Below are positions 1 to 55,189 of a DNA stretch of 55,189 bases, in pieces (position 1 is the first letter of the stretch; each line of letters begins with the position of its first letter). The notes beneath the pieces are model-generated. The model was not told the DNA's origin, ran no database searches, and was given only the letters and a program-made list of their open reading frames with translations. The stretch comes from a virus. Its lineage: Duplodnaviria; Caudoviricetes. The stretch covers positions 1 through 55,189 of the IMG/VR virus record IMGVR_UViG_3300025066_002456. One strand, 5' to 3'. Made by a program: the position numbers and the translations under genes.

Positions 1-1553
1 ATAAGTTGTTCGCCTCCGTCCATCGCCATGGCGGCCGCGTTGCCTGCGACGGGGCCCTCGCTCCAAGCAATCGCGAGGGCCTCTGTGGCGTCGAGCCCGG
101 GGTCATCCTCGGGTGCAGAGGCGCCGAGCCAGGCCTGCGACAGCTTAATTATTGGGTCTTGGTCAAAAAGAATAGGAAAAATTTTAGAATTATTAAATAA
201 AAACTCTCTCTTATCAATATAAAAAACGCCGCGTGAAGATCCGTGCATATCACGCGTTAAATATAATTTCGAAAATTCTGAGTCGTTATCATAGTATGAG
301 ACACCAGTTGAATTATAGTGGGCCTCCTTGCCGCCTGAGCCGGCGCCAAATTTGCTAAGATACTTACGAGTCTCTTTTTGGAAAGGCGACAAGAACATAT
401 TAATTGAACCTTGTACGTTCTGATCCAAAGCGAAAACTGGATTATCAACTCCCAAGCCCAGGAACCCATCATAATATTCAGTATTGCTGCTTCTAAAATC
501 TTGTATCTTATCATTCGGCACTTCACGCAATGCTAATTTAGGTTGATCAACTTCTGGCATATGTCTCTCACCTACCATCCAGCCACGATTTTCGCCAAAG
601 CCGCCGTCGCCCGAATAACCATCCGATGCAGGATTGTGTGTACTATGCAAATGAACAGAGCCCTCCCATGTTTCACCGCCTGGAATAGTGAAGGCCTCGC
701 GAGTTTGGGCCGGCTTTCCGTCTTTGAGAACTATTTCAGTGTTAACGGGGCCCTCAATAACATATCTTTCTAGTGTTTCTGATTGTCCAAAAACAGTGCT
801 AATATCTTCATATAAACCAGTTTCTAGAAAGAAATGTGGAACATGTAGCATAGAATAAAATAAAAATCCTAAATCCGGATTATCATTAACATTGTGCTTA
901 AAAGACTGCTGAAACGGTATAATATAATATGCCTCTCCATTTATTATTTCTTCTCTTACCTTCCCGCCAGTAGTCTCGGCGGCCTCTAGAAACTGACCAG
1001 AAAGTCCTTCTACAATAGAAGAGCCCTGTATTCTTAATGGTGGTGTATATAAGTCGTTATCAAAATCACTAGCTTCTGGAAAAATAGAACTTTCTATGCC
1101 GCGGCCATAATAGCCAGGCACTGCATCAGAAGACCCACCATAGAAACCAGCGTACCCCTCTATCTGCCATGAATCAACGGAAGACCTAGGTAAATACCCA
1201 TCTCCAAGATCCTGGTGAACAACATAAACATTTCCCGGGGACGTACGGATGATGGCGTCGCCAGCCTCGGCGCCGGCGGTGGGCTCATTACTGGCCAATA
1301 ATTTTTTAATATTGTTTGCACTTCTAAATGGTATGACCTCTATAAACATCGAATCATATATATTGGCACCTAAAATATTAAAGTTGTTTAACCAATTTGA
1401 ACTCTGTAAGGCTGCAGCTTTTTGATATAATTCAATATGTAGCGTTACCAACATATCCTCTGGGTTTTCCGGGTGGTTTTCTAAGACAACTTTCTTGCAA
1501 TATACATGAGGAAGTAAGCCACCACCGGTTATAGTATCTAATATAGCCGACAT
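1..1553 (-). CDS. Large hypothetical (probably virion/baseplate) protein, 5' part only; runs off the left edge
   Basis: Absent from the ORF track because there is no stop in the window. Hand translation from the ATG at 1553 (TAATG overlap with the upstream stop) stays open to position 1: MSAILDTITGGGLLPHVYCKKVVLE...WEGSVHLH...GWMVGERH...FSKLYLTRD... Confidence 0.85.
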   Translation of the reverse strand, partial: MSAILDTITGGGLLPHVYCKKVVLENHPENPEDMLVTLHIELYQKAAALQSSNWLNNFNILGANIYDSMFIEVIPFRSANNIKKLLASNEPTAGAEAGDAIIRTSPGNVYVVHQDLGDGYLPRSSVDSWQIEGYAGFYGGSSDAVPGYYGRGIESSIFPEASDFDNDLYTPPLRIQGSSIVEGLSGQFLEAAETTGGKVREEIINGEAYYIIPFQQSFKHNVNDNPDLGFLFYSMLHVPHFFLETGLYEDISTVFGQSETLERYVIEGPVNTEIVLKDGKPAQTREAFTIPGGETWEGSVHLHSTHNPASDGYSGDGGFGENRGWMVGERHMPEVDQPKLALREVPNDKIQDFRSSNTEYYDGFLGLGVDNPVFALDQNVQGSINMFLSPFQKETRKYLSKFGAGSGGKEAHYNSTGVSYYDNDSEFSKLYLTRDMHGSSRGVFYIDKREFLFNNSKIFPILFDQDPIIKLSQAWLGASAPEDDPGLDATEALAIAWSEGPVAGNAAAMAMDGGEQL

Positions 1554-2548
1554 TAACAAATTTCTCCTGGATCACTATCGATACCATTTTCGTATATATT
1601 AAATACTTTTCTCTTCTGTTTATTGAGAAGATCTTGACAGAATTGTGTTCTTGGATCTGCAAAGGCACCTAGAGTGTCATCAACCGGGTCTAACTTACAC
1701 AACAATTCATCGTCGATTTCATCGTCAATTTTTATATCAAAATAATATTCAGATTGTGTTATGTCTTCTTCTGGGTCGACTTCATCTATAAAATCCATTT
1801 CTTTTTCTGGATCATGCCGCACAGAAAAGGCTAGAGGCCTTAAAGTTTCAATAGTCTTGTCGCCTTGTATTTCTTCTTCTATTTCATACAGTTCTACATC
1901 ATAATTTTTTTTCTGAGAAAGACCATTAATCTCGCCTATTTTCATTAAAACGAACATATCCTCCTCTGTTGATGTAATAGCTATATCAGACAGCACTGGG
2001 CCGCCTTCGAACTCATCCTCCATGGAGGTGTCATCACTGATGTCTTCAAAATTAATGTATTTAACCTCTGTATGGCTATCCAGCTGGGGTATGAAAACAT
2101 TGTTGGTACCACCTGTTTTGTCGACTAAAGTCTGGTAATCAGTGGCTCCCGACAGGTACCCATTTAAAAAATGCACAGACCAAGATGGAGCGTATTCTGC
2201 ATTTGCATCGGAGACTCCAAGTGGTTGTATCAGGGTATAATTTTTTTCTGCCGTTTTTTGAAAAGAAGTCGGTGGCGTGCCTTCTAATAAAATCTTTGCA
2301 TAACTATTGCCAAATTCTTTCTCCAAAGGAGAAAAGCTTATTTGTGGTTTACAAGTTTGTGTAGTTTTGATTCTCGGCTCGGCGTCGTTTTGTTCTTCAG
2401 GAAGACCGGTCGTGCTAGAATTATATACTATATTATCATCAAAAAATGAATAATATACAGGTTTGAACCCCCCCTTAGATAATAAGTGGCGTCCAAATTG
2501 AGTAATTTTAAGATCTATCACTTCCTCTTTCTTGTTAAAAAATTCCAT
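1553..2548 (-). CDS. Hypothetical structural protein (331 aa), baseplate/tail-collar-like N-terminus
   Basis: TAATG-coupled on both sides. The N-terminal IDLKITQFGRHLLSKGGFKPVYYSFFDD resembles LT..G..LL starts of tail-collar/baseplate proteins. Acidic C-terminus. Confidence 0.6.
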   Translation of the reverse strand: MEFFNKKEEVIDLKITQFGRHLLSKGGFKPVYYSFFDDNIVYNSSTTGLPEEQNDAEPRIKTTQTCKPQISFSPLEKEFGNSYAKILLEGTPPTSFQKTAEKNYTLIQPLGVSDANAEYAPSWSVHFLNGYLSGATDYQTLVDKTGGTNNVFIPQLDSHTEVKYINFEDISDDTSMEDEFEGGPVLSDIAITSTEEDMFVLMKIGEINGLSQKKNYDVELYEIEEEIQGDKTIETLRPLAFSVRHDPEKEMDFIDEVDPEEDITQSEYYFDIKIDDEIDDELLCKLDPVDDTLGAFADPRTQFCQDLLNKQKRKVFNIYENGIDSDPGEIC

Positions 2549-5500
2549 TATTTTGTCACCCCAATTTCTATATCAATCTTGGCCGTTTCTATCAACGAAA
2601 AGTAGTCATAAGGCCAGTTGGCGCCGTACACTTCTTTAACTTTTATATTTTCTAATAAGCTGCCTCCCTGAAAAACAAGCCATGGATTGGGCCCAGTGTT
2701 GATATACTGGCTGTTCAAGACTGTGTGAATTTGTTTGGAACGGTATTCTTTAAAATCTTTGTTGCCGCGCTGCTTAACTTTAAAAACCATAAAGCGAAGA
2801 TTTTCATAAAACCCTTTTGCTCCTTCTTCTTTCAACCAGGTTGGTATTATACTTGATTGTTCATCACAATATTTTATAAATAAATCATTTTCAAGTGGGT
2901 TTCCACCATGCATTAAGGGGGGTGTCAAAAAGTTCTCTAGGCCCCTGTCGACGAGGTAATCGTTATCAAACCCACCGAGCGCGTCCATATCGAGGCCATC
3001 CGAGTTGCCGGGGAGGGGGTGTCCGCTTTCCTCGAAGGCCTTCATCGCCGCAGACAGCTCGTCGGCGTCTCCGGAGTACGTTTTCACCATATGTTCGAGG
3101 ACGTGGAGACCCGTCAGCTGGAGCTGGGCTCTATTTGTTCTATGATTTTTTGCCATAAATGGTACCCAAGAAGGCAGGCGATGGGCTCCAGCACCGGGCA
3201 TCGGCTTCGGGAAGACTGCGGTTCGACGGGTCGGGAAGACAGGCAGCTGCTCATCGGCCCTAGAAGCAAAACGAGCAGCTTTCGGCATTATACCTTGATA
3301 CATATCAACTAAATCCTGTTTATCGAATGTGTGCTTAAAAGGCATTATTACCATTTGAAACGGCTTCACTGTCCTATTGTGCACAAAATCAAACTCTGGA
3401 GGAAGCTGAAACCCTAAGTTATGGCTATAAGACAGATTAGCACTTCCTTCTGGATGAGGGGTTAAATCTCCTACAATCTGCTTTATCATGTTACCAACAT
3501 CAGTACCTAAGGCCGTATTTAAGTTGGCTTCAAAATTTTGTGAATTAGGTGCTCCATCTATATCATAACTCATCTTTGAGGCCTTCGGCAGGTGCGCAGG
3601 CCCGTGGGTGTCCCCCCTCTTGTAAGCGGGAATGTATTTTTTTGTCAACAATAAACTTAGCATTTGATTAAAGAGATCGTCTTGCACTGGCAAAAAATGT
3701 TTACCCGGTATTATTTCACGGGTACAGTATAATTGTTTTTGGCCGTACGCGGTTTCTTCAGAGAATTTTTGTTCAAAAGTGGCCTTGTTGCCGTCGTCGA
3801 GGTCGAGTTCCACAGTGACAGTGTGGCCATTAAGAACCTGTATCTTGTTATGAGGATTAAATACTATTGGCTCCTCTAAGTAAGGAATTATAACAATGGC
3901 TTCATGAACGTCCTTCTGCGAAGCTATTTGCCCTAACTTATATTCAGCTTTTCTAAATTCTAGGACATCACATAGAGACCCCGTTAGATGACCAGTGTCG
4001 GTTGCACTTGAAGTTGGGCTTCCCATTGTGTAGAACCCTTCGGTGTCGACACCTATCTCGTCAACAAACGTGGCGGACGGCTCATTCTCTTCTTCACTAC
4101 CAAGATATATATCTTTCACGGTCAGATAAAGGCCTTTTGTTATCTTTCCGCGGGCAGCATTATCGTTGAAGCCTAATTTATCATATATACTATTCATTGC
4201 AGCCATATCATAGGGGTCTGTGCCATATCCTCCCCAGAGGCCGCGGCCAGTAGTATAATCATGATATCTATTACTAACTAATTTATTAGAGTAAGCCGGC
4301 ATGTCATAGGCGTCGTTGTGAGCGTTCTTGCTGGCAAACTCTGTTACCGCAGACCATGAAGCGGAGAAGTCTAATATTGGACATGTCCACCATGGAGCAA
4401 CAAAAGAAGTGTAGCCCATGGTGTCTCCGGTCTCGATCTTGTATATGGGTATAGCCTTTGAAAATTCTAAACTGGCATCTACTTTCATCCTGGAACCGGC
4501 TCCTCGTGATACAGATGATGTGCCCGGGAGTGATAAGCATAGTCCGTCGAGATCGCCATGGGCGTTGCCGGTTATATAACTCTCATAATAAAAAGTGTTT
4601 TCCTTTCCTAAAGAAGAGAACCATACATCTTGATATTGGTCTGTAGTGTTAGCTGGTTCATATTTTAATATTTTGCTACTTGGACCGTAGAAATATGGTG
4701 GTGTGTATGCTTGATAAGCGGGGTCCTGCAAATTATAGTAAAAATACATTTCGTAATCATTTTGAGCTAATGTAACTTCATTGAAAAACAGCTGTTGATT
4801 AGCCTTGGAAAATGACGTGCCGGCCAAGGGTGTCTCGCGCGCGGTCGCGTTGTTGGCTGCCACAACTTCTATCGGAGGACCATATATATATCCTCTCATT
4901 GTGGATCCGTAAGCGCCAAGTCCGACATTCGTTGACGCGGTACCGGCGAGTCCGGCGCGGCGTGGGCCTTCACATATTATTTGATGATTCCCCATCTTTA
5001 AACCAATTTCCATAAAATATTTTTTATTTTCATCTAGAGTGGGTATCACATCAGTAATCGGCGCGGCTCTGTTAGGAGTAATAACTTGAAATTTTATACC
5101 TGCCGGCATGTTCATATCCACGGACTTCTCGGCGTCAGCTAAAAAGAAGTCCATCATCTCAGCTAGAAAGTTATTCATTGAGGAATTATAAATTAAAACT
5201 TTTGCGTTGTTCTCATAATGCGGCTGATTGAACCCGGCCTTGCCTAGTGTTTTAAAGATGGCGCCGGCATTGTCTGCGATCGCACCTGTGCCGGCATGGA
5301 GAGCATTGTTTAAACCACCTTCATGCCATGATCGTCCTTCAGCTGTTCTACGATCTAGGTCCACAAAATCAGAAGGTAGAAACAGGTTCCTATCTGCCAA
5401 GAGATTCATTTTGCCATCTAACAAACCGTATAAAGCTGCAAAGGGCAAACGATGTGAGGGGGCGTTTGCTAAGATTGATGGATAACATCTAGAGCTTCCC

Positions 5501-8500
5501 ATCATGTACGCACCACCATAATTAAAAGTAGAAGAAACAGCAGACGTCACGTTGTCTCCACTATAGAAGTCCGTAGGCATATAATAAACTGGCACATTTT
5601 GTTTGTTTATAATCCCAACGTCCTGCGCGTACATTGGCCAATCAACAGCAATGCCGGACTTGATAGAATTATATAATAGGCCCGGGCCAAAGAGGGGTTC
5701 TAGAAAAGTCTGCTTTATCATCGCCGCTTGTGTTCTTTGGTTTGGAACTCCGTAGCACGAGCCGCTTTGATAGCTGACTGCTAATGATGGATTATGATCA
5801 TGTGACCGCGGTGGACTACCTTGAAGAATTCGGCGGCCCGGGCCGGAGTCATGTAAGAAAGCTTCTGCAAATTGCGCCGCTAATTGTACTGTTCTAGTAA
5901 CAGGGTAAAATCCATCTCTAATGCGCATTTTTTTGATGGTGTTGGCCCTAAACGTAATCTTAGATGGGATAGTATTCTTACCATTTTTAAATCCCTCACC
6001 ATTGTCAAAGCTCATCAGATTGGAAAAAGCTTTAAGAGTGTCTGTTTCTCCGAATAAAGATGCAAATTTAGCTGCTTGTCGATCTCGGGCCCAGTGGTTT
6101 GTAGAAGAAGCGCCGTACTTCCCATAACTTCCAGTTTCTGTAACATCGAACAATGAAGAAGAGCCTTCGGGGTCAGATACATCTTTATATTTTAACAACT
6201 CGCTGGGTGTTGAAACTATCTTGTTTGTCCCGTTCTTATATTCGACATTGGTGCCGCCTAATTGATTTAAGCCCGAGGCCGGCAGATCTCCAGCCCACGC
6301 TTCTTCGCCGGCGGTGACTTGGTACACTTGAAGGGGGTGTTGGTTGCCGGCAAGGTTTTCCTGCATCCAAGCCGCCAGCTCGGGATTGTACGTCGCAGTG
6401 AAGTAATCGCTATCTCTTATGCTTATGACGTTTCTTAAACTAGAAAGAGTGCCGGTTCGTGACCCGTCATTGAGAAATTCTCTAGCGTTGGCGTCCTCTG
6501 CAGCAGCTGCCGTATAAGTTCTCTCAGCGCCGTCTGTGGCTCTAAGTGTTATCGTTTGTCCATTAATCAGATTATTAAGATTAGTTATATGTATCCTGTA
6601 CCTTCCTGGCTTGTCTGCAACAATTGCTGCGTTTTTTACATAATCATTTTGTGCACTAGACGTAACAACGGCGCCGTGGATCTCTAAAAAGTCAAACTTA
6701 TGAGAACTATAATTCAAAGGGTTCTGGTCGGTGTCATCAGCTAAGGTTGGTAAAAAAAGCTTCACTTGATTGTCTGTAAACACAACTTGCTTATAGTTTT
6801 GCACTTCAAAAAGTCCGATATCTCGTCGCATTTGACTCATAATCCTAGGTGCTTCACCAGATGAAGTAAAGTACTCTTCTAGGTGATCCGACGCGTTATA
6901 TTCAGGTATGATCGTGTAATCTCTACCAAGATGTTTGAGTTCGTTACCAATAAATGCATTATAAGAATTATGATATGGATCAACTCCTCGTATTTTGTCT
7001 GTAGCATAAAATGGCGAGTTATATGGAAAAGTATGTCGCAAATATTGTGGTGAAGCTTTGCCCATACCGTAACCATCTAGGTTCGTCTCCGCGCTGCCTG
7101 TTCTATAAAAGAACAAAGTTGGTTTTGTGCTATAAACTAGTTCACCGGCTGAGCCAGTGTTAAGATTGTATATACTCGAAGTAATAACTGTGGGCTTCTT
7201 GGTTGCCGCGTTATCTTCGCCCAACTCACTAACATAAGAGCCGGTTTTACTAAAATAAGGATAGCCGGCGCGATGAGGAGTAAGCCCTATATGGGTGCCG
7301 CGGCCGCCAATGCTAGATGTTAGATAAACTGGCCTCTCATATATATCCTGGCGTGGGTCTAGTGGCCACATACTCAAGGCGCTTAATTCATATGGCTGAT
7401 ATGATTCTAATTGAATAAAAGCACCGTATGGCTGTATACCGGGGATTTCTCCCAAGTCTACTTCTGAACCCGTCATAACGTTGTGTTGACTTGCAACAAC
7501 ACCGTTCATCGAAAAAGTAACACGGTTATTCCAGGGGGTGTCACCGACCAGCGTGTCAAAAAGCTGCCTAGAGCCCGTGTTCATTAAAGCAGCTGCTGAG
7601 GCGGTCCAATAACTAGACACAGAAGATGTAAGCACTGTAGTGTTTGTATCAGCGTTCTTATATCTAGTATCTTCTGGTTCAGATCCATAAAACGGTACCG
7701 TATCGTTAATAAAAAGAGAATTTTTTGCAGCGCCGTCGGTGCGCATCCTAGTTATCCCATTAGACACGGCGGATGCAGCGCCGCCGCCCTGTTGGTCCCT
7801 CCAAAAACTTATTCTTTTTCCAGGCTTTTTATCATACATTTTTGAGCCGGATGGGATTAGGTCGGAGGACATATTTGCCATAGAAGAAGCTTCTTCGTAA
7901 TTGTCTCTTTTTAATTTATAGGGCCTATATGCATTAATACTTCTAGGATATAGTCTTTCTGAATATACAAAGGCAGAGGCGAGCTTACCTGTGGCATCCT
8001 TAAAAAATAAATATTGCTCATGTTTTAATTTTCTCTGAGGCACGTCACCCGGTTTTGAGCCTGTAAGTGGGTCTCCAGAAGATATTCTTAGCGTTGCATT
8101 CATTTCAGGATTAGAAAAAAATGACACTTCATTAACCAGAGACTGACGTACGACCATCGAGGTACCCACCATATAAGTAAGGGGCTTGTATTTGGTTACC
8201 AACACTGGCTCATAAAATTGTTTTAAATTAATATTGCTATTATATAATCTATTTAAGTGTTCAGAAGAATCAGGGTTCTCGACGACATAATTAGCTCCAA
8301 TCCACCTACTTACTGGTATTGCAAACTTATCCGGACCATATAAACTTTCTATTTTTTGTGATGCCTCGGCTGAGTGAAGTTCCCTTGTTACTTCTTCATA
8401 CCTCTGTGTAGTACTGGCATTAGCTAATGTATTAGGTATTGGATTATTAATATCAATTGAAATTAGATTATTTCTTTTATAATATCTAGCTAGAGGATGT

Positions 8501-8862
8501 TGGCCTCCTCTCCAGTGTTTCCACATAGGGTGCCCATACGGACCATTGCGATGCAGAAGAAGGGCGTTTAATATTCCCGCATCGCCTGGTTGGTCACTTG
8601 TGTTAGCAACTACATGAGTAATAAGACCGCCTTTATAATTAAAATCTGTTGTGGAATTCCATATTTGATTTTCATACCCTAGAGTATTTTCGCTAGAAGA
8701 CAGTGGTTCGTTTATATTTGTATTTAAACCAACAAAATCATCTGGTATAAAATCGTAGTTGGCGCCCTGACCCTGGGTGATGCCGCGGCGGCGCCCGGAG
8801 CCGACTTTGTAACTACCCAGATTGCTAGCACTTATAAAATTTAATGATCCGCTTATTGCCAT
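2548..8862 (-). CDS. Large virion structural protein (2104 aa), function unknown
   Basis: Long ORF with GAGG SD, located in the baseplate module; rich in S/T/G with repeated [ST]GS. Confidence 0.65.
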   Translation of the reverse strand: MAISGSLNFISASNLGSYKVGSGRRRGITQGQGANYDFIPDDFVGLNTNINEPLSSSENTLGYENQIWNSTTDFNYKGGLITHVVANTSDQPGDAGILNALLLHRNGPYGHPMWKHWRGGQHPLARYYKRNNLISIDINNPIPNTLANASTTQRYEEVTRELHSAEASQKIESLYGPDKFAIPVSRWIGANYVVENPDSSEHLNRLYNSNINLKQFYEPVLVTKYKPLTYMVGTSMVVRQSLVNEVSFFSNPEMNATLRISSGDPLTGSKPGDVPQRKLKHEQYLFFKDATGKLASAFVYSERLYPRSINAYRPYKLKRDNYEEASSMANMSSDLIPSGSKMYDKKPGKRISFWRDQQGGGAASAVSNGITRMRTDGAAKNSLFINDTVPFYGSEPEDTRYKNADTNTTVLTSSVSSYWTASAAALMNTGSRQLFDTLVGDTPWNNRVTFSMNGVVASQHNVMTGSEVDLGEIPGIQPYGAFIQLESYQPYELSALSMWPLDPRQDIYERPVYLTSSIGGRGTHIGLTPHRAGYPYFSKTGSYVSELGEDNAATKKPTVITSSIYNLNTGSAGELVYSTKPTLFFYRTGSAETNLDGYGMGKASPQYLRHTFPYNSPFYATDKIRGVDPYHNSYNAFIGNELKHLGRDYTIIPEYNASDHLEEYFTSSGEAPRIMSQMRRDIGLFEVQNYKQVVFTDNQVKLFLPTLADDTDQNPLNYSSHKFDFLEIHGAVVTSSAQNDYVKNAAIVADKPGRYRIHITNLNNLINGQTITLRATDGAERTYTAAAAEDANAREFLNDGSRTGTLSSLRNVISIRDSDYFTATYNPELAAWMQENLAGNQHPLQVYQVTAGEEAWAGDLPASGLNQLGGTNVEYKNGTNKIVSTPSELLKYKDVSDPEGSSSLFDVTETGSYGKYGASSTNHWARDRQAAKFASLFGETDTLKAFSNLMSFDNGEGFKNGKNTIPSKITFRANTIKKMRIRDGFYPVTRTVQLAAQFAEAFLHDSGPGRRILQGSPPRSHDHNPSLAVSYQSGSCYGVPNQRTQAAMIKQTFLEPLFGPGLLYNSIKSGIAVDWPMYAQDVGIINKQNVPVYYMPTDFYSGDNVTSAVSSTFNYGGAYMMGSSRCYPSILANAPSHRLPFAALYGLLDGKMNLLADRNLFLPSDFVDLDRRTAEGRSWHEGGLNNALHAGTGAIADNAGAIFKTLGKAGFNQPHYENNAKVLIYNSSMNNFLAEMMDFFLADAEKSVDMNMPAGIKFQVITPNRAAPITDVIPTLDENKKYFMEIGLKMGNHQIICEGPRRAGLAGTASTNVGLGAYGSTMRGYIYGPPIEVVAANNATARETPLAGTSFSKANQQLFFNEVTLAQNDYEMYFYYNLQDPAYQAYTPPYFYGPSSKILKYEPANTTDQYQDVWFSSLGKENTFYYESYITGNAHGDLDGLCLSLPGTSSVSRGAGSRMKVDASLEFSKAIPIYKIETGDTMGYTSFVAPWWTCPILDFSASWSAVTEFASKNAHNDAYDMPAYSNKLVSNRYHDYTTGRGLWGGYGTDPYDMAAMNSIYDKLGFNDNAARGKITKGLYLTVKDIYLGSEEENEPSATFVDEIGVDTEGFYTMGSPTSSATDTGHLTGSLCDVLEFRKAEYKLGQIASQKDVHEAIVIIPYLEEPIVFNPHNKIQVLNGHTVTVELDLDDGNKATFEQKFSEETAYGQKQLYCTREIIPGKHFLPVQDDLFNQMLSLLLTKKYIPAYKRGDTHGPAHLPKASKMSYDIDGAPNSQNFEANLNTALGTDVGNMIKQIVGDLTPHPEGSANLSYSHNLGFQLPPEFDFVHNRTVKPFQMVIMPFKHTFDKQDLVDMYQGIMPKAARFASRADEQLPVFPTRRTAVFPKPMPGAGAHRLPSWVPFMAKNHRTNRAQLQLTGLHVLEHMVKTYSGDADELSAAMKAFEESGHPLPGNSDGLDMDALGGFDNDYLVDRGLENFLTPPLMHGGNPLENDLFIKYCDEQSSIIPTWLKEEGAKGFYENLRFMVFKVKQRGNKDFKEYRSKQIHTVLNSQYINTGPNPWLVFQGGSLLENIKVKEVYGANWPYDYFSLIETAKIDIEIGVTK

Positions 8863-8899
8863 TTTTTACCTCAATCCTTCCATATAATTAGATTATACC

Positions 8900-11800
8900 C
8901 TAAATTAATGATCCTGTTATCCATCTATATTGCTTGTCTGTTCTTGGAATCATATGAGAAACAAAGCCGTTATCATAGTACGATGCTGTAACGGCTGTCA
9001 TAGAAGCGATATCCACATCTGAATCAGTAAGTTCTAATCTTTCAATATTATTTCTATGAATTTTATGCTTTGATGCATCGCCAGACAGGGTATAGTCTGC
9101 AGCTTGAATAGTTCCTATAACTTCTGATCCATATACTCTAGCTGTTGTTGCGTCGTGCGTACTAACACCAAATTTACCGCAATGAGCTTGTAGCTGTGTA
9201 TTATATACTTGTCGCATTGACATGTTTCTGAATGTCATTGCATTATACGCAGAATATGTTTCATGCGCGGGGTCCAAGAATCCACGAGATACAGTTTCAT
9301 AACCGCCATGGGAAGTGAATCTAGACATTATTCTCGATCTATTTTTAACAGTTCCTGAAATATATGATCGATTTGGGAGGGTATAGTCAACATATGTGCC
9401 AGAAATAAACGACGTTGAACGGACAGTTCCAGGTGTTTGTTTTAGCAGGTCTTCTATCTTCGCGATAACCACTCTTTCTGATGATGTTACAGCAATTTGA
9501 CTGGTATTCTTAACAAAAAATGGATCATTAGACTCTGGACTGATGGTATTAACATATTCGTACCTATTAAGGAAATTTCCTGCTACTGTAGAGGTATTTG
9601 AAGCGTTTCCTGTCATGTGAATATTACGAATATTTACGGGACGCTTTGCGTATTCTTGACGAGTGTGTATTGCGCTTGGTCTGTGGTGATTGTCATGAGT
9701 TGGACTAAATAATTTAAAGGAATCCTGTTTTGTTCCTGATCCCTTGTACATAATAACATTATCAATCGCAATGTCGCCTTGTTGTGTGATGCCGGCAGTA
9801 TAGAAAAATCTTATATAAAATCTTTTTCCAAGCCAATTGGCTAGCCCATTGCCATAAGTCGTGCTGGCTATATAGGCCTCCGAAAAAGTGTCAGAGCCGT
9901 TGGTGTGTTGCTGCCCAGAAAGAACAGTACTTTGGCCGCCGGAGGTGGACGCGTTCCAGTCAACCAACAGGTCCTCCACGCCTCTAGAAAAGTTTTTGTA
10001 TCTACAGGCTTGTACTTTTAAACTCCCTATATGAAGTCCATACATTAAATAACTGAAGGAAAGGGTCACGTTAGAGCCTGAATCAACTTCAGTTAAATCT
10101 ATTAATGGAGTTACTATTCCGAATGTCTGTCCCACTTTAGAAGGCAATACCTCACAATACATGTATTTGCCAGAATTAGGGCCTGTACCTGCTGTAGCGG
10201 TCTGGCCACTTAGGAACGACCACTCATTATCTGCATTGACGCCATTTCTCCAATATTCATGCGGGCTTGGTTCTGTTTTTTTATCATCAAGAAGTCCGGT
10301 TGCGCTGGTGGGAGGCGCAGAGGTTCCCCAGGAGCCCATTGGGAGGTTTAGTACTTTGGTGTCTGTAGAAGGAGATGTTGTTGCCCGCCCAAAACCCTCA
10401 TATAATATATATTCTATCGACCCTAAATTCAAAAACTCTTGTAAATGCCAGCCTTCTGGTCTCGTTAACGGGACATCAGGCCCCTCATTGAGGTCTATGT
10501 GTCTATGTTGCATCCCCCCAACGTACTTTTCAGCAAACGGCCCTTGCATTGGTATTTCTGCATCGAATCCATACTTGTCATCATGCATGTTGGTGAAATC
10601 AATTTTAAATTGATCAGCATATAAGCCTTGATAACCAGTATCAATTGAAGAAGAATATATACCAAATGGTAATAACAAATCTGCCTTCCCATCTGTTGAA
10701 AGCTGATCATTGATACCAGTCGCTGACCCATCAGAAGATGTAATTTGGTGGGCCGGCATGGTCAGGACTGTCATTTTAACGCGCTTCTTATTTGTTTCAT
10801 CAGGAACAAACTTGTCATCACAGTCTTTCTTGGCTAATTCGTTGTCCATGTCTATAAAAATAAAGTCATCGTCACTGGCCCATTTCGTTACATTTTTATA
10901 AAAATCATGTTTTTGTTTGCGATGAGGATTAGACCCTCCTTTTAGTTTGAGAGTACGATTGGTTTCTAAGTCTATTACTCTCCTCAGGCTTCTGTTGGGG
11001 TAGTAGCTTTCTTGATATGCAGTACCATTGTCCATTAGTTTTGCGGTAGCACCAGAAATTTCTGTAACTATGGTCTTCAAAATAACTGATTTATTTGAGT
11101 CAATATTTGTATCGCCAGAAGTCAGAACGTCGTCGCGGTCGGCTCTTTCTTTCCACCATAAACAATTCGTATTCTGATTGGTGTTTTGATCTGCACCTAC
11201 TGGCGCATGGCCAACACGCCAATTATATTTCAGCTCTTCAATAGCGTGCATAGTGCCAACAGGTTCTGGAATGTTAACTTCCATTGTAGGAAACTTATTC
11301 CAATATTTATTTCTTTCCAAAATATGACTTTCGACCATATTTCTTAATAATTCTACTGTATTAGAAGAAACAGGTATAAGCTGTCCTATCATGATTGTTA
11401 TTGCATCATCAATCCACTTAAAATATTCAATGAATTTTTCTAAATCAGGCTCATTTTCAACTCTTTCAAAGAATAATTCCCTAAGCTTCTCCATTCTTTT
11501 ATAGTGAGGCCTATATCTGTTTAAGGGCTCACCGACCATGTTGTTGAAGTTCACAACAGTAGCAAAAAATCTTAACATTTCCTCAGACATAATCTGATAC
11601 ATACTTTTTTCTACTGACAATAAATGCTGTACATATGTTGTATCTCTGGTAAAGACAAGATCATCCTGCTTATTGAGGATTTTTACCATATCATCGCTGT
11701 TAGCGACTTCCGGAAGCTTTTGCTTGGCTGTCTGCACATATTCTACGTCAACAGCCTGGTCTCTATAGCCAGAGGCAGAAACGAAATCATATCCTGTAGC

Positions 11801-14734
11801 AGGATAATTACGCTTACTTATGTTACTGAACCATCCATATCTCTCATTAGCAACGTCTGTTGCCGAGCCGGATGTATAATCCGGTATCATAAATTGTCCA
11901 CTAGCATCTGAGCCAGTTACATTGTCCAGGCCCCAATGAAAGAGCAATGTATCAATTTGTGGTATAAATTTATCAAATAATTGCTTATTACTAACAGTCA
12001 AATTAGAAGATTTATATGGATTCAAAACTCCGTAACTATTAGCATTTTTAGCATGAGCGCGGATGGTCTCGTTATCTAAATAATCGTACCACATTCTAGT
12101 GGAAGAGACTTTTACATCAGAATATGCTATAGTGCTGCCGGTAAAATTATTTCTGGCTGCACCCATAAACACTCTTTTATTTTTAGTAAAATATTTAGAT
12201 GCATCGGTCAAACTCATGGTACCAGATATAGTAAATTCATTTTGTAAAATATTAGAAACGTAATTAACACCATAAAACTCATAAGTATATGCCGAACCAG
12301 AACTTAGAAGGCTGCCACTAATTAAGTTTGCCAAGGGGGATTTTGTAGGCCGGAGCCTAAATGCTAAATTCCACTTTTCGTTGTCGTATACTCTATTATA
12401 CGTGTCAGTAGAAAAGGCATCTGATATAATATTGCTTGACCCCGAAGTAATTATACCAAATTTAACACTTCTTTTATCATTATCAGGTCTGGTGGCGACA
12501 ATATTAAAATTAATTTTATCATCCGGATCACAAGTTAAATCCGTATTAGATGCTACTACAGCATGCAGACCGATTATAGAAGAAGTTGAATAAGGTAAAA
12601 TATTAAAATGTTTATCGCCTAGTTCCTTTTTTGGAAAAATAACTTCTGTTTCTAGCGTTAAAGAAGACCCAGACATAGAAGCAGATGGGATCCCAGGCAC
12701 ATAAGATATAGAATTTGAATCTGCAGATGCGGTCTGAAAGGCAGTTGCAGTAAAAGAGTTTGCATAACCGCCATTTGCGCCATATCTTGTCTCTGAATCA
12801 TCAAAGTCTAAATATTTTTTACGTACAGCTATGTTGGTATGATTATTTTTAAATTCATATGTGTCGTCGTTGGTATAAATATTTAATTTAATTAATTCTT
12901 CATCTACACCAAAACATCTCAAAAAATTACGTAATGACTTGAAAGTCCCTTTGGATTTTTGTATATAAGATAAATTATTGTATATGTTATGATATATTAT
13001 GTTTTTTACTTCATATAATTTTCTTTCAAACAGCTGTTTCTCATCCCTCTCAAGATATTTAGCTAGAGCAGAAGCATGGGCAAAAAGCTCCGGAGGGTCA
13101 AACCCCCTAGTGGTGAGAAGTCTTTCTGCAAATGGTAATGTTTTTTCATATTTTTTGTCTTCTGGGTAATTTATATCTTTTAAACGAGGCAATTCTTGTA
13201 TTTGCAGATATAAATCGTCAAAATAGCTAGCAATTATTTGAGTCAAGTATTTTAACTCATTAGATTCTTTTTCATCTTCTTCCATAATCCACCCTGGCAA
13301 AGAGCGGTATAATGAAACTGAATTTTCATGATCGTGGAAAGAGCCACTTAGTTTTTTACTAGTATATAAAGAAGAGACTTCAGGATGAGAGGAATAAATA
13401 ATTGGATCTTTAAATTCTTTTGTTGCAGCTTGCGATATAACAATAGCGGACCCGGTGTTTCGTGATTCTGAAGAATTATAATTTACAAAAGTTCCGTTAG
13501 ATATCCTACCAGAATAATCTAATATTGTGGCATCAGTCGTAGAGTTTCCAGTTATGCCCTCATTAAATTTATAGTAGACACCAAGGTCAACAAAGTTTGA
13601 TACATCATCATATTTTACATTATCAGTATTTGTACCTCCGCCTATTTGATCTCGCCAGTATCTGCCTATCTGTTGACCGTCTCTTTCTGTTTTCCAATAT
13701 CTGAATTCATCGAAAGAGGCAGAAACAATATTACCCCAACCTAAATCACCATATTGAGCGCTACCACGTTCGTCAGGTTGGCAAAGAGCACCAAGAGCTG
13801 CTATCATTGTTCCACCAATAGCATTGATTGTTTCATTATCTTCTTTTGTTGATTTGTGTACACCATCGACATATAGATTGGATACTGTACTAGTTCCTTG
13901 TGTTTTGGCTGTAAAGGCGTAATGGTGCCAGGTGCTATCAGCTATAAGTGTTGCAGATCCAACATTGTGTGTAAAAAGTAACTGAGTTGAGCCGGAAAGA
14001 ATTTCAAAATCGACGTTTTGAGGATTGCTGCTTCCTCTGGACGATATTCTTAATTGCTGGCCATATGCTTCTCCAGTCGAGCCAGACTTTGCTAAGTGAA
14101 AAAAGTTTTCTGTTTTGGTTGTGTCTGTTGATGCCCAGCCGTCTTTTTTCATCCAAAATTCTATAGTGACACCCTTGTCTAGATCAAGCTCTAAATTGTT
14201 TGTTCTTTGGCTACCTGTGTGATATATATTAGCTTTTGATATACCACTTTTTGATGGGCCGGCAGAAAAATCACTCTTGTAGTCACCGCCTGGATCCGCG
14301 TGAGGGCCACCTTTTATAAAAATATATTGCGGGGCGCTACTGCTATAAATATTAAGTTCTTGTGTGCTAGTATATGTGTTGGAGCCACTATTAAAAGTTA
14401 CAAATCCGTTAGTTCTTGGATATTCGTTTTCAAATATGAAAAGGTCTAAATAGGTACTTTCATTTTCCCATTCAATTTTCTCTGCTTGCGAGCCATCATA
14501 AGGATATGTTTGATAAATACGTTTAATCGCAGTATCATAGTATTCTTCAGCTAAACCGAAGCGGGCAAAATTAGAAGCGGTGCCTAAATCTATATCAGGT
14601 ACAAATCGATCGCGTTTATTCGAATAAGAATCAATATATCTAAATGATTCTACCTCTTCTCTAAGAGTATCCCGTGTATGATTCTTTAGAAGCTTCGTAG
14701 AATAACCTTTGTTAAACAGATCTTTAATACCCAT
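8900..14734 (-). CDS. Baseplate wedge/receptor-binding protein (1944 aa) with LamG domains, a P2 gpI/T4 gp7-like segment and a MAM domain
   Basis: LamG motifs VTIEFWMKK, WHHYAFT, LYVDG, FDEFRYW, plus a second LamG-like KWNLAFRL...TRMW; gpI-like IQKSKGTFKSLRNFLRCFG; MAM motifs TGPNSGKYMYCE, LSFSYLMYGLHIGSLKV, GDIAIDNV. Confidence 0.75.
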   Translation of the reverse strand: MGIKDLFNKGYSTKLLKNHTRDTLREEVESFRYIDSYSNKRDRFVPDIDLGTASNFARFGLAEEYYDTAIKRIYQTYPYDGSQAEKIEWENESTYLDLFIFENEYPRTNGFVTFNSGSNTYTSTQELNIYSSSAPQYIFIKGGPHADPGGDYKSDFSAGPSKSGISKANIYHTGSQRTNNLELDLDKGVTIEFWMKKDGWASTDTTKTENFFHLAKSGSTGEAYGQQLRISSRGSSNPQNVDFEILSGSTQLLFTHNVGSATLIADSTWHHYAFTAKTQGTSTVSNLYVDGVHKSTKEDNETINAIGGTMIAALGALCQPDERGSAQYGDLGWGNIVSASFDEFRYWKTERDGQQIGRYWRDQIGGGTNTDNVKYDDVSNFVDLGVYYKFNEGITGNSTTDATILDYSGRISNGTFVNYNSSESRNTGSAIVISQAATKEFKDPIIYSSHPEVSSLYTSKKLSGSFHDHENSVSLYRSLPGWIMEEDEKESNELKYLTQIIASYFDDLYLQIQELPRLKDINYPEDKKYEKTLPFAERLLTTRGFDPPELFAHASALAKYLERDEKQLFERKLYEVKNIIYHNIYNNLSYIQKSKGTFKSLRNFLRCFGVDEELIKLNIYTNDDTYEFKNNHTNIAVRKKYLDFDDSETRYGANGGYANSFTATAFQTASADSNSISYVPGIPSASMSGSSLTLETEVIFPKKELGDKHFNILPYSTSSIIGLHAVVASNTDLTCDPDDKINFNIVATRPDNDKRSVKFGIITSGSSNIISDAFSTDTYNRVYDNEKWNLAFRLRPTKSPLANLISGSLLSSGSAYTYEFYGVNYVSNILQNEFTISGTMSLTDASKYFTKNKRVFMGAARNNFTGSTIAYSDVKVSSTRMWYDYLDNETIRAHAKNANSYGVLNPYKSSNLTVSNKQLFDKFIPQIDTLLFHWGLDNVTGSDASGQFMIPDYTSGSATDVANERYGWFSNISKRNYPATGYDFVSASGYRDQAVDVEYVQTAKQKLPEVANSDDMVKILNKQDDLVFTRDTTYVQHLLSVEKSMYQIMSEEMLRFFATVVNFNNMVGEPLNRYRPHYKRMEKLRELFFERVENEPDLEKFIEYFKWIDDAITIMIGQLIPVSSNTVELLRNMVESHILERNKYWNKFPTMEVNIPEPVGTMHAIEELKYNWRVGHAPVGADQNTNQNTNCLWWKERADRDDVLTSGDTNIDSNKSVILKTIVTEISGATAKLMDNGTAYQESYYPNRSLRRVIDLETNRTLKLKGGSNPHRKQKHDFYKNVTKWASDDDFIFIDMDNELAKKDCDDKFVPDETNKKRVKMTVLTMPAHQITSSDGSATGINDQLSTDGKADLLLPFGIYSSSIDTGYQGLYADQFKIDFTNMHDDKYGFDAEIPMQGPFAEKYVGGMQHRHIDLNEGPDVPLTRPEGWHLQEFLNLGSIEYILYEGFGRATTSPSTDTKVLNLPMGSWGTSAPPTSATGLLDDKKTEPSPHEYWRNGVNADNEWSFLSGQTATAGTGPNSGKYMYCEVLPSKVGQTFGIVTPLIDLTEVDSGSNVTLSFSYLMYGLHIGSLKVQACRYKNFSRGVEDLLVDWNASTSGGQSTVLSGQQHTNGSDTFSEAYIASTTYGNGLANWLGKRFYIRFFYTAGITQQGDIAIDNVIMYKGSGTKQDSFKLFSPTHDNHHRPSAIHTRQEYAKRPVNIRNIHMTGNASNTSTVAGNFLNRYEYVNTISPESNDPFFVKNTSQIAVTSSERVVIAKIEDLLKQTPGTVRSTSFISGTYVDYTLPNRSYISGTVKNRSRIMSRFTSHGGYETVSRGFLDPAHETYSAYNAMTFRNMSMRQVYNTQLQAHCGKFGVSTHDATTARVYGSEVIGTIQAADYTLSGDASKHKIHRNNIERLELTDSDVDIASMTAVTASYYDNGFVSHMIPRTDKQYRWITGSLI

Positions 14735-14755
14735 AAAAAATTCCCAACTATATTA

Positions 14756-16303
14756 TTAATTATTCTCGACTCTAAATTTATACACCTTCTTGGACTCCCT
14801 CCAATCATCTGAAGTATGAAAAGCAAACTTAATGCCGTACATGTAGCCAGGTTCTAGCAAAGACATATCTAAGTCGAAATAACTACCAGATACATCATAC
14901 GAAAGGAATGTATGGTAGTCTGAGCTTCCTGTAGAATTCTGTATAACAGTTCTTTCATCTACCATGCGCAGGACCTCGAACGAAGCGCTAGGAATAATAA
15001 CTCCTTGTAATTCAGAATTAGCAACATTATATATTGTTGGGCTAGTATTACGCTCTCTTATAAAGACCCTGAACCGCGGGTTTTCATCTTTAGTATATGC
15101 CGATTTTAAATTTGTTATTTTTGTTTCGTATTGGGGCGCCGAATTCCAGCCCGGAGATGTTAAAGATACTGGAGAAATCGAACCAGTAAAGTATTCATTG
15201 CCGATGCTTCCAGACCATACATCATATATTGTCTTTAAACTAGTTGATCCCGTAAAAGCAAAAGAAGCAGAATATATTCCAGTTGAAACATATCCGCCGG
15301 TCACGGTGAGATCACCATTGGCTGGTACACCTCCGCCGGCACTTAAAGCCAGTTTAGAGCCAGAAGGGGCGGTATTGTTGGCAGAGCCAGAATATATGCT
15401 CAAAAAAAGCTGGCCAGTGCCAACATCTGGTATGTTTCTTAACTGTCCTCTTACATAATTGTAAAGATAAACTGTATTTAAATTATCCTGCGCAGGCGCC
15501 AAAGAGCTGCTGTAATAAAAATTGCCTCTGTCGTCAGATTTTCTAGAATCCCAGCGCGCTTCAATCGCAGGCTTCTTGAAAAAATATTCACTTGACCTAG
15601 AGAAGAATCTTTTTGTATATGTGCTCTTTCTTGCACCATCTGTGTTTTGTGGTACGCCTGATTCAGCTGTTGCAACATATGCTTCGAAACTTGAAGTTAA
15701 ATGTATGCCAAATCCATAATTTTCTTGTGTCGACGCGATCCATTCTTCAACAGCAGATGTTACGTCAACAAGAAGATCTTCGTGCCCCTCATTAAAAGTA
15801 AAAGTATAATTAGGCATTGTCTCGTCGGCCACGTAAGACGAAGAGTGATATACACCGCCTTGGGCGCCCCAGCTAGCAACAGGATTTGAGTTTCTGTTAA
15901 CCCAATTAGAGCCCTCAATATTATCCTTTGTCTTATCAGTATAGCTCTCCATATCTAAACCATGGCCTTCTTGCCACGATTGAGACACAGCTAACACATT
16001 TACAGTAAAATTCTTAGGAAGCTGTTCTGAATGTCTAGCATTAAACATTCTTAAATAAAAGCTTACACTACCTGATGCAGGAATGGTACCAGCGAGTCTG
16101 TCAGAAGATATAGTACTTATGGGAAATTGTACCAATATACGAGATGATTCCGCAGATGAGGTTGTCTGTTGCCCATAAATTGAAAACGTCTCAAGTATAT
16201 CAGCGGCGCCCATATTTGAACCGGTGGCGCGGGTAGAGAGATCCACGCCATAAGCATTTGTAATAGTATTGTCCTTATTAGCAATATATTTTTTTATACC
16301 CAT
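14756..16303 (-). CDS. Virion protein with DNRLRE/CBM96-like N-terminal domain (515 aa)
   Basis: KDNTI...SNMGAADILE...SRILVQF...VSQSWQEG...W pattern; immediately downstream of the gp6-like gene. Confidence 0.6.
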   Translation of the reverse strand: MGIKKYIANKDNTITNAYGVDLSTRATGSNMGAADILETFSIYGQQTTSSAESSRILVQFPISTISSDRLAGTIPASGSVSFYLRMFNARHSEQLPKNFTVNVLAVSQSWQEGHGLDMESYTDKTKDNIEGSNWVNRNSNPVASWGAQGGVYHSSSYVADETMPNYTFTFNEGHEDLLVDVTSAVEEWIASTQENYGFGIHLTSSFEAYVATAESGVPQNTDGARKSTYTKRFFSRSSEYFFKKPAIEARWDSRKSDDRGNFYYSSSLAPAQDNLNTVYLYNYVRGQLRNIPDVGTGQLFLSIYSGSANNTAPSGSKLALSAGGGVPANGDLTVTGGYVSTGIYSASFAFTGSTSLKTIYDVWSGSIGNEYFTGSISPVSLTSPGWNSAPQYETKITNLKSAYTKDENPRFRVFIRERNTSPTIYNVANSELQGVIIPSASFEVLRMVDERTVIQNSTGSSDYHTFLSYDVSGSYFDLDMSLLEPGYMYGIKFAFHTSDDWRESKKVYKFRVENN

Positions 16304-18099
16304 TATTTAATAGTTCCTTTAATATCAGTATTTGGATATTTTAACTCGTAAATAACATTTTGAGGCGCGTATAAAATCCTTCCGTCACTGGAGATCCAAT
16401 CTTTAATATTTAAAGTTTCATCAGAATATAGGCCACCACTTTTATTTGTTATTTTAACGCTTGCTATATCGACTATTTCTTCTGTGTTATTCAGAATGTC
16501 ATATATTTTAGTAATATATATCGGTTGATTGATGTCCATCTGTTCTCTAAACATTTTTTGCACTTCTGTTATTGCAATATTTAGGGCCTCAAATTTATCT
16601 TGTGAATAATCTACTACAGCAACAAAATCAATATGAATATTAATAATTCTTGGATCTAAGATATCTATCGTATCATTAATCATTTTATATTGATTTATCC
16701 ACGTCTTAACGTTGTTTTTTAACACCTGATTACTATTAATCACATGGCCATTAGAGTTTTCCGACAATAAATAAAGATTTAAATTACGTTTAAAAGAATC
16801 ATGATCGCGATAAATCTTTGCTCTCTTAATCTTACCAAATTTTGATGGCATTCGATAAACTAAGGCTTCGTAGTCGTCTGCAGTTACCGCACGATTTTGC
16901 GTAGAAAAAGTATCGTTAATTCTTTGTTTTAATTCGCTGACAGTGGGCAAGCTAGTATCACCAATTATAGGTTCCTCGTTTACCACCTCTAAGCTGTCCC
17001 TAACAAAATCAATTCTAGAGCTTACTGTAGCATCCGATCCAAAAAGTAATATTGGATCTATAACGTTAGTCATAGTACGAGAAGCTAGATTGACATTCTC
17101 GCGCGAGTTGGTCCGGTATGTGACAGTTATAATGGTGTTCGCTGGAGCAATACCAAACTTATCTGATTCAACCAATTTTGAAGGGTCAAAAGAAGTGTCT
17201 TGCTCGTAGTCCTTGCCATGCATCTTAAGTATTACGTTTGAGGGGTGAGAAAGATTATCAATCTTTAAAGAAGACTCAGAACCATAACCAAATTTAATGT
17301 GAGCTGATCCATCCTTGTTTGTTACGACGAATCTTCTAGGAACTGAGGTTGTTACAATAATATCTGGTACATACTCACGCGTGAGGGGGTCTTTATTGAC
17401 AACACTTCTAAAAACAGTATCTTGAGAAAGATAATCTACTTCAAAATATTCATGGCCTTCAGTGTCAACAACAGAAACAATCTCAGAAATATTTGGATCT
17501 GCAAGCGTTAATGTTAAAAACCTAGAAAAAGAGCCTATAGTAAATTCTTCTTTCTCTTCTCTACCTGATATGACGCGTCCATAAGTTTTTACTGCATATG
17601 CTGTGGGTGCACCGTCACCAGTATTGGAGGTTGCTACTACAATTTCATTGTTAGGGTTGCCAAAATCAACATCTTCTATTAAAGTAAACACTTCTCCTCC
17701 GTCAGCAGAAAATTTAGTCCCATTGGCTAAAATTGGCAGATAGTCAGTATCGGGCCCTACTCCATTTGCGTCGACAGGCGCCAGTATATATAACGAAACC
17801 AATCCAAAAGAATTAGGACGCAAGGGTTGTTTATAACCAACTTGTTCTCCTAGTTTTAGAATGTTATTGTATTCGATCGCAGTATTTAAAAAAGACTCGT
17901 TAGTTTGATAGTCTAAGTAAAAAGATAAAATATCTCCTGCATATGCAACAGTATCTAACATCAATGAGCCAAAAGAAGCTTCAGAAAAATCTCTAAAAAC
18001 ATCCGGATAGTACCTCTTTGTGTATTGAACAAGAGAGTCTTTTATTGAGCTAAAATCTCTGTCTGTATATTTTATTAATTTTTTGTCTTTTTTAGTCAT
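16303..18099 (-). CDS. Baseplate wedge subunit, T4 gp6/baseplate J-like
   Basis: YTDRDFSSIKDSL, DFSEASFGSLMLDTVAYAGDILSFYLDYQTNESFL and QNRAVTADDY motifs; adjacent to gp25. Confidence 0.9.
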   Translation of the reverse strand: MTKKDKKLIKYTDRDFSSIKDSLVQYTKRYYPDVFRDFSEASFGSLMLDTVAYAGDILSFYLDYQTNESFLNTAIEYNNILKLGEQVGYKQPLRPNSFGLVSLYILAPVDANGVGPDTDYLPILANGTKFSADGGEVFTLIEDVDFGNPNNEIVVATSNTGDGAPTAYAVKTYGRVISGREEKEEFTIGSFSRFLTLTLADPNISEIVSVVDTEGHEYFEVDYLSQDTVFRSVVNKDPLTREYVPDIIVTTSVPRRFVVTNKDGSAHIKFGYGSESSLKIDNLSHPSNVILKMHGKDYEQDTSFDPSKLVESDKFGIAPANTIITVTYRTNSRENVNLASRTMTNVIDPILLFGSDATVSSRIDFVRDSLEVVNEEPIIGDTSLPTVSELKQRINDTFSTQNRAVTADDYEALVYRMPSKFGKIKRAKIYRDHDSFKRNLNLYLLSENSNGHVINSNQVLKNNVKTWINQYKMINDTIDILDPRIINIHIDFVAVVDYSQDKFEALNIAITEVQKMFREQMDINQPIYITKIYDILNNTEEIVDIASVKITNKSGGLYSDETLNIKDWISSDGRILYAPQNVIYELKYPNTDIKGTIK

Positions 18100-18102
18100 T
18101 GT

Positions 18103-18501
18103 CTAGTTGATATCCTCTCTCTCTAAAATAATAGAAGTATTTATGCCCATACTAGGAACATCGTATACTATTTTTATTGATAAAGTATGTGTTTCCTCTC
18201 GTAAAGCTGATTCCTCATTTCCAGAATTAAAATTAATCTGTTTTATCCTAATATAAGGCAGATATTTAGAAGTTTGATGTTCAATTCTTTGCCTGATTTG
18301 TGGTATTAAGGTATTTCTAGGTTCAAATAAAAATCTCCTAAGGCCCACACCAAAATCCGGGTTCATCATTCTTTCGCCAGGAGAAGTTAAAAGCAAATTT
18401 TTAAAATTTTGCTGAACCTCTTTTTTGTAAGAGGTTATAAGAGCGAATGCCCCGTGCTTAATATCTCTATGAAGTGGTAATTCTGGTCCTATTCCGTTCA
18501 C
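18103..18501 (-). CDS. Baseplate wedge gp25/GPW family protein
   Basis: NLLLTSPGERMMNPDFGVGLRRFLFEP signature; GTG start with GAGGG SD. Confidence 0.92.
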   Translation of the reverse strand: MNGIGPELPLHRDIKHGAFALITSYKKEVQQNFKNLLLTSPGERMMNPDFGVGLRRFLFEPRNTLIPQIRQRIEHQTSKYLPYIRIKQINFNSGNEESALREETHTLSIKIVYDVPSMGINTSIILEREDIN

Positions 18502-18511
18502 TTTCTACCCT

Positions 18512-21500
18512 CTACAGCTGGTCATCGCAATCTAGATCTGCTCCAAAGATGTCATCATGTTGTTTCTGCTCTATTGCATCTATAAGTAGTAACGCAATAT
18601 AAATCATACCAGGAATGGTACTCGGCGGGCCAGCAAAGAATGGAAACGGGATTATCCCGCCGCCATAAGGTATCATTGAGGGCAACATTGCAGCCCATAA
18701 ACCAGGTAATAAGAGAGGAGACTGAAAAAGATCTTCTAGAGTCTCCTTGGCATCCGTTTTAAAAGTGTCTAATGCACTGGTCGCATCTTCTAGGAGCTGG
18801 TTGGCTTCATCTAAAAATTGTTTTGCTTCAATAAATGTATCAAAAAGCAAATTAACTTTTAAAAATTGTTCTATAAATCTATCAACAGTTTCTTTGTCGA
18901 CTGCACTTAATCCATCATAAACAGTTTTAAATTCCGACCCCTCTTCTATTTCGCCGTTATCGTCGACACCATTAATATTTAATACAGCTTCATCGGTCGG
19001 GGTATAGTTCTCATTAATGTTATCAGTATTTATTTCTATGAAACTTCCAACACCTGGTATACTAGATTTAGCTGCATCCACCATACTAGCAGCAACTTTA
19101 AGTTGCATTAAGGCAGTTTGTAGCGCGGTGTCACCTGCTATCTTCACTCCCTGCTGTACCTGCTTGGCTATAGTCAGGCCTTGCTCCACAAGTGATAAAG
19201 TAGTCGTCACCACAGCGTTAGCTATATCAATAATAAGTTTTGCTATTATAACGGCAGGATCTGTTAATTCAACAAAGCCCTTGAGAATCATAAACATCGT
19301 TTTATAAATTATTTTTAATATAAGCTTTGTCATATCAGGCTCTTTGCCTGTCGTGCCACCCATGCCTCTCAAACTTATATCGCCCATTGAGGACATCACG
19401 TCGTCTGGGACAAATTTATAATCTTGTGAACTCATTATGTTTTGAATAATCATCAAAATTCTTTTTTTGGTCTCATCTAAAACATCAGTCGGTTCTGTAA
19501 TAAACTTTGATAACCCGTCAGAAGCGTAGACAAATCCTAGTGTCATATACCTTCGAAGAGGTAAACAATGATCAAAAATTAGTTTAAATTCTGGAGAATT
19601 TTTTAAATCCTTAACAAGATCTTGCGCAAGGTATTTATAAAAGAATGTATAAGGAGTTTTTGTTAAATATTTAAATTTCTCTTCTTCTATTGTAACTACT
19701 TCTGATAGTTTGGCATTCCAACCAATGTTAGACACACCAGGCGCCCAAAAACCCATTTCTTCTAAACTAAATAATCGCTCGTCTCCTTCAATTGTAAGGC
19801 CTCCTGTGTCTTCTTGTATTCTAACTTCCCTTTCAACCTCAGCAATAGGAATGTGCATTTCTGTCATTATTCTTTTTTGGCTGCTGCCTTGATAGAAATA
19901 AGGCCTTTGTACGTACAATGATTTGCATGCCTTCAGCCCTTTAATTTTTTCCTGACCCGTGAAAGCGGCTTCAATTACGTTCTTTATTTTGCGACTTGAG
20001 GTGTTTATAGAGTTATCAAAATTATCTGTTGGCACTGAGTAAGTCATTCTCAACCCAATTTTGTATTTCTTGCAGATTAACTGGAAGCCGTATTTATTAT
20101 ACAAATCTTTTAAAGGATTAAACTCCGGGAAAGCGGGAGAATCAAAATTCATAACTCTTTTTACAAAAATTGTGTTATAAAAATGACTCCATGCTGATAT
20201 TGGGATATAAGCCGGCTTTCCATTGTATCCCAGCATATAACACCTAAAAACATTACTACCCTCGTCTAAAGTGGATAATATCATGTCTAGGGCTGCTCTT
20301 ATTGCAGGATGGTTTGCATTAAATTCAGAAGAATAGGTATAATCTGGCTCACATGGCTCTCCATGTTCATCGGTATCGGAGCCGTCGACTTCATATGAAT
20401 GTCTGGTGCTCATATTAGACCAGTAGTTATCTTTTTCATCTTCTGATATGTGTGTAACCTTCATATAAGGTTGGATGATTACATTTCCCAATAATCTATT
20501 AAGGTCGGTCCCCATTGTGTTTTCTACAAAGTTCTCCTTTGTGAAAGCTGTGCTGCGTTCAAAAACGCTCTTTCTTCGGTTGTTCAACACCTTGAATTCA
20601 GACCAGTCAGGCGCATCAATGTCGAAGAAAGGCTCTTCTTGATAGGCGTCAAAAAGAGTTTTGTTGGCCGCGGCGCCGAAGTCACCGGATGCATGTTTTG
20701 CCTCATATGCCGCGTCCAGTGCGGCAAAGACTTCAGCGCGCTCTTTTATGAAGGCGCCGTGTTCGGCGTTGGCCGCTTCATACGCAGCCCGGGCGTCGTT
20801 GTAATAGCCCTCCGACCACAAGCTCATACCTTCCTCTAACTCGGCGGTGGCGAGTTCTAGTTGCCATGTCGTGTAGGCCTGCGACATGGCGACCATGGCC
20901 GACGTGCGGTTGGAGGTTGAATCAGAGAGCTTTTGATTCCAGTCAGCCTTGATGGCCTGATAAACGGATTCATATAGCTCCTCTTTAGCGTCGAGGAGCG
21001 GCTGAATCTCAGCTTCTTTTGAATTTTGAGCAGAAAGCTGGTTGTCGTCGTCGGCCCAAGCTCCAGGAATATCTAACCAAGTATTGTTGTACAAGAATGC
21101 GTCACCTCGATGACTCATTGGCAACGAATGAAGGAAGTTTCTGTTGTTTCTTTGTCTTATACGATCAGAAGAATCCCATGTTTTTTTATCAAACAAATCA
21201 ATAGTACCTAAAGTTCCATGAACTGCAGTACCTATACCACTCGGCGCAGAGGCATCCTCGTCATCGTGTCTGGGAGCAAGGTGTTTTGCGCCGTCTCCAT
21301 AATTCATCGTGTAAATGTTTGATCCAAATCTTGCATCGATAATAAAGTCTTGTCCAGTCTGGTCATAAAATGCAGCGATCTCTGCCGTCTTGGCTGACGC
21401 TGATATTTGTTGCTGAGCCGGGTCGTCACTAAACCATATTTTTTTAGCCACGCTATCAACGTCAACATTGGAGCTTTTTAAAATTTCTAAATTTAAATCC

Positions 21501-24500
21501 GATGTCATTGGTATCGAATTTATAAACATTCCTTTTATTGTCTTTGTTACATTTTGACCTTCTGCCTTCACTAGATATTCTAAACCACTCTGCTTTCCTC
21601 TTTGATGAGCCATTTCAACATCGGATAAACCCTTTTCTTTTCGTAAAACATCATTTGCAATATAGGCAATCATATCTAAGTTAATATCTTCTTTAATATT
21701 TTTAATAATTATCTTTACAAGGATGTCCTCTTTAACAACATCGGAAACGTCGTAGCTATCCCATGCGATGAGGCTAGCTAAACATACCTCCAGTGTATAT
21801 ATTTTTACCAAAAGTATAACACAGCCTTGAAGCAAAGCTATTCTAGCTGCGTTGTCTTCCGGAGAGCTTTTTTCATATACATCATGACAAATTGATTTTT
21901 CATAAAATGCTAAAATTCTTTGTTTTACATCGTCTAAATTGAAAAAATCTGTCTCTGAATTCTGTAAATCATCTCGCGAAGCGGCTGTATAACCAGCGGC
22001 GGCGTCTAGACATCTAGGATCTATAGAAGATGAATTTATAGGATTCTTAAGAATTTTTTTCCATAATTTTTTCATCATTCCGCGTTCATGAAGCCTGGAA
22101 TGTTTCAATTTTGCAAAGCTTTGGTGTACGTACGCCATTTGTAGTGCTGGAAAGGAACTGTTCGCCAAACTGTGTTTGAGTGTCTTTTCAAAATTACCAT
22201 TAAGCAGCAGTGTATTGGCTTCGGAGGGTTTATAATCATTGTACATGTCAATAAATCTGCGAGAAAGGAGCTTTCCAAACACCTGGGCTTTAAAATTAAG
22301 GGGATTATAGCGCGGGGAAGAATAGCCAGGATGATCACTAATCATCTTTTTTACTATTGTCTCTCCGCTTTCATCTTTAAATAAATCTTGTACAAGATCT
22401 TGCACATCTGAATCTAGTTTTTTACCAAAATTAAAATTATATTTTTCTTTTCCAATTTCATTTTCAGATCCAACTATGTTTTTATCTGGCGACTCGCCGG
22501 CGTCGCTATTTAGTTTTCCCTTTACAAACTTAAACATATCTCTAAAATTAACTAATTGAGAAGATATATTGTTTTCTAAAGGCAGGGCAACATTTTGATA
22601 TATCAAATTGTCTTTCTTGTTAACAAAATCTAGCTGTCCAAGTATAGACTGAAAAGTCTCAGAGGCATTATCTTGCGACCGGAGTTTAGATAATATTTTC
22701 TCAGTTATTTTAGAACCATCAAAGCCGGCAACTTTTTTAGAAGCTAGCTCAGTAAAAGACGTTACAATTTTTATTATATCCGGATCATAATGTATCGCTC
22801 TAGAATAAATTCTTGGACCTGTGGGGTCGGACTTCTGCGAGCGCACCTTGTCCGGGCCGGGATCATAGGTAGAAATTGGATTCGGCACTACATCATTAAC
22901 AAAGCCCAGATGCTGATTAAAGTTCGCTTCTCTAGTTAAGGAGTTATACATCTCGGTATTCACTTTATCCTTGTCAGAAGAAAAGAACTCTATCATCTTT
23001 TCTTTTTCAAAAGATAACGGACTTTCTGGATCTGCAAAGTATTGCCTAAAAACAATATATTGGGGGGTGTATGTACGATTTGTTTCTCTGTTAACTAAAT
23101 TGCCCGGCTGGTTCGTCGCCCACTCTGTAGCGCTGACCATGTCGTCACTCTTTGTCTTTGCCTGCTTCCCCGGGGCGGTGATGACACGTGTCTTCTCCTT
23201 TCCGAAGGAGAGAATCACCCCCTCAATTGACTCTGGTAAAATTGGTCCGAAACTAGAAAATATGCTTCCACACCTCTCAGCATCAAGGCCTAGCGCTTCA
23301 TATAGCGTCAACTGCATAAATGTCTTTAATATGGTAGAGTCGCTATCTAAAGATTGTGTACCGTCTATTGTATCGCCGGACTCCGTGTCAGTGGGATCTG
23401 GAATCTGCGGAGGCTCGTATTCTGGGTCTGCCATTTGCTTGAACATTTTCCATAATTTTACCAAGCCAGGAGAAACTTTAAGACCTTTTAGAACCTTTGT
23501 TGACAGGCTGCTTGGGCCGGCATCTCCGCGGAAGCCATCATTGCCTTTGCTCGTGTCTAGTACGGGCCACTTGCCAGCTGTAAAGTGCAGCCCAATAGAC
23601 ATAAAGTCGCCGGCGGCGTCCTGGCCAAGCCACTTATCATTCCATTCAAGATCATAGCCAGTAAAATTACGTAACATGCCTAGCCACTTCGTATCACTTC
23701 CATGGCTGCCGTCAATTTCAAATAATGGGAGACCAATGGGGTTAATATCTGGTGAGGCGATGTCAATCGCTGTGTTCGAGGCCGGAAAGGATGTTGGTAT
23801 AGGCCCTATAGGATTGTAATTCATGTCCTGAAGTTGCTCAACATCAAGAATCAACTCTCTTAGATACATTGGTTTAATAGGCTCTTTGAACATGTCCACT
23901 ATATCTTGGTTTATTTTTTCTCCATCTTCAACGGCCATGTCAGCCAACGCGGAGGATGGCGCGACGCCGTTTCTCACTCTTACTTTGTTTAACGCGTCTT
24001 TAAAGGGCGGCCGGTCGTCATAACGTTCTTGAATAAGCTCCCACTTTGCGTTATTATTTTCTGCTGCAGTCCACCCCTTAGCAGGAGAAACCTTGTCTGT
24101 TTTAAGAAGCGCTCCATAGTGCATTGGCTCAAAGTGCACCGCATTTTCTAGAAAATTTTCTACCCAAGTTAAAGTTGAATCATCAGAGGGGTGCCATCCA
24201 TAAAAGAACGGATTCGAAGTCAGGTGGCCGCCGCCTTCGCCGGCCATGGCCGTTTCTATTAACCTTATAGCTGCTTGTCTATTTTTTTGGCGGAACTCTT
24301 TGCGAGTTTTTACTGTGTTTTCTGATCGTTTCCAGTCTATACCCCAGCCTTCTGTGGCCATAGCGCCGTAATGTAAATATTTGTTATATGTTAATGGGTA
24401 CCACTTAAAAGCCCCAGTGTTTTTGTGGGATCCAATAAGACCATGTTCATATTCAGGGTAGTTAGTAACATTCCATGGATTCCCTATATAGGCAAAACCA

Positions 24501-27500
24501 ATTTTATAATATGGATTTCTAAGAGTATTGGAAAACATATTATATGCCTTCTTCATTTCTTCTGGATCTGTTGCAGCTAAAATTGCTCTAGGGGGTACAG
24601 AGAAAAATTCCAAAGAAGATAGGTCTTGTATTAAAGAGCTTTTTACTGTTGTTAACAGATTATCCGTTATTCGTGTCATCGAGTCTCTTACACCGGGCGG
24701 CAATTCAAAAAACCCCCCCTCAGAACAAGGAGAAGGAAGACCGTATTGCCCTGAAGCACTGGGAGACATGCCAAACATCCCCAAACTAGAGAGATCTATG
24801 AGCTTATTTTTTAAATCATTTAACTCATCTTGTATTTGTCTATCGCACTCCTCTTTTGTAAGGCCGGCTTTTTGAAGCTCTTCGCACCTTGCGTCGCTGT
24901 TATATATTGCTTCACATACCTCTGTAACAACAGGCGAAGAGGCAGTGAGAACGTTACAGATATCTAAATTTGGTAAACTTCTCCCTAGTTTCTCGAAAGC
25001 CACTCGAATTTCATATATAGTATTGATACCGGCATTGTAAATTTGAGGCCATTCAATTTCCGTCCTAGATAAGCATGCATTTAATGTTTTCTTGGACGCG
25101 TCGCCCCTAAGAAGAGCACACAACTGGCCGATTGATAAATTATCTATAAGATCTTTCATCCATCCTATTACATCTTCATCCGATATGCCAGTAAGTTTAG
25201 GTATATCAGCAGTTCGTATATTGGGGATTGTCTCTGAGGCCGGCCTTCTGCTATTAACAGGGTTCATAGACGGGCCTTGGTCGTTGTTCTCCTCTAAACA
25301 CTTTTCCAAAGCCTCCTTGATAAGAAGTTGCGCGATCTCACCAAAGATCATTGCTACCATGGATAACAAAGCGTCTAGAAGCTTCTTGCTGTAGTCTCCC
25401 ATGTGACTGTCTGTACTTAGGTTTTCAGGAAAGTTTAATGAAGGAAGATTAAAACTAAATGCCCTTTTCAGTGCATTCATAAAGTCTTCCCACCAATCGC
25501 CAAAGCCGCCAAGAAAAGCATGGGGATCTTTCATTAAAAATTCTAATCCGTCTAATATATCTCCAACTAAAAGTTCACACAAAGTGCTTAAATCGACAAC
25601 ATTCGCTTTCATGTAAGCTAGCCATGCTTTGGCGTCTTTGATAACTCCCGCTCCATCAGCTGCAGGATTATAATTAGAAGACTGCTTTACGCTCTCTAAA
25701 GCAGTCTGGTAATTAATCCTCCTAGGAGCATCTTTAAAAGAGTTTGGATAATTAACATATAGGCCCCACTGGACTTCGTCCGGTACCATATATCCACCTT
25801 GAACCATAAGCGCTTGCACTTCACTACTGGTATATCCTAATTCTTTTAATCTATTGGTCTCAGAATCTACTTCTTTCTGCGTATAGACCTCGCCAGGAGA
25901 ATAAGAAGACATTTGGTCAACATGTGGATCCAATGCGCCGGCCTTTCCGGAGGGAGATATTGTCCCATCAACATCGTATGCGCGCTGGGCCAACTTCAAC
26001 TGGATAGCGAGGCCGGCCTTTTCCATGTTTCTTATTACTTCTATTGCGTCCGGAATAATATCAATCTCCCCCACTACTAATGCAGTGGCGATTGGGGCTC
26101 CATCATACCTCTCATCGAGTTTTAGACGTCTATCTGCTGCATATGGATCCTCTGTCGTATCTGCGTTTTCTAGGGAGGACTGCCTAGCTTCGGGATTGTA
26201 ATATGGTGAATTAGGATCTCCTAATACACTTAGTATACGCTGAGATACTTCACTTTGTGGGGTTGCAAAAGCTGCCGTTATCAACAAACTAGTCATAGTC
26301 TCGGTGCCCAATGTTTTAACAAGCTCTATAATCGCTGCCTCACAAATGGCCTCGATGGATAGGGGTATGCCAAGTTTTTTCTGTAAACAAGCCATTATCA
26401 GGGACATTAGCGCCATCGGATCTAAAATATGAAAAAATTGTTGAAATATTATTGATATGTATTCTGTATGAGTACTCCCTGCGCCAGAAGATGATGCTAA
26501 GCGCATATCCTCACTAGCTTCCTCCAGTCCCTTGGTACTCAATGACGGATCGCCGGCATGTGTTGAGTCCTTGAACTGCTCAAAATACATTTCTTTACAT
26601 CTAGGATTATTATATAATTTTTCTTGTAATAACTTCTCTTGTCTGCCAACGTTGGGGCCGGCCGCATTTAACTGCTGAATTAGTTCATCACAGTCCAAAT
26701 CATCAACAGAGGTGAATTGTTGCGGGTCTTTTGATGGGTATATCTTAAGTGGCGGAACACAATATTTTTGAAGGAATTCAGCCCAGTCATATGAACTCAG
26801 ATCTCCTCCAACAGTATTTAAGAATTTAGTAATACTACTATGGGCCATTATTAGATGCAGAGTCCTGCTACCATATGCTCCGTCATAAACCTCTCTAATA
26901 TAAGGTAGCGCTGTTTTCAGGTGAACCGCACTTCTTTTTATTCCAGAATCTCCATAAAGTTCTGCATCAGTAATAAAGGGATCAAAATCAAATAAATTTA
27001 TATTTCCAAGTGTTTCAGGATCTGTCAGGCTTTTAGGATCTGGAGAAAACAAAACATAAGCTATTGTTTCTCTTACACCACAGCCTATAGTGTTATTATC
27101 AGCTATAGCAAATTGTATTATATGGTCGTATAGAGTTCTAGTCCCCTCAGATATAGCCAAAGAGAAATCTGAATTGTCAGTTAAGGCTGGAAACGACTGT
27201 CTTTCCAAAAAATTATTTATTTCTTTTGGAAATCTTTCAAGTTGTTCAATTTGAATATTGATGTCGTATTCCAGATCGCTCACATCAAGGATCTTAAGAC
27301 GTGATGTTTCCAATTTGCTTCTTACGGCTTTAAATTTAGATACTAGATCTGCACATATTTTTGGTAATTCATTAAGTTTAACTGCAAAAGCATAATTTTT
27401 ACCATCTTTGTAGGGCGCCATCGAAGTGGTATCATAGATCTCTGAAAAGGTCTTGTCTGGTAATGCATCAACATAGCTAGACCGAATCGCAAACAGTGCT

Positions 27501-28405
27501 CTTTGATTATTGGGATCGACCGTCTGAGTATTCACCTTGAGGCCGGATAAGACAAAGTGCTCGTTTCTAAGCATTTCCCCTACGTTTTCTTGTTCGGGAG
27601 GAATTTTTTTCCCTAGATAATCTAATAAGTTGTTAAAGGCGGCAACTTTCAAACTATCAATAGAGTTATTAGATTCTTGTAACTTGTCGGCTTCTATCTG
27701 TGCTTCTGACTTATATTCTCCATAAATCTCGCCACTGGTTACAGCCTCGCTCTGGCGAGCGTTTTCTCCTAAAATAAAATAATAATACCCCTCAGAACAT
27801 CGCAATGTCGGATTTAAATTTACCCCCTCAATAGTATAATCTTCATTAACAACCTCTTCGTTATGTTGGTTGAAATTATAATATGCTAGTCTGACGTCAT
27901 TAGGGGTTAACGAAAGCCAATTTTGGTTGTCTTTGGGTGAAATGGCACGACTGCCTGCAGGTATATATGTTAAAAATATCGGATCGTCCGGGCGTGAAAA
28001 CTTCCTTGATATCAATGGGCATGTATACCCGTCTTTTATCCTGACATATGCCACATCTGTATACAGTATCTCCCCGTCTGAGATAAAGCCGGCCCATGTA
28101 CCGGTTTCGCTTTCAACGACTTCTACGACCTCCAAAGGGTGACCAATCGCCACGCTTAGTCCATCTAAATCATATCCCGCATCTGACCATCCAAGGCTTA
28201 GGCCATCGTTGTAAGGAGCAACCCTAACTGGTAAACGATGATCCCTTAACATCCCAACATAATATTTGTAATCGCCTATGTTTAAAGTGCTTTCCAGATT
28301 TTTGTCACTAACAATAGGAGAAGTAGATGTTAATTCCTCAATATCTGGGGGGCCTTTGGGCTCATTGAAAGTTTCCAGGACGTCGATGTCTGTATAATCT
28401 GCCAT
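18512..28405 (-). CDS. Giant hypothetical virion-associated protein (3297 aa)
   Basis: Uninterrupted 9.9 kb ORF with GAGG SD, lying between the spike-like gene and gp25; appears largely helical with hydrophobic C-terminal segments. Confidence 0.7.
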   Translation of the reverse strand: MADYTDIDVLETFNEPKGPPDIEELTSTSPIVSDKNLESTLNIGDYKYYVGMLRDHRLPVRVAPYNDGLSLGWSDAGYDLDGLSVAIGHPLEVVEVVESETGTWAGFISDGEILYTDVAYVRIKDGYTCPLISRKFSRPDDPIFLTYIPAGSRAISPKDNQNWLSLTPNDVRLAYYNFNQHNEEVVNEDYTIEGVNLNPTLRCSEGYYYFILGENARQSEAVTSGEIYGEYKSEAQIEADKLQESNNSIDSLKVAAFNNLLDYLGKKIPPEQENVGEMLRNEHFVLSGLKVNTQTVDPNNQRALFAIRSSYVDALPDKTFSEIYDTTSMAPYKDGKNYAFAVKLNELPKICADLVSKFKAVRSKLETSRLKILDVSDLEYDINIQIEQLERFPKEINNFLERQSFPALTDNSDFSLAISEGTRTLYDHIIQFAIADNNTIGCGVRETIAYVLFSPDPKSLTDPETLGNINLFDFDPFITDAELYGDSGIKRSAVHLKTALPYIREVYDGAYGSRTLHLIMAHSSITKFLNTVGGDLSSYDWAEFLQKYCVPPLKIYPSKDPQQFTSVDDLDCDELIQQLNAAGPNVGRQEKLLQEKLYNNPRCKEMYFEQFKDSTHAGDPSLSTKGLEEASEDMRLASSSGAGSTHTEYISIIFQQFFHILDPMALMSLIMACLQKKLGIPLSIEAICEAAIIELVKTLGTETMTSLLITAAFATPQSEVSQRILSVLGDPNSPYYNPEARQSSLENADTTEDPYAADRRLKLDERYDGAPIATALVVGEIDIIPDAIEVIRNMEKAGLAIQLKLAQRAYDVDGTISPSGKAGALDPHVDQMSSYSPGEVYTQKEVDSETNRLKELGYTSSEVQALMVQGGYMVPDEVQWGLYVNYPNSFKDAPRRINYQTALESVKQSSNYNPAADGAGVIKDAKAWLAYMKANVVDLSTLCELLVGDILDGLEFLMKDPHAFLGGFGDWWEDFMNALKRAFSFNLPSLNFPENLSTDSHMGDYSKKLLDALLSMVAMIFGEIAQLLIKEALEKCLEENNDQGPSMNPVNSRRPASETIPNIRTADIPKLTGISDEDVIGWMKDLIDNLSIGQLCALLRGDASKKTLNACLSRTEIEWPQIYNAGINTIYEIRVAFEKLGRSLPNLDICNVLTASSPVVTEVCEAIYNSDARCEELQKAGLTKEECDRQIQDELNDLKNKLIDLSSLGMFGMSPSASGQYGLPSPCSEGGFFELPPGVRDSMTRITDNLLTTVKSSLIQDLSSLEFFSVPPRAILAATDPEEMKKAYNMFSNTLRNPYYKIGFAYIGNPWNVTNYPEYEHGLIGSHKNTGAFKWYPLTYNKYLHYGAMATEGWGIDWKRSENTVKTRKEFRQKNRQAAIRLIETAMAGEGGGHLTSNPFFYGWHPSDDSTLTWVENFLENAVHFEPMHYGALLKTDKVSPAKGWTAAENNNAKWELIQERYDDRPPFKDALNKVRVRNGVAPSSALADMAVEDGEKINQDIVDMFKEPIKPMYLRELILDVEQLQDMNYNPIGPIPTSFPASNTAIDIASPDINPIGLPLFEIDGSHGSDTKWLGMLRNFTGYDLEWNDKWLGQDAAGDFMSIGLHFTAGKWPVLDTSKGNDGFRGDAGPSSLSTKVLKGLKVSPGLVKLWKMFKQMADPEYEPPQIPDPTDTESGDTIDGTQSLDSDSTILKTFMQLTLYEALGLDAERCGSIFSSFGPILPESIEGVILSFGKEKTRVITAPGKQAKTKSDDMVSATEWATNQPGNLVNRETNRTYTPQYIVFRQYFADPESPLSFEKEKMIEFFSSDKDKVNTEMYNSLTREANFNQHLGFVNDVVPNPISTYDPGPDKVRSQKSDPTGPRIYSRAIHYDPDIIKIVTSFTELASKKVAGFDGSKITEKILSKLRSQDNASETFQSILGQLDFVNKKDNLIYQNVALPLENNISSQLVNFRDMFKFVKGKLNSDAGESPDKNIVGSENEIGKEKYNFNFGKKLDSDVQDLVQDLFKDESGETIVKKMISDHPGYSSPRYNPLNFKAQVFGKLLSRRFIDMYNDYKPSEANTLLLNGNFEKTLKHSLANSSFPALQMAYVHQSFAKLKHSRLHERGMMKKLWKKILKNPINSSSIDPRCLDAAAGYTAASRDDLQNSETDFFNLDDVKQRILAFYEKSICHDVYEKSSPEDNAARIALLQGCVILLVKIYTLEVCLASLIAWDSYDVSDVVKEDILVKIIIKNIKEDINLDMIAYIANDVLRKEKGLSDVEMAHQRGKQSGLEYLVKAEGQNVTKTIKGMFINSIPMTSDLNLEILKSSNVDVDSVAKKIWFSDDPAQQQISASAKTAEIAAFYDQTGQDFIIDARFGSNIYTMNYGDGAKHLAPRHDDEDASAPSGIGTAVHGTLGTIDLFDKKTWDSSDRIRQRNNRNFLHSLPMSHRGDAFLYNNTWLDIPGAWADDDNQLSAQNSKEAEIQPLLDAKEELYESVYQAIKADWNQKLSDSTSNRTSAMVAMSQAYTTWQLELATAELEEGMSLWSEGYYNDARAAYEAANAEHGAFIKERAEVFAALDAAYEAKHASGDFGAAANKTLFDAYQEEPFFDIDAPDWSEFKVLNNRRKSVFERSTAFTKENFVENTMGTDLNRLLGNVIIQPYMKVTHISEDEKDNYWSNMSTRHSYEVDGSDTDEHGEPCEPDYTYSSEFNANHPAIRAALDMILSTLDEGSNVFRCYMLGYNGKPAYIPISAWSHFYNTIFVKRVMNFDSPAFPEFNPLKDLYNKYGFQLICKKYKIGLRMTYSVPTDNFDNSINTSSRKIKNVIEAAFTGQEKIKGLKACKSLYVQRPYFYQGSSQKRIMTEMHIPIAEVEREVRIQEDTGGLTIEGDERLFSLEEMGFWAPGVSNIGWNAKLSEVVTIEEEKFKYLTKTPYTFFYKYLAQDLVKDLKNSPEFKLIFDHCLPLRRYMTLGFVYASDGLSKFITEPTDVLDETKKRILMIIQNIMSSQDYKFVPDDVMSSMGDISLRGMGGTTGKEPDMTKLILKIIYKTMFMILKGFVELTDPAVIIAKLIIDIANAVVTTTLSLVEQGLTIAKQVQQGVKIAGDTALQTALMQLKVAASMVDAAKSSIPGVGSFIEINTDNINENYTPTDEAVLNINGVDDNGEIEEGSEFKTVYDGLSAVDKETVDRFIEQFLKVNLLFDTFIEAKQFLDEANQLLEDATSALDTFKTDAKETLEDLFQSPLLLPGLWAAMLPSMIPYGGGIIPFPFFAGPPSTIPGMIYIALLLIDAIEQKQHDDIFGADLDCDDQL

Positions 28406-28412
28406 ATTTTCC

Positions 28413-29870
28413 TCAATTAACCTTGTTCAGCCGGCTGTTGATAAATTTTTCACCGCTTTCTGTAAGATAGTTGTGTCTTATGCCTTGCAAATTGGTTGCC
28501 TGCTTCAATGTTGATAGCTCAGATTTTGTCATATTTTCAATATTCCATAGATTACCGCCGGCTATAGCTTGGGGGGATTGTGTCGTTGGCAAGGCGAAGA
28601 ATGGTGACAGGTGTGTATGCTGTTGCACGGCCTCGTTCATTTTCATCTGATATTTGTTTGCTGCATGGCATATGTTAGCTAGAGCCTCTATCTGGCTTAT
28701 CATGGTATCTAGCAATTCAATTAAGTTTTCGCCCAAAACCATAGGTTGTAGTTTTTTTGTATCGTTCATAGCAATAATCTCAATTCCACTACGGCCCAGC
28801 ACTTCGCCTCCTTGAGAATTGAACTTATCTGTTCCAGTTACAATACGTATGCTTTCTCGGCCAATAATACGAACATTGTCTGCCTTTGTTACAATAGCTG
28901 ACTTTGCACCATATTTTCCCGTCTCTTTGTCGTTCGTGTCATCTTTTAAATCTGATTCTGCCAACCCAAATTCACCAATTCCAAAACTTTTGTCAACATC
29001 TATTTTTTGTGATATATATACCCGGGCGGAGTCTAGAAAAAAGTTGGGGTTTGTTTTTATTTGGCTCTCGACCACCTCTCCATTCGCAGTGGAGGCTTTT
29101 TCAACCTCTCTAGGGGAGTGACCACCTAGGCCGGCCACTAGATCTATTGAATCGCACTGCGTATGTCCTTTACCACCGTAGCCAGTATGCGGTTTGGAAG
29201 ATCGATCATTCCCGATAACAATGAACGCATTATTGTCTGGGCCGCGGCCGACTACCAACTCACTGGGAGTATTCTCCCTCTTTACTCTGGCTTGTATTCT
29301 TTTTGAACCAAAGACACCATTAACGTTTTTTTCGGCTTTTTGTTCTTCGGTTAACCCTTCGTACTGCTTTCTTTTTTCTTCCGGTAGTCCAGATAGATCA
29401 CGCGCCTTTTTCTCAAACAAAGAATTATTAAAAATAGAAGACGGTGATAAACTGTTTTGCCCGATACCTGGTAAAGAGGTATTGACAGCAGGAGTAAATT
29501 GATCAAAAGTATTATAAGACCCGGGATCGTTAGAATAAACATGACCTGGCTGGGCTGTTTCCTTGTCTAGCTGCAGATTAAGACTAGATTCTTTATTCTC
29601 GCTTTTTTCTATTTCTACATCGTAAGTTTCTTGAATACTAAAAGTACCATCTTCAAAAGGATCTGCGTTGGGTGTTCCATTAATTCTAACACCAGAATCT
29701 TCTTTTTTTGCTTCTTCAAGATACGCCTTGGCCTCTGTAAGGCTGGTGGTATTAATGGCCGACTTAATTTGTCCGGTATTTTCATTGATCAAGACCATAT
29801 TATAATATGTCTTAACGCCGCTACTAGTTGAAATAGTAATATTTTTAGCTACTATATTATTATTTGCCAT
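28413..29870 (-). CDS. Probable baseplate central spike (gp5 C-terminal/gpV-like beta-helix)
   Basis: Short beta-strand repeats (IVIGNDR, IDLVAG, SAIVTKADNVRIIGRESIRIVT), MVLGENL and a C-terminal HTH (HxH) motif followed by PT; position upstream of gp25. Confidence 0.6.
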   Translation of the reverse strand: MANNNIVAKNITISTSSGVKTYYNMVLINENTGQIKSAINTTSLTEAKAYLEEAKKEDSGVRINGTPNADPFEDGTFSIQETYDVEIEKSENKESSLNLQLDKETAQPGHVYSNDPGSYNTFDQFTPAVNTSLPGIGQNSLSPSSIFNNSLFEKKARDLSGLPEEKRKQYEGLTEEQKAEKNVNGVFGSKRIQARVKRENTPSELVVGRGPDNNAFIVIGNDRSSKPHTGYGGKGHTQCDSIDLVAGLGGHSPREVEKASTANGEVVESQIKTNPNFFLDSARVYISQKIDVDKSFGIGEFGLAESDLKDDTNDKETGKYGAKSAIVTKADNVRIIGRESIRIVTGTDKFNSQGGEVLGRSGIEIIAMNDTKKLQPMVLGENLIELLDTMISQIEALANICHAANKYQMKMNEAVQQHTHLSPFFALPTTQSPQAIAGGNLWNIENMTKSELSTLKQATNLQGIRHNYLTESGEKFINSRLNKVN

Positions 29871-29873
29871 TTT

Positions 29874-32800
29874 TTACCCCACCCTCTTCTTCGTTGCAAC
29901 AATCTGAGGCCATGGAACAACTGATTTACCGGACCAAAACTGAAAATGCATATGATCTTCTACAGATGTAGTCGACCAAGATATAGCTTTTATTCTATCA
30001 ACTATATTTGGTATGCCATATATTTCTGATATTCTCTTTTTCTCTGTCTCGTCCCACGTTGAGCCGGCGCGATATCTTTTCTTCAAAAAATAAGCATTTC
30101 CCCAGTACATGCCTGATGACTCACAGAAAGTAATTAGCCATTTTGTAGGATCTGATCCCCTAGGAATGATAGGAGATCCATTAGCTACAGACATCATCTT
30201 TTTGTATCTTTCTTTTTGTTTTGGATTGTCACCGGTATCTGGGCCTTTATAAGCGCTGGGGGCAGATCGCCAATTTTCCACCATCCTTAGGGTGTTTTCA
30301 TCCTGAAAAGCATTTTTCAATAATGTCCTGGGCTTTGTCTTGAACACACCTAGATTATACAACTCTTGGCCATGTTTTGTTAAAAGATCAGCAGTCCAGG
30401 CTCCAGTATACACACTATACATTGGTCTGGTTCTTTTCCCGTAGCCGGCAAGTGTGGGGTCTATATCAATAGCCATACCAAAAGCATGTAACGACATCCC
30501 CCAATTATAAGCTGTTTTGCCTCTGTAATCTTCGTATCCACGTATTCCCCTCACAATTGAAAACGGTGTGTAGTTAGACGCGTTGCATGCAGTTGTCCAG
30601 CCGGCAGCCAATCTATCAGTCAGGCATGACCAAATAGGTGGGCTCTCAGATGTAGTGGTCTGCCCATTTGCGCTTCGAGATTGGTATTTAAATGTGCCAA
30701 GCTTAAAGGAACTAACTTCGTCCAACCTAGTCGGGATCTTGGAAGATTTACCTGTAATCTTAAAACGACTCTTCTTTGGAGCGTAGGAAATCATAGCATA
30801 TATTTCATCAAAATTATTGGGAGTGATAATTTGTTTCCCTCTGCACGTTGGATCTTTTTCCTCTTCATTTTTTGGTGGGGCGTTGGTGCTGGTTATCTCT
30901 CCAAGCTTTATGGGCGGCGGTGCGCACTCGGGGTCTAGACGAACTACTTGCGCAGAAAGCTTGTCAATAGTATTATCAACTTTAAGCATGATCTTTTCAT
31001 ATGCATCAGGCTGGGCCATGGTAGCAGCCCAGGTACCAAGTTCGTTGATTACAAACTGCTCAGTAAAAGCTCCATTATCAAAATTCTCATATAATTTATC
31101 CCACTCTTCTGATAATATGTTGGCCCCGAGCTGGGCAACTGGTAATTGAGCTGTTAGCCACTCTTTAAAGTCTACCAGGCGAGGCTTATAAAGACTGTGA
31201 GATAGTAATTGTCCTTCAAAATCAGATATTATCTGTAGTTCTGCTAGATCTTTTTTGGCTGTTATATAACTGACATAATCAGCAAAAAACTGACTTGAGC
31301 TGTTTGTTGCAACACCACCCTCTAAAGAGCAATAAACTTCTACTTTCGAAGATCCCTCTATTGGTTCTCCCGTACAATATTCCGTAAATCCATTGCTTAG
31401 CAAATCTAGTAAAACACCTTCAAAAAAGTCTATTCTTTCTGTCAAATCGCTTATTTTCTTTTGTATTTTTGCAGCGTCGGCTGCAGCTTGTGTTTTGCTA
31501 CAAGTTTCTGCGTGATCCGGAACAGATCTATGTGAAGGTGATATGGAACCATCACTATCATTTTTTAGTAATGCTAAATTACTACCATAATCATTTATCA
31601 TTGAAAATGCATATCCAACTTTTCCTTTTATATTAGGTGCGTCCCTTTTTGCAGTGTGTAAACTAATAAAAGTGTTTCCAACTGCGGCTGCGTCTGGAAA
31701 ACTACTAAAAGAAAATTTACGCTCCCCCAGGCCACTAGGCGGCTTATTGTGTTTATCAAACATTTCATGCTGACCCAGTATAGTAAACAAATCATTGGGG
31801 TTTGGAAAATATTCTGTAATATAATTAAGTTCCACGCTATCATTTGCTAGAAGGAAATCTCTATATATGTAATAAGAAGGTGGATAGTTTTCGAAATAAG
31901 AATAAGCCCCCACAAGATCCAGCCCAGTATCTATAAAATCTATTCTTTTAATAGGGGTTGTCCTAAACATTCTCCATGCGTCATCTTTTGCCCCAACTGA
32001 CATCGGATCTTTTGATATAGCGGCTAAAGCAATCCCGCCAAGGCCATCAGCTATGACTGATACATACCCAATTTTTTCCTCGATTCCGGGAAAATGTCTT
32101 TTTAACACACTTATAACTTCATAATGAAAATTATTAAAGTGACCTCCAGTGTAGGAGCCATCAAAAGTAGAGAATTCTCTATTAGAAAAATGAGAAACTT
32201 GCATTACATCTTTATCGCCACTGATGGGAAGACTTCTTAGATAATTTCTCGAAGCGGCGGAAGACGGTAGATCCATCGACGTTCGAACTGTTGTCGCTCC
32301 ATCTCCTGTGTGGCCCGGGCCGACGTCGTACCCGTCAGCTATATCGTTTATTCTAGATGCTGTGGTTGAACCGAAGCCGCGCGAATAGGACATCTCGGGT
32401 ATCACCAAAATAAAATTCCTTCCCTCCCTTATTAAATCTTTTATGCCCGGGCCTATTTTTTCTCTAAAATCGTTCTCTAGTATTGCTTCTGCCGTCGTTA
32501 TTGAATCTTCTATAGTTGTGTTAGGTCCGTTTATCCAAGCATTGCCAAAACCTCCCTTATCATGAAGATAATATTTGATCTCGATGGGAGAAGAAAGATC
32601 TAATGTTCCAGGTGCATATATAATGGTTTCTCGACCTAGACTAATAGGTCGATCGACTAAATCTAAGTATCCATTTCCTCTTAAATGGCCAACCCATGTA
32701 AAGGCTCCGTTTTCGCCCCATGGAGCTGCGCCTGGTATATTATATTTAGGCGAGATAGAGGAGAGAAATAAGCTGTATCCAAAATGTTGCTTTGTTTGTG

Positions 32801-33557
32801 CAGTACCGTTGCCATATATCCCTGTTTTAATGCGTCCTTTAAATTTTCGTATTGGTGGGCCGGGAAACAAAACAGGGTTTGGTTCTGTATGGCCTATGTA
32901 AAGGCCGCCGGCGGGATCAGCCATATCTCTCAGCGATCGGCAAGGCGGCTTAAAATCGCTCTTTGCCGAAACAAGCGACTCTAATTGGCTAAAAGAGCCA
33001 ACTTCATGTAAGCCTAAAATTTTTCCCACAGGATTGCCATCATATCCAGTCGTATTATTAAGATTGTCATACGAAACCCAGATTAAGGATCCTGGAATTA
33101 CTTGCTCCAGCATTTTATCATTATTCATTTGGTGGAATTCACCATGAGCGGCCATCCTAGCTTCATCTTCCTCGTCATCAGGAAAATCGATATCAGCATC
33201 TATTTCTGGTATTCTTGCTATTACTTTAACTGGCTGTGGTCTATAAGCTTTGTCTTTCTCTTCAGTTTGTGGACTCTTAAAATTATTTAAACTAATAGCC
33301 TTTGTCAAGTTACCATTGTTGGTCGATGCTACGTTGTTCACTTGCGGACCGGAAAGCACTTTCAACACTATAGCCAGATAGGGACCATTCTTAGTTATGG
33401 TCTCATGAGAATACCGGCTGTGTAACATTTCAGAATAAGTAACAAATATATCTTGATCAGTATCGTAATAATCACCAAAGATGTCTTCGTCTAAAGAGTT
33501 TAATTCACCAATATCATAATTTCGGTATGTGGCCCATGGTGGCTTGGGTTTCGCCAT
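29874..33557 (-). CDS. Baseplate hub-like protein with C-terminal M15-family peptidoglycan peptidase (1227 aa)
   Basis: M15 zinc motifs SLHAFGMAIDID and EDHMHFQF; N-terminal OB-fold-like YLAIVLKV...VKVIARIPE...PGSLIWVSY; central alpha/beta-hydrolase-like region. Confidence 0.7.
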   Translation of the reverse strand: MAKPKPPWATYRNYDIGELNSLDEDIFGDYYDTDQDIFVTYSEMLHSRYSHETITKNGPYLAIVLKVLSGPQVNNVASTNNGNLTKAISLNNFKSPQTEEKDKAYRPQPVKVIARIPEIDADIDFPDDEEDEARMAAHGEFHQMNNDKMLEQVIPGSLIWVSYDNLNNTTGYDGNPVGKILGLHEVGSFSQLESLVSAKSDFKPPCRSLRDMADPAGGLYIGHTEPNPVLFPGPPIRKFKGRIKTGIYGNGTAQTKQHFGYSLFLSSISPKYNIPGAAPWGENGAFTWVGHLRGNGYLDLVDRPISLGRETIIYAPGTLDLSSPIEIKYYLHDKGGFGNAWINGPNTTIEDSITTAEAILENDFREKIGPGIKDLIREGRNFILVIPEMSYSRGFGSTTASRINDIADGYDVGPGHTGDGATTVRTSMDLPSSAASRNYLRSLPISGDKDVMQVSHFSNREFSTFDGSYTGGHFNNFHYEVISVLKRHFPGIEEKIGYVSVIADGLGGIALAAISKDPMSVGAKDDAWRMFRTTPIKRIDFIDTGLDLVGAYSYFENYPPSYYIYRDFLLANDSVELNYITEYFPNPNDLFTILGQHEMFDKHNKPPSGLGERKFSFSSFPDAAAVGNTFISLHTAKRDAPNIKGKVGYAFSMINDYGSNLALLKNDSDGSISPSHRSVPDHAETCSKTQAAADAAKIQKKISDLTERIDFFEGVLLDLLSNGFTEYCTGEPIEGSSKVEVYCSLEGGVATNSSSQFFADYVSYITAKKDLAELQIISDFEGQLLSHSLYKPRLVDFKEWLTAQLPVAQLGANILSEEWDKLYENFDNGAFTEQFVINELGTWAATMAQPDAYEKIMLKVDNTIDKLSAQVVRLDPECAPPPIKLGEITSTNAPPKNEEEKDPTCRGKQIITPNNFDEIYAMISYAPKKSRFKITGKSSKIPTRLDEVSSFKLGTFKYQSRSANGQTTTSESPPIWSCLTDRLAAGWTTACNASNYTPFSIVRGIRGYEDYRGKTAYNWGMSLHAFGMAIDIDPTLAGYGKRTRPMYSVYTGAWTADLLTKHGQELYNLGVFKTKPRTLLKNAFQDENTLRMVENWRSAPSAYKGPDTGDNPKQKERYKKMMSVANGSPIIPRGSDPTKWLITFCESSGMYWGNAYFLKKRYRAGSTWDETEKKRISEIYGIPNIVDRIKAISWSTTSVEDHMHFQFWSGKSVVPWPQIVATKKRVG

Positions 33558-33569
33558 TTATCTGTATCC

Positions 33570-33869
33570 TCATTTTTTTTCTTGTAATAAGTCATAAATA
33601 TCAGATTTATCATCTGGCGACAGGCCTTCAACAATCGTTTCTTTTTTAGAAATAAGTGAGGCCAGCTTCACCAACTGTTCATTTGATCTTTGTAGTGTTT
33701 CTAAATATTTGGCAGCTACAGGGCCAGAATATTGGTGTTTGGTTTCATCTTGTTTCAGAATTTTCATTAATTCTATTAGAAGAGTCGAGGCGAGGGCCCG
33801 ATCTTTTCTAATATTGTCAAATGCTTCTTCAACGAAAGCATGTGAATTTATATGTTTCCCCTTTCCCAT
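33570..33869 (-). CDS. Hypothetical helical protein (99 aa)
   Basis: ORF overlapping the end of the sigma gene, same strand as neighbours. Confidence 0.7.
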   Translation of the reverse strand: MGKGKHINSHAFVEEAFDNIRKDRALASTLLIELMKILKQDETKHQYSGPVAAKYLETLQRSNEQLVKLASLISKKETIVEGLSPDDKSDIYDLLQEKK

Positions 33870-34540
33870 TCGTTTTTAAACATCCTATATCTTTTTCGTA
33901 TCCTGTTGAGATTGTTTACAATCTGCTTAGTATTCAAGCCCGTGATTTCTCGCATATACAGGTAAATAGCTTTTTTATTAAAAATTTCAATTTCGTCAAT
34001 ACTATTAAAGAGGATGTTAATGGCATCTAGGACTTTTTTTTCATTATCCTTTAACTTAAGTTTTTCCCAGCTTTTCATTTCTTGAAACAAATGCTGCCAA
34101 AACTCGGCTTCCTCCCTCTCGGATTCATAATAGTTTTTAGTTATTAACTTATCAGATTCTAAATTTATAGGCAGATCTTCGTATTGAACATCCCTCTTTA
34201 ATCTTTTAGAATTTTGTTTTACTTTATGAATAAACCAATTTTTAGTTATGACACTGAAATAAGAAAACGCTTTTGATTTTTTACTTGGATCGTATTTGTC
34301 TAAAATTGTTATAAGCCATAGCTTGCAATCATCTTTTAAATAATCGATATTTGGCAAATTATTAAATTTGTACGTATACACAATTTTATCTACCATTTCG
34401 TCAAATGCAGGACCAATATATTGTATATATAATTCTGATCTTATACTTTTTTCGTCAGTTAAGGCATAATCTATAATTGCATTTTCATGCACTTTTGTAA
34501 AATAATTATTCTTCTTTCGGGTTTTCTTCTTCGTAGTCAT
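33848..34540 (-). CDS. Phage RNA polymerase sigma factor (gp55-like/late sigma)
   Basis: Region-2-like LDKYDPSKKSKAFSYFSVITKNWF; C-terminal HTH-like YMREITGLNTKQIVNNLNRIR; N-terminal NNYFT. Confidence 0.75.
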   Translation of the reverse strand: MTTKKKTRKKNNYFTKVHENAIIDYALTDEKSIRSELYIQYIGPAFDEMVDKIVYTYKFNNLPNIDYLKDDCKLWLITILDKYDPSKKSKAFSYFSVITKNWFIHKVKQNSKRLKRDVQYEDLPINLESDKLITKNYYESEREEAEFWQHLFQEMKSWEKLKLKDNEKKVLDAINILFNSIDEIEIFNKKAIYLYMREITGLNTKQIVNNLNRIRKRYRMFKNEWERGNI

Positions 34541-34913
34541 CTTCTTCTTCTTCTTGGATATCGACCTCTATATTAAAATATTTTTCTTGTATATCAATAT
34601 ATTGGTTGAGTAGTTCTCTAGAGTGATCAATGAGATATTGTAAATTTTCATCGCCGTAATACATCTCTAATTCATGAATCTGCTCCAAGTGTTCAGAAAA
34701 CTTTTCTGTACTCTCGAACATAATATTCATGTCATCTTCAATTTTACTACTTTCTATCAAAAACTGGTAAACATACCAAAGAAAGAAGATGTTTATTAAT
34801 GCACTAACATATAAAAGGAAAGGAACAACTCCAGCTATGTACATCAATAATATTGCATTCAATATTATTGATACAAAAAAAATAATTTTACTCATTTGAG
34901 CTATAAAGTTCAT
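34506..34913 (-). CDS. Hypothetical membrane protein (135 aa)
   Basis: Two N-terminal hydrophobic segments followed by an acidic coiled-coil. Confidence 0.7.
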   Translation of the reverse strand: MNFIAQMSKIIFFVSIILNAILLMYIAGVVPFLLYVSALINIFFLWYVYQFLIESSKIEDDMNIMFESTEKFSEHLEQIHELEMYYGDENLQYLIDHSRELLNQYIDIQEKYFNIEVDIQEEEEDDYEEENPKEE

Positions 34914-35148
34914 TACTTAATTTCTCTTTCTGATTATCTAAATCAGACTTAAATTCTTCAATCGAGCGTTTAACAATATCACCAACTTTTTTATCTGCTT
35001 CTCTTATATCTAAAACAAATTGAGTTGGTAATTTTTGTAAAGAATTTTGTTTGCCACAATCTTCACATTTTTCTCTTTTATCGCTCATAGAGTGATAAAT
35101 AGCAACAATACTTTTACAGTCAGTGCACTTGTAAATGTATTTAGGCAC
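34888..35148 (-). CDS. FmdB-family zinc-ribbon regulatory protein
   Basis: PKYIYKCTDC...CEDCG matches the MP.Y.Y.C..C pattern; GTG at 35148 preferred over the track start at 35163. Confidence 0.8.
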   Translation of the reverse strand: MPKYIYKCTDCKSIVAIYHSMSDKREKCEDCGKQNSLQKLPTQFVLDIREADKKVGDIVKRSIEEFKSDLDNQKEKLSNELYSSNE

Positions 35149-35149
35149 C

Positions 35150-35356
35150 TTATTCTGACCCACTATCTATGGGGTATTCATCGTCGCTGTCGTGTTCTAA
35201 TTTCACTAGCGGAGGATTCATAATATACAATTGTTGTTCTTCGCCTATTTTAAAATCAAAATCTTTTAAAACAGGCACTATATCGCTCTGCTCCAACAAA
35301 GATTTTTGTAGGGCCATCATGACCGCGCCTAAAGCCTCATCTGATAGTTTTAACAT
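35150..35356 (-). CDS. Small hypothetical protein
   Basis: The ATG at 35356 has an AAGGAG SD (track start 35383); MLKLSDEALGAVMMALQKSLLEQSDIVP. Confidence 0.7.
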   Translation of the reverse strand: MLKLSDEALGAVMMALQKSLLEQSDIVPVLKDFDFKIGEEQQLYIMNPPLVKLEHDSDDEYPIDSGSE

Positions 35357-35357
35357 T

Positions 35358-36257
35358 TTATTCTCCTTTGTTATACCATTCATAAGTTTTTCTCAAGCCC
35401 TCCTGAAAGGGCGTAAAATTATATTTTCCGATTAGCTGCATTAATATGTCGTTCCTGCCATCTTTGCGTAGTGGCCCTTCAAGTTTTCCATTAAAGTTAT
35501 ATTTTACATCTTTTTTAGAAATTTTTAAACAAATATCAATCATTTCTTTAATAGAGGGGTTTTCATAAGGCGCCACTATAATGGGATCGTTCGTGTGGTG
35601 TTTTTCTAGTAATAGTGGAATAATTTGTGCCAAATCTTCGACATAAAGCTGTTGCCGTCGAGGCTTTCCTGTGCCCCAAAACTCTAGCGTATCGCCATGG
35701 TTTGATTCAGAAAATTTTCTTATCATAGCTGGAACAAAATGAGAAGATGTAGAATCAAAATTATCATCCGGGCCGTATACATTTGAAGGTGAGAATGTAC
35801 TATAATCCACTCCATACTGCTGTCTATATGCAGATGACATTACATGTAGACATCTTTTTGCATAACCATATGAAAAATTGCTTTCTGGTGGAGGGCCTTT
35901 AAATAAATCACCCTCGTTAAAAGGAAAAGATTTTATATTTTCCGGGAAGACACACGTGCTCAAAATTGATAATACACGAGGGACACTCTCTTTATACGCT
36001 TCATGTATTACATTTGTATTGATTTTAATATTCTTATGTATATATTCAGCTTGTTTATCGGTATTATCCTTAATTCCACCTACTTTGCCAGCTAAATGTA
36101 TAATGGCATCTAGATGCCTATGATCACGAATCATGCCACGAGTTTGATAATCGCTGGTTAAATCGTAGTCTTTTGATGAAATGTAAATCCATTCTGGCTT
36201 TTCTTTTTTAAGAGCGGAACCTATAAAACCACTACCGCCTGTAACTAATATTCTCAT
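35358..36257 (-). CDS. fcl: GDP-L-fucose synthase-like NDP-sugar epimerase/reductase
   Basis: TGGSGFIG, HLAGKVGG, LSTCVFP (Cys), YGYAKR, SHFVPAMIRKF (His), WGTGKPRR. Confidence 0.85.
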   Translation of the reverse strand: MRILVTGGSGFIGSALKKEKPEWIYISSKDYDLTSDYQTRGMIRDHRHLDAIIHLAGKVGGIKDNTDKQAEYIHKNIKINTNVIHEAYKESVPRVLSILSTCVFPENIKSFPFNEGDLFKGPPPESNFSYGYAKRCLHVMSSAYRQQYGVDYSTFSPSNVYGPDDNFDSTSSHFVPAMIRKFSESNHGDTLEFWGTGKPRRQQLYVEDLAQIIPLLLEKHHTNDPIIVAPYENPSIKEMIDICLKISKKDVKYNFNGKLEGPLRKDGRNDILMQLIGKYNFTPFQEGLRKTYEWYNKGE

Positions 36258-37132
36258 TAAAGTGTAAACTCCTTCTCAAAAAAATCACCGCAAGCACAAT
36301 GTTCGGTGAAATACTTTTTTGCATCTTCGCTAAACCATTTAAAAATATAATTATTCATTAATTTAACAAAATTTTCTTCGCTTAAGTTGCCAAAACCATC
36401 ACAATAATGCCATACTTTTATCTGTTTATGATCTTTAGTATAAAGTTTTTTATCTTGAACATAGAATTTATTTAAATGAGGTCCCCAAGGTTTTTCATAA
36501 GTAGAAAATTTTGCTGGTTTACCAGGTCCATCCAACGGCTGGGCGTGATAACCTTTCGGAAGACACATGTTTCCTTTTGAGCGAACATTGTAAACAACTT
36601 TACTTTTTAAATAAGGTCCATCAACTATTTTACAAGAATATTTATAATCATTTGACCATACAACATAGTTCAACGCACCCTGTTCCGCATATGCAGGGAA
36701 AAGTGGTGATTTTTTTATAATGTCACGAATAGCTTTTAAGTTATTAAAACAAATTACATCTGCATTTAAATGTGTTTCTTCGGTTGGAGTGAGCAACATA
36801 TGATTGTCAACCAAGTAATAGGGATAATCTAGCGAAGCTAAAATATCATGTTCATTATCATCTAAAAATTCATTTAATCTTGCACATGTTATAGTATCGG
36901 CGCCTAAAATAATTATTTTGTCTAATTTATGTTTTATCATTATTTCATAAGCTAGCATATATTTAGAAGCGCCGGTGTCCGGCACCGCGGTTAGCCCGTG
37001 AGCTTCTCTATTATTCTTATTAACATGAAACAATGTTATATCAGGATGGAATTTTTTGAAACTTTCCATCGCACATGATCCAAGTTTTTCGTATTTTCTT
37101 CCATAAAAATATATTAAACAACCAATTTTCAT
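36257..37132 (-). CDS. GT-A fold glycosyltransferase, GT8-like
   Basis: IILGADTI (variant DxD), LNADVICF, EQGALN, HYC; located within the glycan cluster. Confidence 0.6.
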   Translation of the reverse strand: MKIGCLIYFYGRKYEKLGSCAMESFKKFHPDITLFHVNKNNREAHGLTAVPDTGASKYMLAYEIMIKHKLDKIIILGADTITCARLNEFLDDNEHDILASLDYPYYLVDNHMLLTPTEETHLNADVICFNNLKAIRDIIKKSPLFPAYAEQGALNYVVWSNDYKYSCKIVDGPYLKSKVVYNVRSKGNMCLPKGYHAQPLDGPGKPAKFSTYEKPWGPHLNKFYVQDKKLYTKDHKQIKVWHYCDGFGNLSEENFVKLMNNYIFKWFSEDAKKYFTEHCACGDFFEKEFTL

Positions 37133-37171
37133 TCAGCCCTCTTTAATTGTAAAATGAACTTTAAATTTATA

Positions 37172-39043
37172 CTATTCAACTTCACTATATTTAACACTAG
37201 TGTTATTGCGTCCGTCCATGGTGATGATAGGAAAACGTTTTTTTATAGTTTTTCCTTTGATTCTATTTCTTTCATCATCAAAATCACTCTCAATAGCAGT
37301 AATCATGGTGCCGTCTTCCCTAACAACAGCTTCGGAAGCTTGTTCATTATTGTGCTCAATTCCAGACTTTTCTTTTCTTTGAATTCCGTGCCAATAATTC
37401 ATTCTTTCTTTGTCTCTCTCTACTTGTTCTTTGTATTTTTTCTTAAATGGCTCCCGGGCGGGAGCACTCATACCATTCAATAAGTTGCTCAACAGCGCTT
37501 TCTCTACTTCTTCATAAAACATTTTTCTTTCTTCTACGGCATCTTCTCTAACAAAAGAAGCCCTTAGAAGACCATACGTTAAATCCCCTCTTGCAGAAAA
37601 AATTTGTTTAATGAGACCGGTCAAGCCAAAATTATATTTTAATGAATAATCTACAATAGAAGGTATCAATTTTCTTTGTATCAAAAAGTTTTCAGGAGAT
37701 TCTAATATGCGATTTAAGCTAATAGCATTTCTTATTTTATCTTTCCATTCTAAAAGTTTTGCATACGTGTGGTCAACTTCATAAAACGGAACGCCACCAT
37801 CTGTTAGCCAGTATTCATCATCGATGACACCATAGTCTTCAATTTCCATCTTGGCTTCTTTAGCTATAGTAAATAATTCTGTCCCGGGATATATACCGGC
37901 CACACCAATGTCATCATAGTATATATATTGCATTTCTTGCAATTCTTGCACAAAATCTATTGTCTCATCTATTGTCTCTTCTGACTCACCAGGAAGACCT
38001 GCTATAAGAAAGGTGGTGGTTTTTATACCAGTTTCTGAAAATAATTTTCTGCCATGACGAACAGACTTATGAGTTAATCCCTTTTTCATTAACCTCATTA
38101 CGTGTTCCGAGCCTGATTCTAGACCAAAAAGAACATGCACAAATCCAGCTTCTTTCATCAACATAACAACTTCTCTAGAGATTGGTCGAAAGCGAGCGCT
38201 GCAAATAAAATTTGTTTTGATGCCTCGCTTAATTATTTCTTTGCAAAACTCTATTGTTCTGTCCTTCACAATCATAAAAGCGTCATCATGAATCCACACC
38301 GTGTTGATTGAGGGGTGATTAATTAAAATTTGTTCTACTTCATCGCATATATTGCTAGCAGAGCGACATCTAACTTTACGACGGCTTGCTGCGTCTAGAA
38401 CGCAGAAATTACACTTATACGGGCAGCCGCGGCTAGTAAGAAGGCCGGCAATGTCTTTCCCCTCCCAAATAAAAAGCTCATGCTTGGGAAATGGAAGTAC
38501 ATCGAGATCAGCAATCAGGGCGCGGGCGCCAGTTACTACAACTTCTTCTTTATTTTTATCATAGTAAGCTATGCCTCTGACATCATCGATCGGCAATCCA
38601 TTTTCCCACCTCTCCATAAGCTCGCCTAGTGTTACCTCTCCCTCCCCGACAACACATATGACCTCAGGATAAGCTTCAGCCAGCTGGTGATACATAACAC
38701 TGACGTGCATCCCGCCAATTACAATTTTAGTATCTGGCGAAATTTTCTGAATTAATTTAATTAATTTATAAGCGCCGACGCGGCTGTGAGTCATCATAGA
38801 AATCCCCACCACATCAGGCTTGAACGTTTCTATGTCTCCCTTGAGGGTCTTAAGACATTTCTCCATTGAGACATTGTTTAAGAATTGTGTTTTGATATTG
38901 TAGCCCCTGTCTAGGCTCTCTAGGTAAGAATGTAGATAACCCAATCCTAGTGGATAGTGGCTGTCATGATCATTCTCTATTCTATGATCTTCTTCTATAG
39001 TAGTACAAGTTAATAATATATTCATTTTTCTTACCATCGCCAA
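37172..39043 (-). CDS. Cobalamin-binding radical SAM protein (class B methyltransferase-like)
   Basis: YPLGLGYL, IVIGGMH and VGEGE in the B12 domain; TSRGCPYKCNFC; GLESGS. The start may be 39025 (MNILL). Confidence 0.9.
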   Translation of the reverse strand: MAMVRKMNILLTCTTIEEDHRIENDHDSHYPLGLGYLHSYLESLDRGYNIKTQFLNNVSMEKCLKTLKGDIETFKPDVVGISMMTHSRVGAYKLIKLIQKISPDTKIVIGGMHVSVMYHQLAEAYPEVICVVGEGEVTLGELMERWENGLPIDDVRGIAYYDKNKEEVVVTGARALIADLDVLPFPKHELFIWEGKDIAGLLTSRGCPYKCNFCVLDAASRRKVRCRSASNICDEVEQILINHPSINTVWIHDDAFMIVKDRTIEFCKEIIKRGIKTNFICSARFRPISREVVMLMKEAGFVHVLFGLESGSEHVMRLMKKGLTHKSVRHGRKLFSETGIKTTTFLIAGLPGESEETIDETIDFVQELQEMQYIYYDDIGVAGIYPGTELFTIAKEAKMEIEDYGVIDDEYWLTDGGVPFYEVDHTYAKLLEWKDKIRNAISLNRILESPENFLIQRKLIPSIVDYSLKYNFGLTGLIKQIFSARGDLTYGLLRASFVREDAVEERKMFYEEVEKALLSNLLNGMSAPAREPFKKKYKEQVERDKERMNYWHGIQRKEKSGIEHNNEQASEAVVREDGTMITAIESDFDDERNRIKGKTIKKRFPIITMDGRNNTSVKYSEVE

Positions 39044-39981
39044 TTATCTTTATAATATTCAACAATTTTTATTATTTCCTCATCAAAAGACTTCTTTGGC
39101 CTCCAGCCTAGATTTTTTATTTTTTCGTCATTTAACGCATACCTTACATCTTGACCGATGCGAGAATAAGAGAAGTCTATATGTTCTTTATAGTTTTCTC
39201 TATCTCCATGATATTGCACAATAATCTTTCTAACAGTATCTAGGTTCTGTTGTTCAAAATTACCAGCAACATTATAGACTTCATTAAAAAAACCAGAATT
39301 AATAACAGTTATAACTGCAGCTGTAGTATCATCAACATGTAGCCAGTTTCTATAAGGGGTACCGCCATTATGCAGCCGTATTTTTTTACCTCTCATGAGA
39401 TTTTTTACTGACAATGGAATAAGTTTTTCGGGATATTGCCCGATACCATAATTGTTAGTTGGGCGGAGGATGTTGTAGCGAAGGCCATATGTTCTGGCCC
39501 ATGCTAGTATCAGCATATCTGCTGCAGCTTTTGACGCAGCATATGGGTTACTAGGGTATAAGAGATCTTCTTCTGTGTGTTCGCCATGATTGATATCCCC
39601 ATATACCTCATCTGTGCTAAGATGAAGAAAGGCAGGTCGCGGATTACAATTCTCCTGCTTATGCCGAATAAGTTCTAATAGATTCTTAACTCCTAAAATA
39701 TTGGTATTTATAAAATCATCGCTTGATACAATACTATTTCCAACATGAGATTCAGCTGCATAATTTACTACATAATCACAATCGTAAAGATGTGTGAGGC
39801 TTCTTATATCCTTCCTTTCGAAAGAGAAGTTTTCATAACTACAAAACTCATCAAGCAATTTAGAATTAGCTGCATAAGTCAGCTTGTCAACGCCATAAAC
39901 TTTCCAACCAAGTTTTAAGGCAGCTCTTGTAAAATGTGAGCCCATAAAGCCTAAACATCCGGTTACATATATTAGTTTCAT
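39031..39981 (-). CDS. rfbB: dTDP-glucose 4,6-dehydratase (RmlB/RfbB)
   Basis: TGCLGFMGS, DKLTYAAN, AAESHV, STDEVYG, PYAASKA, NNYGIGQYPEKLIP. Confidence 0.9.
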   Translation of the reverse strand: MKLIYVTGCLGFMGSHFTRAALKLGWKVYGVDKLTYAANSKLLDEFCSYENFSFERKDIRSLTHLYDCDYVVNYAAESHVGNSIVSSDDFINTNILGVKNLLELIRHKQENCNPRPAFLHLSTDEVYGDINHGEHTEEDLLYPSNPYAASKAAADMLILAWARTYGLRYNILRPTNNYGIGQYPEKLIPLSVKNLMRGKKIRLHNGGTPYRNWLHVDDTTAAVITVINSGFFNEVYNVAGNFEQQNLDTVRKIIVQYHGDRENYKEHIDFSYSRIGQDVRYALNDEKIKNLGWRPKKSFDEEIIKIVEYYKDNWRW

Positions 39982-41306
39982 TGTAACTCCTTGAAAAACG
40001 TGTCGACTATTTTTTTAATATAAGAAATTTTTTGTTCAGTCATGCCAATAAATGTTCCCAAAAAGAAAGAGCTAGTAGTTACTAAATGGGCGTTTTTAAA
40101 CGTGTTTCTAAGGTCTGTGTAGTCGTCCCTTAAGTGCATATAGCCTGGATGATACATAATATTACCAGAAAAATAAGATCTAGTTTGAATCTTATTTTTC
40201 TCCAAGAAGGAAACAAAATCATTTCTATTAAATGGCGATTCTTCTTTAATAGTTAACAAAAAAGCAAACCAATTTGGATCAGAGTTCTCTGTTCGCTCCG
40301 GCAAATGAAAATATTTCTCATAAGGCTTGAAAACTTTTAAAAGCTTTCGAAAATTCTCTCGACGGGCTTCATCTAGAACAGGAAGTTTCTTAATCTGCTC
40401 TAGGCCAATAGCAGCTTGTAGTTCTATAGGTTTTAAATTATATCCAATTTCATCAAAAACGTATCTGTGGTCGTAATTAAATTCAGGTAAATCCGGGAGC
40501 CATGGTTGAAGCCTGTCTCCGCATGCAGTATCGGAGACAACGCAGCCGGGCTTTCCAGTATTGCAATAGCATGCGCGGCCCCAGTCTCTAAAACTAGATA
40601 ACGATTTTCTCATTGCGCCTTTGTCTGTCGCGATGAAGCCGCCTTCGCCCAAGGTCATGTGATGTGCCGGAAAAAAAGAACATGTTGAGACGTCGCCAAA
40701 AGATCCCAATTTTTTGTCTCTATAAGTAGAACCTAGAGCGTCACATGCGTCTTCGATAAAGATTAAATTATGATCATCTATAATACTCATCAAGCGATCC
40801 ATATTTGGAGGATTTCCAAGTACATGCGCGAACATTATTCCTTTAATGCCGGGATCTTTTTTCAATATTTTTTCTACTTCATCTAGATCTAGATTTAAAT
40901 CTGGCAATGTCACATCTACAAAGACCGGCTTCAGATTGCATTGAATTAAAGGATTTATAGTAGTAGGAAAGCATACAACAGGAGTTATAAATTTATCTCC
41001 ATCTTTTAGGCCAAAATGAGATTTTACTGCAGTCACGGCCAGCAAATTAGCTGAGCTTCCTGAATTTGTCAAGGATCCATATTTTTTTCCTAAGAATTTC
41101 GGAAATTCTAATTCAAACTCCCGAGACTTCTTACCAAAAATTAACCATTCATCCAAAAGGCTATCAAACGCCGCGGTATACTCTTTTTCATCGAAATGAG
41201 GTCCGGAATAGGAAACCCAGTCTTTTCCTGGTACCCAGGAATCACATGACCTTTTCTCTAGAATATATTTTTTTACTAGATCTAATATCTCTCGTTTTGT
41301 TACCAT
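39978..41306 (-). CDS. rfbH: NDP-4-keto-6-deoxyglucose 3-dehydrase (RfbH/DdhC, E1)
   Basis: NSGSSANLLA, EDACDALG; SFFPAHHMTLGEGG has His in place of the aminotransferase Lys; Fe-S Cys cluster WGRACYC...C...C; DHRYVFDEIGYNLK. Confidence 0.9.
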   Translation of the reverse strand: MVTKREILDLVKKYILEKRSCDSWVPGKDWVSYSGPHFDEKEYTAAFDSLLDEWLIFGKKSREFELEFPKFLGKKYGSLTNSGSSANLLAVTAVKSHFGLKDGDKFITPVVCFPTTINPLIQCNLKPVFVDVTLPDLNLDLDEVEKILKKDPGIKGIMFAHVLGNPPNMDRLMSIIDDHNLIFIEDACDALGSTYRDKKLGSFGDVSTCSFFPAHHMTLGEGGFIATDKGAMRKSLSSFRDWGRACYCNTGKPGCVVSDTACGDRLQPWLPDLPEFNYDHRYVFDEIGYNLKPIELQAAIGLEQIKKLPVLDEARRENFRKLLKVFKPYEKYFHLPERTENSDPNWFAFLLTIKEESPFNRNDFVSFLEKNKIQTRSYFSGNIMYHPGYMHLRDDYTDLRNTFKNAHLVTTSSFFLGTFIGMTEQKISYIKKIVDTFFKELQ

Positions 41307-42091
41307 TTCCCCTCATGCGTTTTTTTAAGAGCCGTAATAGTCTCTTCTAATCTAACAAATATATCGCTGCTAATTATCTTATTCAAATATTCTGTATTCT
41401 GGCCAAAATAATTATCAATACTGGGCTCAAGGATTTTAACACCTGCTTCAGTGATGCATCTTTCTTTTATTATATTAGCTATCTCGTGTAATGTCAAGCT
41501 AGTCCTATAGCTACAATCTACGCTTTTTTTTAAGTTATTGTTATTAATATAATAATCAATTAAAATTAATAAATCTTTCATATGAAAAAAATCCATTTTC
41601 TTGTCTTTGTGGACTATTATCTCCTTTCCACCTAGCGCTCTATTGACACTTGCTTTAATGAATCGTGTGTTGATTTCATTTTCATCAAAAAGACCATAAA
41701 TTTTGATATTATAAAAAGAATCTAAGTCTTCTATAAGTAAGCCAATCGCTTTTTTGCTGATACCATAAAAACTAGTAGGCTTATCTTGAGCGCCTGATCC
41801 AAAATGAATAAACTTACCATATTTAGATTTGTGTCTTAGCAAGTTACAAAACATCTCTAGATTGTCTGAAACGATGCTTTCTGTTTCTTGAATTAAACGA
41901 CTGCCGCCCACAACGGCTGTATGTATAACGACGTCACAGCTAAAGCCTTTAAAGTAGCCATCAACTTGTTCTTTGTTCGACAAGTCACACACAGCTCTAT
42001 TTAGCCTGAATATTTGATGTCCTTTACTTTCTAAGTAATTGCTAACAGAAGAGCCAATATAACCATTTGATCCTGTAATCAATATTTTCAT
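41300..42091 (-). CDS. NAD-dependent NDP-sugar epimerase/reductase (extended SDR)
   Basis: ITGSNGYIGS, FGSGA, YGISK. Confidence 0.85.
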   Translation of the reverse strand: MKILITGSNGYIGSSVSNYLESKGHQIFRLNRAVCDLSNKEQVDGYFKGFSCDVVIHTAVVGGSRLIQETESIVSDNLEMFCNLLRHKSKYGKFIHFGSGAQDKPTSFYGISKKAIGLLIEDLDSFYNIKIYGLFDENEINTRFIKASVNRALGGKEIIVHKDKKMDFFHMKDLLILIDYYINNNNLKKSVDCSYRTSLTLHEIANIIKERCITEAGVKILEPSIDNYFGQNTEYLNKIISSDIFVRLEETITALKKTHEGKW

Positions 42092-42092
42092 T

Positions 42093-42569
42093 TTACCTCT
42101 TGAGATTCAAGTAAGTAGGCATGTTGTTATTTATTAGGTTGTCAAAATTTTTGTCTAGCTCATGCTCTGTTCTAGGATGCATGGTAATGACGTTTTCGAA
42201 ACACTTCATTATTTTTTTGTCGTCTTCTGCCCAATGAGAAAATCCAAGATATCCATAATCTCTATCGCGACCACCGCCAATTAGCTTGACAGGTGTTTTT
42301 TCATGATCAAGATAGTTTCTTATTAATTCGAAAGGACGGTATAACACAAAAGGAGTTATAGAATATACCACTGGTATCTTTCCTTCCATGGCCATTCCTG
42401 TTGCCGCTCCTACCATCAACTGTTCGGACGAACCAAAGTTATAAAAGCGATCGCTATAGTCGATTCTTATGCGATCCCACAGACCATATCCGAGATCACC
42501 CGTTAATAGAATGATATCTTGGTTTACACTCATTTCAGAATGTAGCTTTTGACTAAAGTGTTTTCTCAT
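42093..42569 (-). CDS. Split transketolase, pyrimidine-binding subunit
   Basis: LTGDLGYG, RFYNFGSSEQLMVGAATGMA, YSITPF, RPFELIRN, LGFSHWA. Confidence 0.88.
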   Translation of the reverse strand: MRKHFSQKLHSEMSVNQDIILLTGDLGYGLWDRIRIDYSDRFYNFGSSEQLMVGAATGMAMEGKIPVVYSITPFVLYRPFELIRNYLDHEKTPVKLIGGGRDRDYGYLGFSHWAEDDKKIMKCFENVITMHPRTEHELDKNFDNLINNNMPTYLNLKR

Positions 42570-43200
42570 TTTCTATTAACTTCTTACCTAGTTTATAATC
42601 GCTTTCGCTCATTATGTGATAATGTGCATTTAAACCTTTTAAAAATGGAAAAGCACTCACATCAGTATATACAATGTTGATTGTTGGTAGAAAAACTTTT
42701 AGCCTATCGACCAAATATCTAGTATCTACTGAGCCATATGCTGCGTACCCATTAACATTAACATATACTTTTATATTTTTTAAGTTGTTTTCCCATATGA
42801 ACTTTAATGCCTCCCATATACTACCTTCTGCGCACTCTCCATCACTTATAAGGCAATATACATCCTGGTCTTTGTTTGATAAAGCACGACCGACTGCAAC
42901 TGTTAGTCCCAACCCCAAACTTCCTGTTGAGCAATAAATCTTATCTTCTTCACACAAGTGTGGATGGCCACCATGTTTTGCGAACAATTCTGCTGCATCT
43001 AAATTGCAATATTTTTCTAATACTGCGTATAGTGATAGTGCGCAGTGGCCACAAGACAAAATAAATTTATCTTTTTCTAAGTCCATCTCGGAATAGATTT
43101 CGTCAATGATTTGCAAACTAGAAAAATATGATCCCAGATGAGAAAGCTTGTTTTTATAGGCAATTTCTAAAACTCTTTCTTTTAATTTTACATCTGCCAT
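42553..43200 (-). CDS. Split transketolase, N-terminal ThDP-binding subunit
   Basis: SHLGSYFS, FILSCGH, GHP, STGSLGLGL, SDGECAEGSIWEA...N ThDP motif; the ATG at 43200 has a GGAGG SD. Confidence 0.9.
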   Translation of the reverse strand: MADVKLKERVLEIAYKNKLSHLGSYFSSLQIIDEIYSEMDLEKDKFILSCGHCALSLYAVLEKYCNLDAAELFAKHGGHPHLCEEDKIYCSTGSLGLGLTVAVGRALSNKDQDVYCLISDGECAEGSIWEALKFIWENNLKNIKVYVNVNGYAAYGSVDTRYLVDRLKVFLPTINIVYTDVSAFPFLKGLNAHYHIMSESDYKLGKKLIENEKTL

Positions 43201-43934
43201 TTCTTCCTCCAATAATCTTGTATCATCTGATCATAGTTTTTCCCTTCTCTATGCACATTCCAAGTTGCTTGCTCGGGATGCCATCTATAGTTATAGCCTG
43301 TAAATTTATGGGCTGGCCAAATAAATATATCTTTATCAGCTAGTTGGCAATACAGATCATAGTCTGCGGCGCCACCATAAACTTCTGGCTTAGTAGTCAG
43401 CATATTTTGCTCAAAGAGCTTTCTACTATAAACAACAGTTGGGCTATTAACAGGGCATTTCATTAATAGTAAGTTTTTTAATTCATCCAGTGTTTTGTAA
43501 CTATGACCCAAATGTCCAACTGAGTTTCCATCTGCTTGGACATTATTAATAGGGCTTTGTAAAGCTAGTATCCTATCTCTTGCTGCGTTGATGTACTTCA
43601 TACAATTAGTAATATAATTTTCATTATAATAGTCGTCAGATGCTAGCGTAAAAAAATATTCGCCCTTTGCTAGCTTGAAACCCTTAAAGCGAGCTTCGTC
43701 CCAACAGTTTGGATATATATTTTTTTCTTTTTCTACTCTTAGTTTGTCAGGGTGCTTTTGTCTTATTTCTTCTAGTCTATCTACAGTGTTATCAGCGCTT
43801 TCATTATCAATTGCTATGACTTCAAAATCACTGTAATCCTGACTAATAGCCGACATCACACATTGTTCTATCCAAGCTTCTGCATTGTAACATGGTATTA
43901 TAATAGATATTTTTGGCTTTACAGTTGTAATAAT
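43188..43934 (-). CDS. GT2-family glycosyltransferase; true start lies upstream of the track start and is non-canonical or uncertain
   Basis: The frame extends upstream of 43859 as IIITTVKPKISIIIPCYNAEAWIEQCVMSAISQDY; IDNES, LASDD and ADYDLY motifs. Confidence 0.8.
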   Translation of the reverse strand: MITTVKPKISIIIPCYNAEAWIEQCVMSAISQDYSDFEVIAIDNESADNTVDRLEEIRQKHPDKLRVEKEKNIYPNCWDEARFKGFKLAKGEYFFTLASDDYYNENYITNCMKYINAARDRILALQSPINNVQADGNSVGHLGHSYKTLDELKNLLLMKCPVNSPTVVYSRKLFEQNMLTTKPEVYGGAADYDLYCQLADKDIFIWPAHKFTGYNYRWHPEQATWNVHREGKNYDQMIQDYWRKKWQM

Positions 43935-44815
43935 GATTTAACCCTATTAATGTACGTATGGTTTTTCAGTATATCAAGCCTATTTTGCTCTTTTATAGCT
44001 TTAAGCTCTTCACGGTTTTTTGCTAAAAGAGTTAAAACAGTATGCTTCATCTCCAAAGGAGATGAAACAGTTTGTACTTCAGGAAGTAAATTTGTTACCT
44101 CTTCCACCTTATCTGTCAGCAGTAAGCCGGTGAGCCCTAGAGACTTGAATGTTCGTTCATTGGTATCAAGGCCTAGGACTCTCTGATATGCGTCATGAAT
44201 ATTGAGTGCCACTTTACTATTTGATAAAATTTTATTTTCTTGTTCATGAGATATGTTCTTGTTAATAAAGATACCACACTTTATCTTAGTATCTTTGAAT
44301 TCTTTAAAATAGTCAAGCATTATTTTTCTTTTCTCATTAAAGCCATTATCGGCCCACCCCCCAATAAAACAAATATCAAATTTATATTTTTTATCTTCTA
44401 TTGGTTTATAGTTAATTGAATCGAAAGCCAGAGGAATATATTTTACGTTTCTCCATTTAAAATGAAAATCAGTTACTCTTCCAAAACACCACTGGTGAAC
44501 GTTCTCACTGTTATTTAACTTCTCTATAATTGTGTCCGGACACAAAGAAATAAAATTTGGATGCGCTCCCCATGGCATCGGGAAACGATTAGGCTGGACG
44601 TAAACAAAACTCTTTCTTGAATTCTCTATAGCTTCATAATTTGACTCTCTTATGTTCGAGTCTAAGGCCATTACATAGTAGTCTCCATGTGCTTCTATTT
44701 CTTCTAAATTATCATAAAAAATTGTGTTATAACCTAAAGATTTCCAGGCAGAAGAATAGCCATTATATATCCATTTCCCGGCGCCACTATTATGTCTCTT
44801 AATGTATACTTTCAC
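43919..44815 (-). CDS. Glycosyltransferase, CgeB/Glyco_trans_1_2-like
   Basis: YIPLAFD, DICFIGG, SKVALNIH, NERTFK, HTYINRV. Confidence 0.8.
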   Translation of the reverse strand: MKVYIKRHNSGAGKWIYNGYSSAWKSLGYNTIFYDNLEEIEAHGDYYVMALDSNIRESNYEAIENSRKSFVYVQPNRFPMPWGAHPNFISLCPDTIIEKLNNSENVHQWCFGRVTDFHFKWRNVKYIPLAFDSINYKPIEDKKYKFDICFIGGWADNGFNEKRKIMLDYFKEFKDTKIKCGIFINKNISHEQENKILSNSKVALNIHDAYQRVLGLDTNERTFKSLGLTGLLLTDKVEEVTNLLPEVQTVSSPLEMKHTVLTLLAKNREELKAIKEQNRLDILKNHTYINRVKSLLQL

Positions 44816-45729
44816 AATGATGTTATACTCTCTAAGATGCTTGCAAGCCTTACTTTAGAGTCGTGATCTTTTATAAACCTTCTGTAGCCATTCTGAGTTA
44901 TTTTTTCTATTAATTTAGGCTTCTTAAGCAGAAAATTCACTTTTTTGAGCATTTCATCCGCTGTCTTGAAGGTTATTATTTCTTTGTCTATTTCAAAGTG
45001 GTTCTCAATTCCAGGAGCATATTCTGTAAATAAAAGCGCATTAGCCGCTGGTATTTCTACCATACGCCCCTTCATCTGCAACACCGGTGGTCTAGCGTTA
45101 TAATTCTTACTAAAGTTTATCCCTAATTTAGACTCAGATATTAAGCTTAACATCTCTTCGCGGGGGATACCATGAAAATTTTTGATATCAACGTTGTTGT
45201 TCTTTAAATAATCTATATAATACTTTCGATCGTAATTCATCATGCCACAAAAAGAGATATCAAGCTTTTTAGTATTTTTTTTCGGATATAAGTCTGCATT
45301 TGTATGCCAAAAACCTAAAAGTATATTATTATAGCCTATTTCTTTAAATTTTTCAATGTAATGAACTTCGGGAGTGGAACACACATGAAAAAGGCTGCAA
45401 ACACGACTTGAAAAAGTTTCAAAGCGCCATGCATCATCGCAAAACCAATTAAATGTTTTACAATTTCCTTTTTCAGTTTGTTTTATTATTCCCTCCCATG
45501 GCTCATGAGGTGTGAGGCTAGGATCGCCTGTCATACAACAATAAATTAAGTCTGGCTTGAAGTTGTCTACTATTTTATCAAAGTCTCTTTCTTCAGGATC
45601 AACAGTATCGTAAAAGTATACGTTATGTCCTAATTCTTTTAATGGTACATATAGATTTCCATAAGCACCATCATCCCACTTCTTTTCTCCATTTTGAAGA
45701 GTCTTGTTAACAACTAAGAGTATATTCAT
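44812..45729 (-). CDS. Glycosyltransferase, CgeB/Glyco_trans_1_2-like
   Basis: WFCDDAWR, DISFCG, SKLGINF, KGRMVEIPA, LFTEY, DHDSKVR. Confidence 0.82.
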   Translation of the reverse strand: MNILLVVNKTLQNGEKKWDDGAYGNLYVPLKELGHNVYFYDTVDPEERDFDKIVDNFKPDLIYCCMTGDPSLTPHEPWEGIIKQTEKGNCKTFNWFCDDAWRFETFSSRVCSLFHVCSTPEVHYIEKFKEIGYNNILLGFWHTNADLYPKKNTKKLDISFCGMMNYDRKYYIDYLKNNNVDIKNFHGIPREEMLSLISESKLGINFSKNYNARPPVLQMKGRMVEIPAANALLFTEYAPGIENHFEIDKEIITFKTADEMLKKVNFLLKKPKLIEKITQNGYRRFIKDHDSKVRLASILESITSL

Positions 45730-46562
45730 TCGTATACTCTTTCTATTAAGTCTGTTATTTCTTTATGCTTTTCTCTCATTTTATTAATAAGAGGTCGACC
45801 CTTTAATTTATACCACGACTCCTTGGTGGCGCCGACTAAATTATTTGTTATAACAGCCGTATTCATCATCCGGGCTTCGACGACCACTCTTGATAGGGTC
45901 TCCGGAGTGTCAGGGAGAAAAATTAAATTTTTATTTTTTGACAACAAAAATAGAAAATCATGATAATTTTGTGATGATATAAGCTCATAATCTAAGTCTT
46001 TGTACTCACAATATTTTATAGATTTTACTGTTCCTTTGTGAGGAATTTTAGAATTAATAATACTATATTTGTTTTGCTTATCTCTCTTAGAAAACTTTTC
46101 CATTAAATCTAAGGAATTGTTACTCCATAGATTTCCTCCTGTAGAAACAATATTCTCTAAATTTAAATTTTTCCTTACAATATTAGCGTGGAAACTAGTC
46201 TGACAAAAAACACTTCTAGCATTTTTATAAAAATTTAAATTGATAATTGCTTCTTCTGGAGCTTTGAAGTCTTCATAATCTGCAGGGTTTCTTGATGAGA
46301 GATATTTATGATCATGTTCATAAATAACATATTTGTAGCTTTCAAGGGCAACCCTGCAGTCTTCTGACAAATTTATGAAATTTGCTATTATAAAACAGCT
46401 ATTTTTGTTTTGTCTGAATAAATTTGAAGTTACTTTGTGAGATCTATACTTTAAAACATCATGTCCTCTCTTTTTAAGAAGATTGATTAATATCTCATTA
46501 TGTATTTCACCGCCGCCTAGAATATCCTCTAGAAAAAAATCTGCTATAAAAATTATTTTCAT
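45726..46562 (-). CDS. GT-B (GT4-like) glycosyltransferase
   Basis: GGGE near the N-terminus, YEHD, KG, ETLSRVVVEARMM (E-x7-E-like). Confidence 0.7.
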   Translation of the reverse strand: MKIIFIADFFLEDILGGGEIHNEILINLLKKRGHDVLKYRSHKVTSNLFRQNKNSCFIIANFINLSEDCRVALESYKYVIYEHDHKYLSSRNPADYEDFKAPEEAIINLNFYKNARSVFCQTSFHANIVRKNLNLENIVSTGGNLWSNNSLDLMEKFSKRDKQNKYSIINSKIPHKGTVKSIKYCEYKDLDYELISSQNYHDFLFLLSKNKNLIFLPDTPETLSRVVVEARMMNTAVITNNLVGATKESWYKLKGRPLINKMREKHKEITDLIERVYE

Positions 46563-46564
46563 TA

Positions 46565-47839
46565 TCAATCATGTGTTTCAATTTGCTCGTCTATCTCTTC
46601 AAGCCAGCTTTCTACATCGAACTCTTCTTCGGTACCAAGATCTAATTTTTCTAAAATTTTATTCAATTGTTTTTCTTCATTAAATTCTTCACAAACCCAT
46701 TTTTGAAGTTCTTTTGAGCGTTTCTTAAATCTACCATGATCTTTATAAACGTCTTCTAACGCCATTTTTACTGAGCCTTCCTCTGGGTAAGCCCACATTG
46801 AGTCAGATTGTATTACGCCATCCCATACAGACTCCTTTTCTACATGCTTAAGAGTATAACTTAATTTAGAAAACATATGTTTAAATTTTTCTTTGCCATT
46901 CTTGTGTTTTGTACTTTTATAAAGAAAATCTAAATGTCCTGACCAATCAGTAGCAATTATTGGCAAGCCATAATATGCTGCCTCAAACATTGGAAGGCCA
47001 AAACCCTCGCCATGTGTGGTGCTGACAAGGGCTTTAATTTTTGGATGTGTGTATAAGCCGGCCATTTCTTGATCAGTAAGATAACCATGTAATAAATATA
47101 GTTTGCACTTGCGATCTGGATATTGTGATATTACGCTCTTAAAGCGCGCCATTGTATGATTGCGATCGAGTAATGAATTTTTTGCCATATTTGCTTTCAG
47201 AATCAATCCAACATTCTCGTTATCTTTAAACGTCTCTATAAAACACTTTATAGCTTGAAGTGCGTTTTTTCTTGGAGATATCTGTGCCACAGATAAGAAA
47301 TTGAATTCTGTTTTTAAACTTAAGTCTAATTTTACGGGATCAAATTTTCTAACCGGATAAGACACATAGTCAACTGGAGTCTGGGTTTTGTAGACCCCTT
47401 CTTCGCCTGTTTGTTCATTTTTATATTTGTACTCAGTTTCTTCGAAAGTACTTTTAGAATGCTTACTAATTGTAACAATTTTATCCATTAGAAAAGATTT
47501 CTCGATCCACTGAGGAGATACCTTTGTGGTCTCGATACCGGCAGTTATCCCAATATTAATAGGCGCTATTTTCTCCCATTCATTGGGGATAGTCACCTGC
47601 AGGGAGACGTCAAACGCACCACCAGAGTTAACATACCCTATGGTCTTTTGCAGAGCTTCGTCAATCCATCTTCTTTCTTCATCGTCCTCCCAAAGCCAGC
47701 TGGTTGCTCCCCAAACAATGGGCTGTATATAAACATCATACAAATCTGGTTTAGTCCTTAGGGCACGCAAGATAGTTCTCGCATGATGACCATATCCAGA
47801 TTGAGTTAAAATTGGTCCCTTTAATAATACTTTTTTCAT
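46565..47839 (-). CDS. GT4-family glycosyltransferase
   Basis: SGYG, RKN, THGEGFGLPMFEAAYYGLPIIATDWSGH; the ATG at 47839 has a GAGG SD (track start 47863). Confidence 0.9.
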   Translation of the reverse strand: MKKVLLKGPILTQSGYGHHARTILRALRTKPDLYDVYIQPIVWGATSWLWEDDEERRWIDEALQKTIGYVNSGGAFDVSLQVTIPNEWEKIAPINIGITAGIETTKVSPQWIEKSFLMDKIVTISKHSKSTFEETEYKYKNEQTGEEGVYKTQTPVDYVSYPVRKFDPVKLDLSLKTEFNFLSVAQISPRKNALQAIKCFIETFKDNENVGLILKANMAKNSLLDRNHTMARFKSVISQYPDRKCKLYLLHGYLTDQEMAGLYTHPKIKALVSTTHGEGFGLPMFEAAYYGLPIIATDWSGHLDFLYKSTKHKNGKEKFKHMFSKLSYTLKHVEKESVWDGVIQSDSMWAYPEEGSVKMALEDVYKDHGRFKKRSKELQKWVCEEFNEEKQLNKILEKLDLGTEEEFDVESWLEEIDEQIETHD

Positions 47840-47841
47840 CC

Positions 47842-49095
47842 TCAAACCTCGTTTAAGTGCCATTTTTTATAGCCGCTTCTAGTTTCCCAAGAGCCACATT
47901 TATTATATATTTCAGTTAATAGTTCTTCCCAACGAGAGGTATACGCCTCATAATTATATTTTTTATTAACATATTCGTTGCCCATAGACCCCATCTTGTC
48001 GCGTTCTTCCGGTGTCATATTATAAATTTTTTCTAATGCATTAATGAAATCTTCTTTGTTGATTCTGTCTTCATATATGTATGGTATATCCTGTGAACCT
48101 ATAACAGCTTTAGAAACCGGCTCTATGCCAATACCAAACCAATTTTCTCCATCAGTAACTTGTTCCTGTAGACCACCTGTCATATTAACAATAATCGGAG
48201 TTCCACATGATAAAGACTCTAAAGTAGATAAACCAAACCCTTCCGCATCAGAAATGTTAACAGTAACGTCTGCAACATTGTACATTGCAGCTAAATCTGG
48301 AAAATCAACTTTTTGTGTTGAGAATTGTACTTCGCCATTTGTCAGCCCCAGATCTTCTACTATAGCTATTAAATTTGGGCCATTGGGGTCTTTTGGATCT
48401 GTATGCATAATTAATCTAGCATTTTTTTGGTCTACCCTATCTAAGAACTCTTTAAACCAGTGAATTAATGTACCAGATTGCTTTCTTCTGGCATTACGAT
48501 TATTCCAGAATACAACAAATTTCTCTTCTGGTATTTTCATTTTTTCACGTAAAGCTTTTTTATCTTCTTCACTCAAAGGCTTAAAATTTTCTGGCCTAAC
48601 AGCATGTGGCAAGTAGTGACTTTCCACCTCCGGAGAGACAGTGTTAACTATATCATGTGTAACTTTTGATATACATACTACAGCATCGTTAGAATCATAC
48701 CACACTTTGTTAAATTTTGGATATGGATAATTATCCCAAACATGATAATAAACCATTGGCATCAATGATCTAATTTCATCTTCAATTTCCCATAGCCACG
48801 GGAAGAATCTGGGATCTGTCATAAACCAAAGCATATCTGGTTTTTCAGTGCGTATAATCGATCTTACAGATTCCTGACTTCCGTATCCATCAACAGGATA
48901 AACAACTAGATTTTCTCCCCACTTGTCTGTTTTTTGTGGGGCATAATCAGTATGCTTTATCGCTCCACCAAAACACAAAAAACTAAACTTCTCTGTCTCT
49001 AAGAGTGCTTCAATCATATAACGTGTTTGTGTACCTACGCCGGATGGTGAGTAAGGATGGTCAGCTATAACAAAAACCTTAATTCTTTCTTTCAT
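47842..49095 (-). CDS. GT4-family glycosyltransferase
   Basis: PSGVG, NRNARRK, SDAEGFGLSTLESLSCGTP, TGGLQEQV. Confidence 0.9.
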   Translation of the reverse strand: MKERIKVFVIADHPYSPSGVGTQTRYMIEALLETEKFSFLCFGGAIKHTDYAPQKTDKWGENLVVYPVDGYGSQESVRSIIRTEKPDMLWFMTDPRFFPWLWEIEDEIRSLMPMVYYHVWDNYPYPKFNKVWYDSNDAVVCISKVTHDIVNTVSPEVESHYLPHAVRPENFKPLSEEDKKALREKMKIPEEKFVVFWNNRNARRKQSGTLIHWFKEFLDRVDQKNARLIMHTDPKDPNGPNLIAIVEDLGLTNGEVQFSTQKVDFPDLAAMYNVADVTVNISDAEGFGLSTLESLSCGTPIIVNMTGGLQEQVTDGENWFGIGIEPVSKAVIGSQDIPYIYEDRINKEDFINALEKIYNMTPEERDKMGSMGNEYVNKKYNYEAYTSRWEELLTEIYNKCGSWETRSGYKKWHLNEV

Positions 49096-49098
49096 TTT

Positions 49099-49875
49099 TT
49101 ACCTACAATGTTTTGTTTTATAAAATTCGCAACCAAAGCCCGAGGTACATGATAAACGATTTTTTATGTACTTGTTATTTTCAATATTATAAATCGATTT
49201 TTTAAGTAAGTTAAGAGAATTCTCAGTTTTTTTCACACCGCTAGTTACGCGAAATATTTCTACGTTGTTGGTTTTTGCCGTACGTTTTAAAAGTGCAAAA
49301 TGAGTTTCTATATTTTTTGGATCTATGCTGTGCTTTTTTGCAAAATAATTTTTATATAACGTTAGCTGATAGCTTGTTATTCTATCAGTTTTTCTCTTTG
49401 AGTCCCAGCCCCAAGAACAGGTCTTCCAATCAATAATATGGTATTTTTGATCCGGTGTTTTTATCACCAAGTCAATGTAACCTTTGAACTTCAAATCTGT
49501 ATCTTCAAGATCTTCGTATAGCTCTTCTTCCACAGAAAATACTTCAAAATTAGTAAACGTCTTTTTTAAAGACGGCAAGATATGTAAAAGTAGGCCTTCT
49601 ACCTGTTTTCTCATTTGTAAAATTAAATCTTTTTTAAGATCGACTTTTTTTTCTGTTAATAATTTCAGTTCTTCTAAGAACTTAGAATTAAATTCTAACA
49701 ATAGATCTATCTTCTCGTCAAAGACAACTTTCTCGCATACATGATGGACGGCTGTACCAAAGGCAGTATACTCGTTACCTAAAAATTTTTTTATATTTTC
49801 CACATAAACTAATTTATGTTTAAACGGACATTCATTCCAGATTTTCAACTCTGAAAAAGATATATGTGATCTCAT
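49099..49875 (-). CDS. PD-(D/E)XK nuclease, RecB/Cas4-like
   Basis: SFSEL...CP, GTAVH, GYIDL, IIDWKT, QLTLY; three C-terminal Cys plus one N-terminal Cys. Confidence 0.88.
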   Translation of the reverse strand: MRSHISFSELKIWNECPFKHKLVYVENIKKFLGNEYTAFGTAVHHVCEKVVFDEKIDLLLEFNSKFLEELKLLTEKKVDLKKDLILQMRKQVEGLLLHILPSLKKTFTNFEVFSVEEELYEDLEDTDLKFKGYIDLVIKTPDQKYHIIDWKTCSWGWDSKRKTDRITSYQLTLYKNYFAKKHSIDPKNIETHFALLKRTAKTNNVEIFRVTSGVKKTENSLNLLKKSIYNIENNKYIKNRLSCTSGFGCEFYKTKHCR

Positions 49876-50183
49876 TTTCTACTTCTAGTTCTCTTTGCTT
49901 TTTTTTTCGGCTTGTCCACTTTTTTTGGCACAAGTACAAATTCCCAAACACCAGAACATTTATTTTCGAAATCATTGTCTAAACGTGTGTGGTGGATGTT
50001 TGTTATAGCTGGGCCTAGCGTGTGGCTAGCTGGAACATTATAGTTTTCTTTTATTAATCGATCGACATCTTGCCACCTTATTCTCACCCGACGTTCGTTA
50101 ACTCTTTTTCTCAATGGTAAGCTAATATGTAAGCGCATTACATTGTTCTCAAAATCATTTTCAAATTTAAAATTCATAATCAT
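49872..50183 (-). CDS. Hypothetical protein with basic C-terminus
   Basis: ORF overlapping both neighbours on the same strand. Confidence 0.65.
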   Translation of the reverse strand: MIMNFKFENDFENNVMRLHISLPLRKRVNERRVRIRWQDVDRLIKENYNVPASHTLGPAITNIHHTRLDNDFENKCSGVWEFVLVPKKVDKPKKKAKRTRSRK

Positions 50184-50844
50184 TTTCTCCGCTATCTATA
50201 TCTTCAACTAGAGATATCTTTATATAAATATAGGGACATATTTCTTTTAAGTAACTACGTTCACCTAAATAATATTCTTCAAACCCTCTAGCAAAATATT
50301 CTCTAAGAGAGGTTACAGAATAAGCGCCTAAAAATATTCCTTTTGTTATGTTGTTTAATTTTTCATATCCAACTTCATCTTTCAAAAAGGAATCTAGGCC
50401 TTCATCATGTTCTGTCCGATCGAAAGTATCTTTTTCATAATTTATAAAACTATCTATTTTTTTTCTTTTTAATAAAAAATTTTGTTCTATAGTGCCATCT
50501 GCATAAATAATCTCACCAAAGTTATCTTCAGCAGCATGAGCGAATTCATGTATTACATCCTTGATTAAATCATTCTCATCTCCGTTGTTATTACTAACGT
50601 ATATGGCGCCGTCGGAGTACACAGCATCTATTTCTCTCTCTTTGAACTCACTAAAGTCTCCAATATATACAATATCGATAAGATTTAAAATATGATCAGG
50701 CAATAACTGATTAATTTTTTCAAAAACTGTTTTATGGTCAACATCATTTAAAAAACGATCTTTAAAAACTATATCCAATAAACCAATTCGTTGGTTAGGA
50801 GTTTTCTTATTCTTCACATAATTTACAAGATCTTTTTTTCTCAT
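50167..50844 (-). CDS. Putative zincin metallopeptidase
   Basis: IHEFAHAAE (HExxH) with a downstream REYFARGFE third-ligand motif. Confidence 0.7.
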   Translation of the reverse strand: MRKKDLVNYVKNKKTPNQRIGLLDIVFKDRFLNDVDHKTVFEKINQLLPDHILNLIDIVYIGDFSEFKEREIDAVYSDGAIYVSNNNGDENDLIKDVIHEFAHAAEDNFGEIIYADGTIEQNFLLKRKKIDSFINYEKDTFDRTEHDEGLDSFLKDEVGYEKLNNITKGIFLGAYSVTSLREYFARGFEEYYLGERSYLKEICPYIYIKISLVEDIDSGENDYEF

Positions 50845-51118
50845 TATCTTCTTCTTTACTTAATTTCATCCCTGTATCAACATCTTCAATCGCTTGTTGG
50901 TAGCCTCTGACCCAGTTTTCTTCTGCGATCGCAAGAAGAAATTCTGGAAATTCTCTTGCCACCACATCAATGATCATTTCAACCGTCACACTATTATCAT
51001 CCGGATTGATTTTCTCTCCAGTATATTCTACTAAAAAATTTTTTAAATCATTCTCTGGTTCTACTACTTCATGAAGACTGGGATTGTTTTCCAAATCTTT
51101 TGCATTTACTATTTCCAT
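50807..51118 (-). CDS. Hypothetical acidic protein (103 aa)
   Basis: TAATG-coupled to phoH. Confidence 0.7.
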   Translation of the reverse strand: MEIVNAKDLENNPSLHEVVEPENDLKNFLVEYTGEKINPDDNSVTVEMIIDVVAREFPEFLLAIAEENWVRGYQQAIEDVDTGMKLSKEEDNEKKRSCKLCEE

Positions 51119-52425
51119 TATAATACCTTTGATGCCAAGGTGGCCACCTTAGATCGCTCCCCTTTTATTAGAGTCATATGACCAGAAAGATCATGCGCCT
51201 TAAGTTTTTCTACTGCATACGATAATCCGTTGGAAGTCGAATCCAAGTAGACACTATCAATTTGTTCTATGTCACCTGTGAGAATTATTTTAGTATTTTC
51301 ACCCACTCTGGTAATTATAGTCTTTAATTCATGAATTGTTAAGTTTTGTGCTTCATCAATAATAATAAAAGCATTAGTTATAGATCTACCTCTAATGTAA
51401 GTGAGGGCTTCTATTTGAATAGTGCCGTTCTCAAAAAACATTGACATGGAATCTTTTTTACCATTTAATAAGTGATCTAGATTGTCTTGGATAGGCATTA
51501 GCCATGGTCTCATCTTTTCTTCCATTGTCCCGGGAAGATAACCGATATCTTTCCCCAAAGGCTGGACCGGTCTAGATACAACTAGTTTTTTGTATGTTTC
51601 TTGGTCCAGCACTTGGTCTAGGCCGGCCGCAATTGCCAAAAGAGTCTTACCACAGCCGGCTTTTCCAACTAGTGTAACGATAGGTATGTTCGGATCCAAT
51701 AAAACGTCTAAAGCAAACATTTGTTCCTTGTTTCTAGGTTTTAAACCCCAAACACCATTCTTGTATTCAGAAACTTTGTGTAAAGGCAAGTTGTAGTTTT
51801 TGAATCTGACCAACGCGGTTTTCTTTTCATTTGCATTTGAAACCAGCATTAAAAACTGATTTGGTTTGAACCTGCCTTCTTCTTTTTCAAGATATACTTC
51901 TTGGCCTTCGTATACATGATCAATTGATTGATCATCAACTAAATGTTTTGCGAAGCCAGTAAATAATTTATTACGATCGGTTATAACTTTGTTGGTAATG
52001 TAATCTTCAGTTAACATTCCTAAAGAGTCACACTTCACACGCATATTGATATCACGAGTTACAACAATTACTTTTCTTTTAAGATTCTTCTTTTGTTCAG
52101 TAATAGCAGTTGTAATAATCTCATTATCCGCACTTTGTAAATCACACGAAATTGGCAAGTCTTCTATATCGTATCCTCTTACAGATAGAACACCTTTTCC
52201 TTTTGCAATTCTGACACCTTTATGTAAATTGCCCTTGCTTCGAAGATTATCCAGTATTCGGATGATAGATCTGGCATTTAAACCAACACCATCTTGTCTT
52301 TTTTTATGTTTATCGATTTCATCCAAGACCTTTAAAGGTATAATAATATCATTATTTTGAAATTCAAATATCGATTTTGAGTTTGTTAGGAATACATTAG
52401 TGTCTAATACGTACGTTTTTTTCAT
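51118..52425 (-). CDS. phoH: PIN-domain PhoH-family ATPase (PhoH2/YlaK-like)
   Basis: PIN motifs YVLDTNV, LDEID, ADNEI, TRDINMR; Walker A GKAGCGKT; GYLPG, RGRS, DEAQN, GDIEQID. Confidence 0.93.
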   Translation of the reverse strand: MKKTYVLDTNVFLTNSKSIFEFQNNDIIIPLKVLDEIDKHKKRQDGVGLNARSIIRILDNLRSKGNLHKGVRIAKGKGVLSVRGYDIEDLPISCDLQSADNEIITTAITEQKKNLKRKVIVVTRDINMRVKCDSLGMLTEDYITNKVITDRNKLFTGFAKHLVDDQSIDHVYEGQEVYLEKEEGRFKPNQFLMLVSNANEKKTALVRFKNYNLPLHKVSEYKNGVWGLKPRNKEQMFALDVLLDPNIPIVTLVGKAGCGKTLLAIAAGLDQVLDQETYKKLVVSRPVQPLGKDIGYLPGTMEEKMRPWLMPIQDNLDHLLNGKKDSMSMFFENGTIQIEALTYIRGRSITNAFIIIDEAQNLTIHELKTIITRVGENTKIILTGDIEQIDSVYLDSTSNGLSYAVEKLKAHDLSGHMTLIKGERSKVATLASKVL

Positions 52426-52459
52426 GCTTTACTCTGTGCTCAAAAACTAGTTAACTATA

Positions 52460-53206
52460 ATGAAGAAATATTTAATAATCACCATACTACTACTTCTATC
52501 GTCATTTGTAAATAGTTGTGCGTTCCAAACAAATGTAATTAAGTCTCTTCAAGATGCTAAAAAATCAATTTTAAAAATAGAAACATGGGCTAGATTAGGA
52601 GCATGCGACAAAGAAACTGGTGTTTGCGCTGCAACTGAATTGATATCAATGGGCTCTGGCGCCGTGGTACTATATAAGAATAAGAAAGTTGTATTAACAG
52701 CAGCACATGTCTGCAAACAAGACAGCTTCGAAAAATTCGTCAATACACACAATGGTCGTTTCTTTCTAAAAGCAATTGATCGAGGTGGCAAAGAATATCT
52801 TATAAGAGTTATAAAATATGATAATAATCAAGATATATGTTTATTAGCTAGCATCTCCGGTGATCTACCACCTTATTTAAAAATAAGTTCAAAAAAACCA
52901 GAATATGCTGAAATAGTATATAATCTTGCTGCACCCTTAGGGATTATCGACGGTCAGATGGTACCAACTTATCAAGGATTTTTCTTTGGTAATTCAGAAG
53001 GAAGCGCTTTCTATAGCATTCCAGTTGCTGGAGGATCCTCAGGATCTCCTATCGTTAGTTCTAAAGGAGAGCTAATTGGGATGATTCATTCTGTACACTA
53101 CAAATTTCATCACATAAGTCTTTCTGCGACCTATCAACAGCTTTGGAATTTTTTAAAGCTTGAAGGAAACTATACATTAGAATTCCAGAACTCGTCCCAA
53201 CATTAA
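52460..53206 (+). CDS. Secreted or lipoprotein trypsin-like serine protease (S1)
   Basis: Signal peptide MKKYLIITILLLLSSFVNSC; triad motifs LTAAHVC, DICLL, GGSSGSP. Confidence 0.88.
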   Translation: MKKYLIITILLLLSSFVNSCAFQTNVIKSLQDAKKSILKIETWARLGACDKETGVCAATELISMGSGAVVLYKNKKVVLTAAHVCKQDSFEKFVNTHNGRFFLKAIDRGGKEYLIRVIKYDNNQDICLLASISGDLPPYLKISSKKPEYAEIVYNLAAPLGIIDGQMVPTYQGFFFGNSEGSAFYSIPVAGGSSGSPIVSSKGELIGMIHSVHYKFHHISLSATYQQLWNFLKLEGNYTLEFQNSSQH

Positions 53207-53693
53207 GGCTTCGAACTGAACCATATTGTGGAATTTCTACGCTATAGTCGGCAATTTTTAATGTTTCCTCAGTTAGGCCGAGCCCCTCTTCACCAAAGAC
53301 CATAAGAGGTGGTTTTTTTAAAGACTGCCAATCAAATTCACCCAATTTATGAGTTTTAGGTACGTTGTTGTCAATTGCGACGATCGTATACGTATTTTTA
53401 AGCTCTACCAGTTCAGATACACCACCATCAAGAAATACCAAATCCACATAGTGATGAGCGCCAACCGTTCCACGGCGATCAAAACGCTTTTTACCCATGT
53501 AAAAAACTTTTTCAGCGTTAAATGCATTTGCGTTACGAATGAGCGTGCTGATGTTAAAATCACCTTGCCAATGTTCCATACAAACTGCGAAGGGATTTGC
53601 GGTTCTCTGCAGATCTCTCTTAATGGATTCAGTAGGCCAATTTTTATATCTGTCAATAACATTGCGCTTCCATAGACTCCAACGATCAGACAT
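53061..53693 (-). CDS. TrmH/SpoU-family RNA 2'-O-methyltransferase
   Basis: NISTLIRNANAF, VFGEEGLGL, IPQYGSVRSLNV (SPOUT motifs 1-3); start at 53693 or 53705. Confidence 0.9.
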   Translation of the reverse strand: MSDRWSLWKRNVIDRYKNWPTESIKRDLQRTANPFAVCMEHWQGDFNISTLIRNANAFNAEKVFYMGKKRFDRRGTVGAHHYVDLVFLDGGVSELVELKNTYTIVAIDNNVPKTHKLGEFDWQSLKKPPLMVFGEEGLGLTEETLKIADYSVEIPQYGSVRSLNVGTSSGILMYSFLQALKNSKAVDRSQKDLCDEICSVQNESSQLALL

Positions 53694-54009
53694 CACTGCC
53701 ACCAATAGTAATTATATCACAATCTTCTAGATTTGCAAACATTTTATGCTGTTTATCTTCAATTGCAATAATCGCATCTTCAACACTGTCATGTTGTCCA
53801 CAACTTTCATTTGGAAATGACGTTGCATTATACTTTACGATTAAGCGATCGCTAACTGACATTTTAAGAGTTTTATCTTTTTTGTATTGAGTCCAATCGA
53901 TATCTTGTTTTTCTTTTACTTCTGAAAAGATATGACCTAGACACCTTCCATCTTTCCAAACATATTTTTTTGATGAAAGGTATTCATCTTTCATTAGTTT
54001 ATAATTCAT
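53686..54009 (-). CDS. Hypothetical protein (107 aa)
   Basis: ORF with an AGGTG SD-like site, in the operon direction. Confidence 0.65.
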   Translation of the reverse strand: MNYKLMKDEYLSSKKYVWKDGRCLGHIFSEVKEKQDIDWTQYKKDKTLKMSVSDRLIVKYNATSFPNESCGQHDSVEDAIIAIEDKQHKMFANLEDCDIITIGGSDV

Positions 54010-54016
54010 TATTCAC

Positions 54017-54844
54017 CTATAAACTGCTTATCTTAATAGAGATATTATATAATATCTCACCGTTTTGTTTCTTTTCTAAGATTAGTTTTGTTTCTTCTTT
54101 TTCTAAATCTTGGAATTGAATGTCCTTTCGATGTTCTTTTAATATGGAGTACACAAAGGCGTCTTTTCCATATTTGTTATAATCCTTTTGAAGAAGACCA
54201 TTTTCATGTTTTCCTCTTTCTAGGGAGCCTTTATGTTCTCTCCATCTTCTCTCTAATTGTGTGGTACATCCAATATAACTCCTATTATTTATTTTATTTT
54301 TGATTTCGTAAATTACAGATTTCATATTTGCGCGTTTGTTTTGCAAATAAGCTCGATTTTTTTTATTAATAGTTTCTTTGTACTTTTCACGATATTTCTT
54401 TTTCTTTAAAGAAATAGCATCTTTATTTATTTCACGCCATTGCTTTAAATGTTCAGCGATTTTTTCTTTATTCTCTATGCGGTATTGTCTGCGATGTTCT
54501 TTTAATCTCTCTTTATTTTTTTCACAATATTGTCTGTGATATTCAGACATTTTTTCTTTGTTCTTTTCACGATATTGTTTTCTATATTCAGCGATTTTTT
54601 CTTTATTCTCTATGTGGTATTGTTTATTATATTCAGCAATTTTTTCTTTATTTTTTTCACTATATTGCTTTTTCTTTAAAGCAATAGTATCTTTGTTTTG
54701 CGCACGATATTGTTTATTATAAGCTGCGCAACATGTTTTACACTCCGTAGCTAAATTATCCTTTTTGCTTTTATTCTTATTAAGCTCACATAATAATTTA
54801 GATTTTTTACATGAACTACATATCTTTTCTTTAAAATTTTTCAT
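54017..54844 (-). CDS. GIY-YIG homing endonuclease-like protein with N-terminal zinc finger and helical repeats
   Basis: C-terminal VIYEIKNKINNRSYIGCT...RRWREH...E...YN; N-terminal CSSC...CKTC. Confidence 0.85.
   Translation of the reverse strand: MKNFKEKICSSCKKSKLLCELNKNKSKKDNLATECKTCCAAYNKQYRAQNKDTIALKKKQYSEKNKEKIAEYNKQYHIENKEKIAEYRKQYREKNKEKMSEYHRQYCEKNKERLKEHRRQYRIENKEKIAEHLKQWREINKDAISLKKKKYREKYKETINKKNRAYLQNKRANMKSVIYEIKNKINNRSYIGCTTQLERRWREHKGSLERGKHENGLLQKDYNKYGKDAFVYSILKEHRKDIQFQDLEKEETKLILEKKQNGEILYNISIKISSL
54362..54721 (-). repeat. About 8 tandem degenerate 45-nt (15-aa) coding repeats
   Basis: YNKQYRAQNKDTIAL / KKKQYSEKNKEKIAE / YNKQYHIENKEKIAE / YRKQYREKNKEKMSE / YHRQYCEKNKERLKE / HRRQYRIENKEKIAE / HLKQWREINKDAISL / KKKKYREKYKETINK. 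Confidence 0.85.
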
Positions 54845-54847
54845 ATT

Positions 54848-54923
54848 TGGTACCCCCTGTAGGGATCGAACCTACGACCTGCGGATTAAGAGTCCGATGC
54901 TCTACCAACTGAGCTAAGGAGGC
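54848..54923 (-). tRNA. tRNA-Lys (anticodon CTT), 76 nt, encoded CCA
   Basis: GCCTCCTTAGCTCAGTTGGTAGAGCATCGGACTCTTAATCCGCAGGTCGTAGGTTCGATCCCTACAGGGGGTACCA folds as a cloverleaf: D arm GCTC/GAGC, anticodon loop CTCTTAA, T arm GTAGG-TTCGATC-CCTAC. Confidence 0.95.
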
Positions 54924-54926
54924 GTG

Positions 54927-55189
54927 TTAATTAATGTTGTTTTTATTGCCAGAAAAGTAAATCTCTTTTAAATCTTGCAAGAGATCTCCGTCATCATCTA
55001 GCCGGCCCATAATATAGGTACACATATCATCACAGTCATCAAAATTATGAATTTTTTGACTATCATAAACTGCGAATCGATTTAATTTCTCTAAGACATC
55101 AACCTTATTTAACACAAGATGCGTAATGCCATTAATATTAATAGATTTAATTAAACGATTAACGTCCAACCAATCACATTGTCTGGGCC
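54927..55189 (-). CDS. purA: Adenylosuccinate synthetase, C-terminal part (5' end outside the window)
   Basis: The frame is open to the right edge: PRQCDWLDVNRLIKSININGITHLVLNKVDVL, matching PurA GRxRRCGWLD...NG...L.LTKLDVL. Confidence 0.85.
   Translation of the reverse strand, partial: PRQCDWLDVNRLIKSININGITHLVLNKVDVLEKLNRFAVYDSQKIHNFDDCDDMCTYIMGRLDDDGDLLQDLKEIYFSGNKNNIN

Follow-up and report, generated by a model that had tools for sequence, protein, structure and literature searches.

The genes at positions 35358–49095 of this marine phage fragment are best explained, in a judgment that we hold with roughly even confidence, as a membrane-free, phage-encoded system that glycosylates the virion in the cytoplasm of the infected cell. 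The patterns described below suggest that the phage attaches sugars to its own tail proteins, with a short Ser/Thr-Gly-Ser tag as the site. Similar clusters have already been published for other marine myophages; the enrichment of [S/T]-G-S motifs in tail proteins is a new lead. The window, by which we mean the whole 55-kb IMG/VR fragment analyzed (~29% of the genome), belongs to an uncultured, abundant, T4-like marine lineage with 242 relatives in IMG/VR. It is a phage record, and not the cellular LPS or capsule locus that an earlier note on this DNA had named as one refuting case.

Glycosyltransferases of the island

The island comprises 14 packed ORFs with gaps or overlaps of at most 59 nt, just as the earlier note described; these genes, like the border and candidate acceptor genes discussed further on, lie on the minus strand. 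Twelve of the 14 proteins have Pfam matches. Because fold evidence makes both of the Pfam-less proteins glycosyltransferases (GTs), the previous count of about seven GTs and seven tailoring polypeptides is right. Family assignment supports GT and sugar-enzyme families across the set, and no transmembrane-like segment is seen, with none of the 14 proteins reaching a 19-residue Kyte-Doolittle mean of 1.6 in a hydropathy scan (maximum 1.52).

The first gene, GT4a (47842–49095), encodes a GT-B family 4 enzyme (Pfam Glycos_transf_1, 58.4 bits) that also matches the Pfam family GT4-conflict (40.8 bits vs. a cut-off of 26), and in which E285-x7-E293 is invariant in 31 sequences. The second conserved GT4, GT4b (46565–47863; Glycos_transf_1, 33.4 bits), has an invariant E286-x7-E294. 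The chlorovirus GT B736L (3oy2) is the best solved relative of both proteins (E 1.9e-12 for GT4a), and the small-molecule GTs BshA and MshA are also among the solved relatives of GT4a. Among 185,579 species genomes, close GT4a relatives occur at 11 loci; every one of these is in a MAG, the taxa are unrelated, and most of the contigs are short. Structure prediction suggests that GT4a and GT4b probably form a heterodimer, with complex scores of 0.88, 0.88 and 0.89 vs. 0.00 for the best control, contact agreement of at least 98% between runs, and partner pLDDT of at least 89. Of 157 solved complexes, 116 reach the 0.88 mark, as do 2 of 215 mismatched pairs; these counts are approximate here because the analysis used its own alignments.

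The third conserved core gene (45726–46568) encodes a compact 280-aa GT-B protein, GTB280, which lacks a Pfam match and is assigned by fold. Its AF2 model (pLDDT 95.4) matches BshA (3mbo, E 3.5e-9) in Foldseek, in a list that also holds Gtf3/GtfC, WbnH and T4 AGT. The 1128 homologues found at E ≤ 1e-5 are confined to viral or metagenomic sequence, with no match in 50,697 GenBank phage records; in some related loci the protein carries a fused GT2 domain. Then follow two Glyco_trans_1_2 (CgeB-like) GTs (44812–45729 and 43919–44815; PF13524, 80.1 and 52 bits) and a GT2 enzyme of the GT-A fold (43188–43859; PF00535, 56.9 bits). The 291-aa protein at 36257–37132 has no Pfam, PHROG or NCBIfam match; its ESM Atlas neighbors are viral clusters, some with PF01501 or PF03407, a lead that points to a GT8/Nucleotid_trans-like GT-A enzyme.

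Sugar-tailoring enzymes and a proposed pathway

A ThDP enzyme is split over two ORFs, a diphosphate-binding subunit of transketolase N/E1-alpha-like type (42553–43212; PF00456, 40 bits; NCBIfam transketolase, 91 bits, far under the cut-off of 488) and a pyrimidine-binding subunit (42093–42569; PF02779, 55.6 bits). Next come a short SDR (41300–42091; PF01370, 73.2 bits), whose gene position makes it a candidate for a ketoreductase acting on the branch or at C4, and a DegT-family, RfbH-type NDP-4-keto-6-deoxyhexose 3-dehydrase (39978–41306; NF011936, 463.2 bits vs. a cut-off of 423). An NDP-hexose 4,6-dehydratase-like SDR (39031–39981; PF16363, 194 bits; TIGR01181, 312 bits, under the cut-off of 365) is followed by a B12-binding radical SAM protein (37172–39043; PF02310 and PF04055), probably a C-methyltransferase, all of its NCBIfam matches being sub-threshold. 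The last island gene (35358–36257) encodes a GDP-fucose-synthase-like epimerase/reductase SDR (PF01370, 157 bits; NF047922, 184.8 bits vs. a cut-off of 500).

From these assignments we infer every chemical step of the following pathway. Host NDP-glucose would undergo C4/C6 dehydration and then C3 deoxygenation by the RfbH-type enzyme, the split ThDP enzyme would place a carbon branch on the 4-keto sugar, the SDRs would reduce or epimerize the branched product, and the B12-radical-SAM enzyme would probably methylate it. Pfam and NCBIfam searches of the window find neither a nucleotidyltransferase nor an E3-type reductase for RfbH.

A conserved slot with swapped cargo

The island occupies a hypervariable slot, of which it is one variant. 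Across 80 related loci (805 island ORFs), the near-constant genes are GTB280 (80, by construction, as it was the query), GT4b (79), GT4a (76), a PD-(D/E)XK nuclease (72) and PhoH (71). The cargo is swapped: the RfbH enzyme has homologues in 33 loci, the radical SAM protein in 22, and the ThDP subunits in 16 (diphosphate-binding) and 14 (pyrimidine-binding), while the short SDR recurs in 33, the two CgeB-like GTs in 27 and 32, the GT2 in 35 and the GT8-like protein in two. In one relative, G005, the slot contains the GT4 pair alone. Hydrophobic segments are as scarce in these loci as in the window, with none in 772 of the 805 ORFs, one in 32 and two in a single ORF; no ORF has three or more, and none is flippase- or polymerase-like. 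The absence of flippase and polymerase reported for the window thus extends to the related loci. Export machinery is likewise absent from the window and, in the most complete relative (G001, 81% complete), from the 77 non-island ORFs that were scanned, each of at least 90 aa.

The nuclease (49099–49875; PF12705, 63.8 bits) forms the conserved upstream border of the slot. The downstream border set consists of a Zn-ribbon protein, a TM protein, a sigma-like protein, and proteins of 99 and 1227 aa. The sigma-like protein (33848–34540; phrog_234 ‘late sigma’, E 3.3e-6; no Pfam match) is found in 8 of the 80 loci, the majority of which stop short of that point; the T4 late-promoter word shows no enrichment (7 matches vs. 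8.2 expected). In the window, the order downstream of the island is a 68-aa ORF (35150–35356), the Zn-ribbon and sigma-like proteins, proteins of 1227, 485 and 3297 aa, and then gp25 (18103–18501) and a gp6-like wedge protein (16303–18099). The island was earlier placed just upstream of a sigma factor and the baseplate operon; the sigma-like protein is indeed near, but the first recognizable baseplate gene lies ~17 kb away.

The GT4 pair is also present in cultured phages of Flavobacterium (immuto), Microcystis (Mel-JY01) and Rhodothermus (RM378), and in immuto and Mel-JY01 a PD-(D/E)XK nuclease precedes it, too. The pair is not always close to tail genes: in immuto it is separated from them by small genes covering ~22 kb, and in RM378 it lies among replication genes. 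Retention of the GT4 pair across phages of different host phyla fits an acceptor that the phage itself carries.

[S/T]-G-S motifs in distal tail proteins

Ten structural proteins of the window contain 35 [ST]GS motifs vs. 10.0 ± 3.2 expected, a 3.5-fold enrichment, as compared with 4 vs. 2.2 in the 22 other window proteins. In three of them, p515, p1944 and p2104, TGS and SGS top all tripeptides in enrichment, which is confined to Ser/Thr at position 1 and Ser at position 3. The candidate acceptor p515 (14756–16303; nine [ST]GS sites), a multi-beta-sandwich protein encoded just after the gp6-like wedge protein, has an AF2 model (pLDDT 71.5) with Foldseek matches to SraP, a CBM and the lambda tail tip. 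All 69 of its distinct orthologues carry 5–11 sites (mean 7.4 vs. 1.0 expected); in the alignment these sites are distributed over 45 columns. The giant distal structural proteins p1944 (8900–14734; 19 [ST]G[ST] vs. 4.2 expected) and p2104 (2548–8862; 12 vs. 3.4) are further candidates. Of the 19 sites in p1944, 15 are [ST]GS, and 10 of these 15 align column for column with sites in the G001 orthologue; p2104 shares only 1 of its 11 [ST]GS sites with its G001 orthologue. The 1227-, 485- and 3297-aa proteins adjoining the island, gp6 and gp25 show no [ST]GS enrichment.

The motif is enriched in all five other GT4-pair phages tested (G001, G005, immuto, Mel-JY01 and RM378). In G005 the p515 orthologue has 12 sites vs. 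1.7 expected and the next giant, which is incomplete, has 7 vs. 2.9, with none in other large ORFs; in immuto the enrichment falls partly within repeats, and GSF, SHA and HAE are enriched as well. In the three negative controls the enrichment is absent from T4 (fibers gp34–38, 6 vs. 4.5 expected) and cyanophage Syn1 (baseplate and fiber proteins, 28 vs. 20), and weak at most in GAP32, where z is ≤1.4 in 10 of 12 proteins, the exceptions being a 280-aa virion protein (one site, z 2.6) and a giant protein (7 vs. 2.3, z 3.0). GT4-pair presence is confounded with ancestry in this comparison: the tested phages have homologous baseplates (gp6 ~30% identical), so the motif could be an inherited structural feature. 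Together, motif enrichment and the cross-phylum GT4 pair lend circumstantial support to a phage-encoded acceptor.

A plausible scheme is that the GT4a-GT4b pair and GTB280 start a glycan on such an acceptor, most likely at the serine of [S/T]-G-S motifs in distal baseplate and fiber proteins, and that the variable GTs (the two CgeB-like, GT2 and GT8-like enzymes) lengthen it with a rare sugar, giving the tail a strain-specific sugar coat. We found no report of a glycan on virions of this phage group in the published literature. The earlier proposal that soluble enzymes glycosylate virion proteins was correct about the anatomy, and both alternatives that it named, a serotype-conversion cassette and DNA glucosylation, are weakened; its acceptor is suggested by sequence patterns.

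Alternative targets

It is conceivable, but unlikely, that the phage GTs act on host undecaprenyl-linked intermediates, lipid A-core or capsule precursors, with a host initiating transferase, flippase and ligase exporting the altered glycan. The changed cell surface would block superinfection or keep progeny from sticking to debris. Going by NCBIfam names, genes of the GT4, GT2 and RfbH types are what O-antigen clusters typically contain, and strain-level variability also suits a surface antigen. Cytoplasmic or peripheral O-antigen GTs are also soluble and lack transmembrane helices, and thus the hydropathy result is compatible with envelope remodeling; solubility alone does not discriminate. 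Clusters of this kind have been read in print as envelope-directed in pelagimyophages, specifically as changing the host O-chain (PMC7029224), and in cyanomyophages (PMC12801897), at least in the available portions of those reports. Against this, an initiating phosphoglycosyl transferase, flippase, polymerase and ligase are all absent from the window and from the 77 scanned G001 ORFs, and, with no protein of three or more hydrophobic segments among the 805 island ORFs either, a membrane-based serotype-conversion cassette is weakened. No window protein or scanned G001 ORF matches an integrase, and nothing therefore points to lysogeny. Envelope acceptors differ between the Bacteroidota, Cyanobacteria and Rhodothermus whose phages have the core GT4 pair in common, and remodeling of the envelope leaves the motif enrichment on tail proteins unexplained.

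We find it slightly less likely still that the system modifies a host protein, a lipid or a small molecule, or makes a free oligosaccharide, for host takeover or defense evasion. The GT4a match above the cut-off for ‘GT4 in conflict systems’ and its small-molecule neighbors BshA and MshA are in keeping with such a role, as are the replication and nucleotide genes that surround the GT4 pair in RM378 and, on the upstream side, in the window. However, one intracellular target would not usually call for a multi-GT island that is hypervariable and has rare sugars, no candidate acceptor gene accompanies the island, and tail-confined motif enrichment is again left unexplained.

DNA is an unlikely target, and we give very little credence to the idea, modeled on T-even phages and on the 5hmC-glycan clusters that Pyle et al. 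describe, that a modified base receives sugars from the GTs and the phage thereby evades restriction. As described in the accessible part of that report, phages have GT-A and GT-B enzymes with kinship to LPS and teichoic-acid GTs that build mono- to trisaccharides on 5hmC, and their clusters can occur close to structural genes (10.1101/2023.12.21.572611). T4 alpha-glucosyltransferase is in the Foldseek list of GTB280 (among many GT-B matches), nuclease and PhoH genes precede the island, and much of the genome lies beyond the window. Yet the earlier remark that no base-hydroxymethylase is visible holds more widely, a ThyA-like enzyme being absent from all five related records, G001 included, and neither window proteins nor the 77 G001 ORFs match a C5-methyltransferase or Tet/JBP; a separate Tet_JBP search also gave no match, which counts for little because its control gave none. 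Immuto has a homologous GT4 pair and, with it, a sugar island, but the part of its report that was available gives dA, dC, dT and, replacing dG, fdPreQ1 by LC-UV-MS/MS of immuto_2-6A DNA, with no sugar-bearing nucleoside (PMC10516641). Seven GTs and a predicted branched dideoxy sugar also exceed the DNA glycans described in the accessible part of the 5hmC study (10.1101/2023.12.21.572611).

The island and its enzymes

The virus encodes its own machinery for sugar synthesis and transfer: seven glycosyltransferases (GTs) and seven tailoring polypeptides are laid out in 14 minus-strand ORFs (35358–49095) that overlap or are spaced by at most 59 nt. Pfam assigns 12 of the 14. The GTs among these are two GT4 proteins (GT4a, 47842–49095, and GT4b, 46565–47863), two Glyco_trans_1_2 ("CgeB-like") proteins and one GT2; the tailoring enzymes are a ThDP enzyme in two polypeptides, with transketolase N and Pyr domains (42553–43212 and 42093–42569), three SDR-type epimerase/dehydratases, a DegT-family protein (39978–41306) and a B12-binding radical SAM enzyme (37172–39043). 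By NCBIfam the DegT protein is an RfbH 3-dehydrase (463 bits against a curated cut-off of 423), while the nearest NCBIfam to the 316-aa SDR (39031–39981) is dTDP-glucose 4,6-dehydratase at 312 bits, below the cut-off of 365, with strong Pfam matches. The two Pfam-less proteins are GTs by predicted fold. One, a 280-aa protein (GTB280, 45726–46568), is modeled as a compact GT-B with pLDDT 95.4; the other, of 291 aa, resembles viral GT8/Nucleotid_trans clusters of the ESM Atlas, an assignment at lead level. None of the 14 proteins has a membrane-like segment. The ORF packing, the Pfam, NCBIfam and fold assignments and the hydropathy therefore bear out the inventory of an earlier note, which had described 14 packed same-strand genes with about seven GTs and seven tailoring enzymes and had seen neither a membrane GT nor an export gene in the island; family assignments and a transmembrane check on all 14 genes agree with it.

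The record itself is linear (55,189 bp) and complete as an IMG/VR entry, with a CheckV genome completeness of ~29%, and its minus strand holds every large gene except one. In the direction of transcription, the island is preceded by genes for a PIN-PhoH protein and, next, for a nuclease of the PD-(D/E)XK type. It is followed by an ORF of 68 aa, then by a Zn-ribbon protein, by a small protein with a TM segment and by a sigma-like one (phrog_234, E 3.3e-6); beyond these come proteins of 1227, 485 and 3297 aa, then gp25 and a wedge protein resembling gp6, with three further large proteins last. The 3297-aa ORF (18512–28405, minus strand), immediately 5' of gp25, has no Pfam or PHROG match and a net charge of ~-151. 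Between the island and the sigma-like gene sits a 135-aa protein (34506–34913, minus strand) whose N-terminal part holds a single strong hydrophobic segment (KD 2.51) and whose net charge is -23.

These flanks gave no indication of when the island is expressed. An apparent 194-nt gap at 35163–35358 is filled by the 68-aa ORF and is therefore not a promoter region. The T4 late-promoter word TATAAATA occurs 7 times against 8.2 expected, a chance level that carries no timing signal, and a scan of 33000–52600 for sigma-70 and terminator consensus sequences found nothing informative.

A hypervariable slot around a conserved core

Six relatives, found by way of the 1227-aa protein, bear differing sugar genes at the island's position. 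In one related record, G005, only the two GT4 genes lie between the nuclease and the sigma module, while in two others, G001 (147 kb, 81% complete) and G003, the islands reach ~20 kb; besides radical SAM and split ThDP genes they hold methyltransferase genes and a PfkB kinase gene together with one resembling a cytidylyltransferase. The PfkB-type kinase is found in G001 (locus L008, 1626–2369) and G003 (L004, 4424–5158), the small cytidylyltransferase-like protein in G001 (L002, 6891–7298); methyltransferases are accompanied in the larger islands by an FAD oxidoreductase. The two halves of HldE (heptose kinase/adenylyltransferase) resemble this kinase and cytidylyltransferase-like protein, and some islands may therefore activate their own sugar.

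A search of IMG/VR with GTB280 returned 242 relatives, the best 80 of which were examined, many of these loci ending at a contig edge or at the 10-kb flank limit. GT4b is present in 79 of the 80 and GT4a in 76, and the nuclease (72) and PhoH (71) recur nearly as often. The cargo is variable: GT2 is found at 35 loci, RfbH at 33, the radical SAM enzyme at 22 and the ThDP enzyme at 16. With the core kept in 76–80 of 80 loci, gene content thus differs by strain at a fixed locus, and the order of genes in the window is found again, almost unchanged, at other loci (for example L016, L017 and L035). On this gene-content evidence the island is a slot in the lineage, not a one-off. A synteny check had been proposed in the earlier note; among the best 80 of 242 loci, the nuclease/PhoH border and the GT core recur while the sugar cargo is swapped. 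The 225-aa acidic protein between PhoH and nuclease (50167–50844, minus strand), with a sub-threshold Pfam ATLF match (21.2 bits, cut-off 27.4), is kept in 71 of the 80 loci, and the 135-aa protein at 34506–34913 is found in 10.

GTB280 has 1128 homologues at E<=1e-5, 119 of which, among the matches listed and the window's own aside, share 52–75% identity; none was found in 50,697 GenBank phage records. Foldseek returns GTs acting on protein (Gtf3/GtfC), DNA (T4 AGT), O-antigen (WbnH) and teichoic acid (TarM), and we therefore rejected any attempt to read the target of GTB280 from its fold. GT4a homologues do occur in cultured phages, with 20 GenBank phage records matched. Among these are carriers of the GT4 pair whose hosts belong to different phyla: immuto (Flavobacterium), Mel-JY01 (Microcystis) and RM378 (Rhodothermus), the last with the pair alone among replication genes and a second member only weakly like GT4b (E 2e-7, N-terminal part). 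Across 185,579 species genomes, a pattern-limited scan found close GT4a relatives at 11 loci, all in MAGs labeled as unrelated taxa and mostly on short contigs. These loci (L188–L198), mostly on contigs of 3.5–24 kb, are labeled Woesearchaeota, Pelagibacter, Flavobacteriales, Maricaulis, WOR-3, Neomarinimicrobiota and Gammaproteobacteria; they are probably pieces of phage DNA that were binned with cellular genomes, and the two Pelagibacter labels hint at most weakly at the host.

The E-x7-E motif is invariant in both GT4a and GT4b. Three predictions of their complex scored 0.88, 0.88 and 0.89, against 0.00 for the best control, with at least 98% contact agreement and partner pLDDT of at least 89. 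The mark so reached was attained by 116 of 157 solved complexes and by 2 of 215 mismatched pairs, a calibration that is rough here because the alignments were our own, and solved GT-B pairs could inflate the score. The models support, as a prediction, the binding of GT4a to GT4b.

A tripeptide signal on the distal tail proteins

Measured against within-protein shuffles, the tripeptide [ST]-G-S occurs 35 times in the ten structural proteins of the window, where 10.0 +/- 3.2 are expected, and 4 times in 22 other window proteins (2.2 expected). The excess lies in three distal proteins, p515 (14756–16303), p1944 (8900–14734) and p2104 (2548–8862), in which TGS (17 vs 2.5) and SGS (18 vs 3.1) lead all tripeptides in enrichment. 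At position 1 only S and T are enriched and at position 3 only S ([ST]GT, 5 vs 4.2), while position 2 favors G and, more weakly, A and S; the flanks do not form a repeat. The 3297-aa ORF is not enriched ([ST]G[ST], 1 site vs 3.4 expected).

The same signal is seen in related and cultured phages. G001 has 20 [ST]GS vs 2.5 and 6 vs 0.7, with further structural-region proteins, and G005, with only the GT4 pair, has 12 vs 1.7 in its p515 orthologue and 7 vs 2.9 in the next, incomplete giant protein, its other large ORFs showing no such excess. Among the cultured carriers of the pair, immuto gives, for example, 26 vs 6.1 in its 1053-aa "tail spike", with the excess of this phage lying partly in repeats, Mel-JY01 gives 11 vs 1.5 and 9 vs 0.7, and a contiguous six-ORF block of RM378 gives 21 vs ~3.3 (summed rows). 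All 69 distinct p515 orthologues hold 5–11 sites (1.0 expected); the sites fall in 45 alignment columns, of which a few are nearly fixed and many sporadic, and the window and G001 have 10 of 15, 3 of 9 and 1 of 11 sites in common; density is therefore maintained as individual sites turn over. The controls are three phages only, each with no GT4a homologue: T4 gp34–38 show 6 vs 4.5, the baseplate and fiber proteins of cyanophage Syn1 show 28 vs 20, and 10 of 12 GAP32 proteins have z <=1.4, the exceptions being a 280-aa virion protein with 1 site (z 2.6) and a giant with 7 vs 2.3 (z 3.0). The positive phages have homologous baseplates, so that the presence of the GTs is confounded with ancestry.

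Other candidate acceptor motifs in the window's structural proteins stayed near expectation: G-x-[ST]-[AGS] (29 vs 27.3), TTT (2 vs 3.3), SSS (9 vs 7.1), N-x-[ST] (101 vs 105.4), D-x-N-x-[ST] (5 vs 7.2) and [ST]P (68 vs 77.7). No 40-residue tract is conspicuously rich in Ser/Thr. In a model of p515 of moderate confidence (pLDDT 71.5), for which Foldseek returns generic beta-sandwich proteins, DSSP places 6 of 9 sites in coil or at strand ends, 2 in strands and 1 at a boundary.

The acceptor of the sugar

The earlier note had proposed that soluble enzymes build an oligosaccharide directly on virion proteins in the cytoplasm. The solubility of the enzymes fits the proposal and the motif enrichment is indirect evidence for it; the glycan on virion proteins itself stands as a candidate. 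Virion glycosylation is thus the best-supported reading, unproven, and we give it about an even chance of being right. We found nothing in the literature on virion glycoproteomics of phages with the GT4 pair, nor any glycan chemistry in print.

That the phage GTs instead alter the host surface seems to us unlikely, though it is the published reading for the pelagimyophage and cyanomyophage clusters. O-antigen GTs are likewise soluble, and the host could provide both the initiating enzyme and export; a GtrB-like PHROG match of the GT2 protein (E 4.3e-5) is the only pointer to a serotype-conversion or O-antigen cassette, and a weak one. Against such a role, export genes are absent lineage-wide. 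No GtrA flippase, Gtr-type GT, Wzx, Wzy, WaaL or initiating phosphoglycosyl transferase was found in the window, in 77 ORFs of G001 or, judged by hydrophobic segments, in 805 ORFs of 100 aa or more taken from the islands of the 80 loci, of which 772 have no such segment, 32 one, 1 two and none three or more; nor does a flippase, polymerase or ligase accompany those islands. There is no sign of lysogeny, with no integrase match in the window or the 77 scanned G001 ORFs (both genomes incomplete), and the core pair is conserved across hosts with dissimilar envelopes. Some acceptor of another kind altogether we consider a slim prospect.

Glycosylation of DNA is a real rival because phage GTs of LPS-like ancestry can act on 5hmC (Pyle et al.), yet we think it very improbable here, given that there is no ThyA-like gene (PF00303 in 0 of 5 related records), no C5-methyltransferase or Tet/JBP match in the window (~29% complete) or the 77 scanned G001 ORFs, and that the DNA of immuto_2-6A, which carries a homologous pair and island, is reported by LC-UV-MS/MS to consist of dA, dC, dT and fdPreQ1 replacing dG (PMC10516641). 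A dedicated Tet_JBP search also had no match and is weak, since its control matched nowhere. The earlier note's remark that no base-hydroxymethylase is visible agrees with these negative results.

Returning to virion glycosylation, a fuller scheme can be drawn, which we offer tentatively and think somewhat unlikely to be right as a whole. A broad T4-like group, comprising the marine lineage, immuto, Mel-JY01 and RM378, would practice cytoplasmic protein O-glycosylation in which a GT4a–GT4b heterodimer primes the Ser of a three-residue sequon, [S/T]-G-S, in those tail and baseplate proteins that lie exposed. The hypervariable island would then build strain-specific glycans, here with a branched, methylated 3,6-dideoxyhexose, and sites would turn over at kept density, much like the glycan shields on animal viruses.

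A putative sugar pathway

The island encodes both a 4,6-dehydratase, which scores closer to the dTDP than to the CDP type, and a PMP-dependent 3-dehydrase (RfbH/E1), and these would convert host NDP-glucose to NDP-4-keto-3,6-dideoxyhexose. The split transketolase/E1-like pair, a putative branching enzyme, would add a branch to the 4-keto-3,6-dideoxyhexose, which the adjoining SDR, a putative side-chain reductase, would reduce. Methylation by the radical SAM enzyme and epimerization or reduction by the last SDR (35358–36257) may follow. The GT4a–GT4b pair would start the chain on the acceptor together with GTB280, and the four variable GTs would extend it. Neither a sugar-1-phosphate nucleotidyltransferase nor an E3 (RfbH) reductase was found in the window; both are presumed to be supplied by the host.

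YerE of the yersiniose pathway is an acetolactate-synthase-like single chain, unlike the split ThDP pair of the window, which also adds a B12-radical-SAM enzyme and lacks the E3 reductase and nucleotidyltransferase. The likeness lies in the row of dehydratase, RfbH, ThDP enzyme and adjacent SDR (YerE/YerF), and in the scheme outlined in PMC9306805 the substrate accepting ThDP branching is the same NDP-4-keto-3,6-dideoxyhexose.

Comparison with known systems

The mycobacteriophage GTs, which act on capsid and tail-tube subunits of the phages themselves (Freeman et al., 2023, Cell Host Microbe, as cited in PMC12619734), are the only case of measured phage virion glycosylation that we found in the literature. 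Those phages are siphoviruses infecting actinobacteria, and their glycans sit at the C-termini of the capsid and tail-tube proteins; the window, known here from sequence alone, adds a rare-sugar pathway of seven enzymes and, in its distal tail proteins, a motif scattered at internal positions. The same "moraphage" paper describes a Bacteroidota-linked jumbo lineage with four core orthogroups of GTs, a lineage that may be the window's own (PMC12619734).

Giant viruses, like the window, supply both sugar-nucleotide tailoring enzymes and GTs, and theirs decorate virion proteins, as with the N-glycans of chlorovirus capsids and the glycosylated fibrils of the genus Mimivirus (PMC9614988). They differ in having eukaryotic hosts and in their acceptors, the major capsid protein and fibrils. 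Among solved structures, the closest by sequence to GT4a and to GT4b alike is B736L of chlorovirus NY-2A (3oy2; E 1.9e-12 and 1.3e-5), a likeness limited to the GT-B core. B736L binds GDP-mannose best, yet the review describes the NY-2A capsid glycans as being without mannose and assigns the enzyme no acceptor (PMC9614988).

Marine cyanomyophages and pelagimyophages also resemble the window in carrying many GTs and deoxysugar genes in hypervariable clusters near tail-fiber genes; their authors favor host O-chain change or DNA protection, with no experimental target (PMC7029224; PMC12801897). No pelagiphage was matched by GTB280 or GT4a (20 records) in GenBank phages, and none is among the organism names listed in a gp6-like search. 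Together with the lack of motif enrichment in Syn1, this points to a separate lineage with its own conserved GT core.

From the perspective of the enzymes, the pair, with its predicted complex, resembles GtfA/GtfB and SdgA/SdgB, soluble cytoplasmic GT-Bs that place the first sugar onto serines of a surface protein before assembly and whose adjacent genes encode proteins that form a complex. One structure match, 7ec1, we take to be SdgB. The similarity is only one of fold and family: GtfB is non-catalytic, whereas both members of the GT4 pair keep the catalytic E-x7-E, and the Gtf acceptors are long Ser-rich repeats, whereas the candidate [S/T]-G-S sites are scattered tripeptides.

Virion glycosylation in mycobacteriophages and giant viruses is already known, as are sugar clusters near marine myophage tail genes. 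New here are a GT core conserved across phages of different host phyla, the application of published DNA chemistry to the DNA alternative, and a residue-specific [S/T]-G-S signal, replicated and with negative controls. If the virion is the target, tails coated with sugar would be common among abundant ocean phages and not a mycobacteriophage curiosity; this would have a bearing on host range, adsorption, grazing and particle stickiness, as well as on the reading of marine phage "LPS genes", now counted as host-modifying auxiliary genes. The matter can be put to the bench, with three cultured phages carrying the GT4 pair and a named sequon and acceptor candidates. The tailoring module (RfbH, split ThDP, B12-radical-SAM) may yield an undescribed sugar.

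Further features

The Gp23-type major capsid protein of G001 (L013, 4638–6497) is 619 aa long and its Pfam match begins only at residue 293, which points to a long extension at the N-terminus or to the insertion of a domain. In the window, an ORF truncated by its end (54927–55187, minus strand; 86 residues) has a C-terminal adenylosuccinate synthetase match (PF00709, 27.5 bits, E 1.7e-6); it may be a purA-type auxiliary gene of the ordinary kind or may encode a PurZ-type enzyme of 2-aminoadenine DNA. The sole tRNA, tRNA-Lys (anticodon CTT), lies at 54848–54923 (minus strand). The only plus-strand gene, at 52460–53206, encodes a trypsin-like peptidase (PF13365, E 4.4e-14) and, as called, overlaps by 146 nt a minus-strand SpoU-type methylase ORF (53061–53705; PF00588, E 2.3e-24), whose start probably lies further inside the called frame.

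Follow-up and report, generated by a model that had tools for sequence, protein, structure and literature searches.

Gene content of the cassette

The window, i.e. the whole stretch of 55,189 nucleotides analyzed here, derives from an uncultured, large, marine, T4-like phage. Six closely packed ORFs, all intact, were found on its minus strand, in the order mini-transketolase (mini-TK) PP subunit, mini-TK Pyr subunit, SDR, Fe-S E1/RfbH-type 3-dehydratase, RmlB-type 4,6-dehydratase, and B12-radical SAM enzyme (rSAM). Successive ORFs overlap by 17, 7, 4, and 13 bases, the one other junction being a 1-base gap. Other marine metagenome runs yielded short contigs that matched with zero mismatches across the rSAM/RmlB junction (X8, 38800-39246; X6, 38961-39416), the RmlB/RfbH junction (X4, 39655-40035), and the TKpyr/TKN junction (X6, 42286-42817). 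Because these independent contigs are identical over the junctions, the arrangement is no assembly artefact. ORFs, domains, junction overlaps, and independent contigs all agree with the contiguous run from TK-N and TK-Pyr through SDR, RfbH, and RmlB to radical SAM described in an earlier, sequence-only reading of this DNA. The length of the nearest database relative of the PP subunit (P0001, 98% identity, 215 aa) would be consistent with translation starting near 43200. The 55-kb window, which covers ~29% of the genome (CheckV), contains no gene for an E3-type reductase, a ferredoxin, or a nucleotidyltransferase.

Table 1 Genes of the cassette and of the surrounding glycan island.
Feature	Position	Strand	Description
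Six genes upstream of cassette	43188..49095	-	GT2, two Glyco_trans_1_2-like, unnamed 280-aa gene, two GT4 (Pfam)
Mini-TK PP subunit	42553-43212	-	219 aa from TTG
Mini-TK Pyr subunit	42093-42569	-	158 aa
SDR	41300-42091	-	263 aa
RfbH	39978-41306	-	442 aa
RmlB	39031-39981	-	316 aa
B12-rSAM	37172-39043	-	623 aa (621-623 aa)
Unnamed 291-aa protein	36257..37132	-	Lead only: probably GT-A fold (GT8 / nucleotide-diphospho-sugar transferase-like) glycosyltransferase
Fcl-like (GDP-fucose-synthase-like) epimerase/reductase	35358..36257	-	NCBIfam Fcl 185 bits, below cutoff 500

The RmlB-type protein scored 312 bits against the dTDP-glucose 4,6-dehydratase model TIGR01181, short of the cutoff of 365, and just 77 bits against the CDP-glucose 4,6-dehydratase model TIGR02622. 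Since the dehydratase is of the RmlB type, the nucleotide carrier is probably not CDP. The RfbH protein exceeded the cutoff of the NCBIfam equivalog NF011936 (463 bits, cutoff 423) and aligned end to end with Yersinia E1 (PDB 3BCX, 332 bits). This alignment confirmed the earlier claim that the protein keeps the histidine of the PAHH motif and the Fe-S cysteines: His215 is retained, in a column occupied by Lys in the other E1 entry 3BB8, as are Cys188, 246, 248, and 262, the cysteines being kept in 29/29 distinct phage orthologue sequences. We predict that it is an E1/RfbH-type, PMP-dependent, Fe-S NDP-4-keto-6-deoxyhexose 3-dehydratase. The SDR is of the extended type, with a Gly-rich N-terminus and a YxxxK motif seen in the translation, and its sole family matches are of the Epimerase/RmlD type (Pfam Epimerase 73 bits, RmlD_sub_bind 45 bits).

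A miniature two-subunit transketolase

The PP subunit matched Pfam Transketolase_N (40 bits, cutoff 22) and, below cutoff, NCBIfam transketolase NF004559 (91 bits). The Pyr subunit matched Pfam Transket_pyr (55.6 bits, cutoff 27) over residues 1-158. Their best PDB matches are the N chain (6YAK) and the C chain (6YAJ), respectively, of the split TK of Carboxydothermus hydrogenoformans, no solved sequence being closer to either subunit (51 and 48 bits). The ThDP motif and catalytic residues are common to the phage subunits, this enzyme, and human-type short TKs. However, the C. hydrogenoformans chains have 309 and 341 aa and include TK_C, whereas the phage subunits lack this C-terminal domain and have two phosphate-binding positions changed. 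At 215-219 aa, the PP subunit is shorter than split-TK N subunits, and the top matches in a Pyr profile search were ~160 aa long, with the ~300-aa split-TK C subunits ranked lower.

Active-site residues are numbered as in the E. coli transketolase (TktA) literature. PP residues His25, His56, and His83 align to TktA H26, H66, and H100, and Asp124 (SDG motif), Asn154, and the AHYH motif (H261) were kept in 42/42 sequences. In the Pyr subunit, Glu49 (E411), His112 (H473), and Arg2 (R358) were invariant. Equivalents of H26, H66, H100, H261, H473, E411, D155, N185, and R358 were thus present in 42/42 mini-TKs. By contrast, H461 was deleted in 42/42 and S385 was Leu in the window and in 38/42 sequences. 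The R520 position was Arg in 26/42 and Lys in 16/42, and a 6-residue insertion in the Pyr subunit lies beside D469, around which the alignment to TktA is ambiguous. Since R358 and R520, the sugar phosphate binders of TktA, are retained, the mini-TK could still use a sugar-phosphate substrate. Because the catalytic histidines are kept but two phosphate-binding residues are lost, the mini-TK, judged by its residues, is not an ordinary pentose-phosphate enzyme.

Conserved neighborhood of the mini-TK

We examined 52 viral loci encoding mini-TK; one (L050) was dropped because no tblastn TKN match spanned half or more of the query, and the remainder were collapsed to 42 distinct loci. The Pyr subunit adjoined the PP subunit in all 42, an SDR was located at most 2.5 kb downstream in 39, and an RmlB orthologue (at least 50% identity) was present in 37. 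A His-variant 3-dehydratase was found in 37 of the 42, taking both kinds together: 27 had E1-type RfbH (at least 45% identity), and 10 further loci had a lower-identity DegT protein that matches E1 His220 with His instead of Lys and has none of the cluster cysteines. Five loci had no dehydratase; in four of these, the sequence on one or both sides of the TK gene was shorter than 5.1 kb, and the fifth (L025) had 10 kb upstream but 3.7 kb downstream. Two giant-virus MAG loci (L046, L048) carried mini-TK without an adjoining SDR. As this conservation is partly inherited in one related phage group, the loci cannot be counted as independent events.

Replacement of the ThDP enzyme in syntenic islands

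Islands syntenic with the window (RfbH 62-69%, RmlB 65-69%, and gp55 59-63% identical) share a slot in the order GT2, ThDP enzyme, SDR, RfbH, RmlB. In one island (G001, L068), the slot is occupied by a 637-aa ALS-type enzyme whose best PDB match is 8RPH (383 bits; the best acetolactate synthase scored 280 bits), described in PMC12188165 as JanthE, a YerE-like enzyme. In two others (L061, L074), it holds a PDH-E1 alpha/beta-like pair of 206 aa and 177 aa. An RfbH-centred sample of 11 viral loci contained 4 with mini-TK, 3 with a YerE-like enzyme, 1 with mini-E1, and 3 with none. For an SDR-centred sample, we removed from 80 loci one duplicate and 29 whose SDR shared less than 33% identity with each of the three references. 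Among the resulting 50 distinct viral loci, the enzyme upstream was YerE-like in 30, mini-TK in 9, and mini-E1 in 7, i.e. a same-strand ThDP enzyme preceded the SDR in 46, and 4 had none. Over its whole length, the window SDR is homologous to those that come after the ThDP enzyme in related phages, at 25% identity (E 4e-22) where that enzyme is YerE-like and at 29% (E 4e-29) where it is the mini-E1 pair.

Two earlier proposals gain weight from these patterns. The conserved TKN-TKP-SDR triad with dehydratases, together with YerE-like and PDH-E1-like substitutes in the same slot, supports the TK pair as a putative branching enzyme. The pairing of SDR with mini-TK in 39/42 loci and with an upstream ThDP enzyme in 46/50 points to the SDR as its predicted reductase partner, in a YerF-like role.

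A predicted route to a branched deoxysugar

We consider it reasonably likely that the cassette builds a rare C-branched deoxysugar by means of the mini-TK, with the SDR as reductase and the rSAM optional. From the gene identities, conserved residues, neighborhood, and exchange of the ThDP enzyme for members of other families, we infer chemical steps, donor, branch position, nucleotide carrier, and acceptor as follows. The RmlB-type enzyme would first convert NDP-glucose to NDP-4-keto-6-deoxyglucose. As the window encodes no nucleotidyltransferase, NDP-glucose would be taken from the host, the carrier probably being host-supplied dTDP or UDP. The Fe-S His-variant E1/RfbH would then strip the 3-hydroxyl to give NDP-4-keto-3,6-dideoxyhexose, using electrons supplied by a reductase that is unlinked or belongs to the host. 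The mini-TK, composed of PP and Pyr only, would put a ThDP-bound two-carbon unit on the C4 ketone, creating a tertiary-alcohol branch whose side-chain carbonyl would be reduced by the adjoining SDR. Neighboring glycosyltransferases would attach the sugar to an acceptor on the virion or host surface. Because the full transketolase histidine set is kept, a glycolaldehyde unit seems likelier than acetaldehyde. Its donor could be a ketose phosphate or hydroxypyruvate, and the product would bear a 4-C-(1,2-dihydroxyethyl) branch as opposed to the 1-hydroxyethyl of yersiniose.

The yersiniose A pathway of Yersinia pseudotuberculosis (DdhA-D including E1/RfbH; YerE; YerF), with ErwE and JanthE, has a logic in common with the window: a 4,6-dehydratase, a PMP/Fe-S 3-dehydratase, a ThDP enzyme acting on the C4 ketone, and a reductase, the branched product of that pathway needing the SDR-type YerF. 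The likeness extends to the window RfbH, which lies above the RfbH equivalog cutoff, and to the YerE-like enzyme in the slot of syntenic phages. In contrast, the ThDP enzyme of the window is transketolase-type and two-subunit, not ALS-type, its dehydratase is RmlB-type, not CDP-glucose type, and E3 reductase and cytidylyltransferase are absent from the window. We predict a ketose or hydroxypyruvate as donor, not pyruvate, and the cassette is carried by a phage.

According to the review PMC12247030, keto-sugar branching is done by YerE-type and E1 alpha/beta-type enzymes, the YerE-like ones being characterised branchers of CDP-4-keto-3,6-dideoxyglucose. Its section 2.3 gives split TKs a putative role as branchers in miharamycin and amipurimycin, and it cites 13 split TKs from Streptomyces BGCs (Krug et al. 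2024); the review reports no biochemical datum for a mini-TK or split TK acting on a keto-sugar. Like the window pair, the miharamycin and amipurimycin TKs are two-subunit enzymes of the TK family beside keto-sugar-forming genes, with a proposed two-carbon transfer to a sugar ketone that would leave a hydroxyacetyl branch (PMC12247030). Whereas the review characterizes these enzymes simply as 'split-gene' (PMC12247030), the phage pair is a miniature of 215 + 158 aa and lacks TK_C. It is also viral and marine, and is paired with a 3-dehydratase and a dedicated SDR. The actinomycete alphaKADH2 class (e.g. KbDH-alpha/beta) comprises two-subunit PP + Pyr ThDP enzymes that form a C2 branch on deoxy-keto sugars (PMC12247030). 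Miniature E1 alpha/beta enzymes resembling this class replace the mini-TK in the syntenic phages L061 and L074 and in 7/50 SDR loci, but the class is of another ThDP family and has pyruvate as its donor, while the window itself has the TK type.

An optional B12-radical SAM gene

The rSAM matched Pfam B12-binding (67.9 bits) and Radical_SAM (77.2 bits) with both motifs intact, and the CxxxCxxC cysteines C207, C211, and C214 were invariant. Against NCBIfam subfamilies every score fell below cutoff, the top matches being HpnJ and BchE, and the best PDB matches were AprD4 (69 bits), OxsB (58), CysS (44), and TokK (40). With three cobalamin-dependent (class B) enzymes, the methyltransferases TokK and CysS and the ring-contracting OxsB, it shares an N-terminal B12-binding domain and an rSAM core with CxxxCxxC; AprD4, a diol dehydratase, aligns to the core only (query residues 199-396). 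However, similarity to these four is weak (40-69 bits), and the window protein has an extra C-terminal region of ~200 residues. To our knowledge, none of HpnJ, BchE, and AprD4 is a methyltransferase.

The idea of a 'five-enzyme cassette' as one unit did not survive the gene-neighborhood search of viral loci: the window-type rSAM was present in only 3 of 42 distinct mini-TK loci, and homologues occur equally with YerE-like and mini-E1 cassettes, hence with all three ThDP types. The window gene sits between RmlB and the Fcl/Gmd module, in a region of variable content where relatives have NeuB/CMP-transferase, GT10, or MptE-like modules inserted. From this distribution, we regard the rSAM as an optional accessory tailoring gene outside the core cassette; that it C-methylates the branched sugar would be a guess.

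It is unlikely that, as the earlier reading suggested, all six enzymes act on one sugar, with mini-TK branching, SDR reducing, and rSAM C-methylating it to a higher-carbon methylated sugar. This would suit the intact motifs, the rSAM start overlapping the RmlB stop by 7-13 bases at a junction found in independent contigs, and the nearest bacterial homologue (L088, 45% identity), a member of a glycan cluster that also encodes a YerE-like enzyme. It would also suit 8 of the 12 viral loci of the rSAM family, in which the gene directly follows RmlB inside a ThDP/SDR/RfbH cassette. Yet, besides the sparse occurrence with mini-TK, the exchangeable site, and the lack of a methyltransferase subfamily match at cutoff, one homologue (L063) has an RmlA-like gene as its sole sugar neighbor, and three of the 12 (L164, L166, L170) have no query sugar gene within 9 kb, the Pfam-annotated neighbors of L164 and L170 amounting to nothing but one distant CTP_transf_like protein.

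Quite unlikely, too, is an unbranched 3,6-dideoxyhexose or 6-deoxyhexose finished by the SDR as terminal 4-ketoreductase (abequose/paratose-synthase-like), the mini-TK working elsewhere, e.g. in small-metabolite supply or recycling. The SDR's family matches fit such a role, and the cassette has no other terminal 4-reductase, the Fcl-like gene lying further downstream. This would nevertheless leave unexplained why three unrelated ThDP carboligase families precede the SDR in 46/50 loci and why the G001 enzyme best matches the ketone-branching JanthE, and the branched product of the yersiniose pathway requires an SDR-type reductase, YerF, as well. Finally, although the catalytic His/Glu, R358, and R520 are retained and JGI annotation calls relatives 'transketolase', it is highly improbable that the TK pair is an auxiliary metabolic gene boosting the host pentose-phosphate pathway in infection, unrelated to the sugar genes, given the missing TK_C and H461, Leu at S385, a constant setting among glycan genes with overlapping reading frames, YerE-like or E1-like substitutes in syntenic phages, and no homologue >35% identical among INPHARED isolate phages.

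Surrounding glycan island

Downstream of the cassette, the 291-aa protein had no match in Pfam or NCBIfam; viral GT8 and Nucleotid_trans clusters are among its structure neighbors in the ESM Atlas (TM 0.61-0.64), which offers a lead only towards a GT-A fold glycosyltransferase. The Fcl-like gene belongs to a second sugar module, in which the next gene in relatives is Gmd (Pfam GDP_Man_Dehyd, 428-446 bits); the window lacks this partner. Upstream, the six-gene order is repeated in syntenic relatives and forms the conserved backbone of the glycan island.

A contiguous sugar-gene cassette in a marine phage contig

The window, an IMG/VR virus record of 55,189 bases, was estimated by CheckV to be ~29% complete. 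From 49095 down to 35358, every gene lies on the minus strand and is sugar-related, and the G+C content of this stretch is 32-38% vs 39-45% in the structural region. The nearest isolate relatives of the baseplate proteins, Flavobacterium phage immuto and Microcystis phage Mel-JY01, are ~30% identical. Within the sugar stretch, six intact genes follow one another in the order of transcription: the PP and Pyr subunits of a miniature transketolase (mini-TK), SDR, RfbH, RmlB, and a B12-radical SAM protein (rSAM). Their junctions are 4-17-base overlaps or a 1-base gap, and they were matched without any difference by independent marine metagenome contigs. Contigs of four marine DNA runs span the cassette in small pieces, the uncovered parts being uninformative. 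The intact reading frames, the family matches and the matched junctions confirm that the six-gene run described in the sequence-only reading is real.

Features of the window, including the cassette and observations on other genes
Feature	Coordinates	Strand	Remark
Very large ORF	2548-8862		2104 aa
Very large ORF	8900-14734		1944 aa
Very large ORF	18512-28405		3297 aa
Very large ORF	29874-33557		1227 aa
gp25, gp6-like baseplate wedge, PhoH			Phage genes
T4-type late sigma factor (gp55)	33848-34540
Fcl-like gene	35358-36257	-
B12-radical SAM	37172-39043	-	Cassette, sixth gene
RmlB	39031-39981	-	Cassette, fifth gene
RfbH	39978-41306	-	Cassette, fourth gene
SDR	41300-42091	-	Cassette, third gene
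TK Pyr subunit	42093-42569	-	Cassette, second gene
TK PP subunit	42553-43212	-	Cassette, first gene
HExxH metallopeptidase-like ORF	50167-50844		Pfam match sub-threshold only
Trypsin-like serine protease	52460-53206	+	Signal-like N-terminus; sole long plus-strand gene in that region
SpoU-type RNA methyltransferase	53061-53705	-	Overlaps the 3' end of the protease gene
GIY-YIG nuclease-domain ORF	54017-54844		N-terminal two thirds are near-repeats of a Lys/Glu-rich ~11-residue motif

The four very large ORFs, which adjoin gp25 and the gp6-like wedge of the baseplate, matched no Pfam family above cutoff. They are candidates for fibre proteins or adhesins, and glycosylation may target them.

The core of the cassette recurs with mini-TK in viral contigs

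A scan of viral contigs with mini-TK returned 52 loci. One (L050) was dropped because no tblastn match to the PP subunit spanned half or more of the query; the rest gave 42 distinct loci, 33 of which have at least 4 kb upstream and at least 5 kb downstream. The sequence-only reading had taken the transketolase pair, SDR, RfbH, RmlB and rSAM as a single cassette to be sought elsewhere. We found that the core of Pyr subunit, SDR, RmlB and a 3-dehydratase-type gene (RfbH or DegT) does recur (42, 39, 37, and 37 of 42 loci, respectively), but that rSAM does not belong to it, being present at only 3.

Occurrence of cassette genes at distinct mini-TK loci in viral contigs
Feature	All loci	Flank-filtered subset
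Pyr subunit adjacent	42/42	33/33
SDR <=2.5 kb downstream of mini-TK	39/42	32/33
RmlB orthologue	37/42	30/33
E1-type RfbH	27/42	24/33
Lower-identity DegT only	10/42	8/33
Neither RfbH nor DegT	5/42	1/33
Window-type rSAM	3/42	3/33

The best PDB matches of the protein at the ten DegT-only loci are the dehydratase E1, then ColD. Because its residue at the E1 His220 column is His and the cluster cysteines are missing, this protein is a predicted Fe-S-free variant of the dehydratase type.

A single slot is occupied by any of three thiamine enzyme families

By following the rSAM and RfbH genes into relatives, we reached syntenic islands that share the order GT4, GT4, an unnamed gene, GT-like genes, GT2, X, SDR, RfbH, RmlB ... 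Fcl, Gmd, gp55, in which X is a ThDP enzyme slot. In one relative (G001, with loci L058 and L068), X is a 637-aa three-domain ALS-type enzyme whose best PDB match is 8RPH (383 bits vs 280 bits for the best acetolactate synthase). 8RPH is JanthE, a YerE-like ketone-branching enzyme, according to excerpts of PMC12188165. At loci L061 and L074, X is a miniature PDH-E1 pair (mini-E1), consisting of a 206-aa E1-alpha-like and a 177-aa E1-beta-like protein. The SDR of the window, directly downstream of mini-TK, is homologous over its full length to the SDRs found beside the YerE-like enzyme (E 4e-22) and the mini-E1 pair (E 4e-29).

We then counted the upstream enzymes in loci drawn from related phages, which are not independent events. 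The RfbH-centred sample (n=11 loci) contained 4 mini-TK, 3 YerE-like, 1 mini-E1, and 3 without any of these. The SDR-centred sample began with 80 loci, of which 29 were dropped (SDR <33% identical to all three references) together with 1 duplicate. Among the 50 left, the upstream enzyme was YerE-like in 30, mini-TK in 9, mini-E1 in 7, and none in 4, so that a ThDP enzyme precedes the SDR in 46 of 50 viral loci of this SDR family. In the rSAM-centred scan (12 loci on 12 contigs), rSAM lay directly after RmlB within a ThDP cassette at 8 loci: 4 YerE-like, 1 mini-E1, and 3 mini-TK. The samples centred on RfbH, on the SDR and, in bacteria, on YerE-like genes (below) agree, and the alternation of three ThDP families in one slot is the key evidence on the function of mini-TK. 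A bacterial scan with the YerE-like alignment returned 80 loci, 22 of which contain RfbH-like genes (at least 40% identity). The same SDR type was found within 1.5 kb downstream in 9 of the 76 loci with at least 1.2 kb of downstream DNA.

In the excerpted text of PMC12247030, YerE-like and E1 alpha/beta enzymes appear as known or proposed catalysts of branching in deoxy-keto sugars. The simplest reading is that mini-TK would do the same branching job on the same acceptor, with the SDR in the role of YerF. The working logic of the window cassette would then be that of the yersiniose A route, in which YerE is likewise coupled to YerF; the YerF role is assigned to the window SDR by its position and context. 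The two systems differ in their parts. The yersiniose module uses an ALS-type three-domain enzyme of the YerE clade, a CDP-type dehydratase and E3, whereas the window has a TK-type enzyme, with YerE-like enzymes only in syntenic relatives, an RmlB-type dehydratase, and no E3 gene in its 55 kb.

The sister island in G001 (~10900-25000) holds a far richer tailoring set than the window. It encodes the YerE-like enzyme, SDR, a TylC3-like C-methyltransferase (Methyltransf_14), an rSAM-SPASM protein, IscA-like and NifU-like Fe-S assembly proteins, and a 2x[4Fe-4S] ferredoxin between RfbH and RmlB, as well as a B12-rSAM, Fcl, a sulfotransferase and Gmd.

Mini-TK keeps transketolase catalytic residues and lacks the C-terminal domain

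The PP subunit has 215-219 residues and the Pyr subunit 158 aa, which is also the family median. The SDR gene starts 2 bases past the end of the Pyr subunit gene. Since the Pyr subunit stops at 158 aa just before SDR, the TK_C domain is absent, in contrast to the canonical family of PP, Pyr and TK_C. The two subunits would assemble into one putative enzyme, the one line of support being their adjacency at 42/42 loci. The nearest solved sequences are the Carboxydothermus split TK (6YAK/6YAJ) and human TK.

E. coli TktA served as the reference in an alignment of 42 distinct phage sequences. The columns of TktA H26, H66, H100, H261, H473, E411, D155, N185, and R358 were kept in 42/42 (these residues, like S385, H461 and R520, are numbered as in the literature). 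Invariant residues are H25, H56, H83, and H197/H199 in the PP subunit and E49, at the column of the cofactor-activating Glu (E411), and H112 in the Pyr subunit. The ThDP diphosphate motif GDG was SDG in 41/42, with Asp124 and Asn154 invariant. Among the sugar-phosphate positions other than R358, 26 of the 42 sequences have Arg at the R520 column and the other 16 have Lys, S385 is replaced by Leu in 38/42, and H461 is deleted in 42/42. A 6-residue insertion lies beside D469, where two alignments disagree. The conserved TK residues, taken with the changes at S385 and H461, argue that the catalytic machinery of transketolase is kept and that the substrate channel has probably been rebuilt.

Dehydratases and partner genes

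RfbH scored 463 bits against the curated equivalog model NF011936 (cutoff 423) and aligned over its whole length to Yersinia E1 (PDB 3BCX, 332 bits). The alignment to E1 bears out that RfbH carries both the dehydratase His and the Fe-S cysteines, as had been noted earlier. His215 replaces the aminotransferase Lys and falls on the column that is Lys in the other E1 entry, 3BB8. Cys188/246/248/262, which align to the [2Fe-2S] ligands of E1, were kept in 29/29 distinct phage orthologue sequences, and the last two ligands stand further apart than they do in E1. RmlB scored 312 bits against TIGR01181 (cutoff 365), the top score among the dehydratase models tried; the CDP-glucose-type model gave only 77 bits.

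Within the window, we found no gene of the E3 (AscD/DdhD) or ferredoxin-NADP-reductase type, no ferredoxin and no nucleotidyltransferase. Judging from this gene content, these partners would have to be supplied by the host or encoded by the phage beyond the window. The 291-aa gene after rSAM looks like a putative GT-A/GT8-type transferase, based on a lead from the Atlas search. In syntenic relatives (L002, L016, L058, L061, L165-L171), the Fcl-like gene is followed by Gmd. Gmd is absent from the window, which between the Fcl-like gene and gp55 (34540-35358) has just two ORFs, a zinc-ribbon one of 91 aa and another of 135 aa, and the GDP-sugar module of the window appears to have lost its dehydratase.

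A possible route to a branched 3,6-dideoxyhexose

The sequence-only reading had the transketolase pair branching a 4-keto-3,6-dideoxy sugar, the SDR reducing the product and rSAM methylating it. In the route that we propose, RmlB would turn NDP-glucose into a 4-keto-6-deoxy sugar, RfbH would yield the 4-keto-3,6-dideoxy sugar, mini-TK would form a 4-C-acyl tertiary alcohol, and SDR reduction would give a 4-C-(hydroxyalkyl) sugar. In transketolases, histidines hold the hydroxymethyl group of the donor. Because these histidines are kept, glycolaldehyde is favoured as the transferred unit, which would give a dihydroxyethyl branch. From the YerE-like and E1 variants, a hydroxyethyl (yersiniose-type) branch would be expected.

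We tentatively consider it possible that, in marine T4-like phages, an uncharacterised minimal TK, with PP and Pyr on two small proteins and no C-terminal domain, performs carboligation on the ketone of a nucleotide sugar. It would add a glycolyl (hydroxyacetyl) branch that a dedicated SDR reduces, giving a 4-C-(1,2-dihydroxyethyl)-3,6-dideoxyhexose. On the same tentative proposal, TK, PDH-E1 and YerE would be swapped in one slot among lineages, diversifying the branch, and in a minority that includes the window a B12-rSAM would add a further carbon. We know of no glycan with such a sugar.

In the excerpted text of PMC12247030, miharamycin, amipurimycin and 13 Streptomyces clusters are the only cases for which TK-type sugar branching is proposed, and it has never been shown in vitro. 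Searches of open-access texts and bioRxiv, with queries naming neither mini nor split forms, found no paper on phage mini-transketolases. The phage mini-TK is set apart from the 13 Streptomyces split TKs on the basis of their description. Krug et al. 2024 reportedly described 13 split TKs and >200 YerE-like clusters.

If mini-TK branches a nucleotide sugar, no transketolase-type ketone carboligase would have been demonstrated before it, and at ~375 residues across two chains it would also be the smallest such enzyme. Marine virome genes annotated as 'transketolase' would then be re-read as glycan-tailoring genes, not pentose-phosphate auxiliary genes. The three alternating thiamine enzyme families form a natural experiment, which suggests that phages vary a surface sugar, with hosts or grazers presumably exerting the selection.

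The B12-radical SAM gene is an accessory

The rSAM protein matched the Pfam B12-binding and radical SAM families above cutoffs, and the CxxxCxxC cysteines C207, C211, and C214 were invariant in 21 sequences. It shares this core with class B radical SAM methyltransferases, but falls below all subfamily cutoffs tried. Among the best 25 of 33 matching NCBIfam models, all scores were far below cutoffs, and the top matches (HpnJ, 154 bits; BchE, 149) are not known to be methyltransferase models; PhpK followed at 137 bits. PDB matches were AprD4 (69 bits), OxsB (58), CysS (44), and TokK (40). No characterised methyltransferase subfamily was reached among these models and PDB matches, and the Atlas search gave only generic B12/rSAM clusters.

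Of the 12 loci in the rSAM-centred scan, one, on a 7.7-kb contig, has rSAM beside only an RmlA-like gene, and three (L164, L166, L170) have no query sugar gene within 9 kb. Pfam scans of L164 and L170 showed as neighbour only a large DUF6267/CTP_transf_like protein ~3 kb downstream, the other genes around rSAM matching no Pfam family. The B12-rSAM family may have a substrate other than a deoxysugar. In rSAM-free relatives, the position between RmlB and Fcl/Gmd is taken by other modules. The glycan cluster that holds the closest bacterial homologue (L088, 45% identity) also contains a YerE-like gene. Given these contexts, its rarity at mini-TK loci and the lack of a curated subfamily, rSAM is an accessory tailoring gene that is not tied to the TK branch. 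It is plausibly directed at a sugar, with methylation as one possible reaction.

The B12-rSAM homologues at L164, L166 and L170 (match 9001-10700 in each) are 51-52% identical. Other rSAM matches in the genome scan were uninformative, being mostly B12-rSAM proteins of other kinds at 25-33% identity, and the search patterns were generic.

Breadth and origin of the mini-TK family

A word-indexed protein search found 5,956 relatives of mini-TK. The best 120 were all 198-232 aa, and the named ones among them came from marine and Tara data. When the Pyr subunit was used in an exhaustive profile search, 7,405 proteins matched at E <=0.001 and 377 at E <=1e-30. The top matches are ~160 aa, and lower ranks include ~300-aa split-TK C subunits matching from residue 1. 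This succession suggests that the mini form descends from a split TK that lost its TK_C domain. Many ~300-aa proteins (P0271, P0279, P0284 onward) matched the whole 158-position profile from residue 1 with 135-157 bits, and probably represent full split-TK C subunits of the clade that gave rise to the mini form.

The family is large, yet tblastn found no homologue >35% identical in the isolate phages searched, and the cassette had no blastn match there. Isolate-phage matches at 25.7-34.5% identity were mostly ordinary or contaminating bacterial TK genes. A genome scan with mini-TK returned 4 loci, of which three (66-69% identical) are short, viral-looking MAG contigs. On two contigs labelled GVMAG, for giant-virus MAG (L046 and L048), mini-TK pairs 48-52% identical to that of the window have no adjacent SDR, and the L046 pair has one subunit on each strand.

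Synechococcus phage RN05-S (L080, 89393-108595) has an RfbH-like gene (38% identity), but was set aside for having no ThDP enzyme. The glycan island of this cultured cyanophage carries GT11/GT17/GT2, Gmd and RmlC-like genes and a small transaldolase/F6P-aldolase gene.
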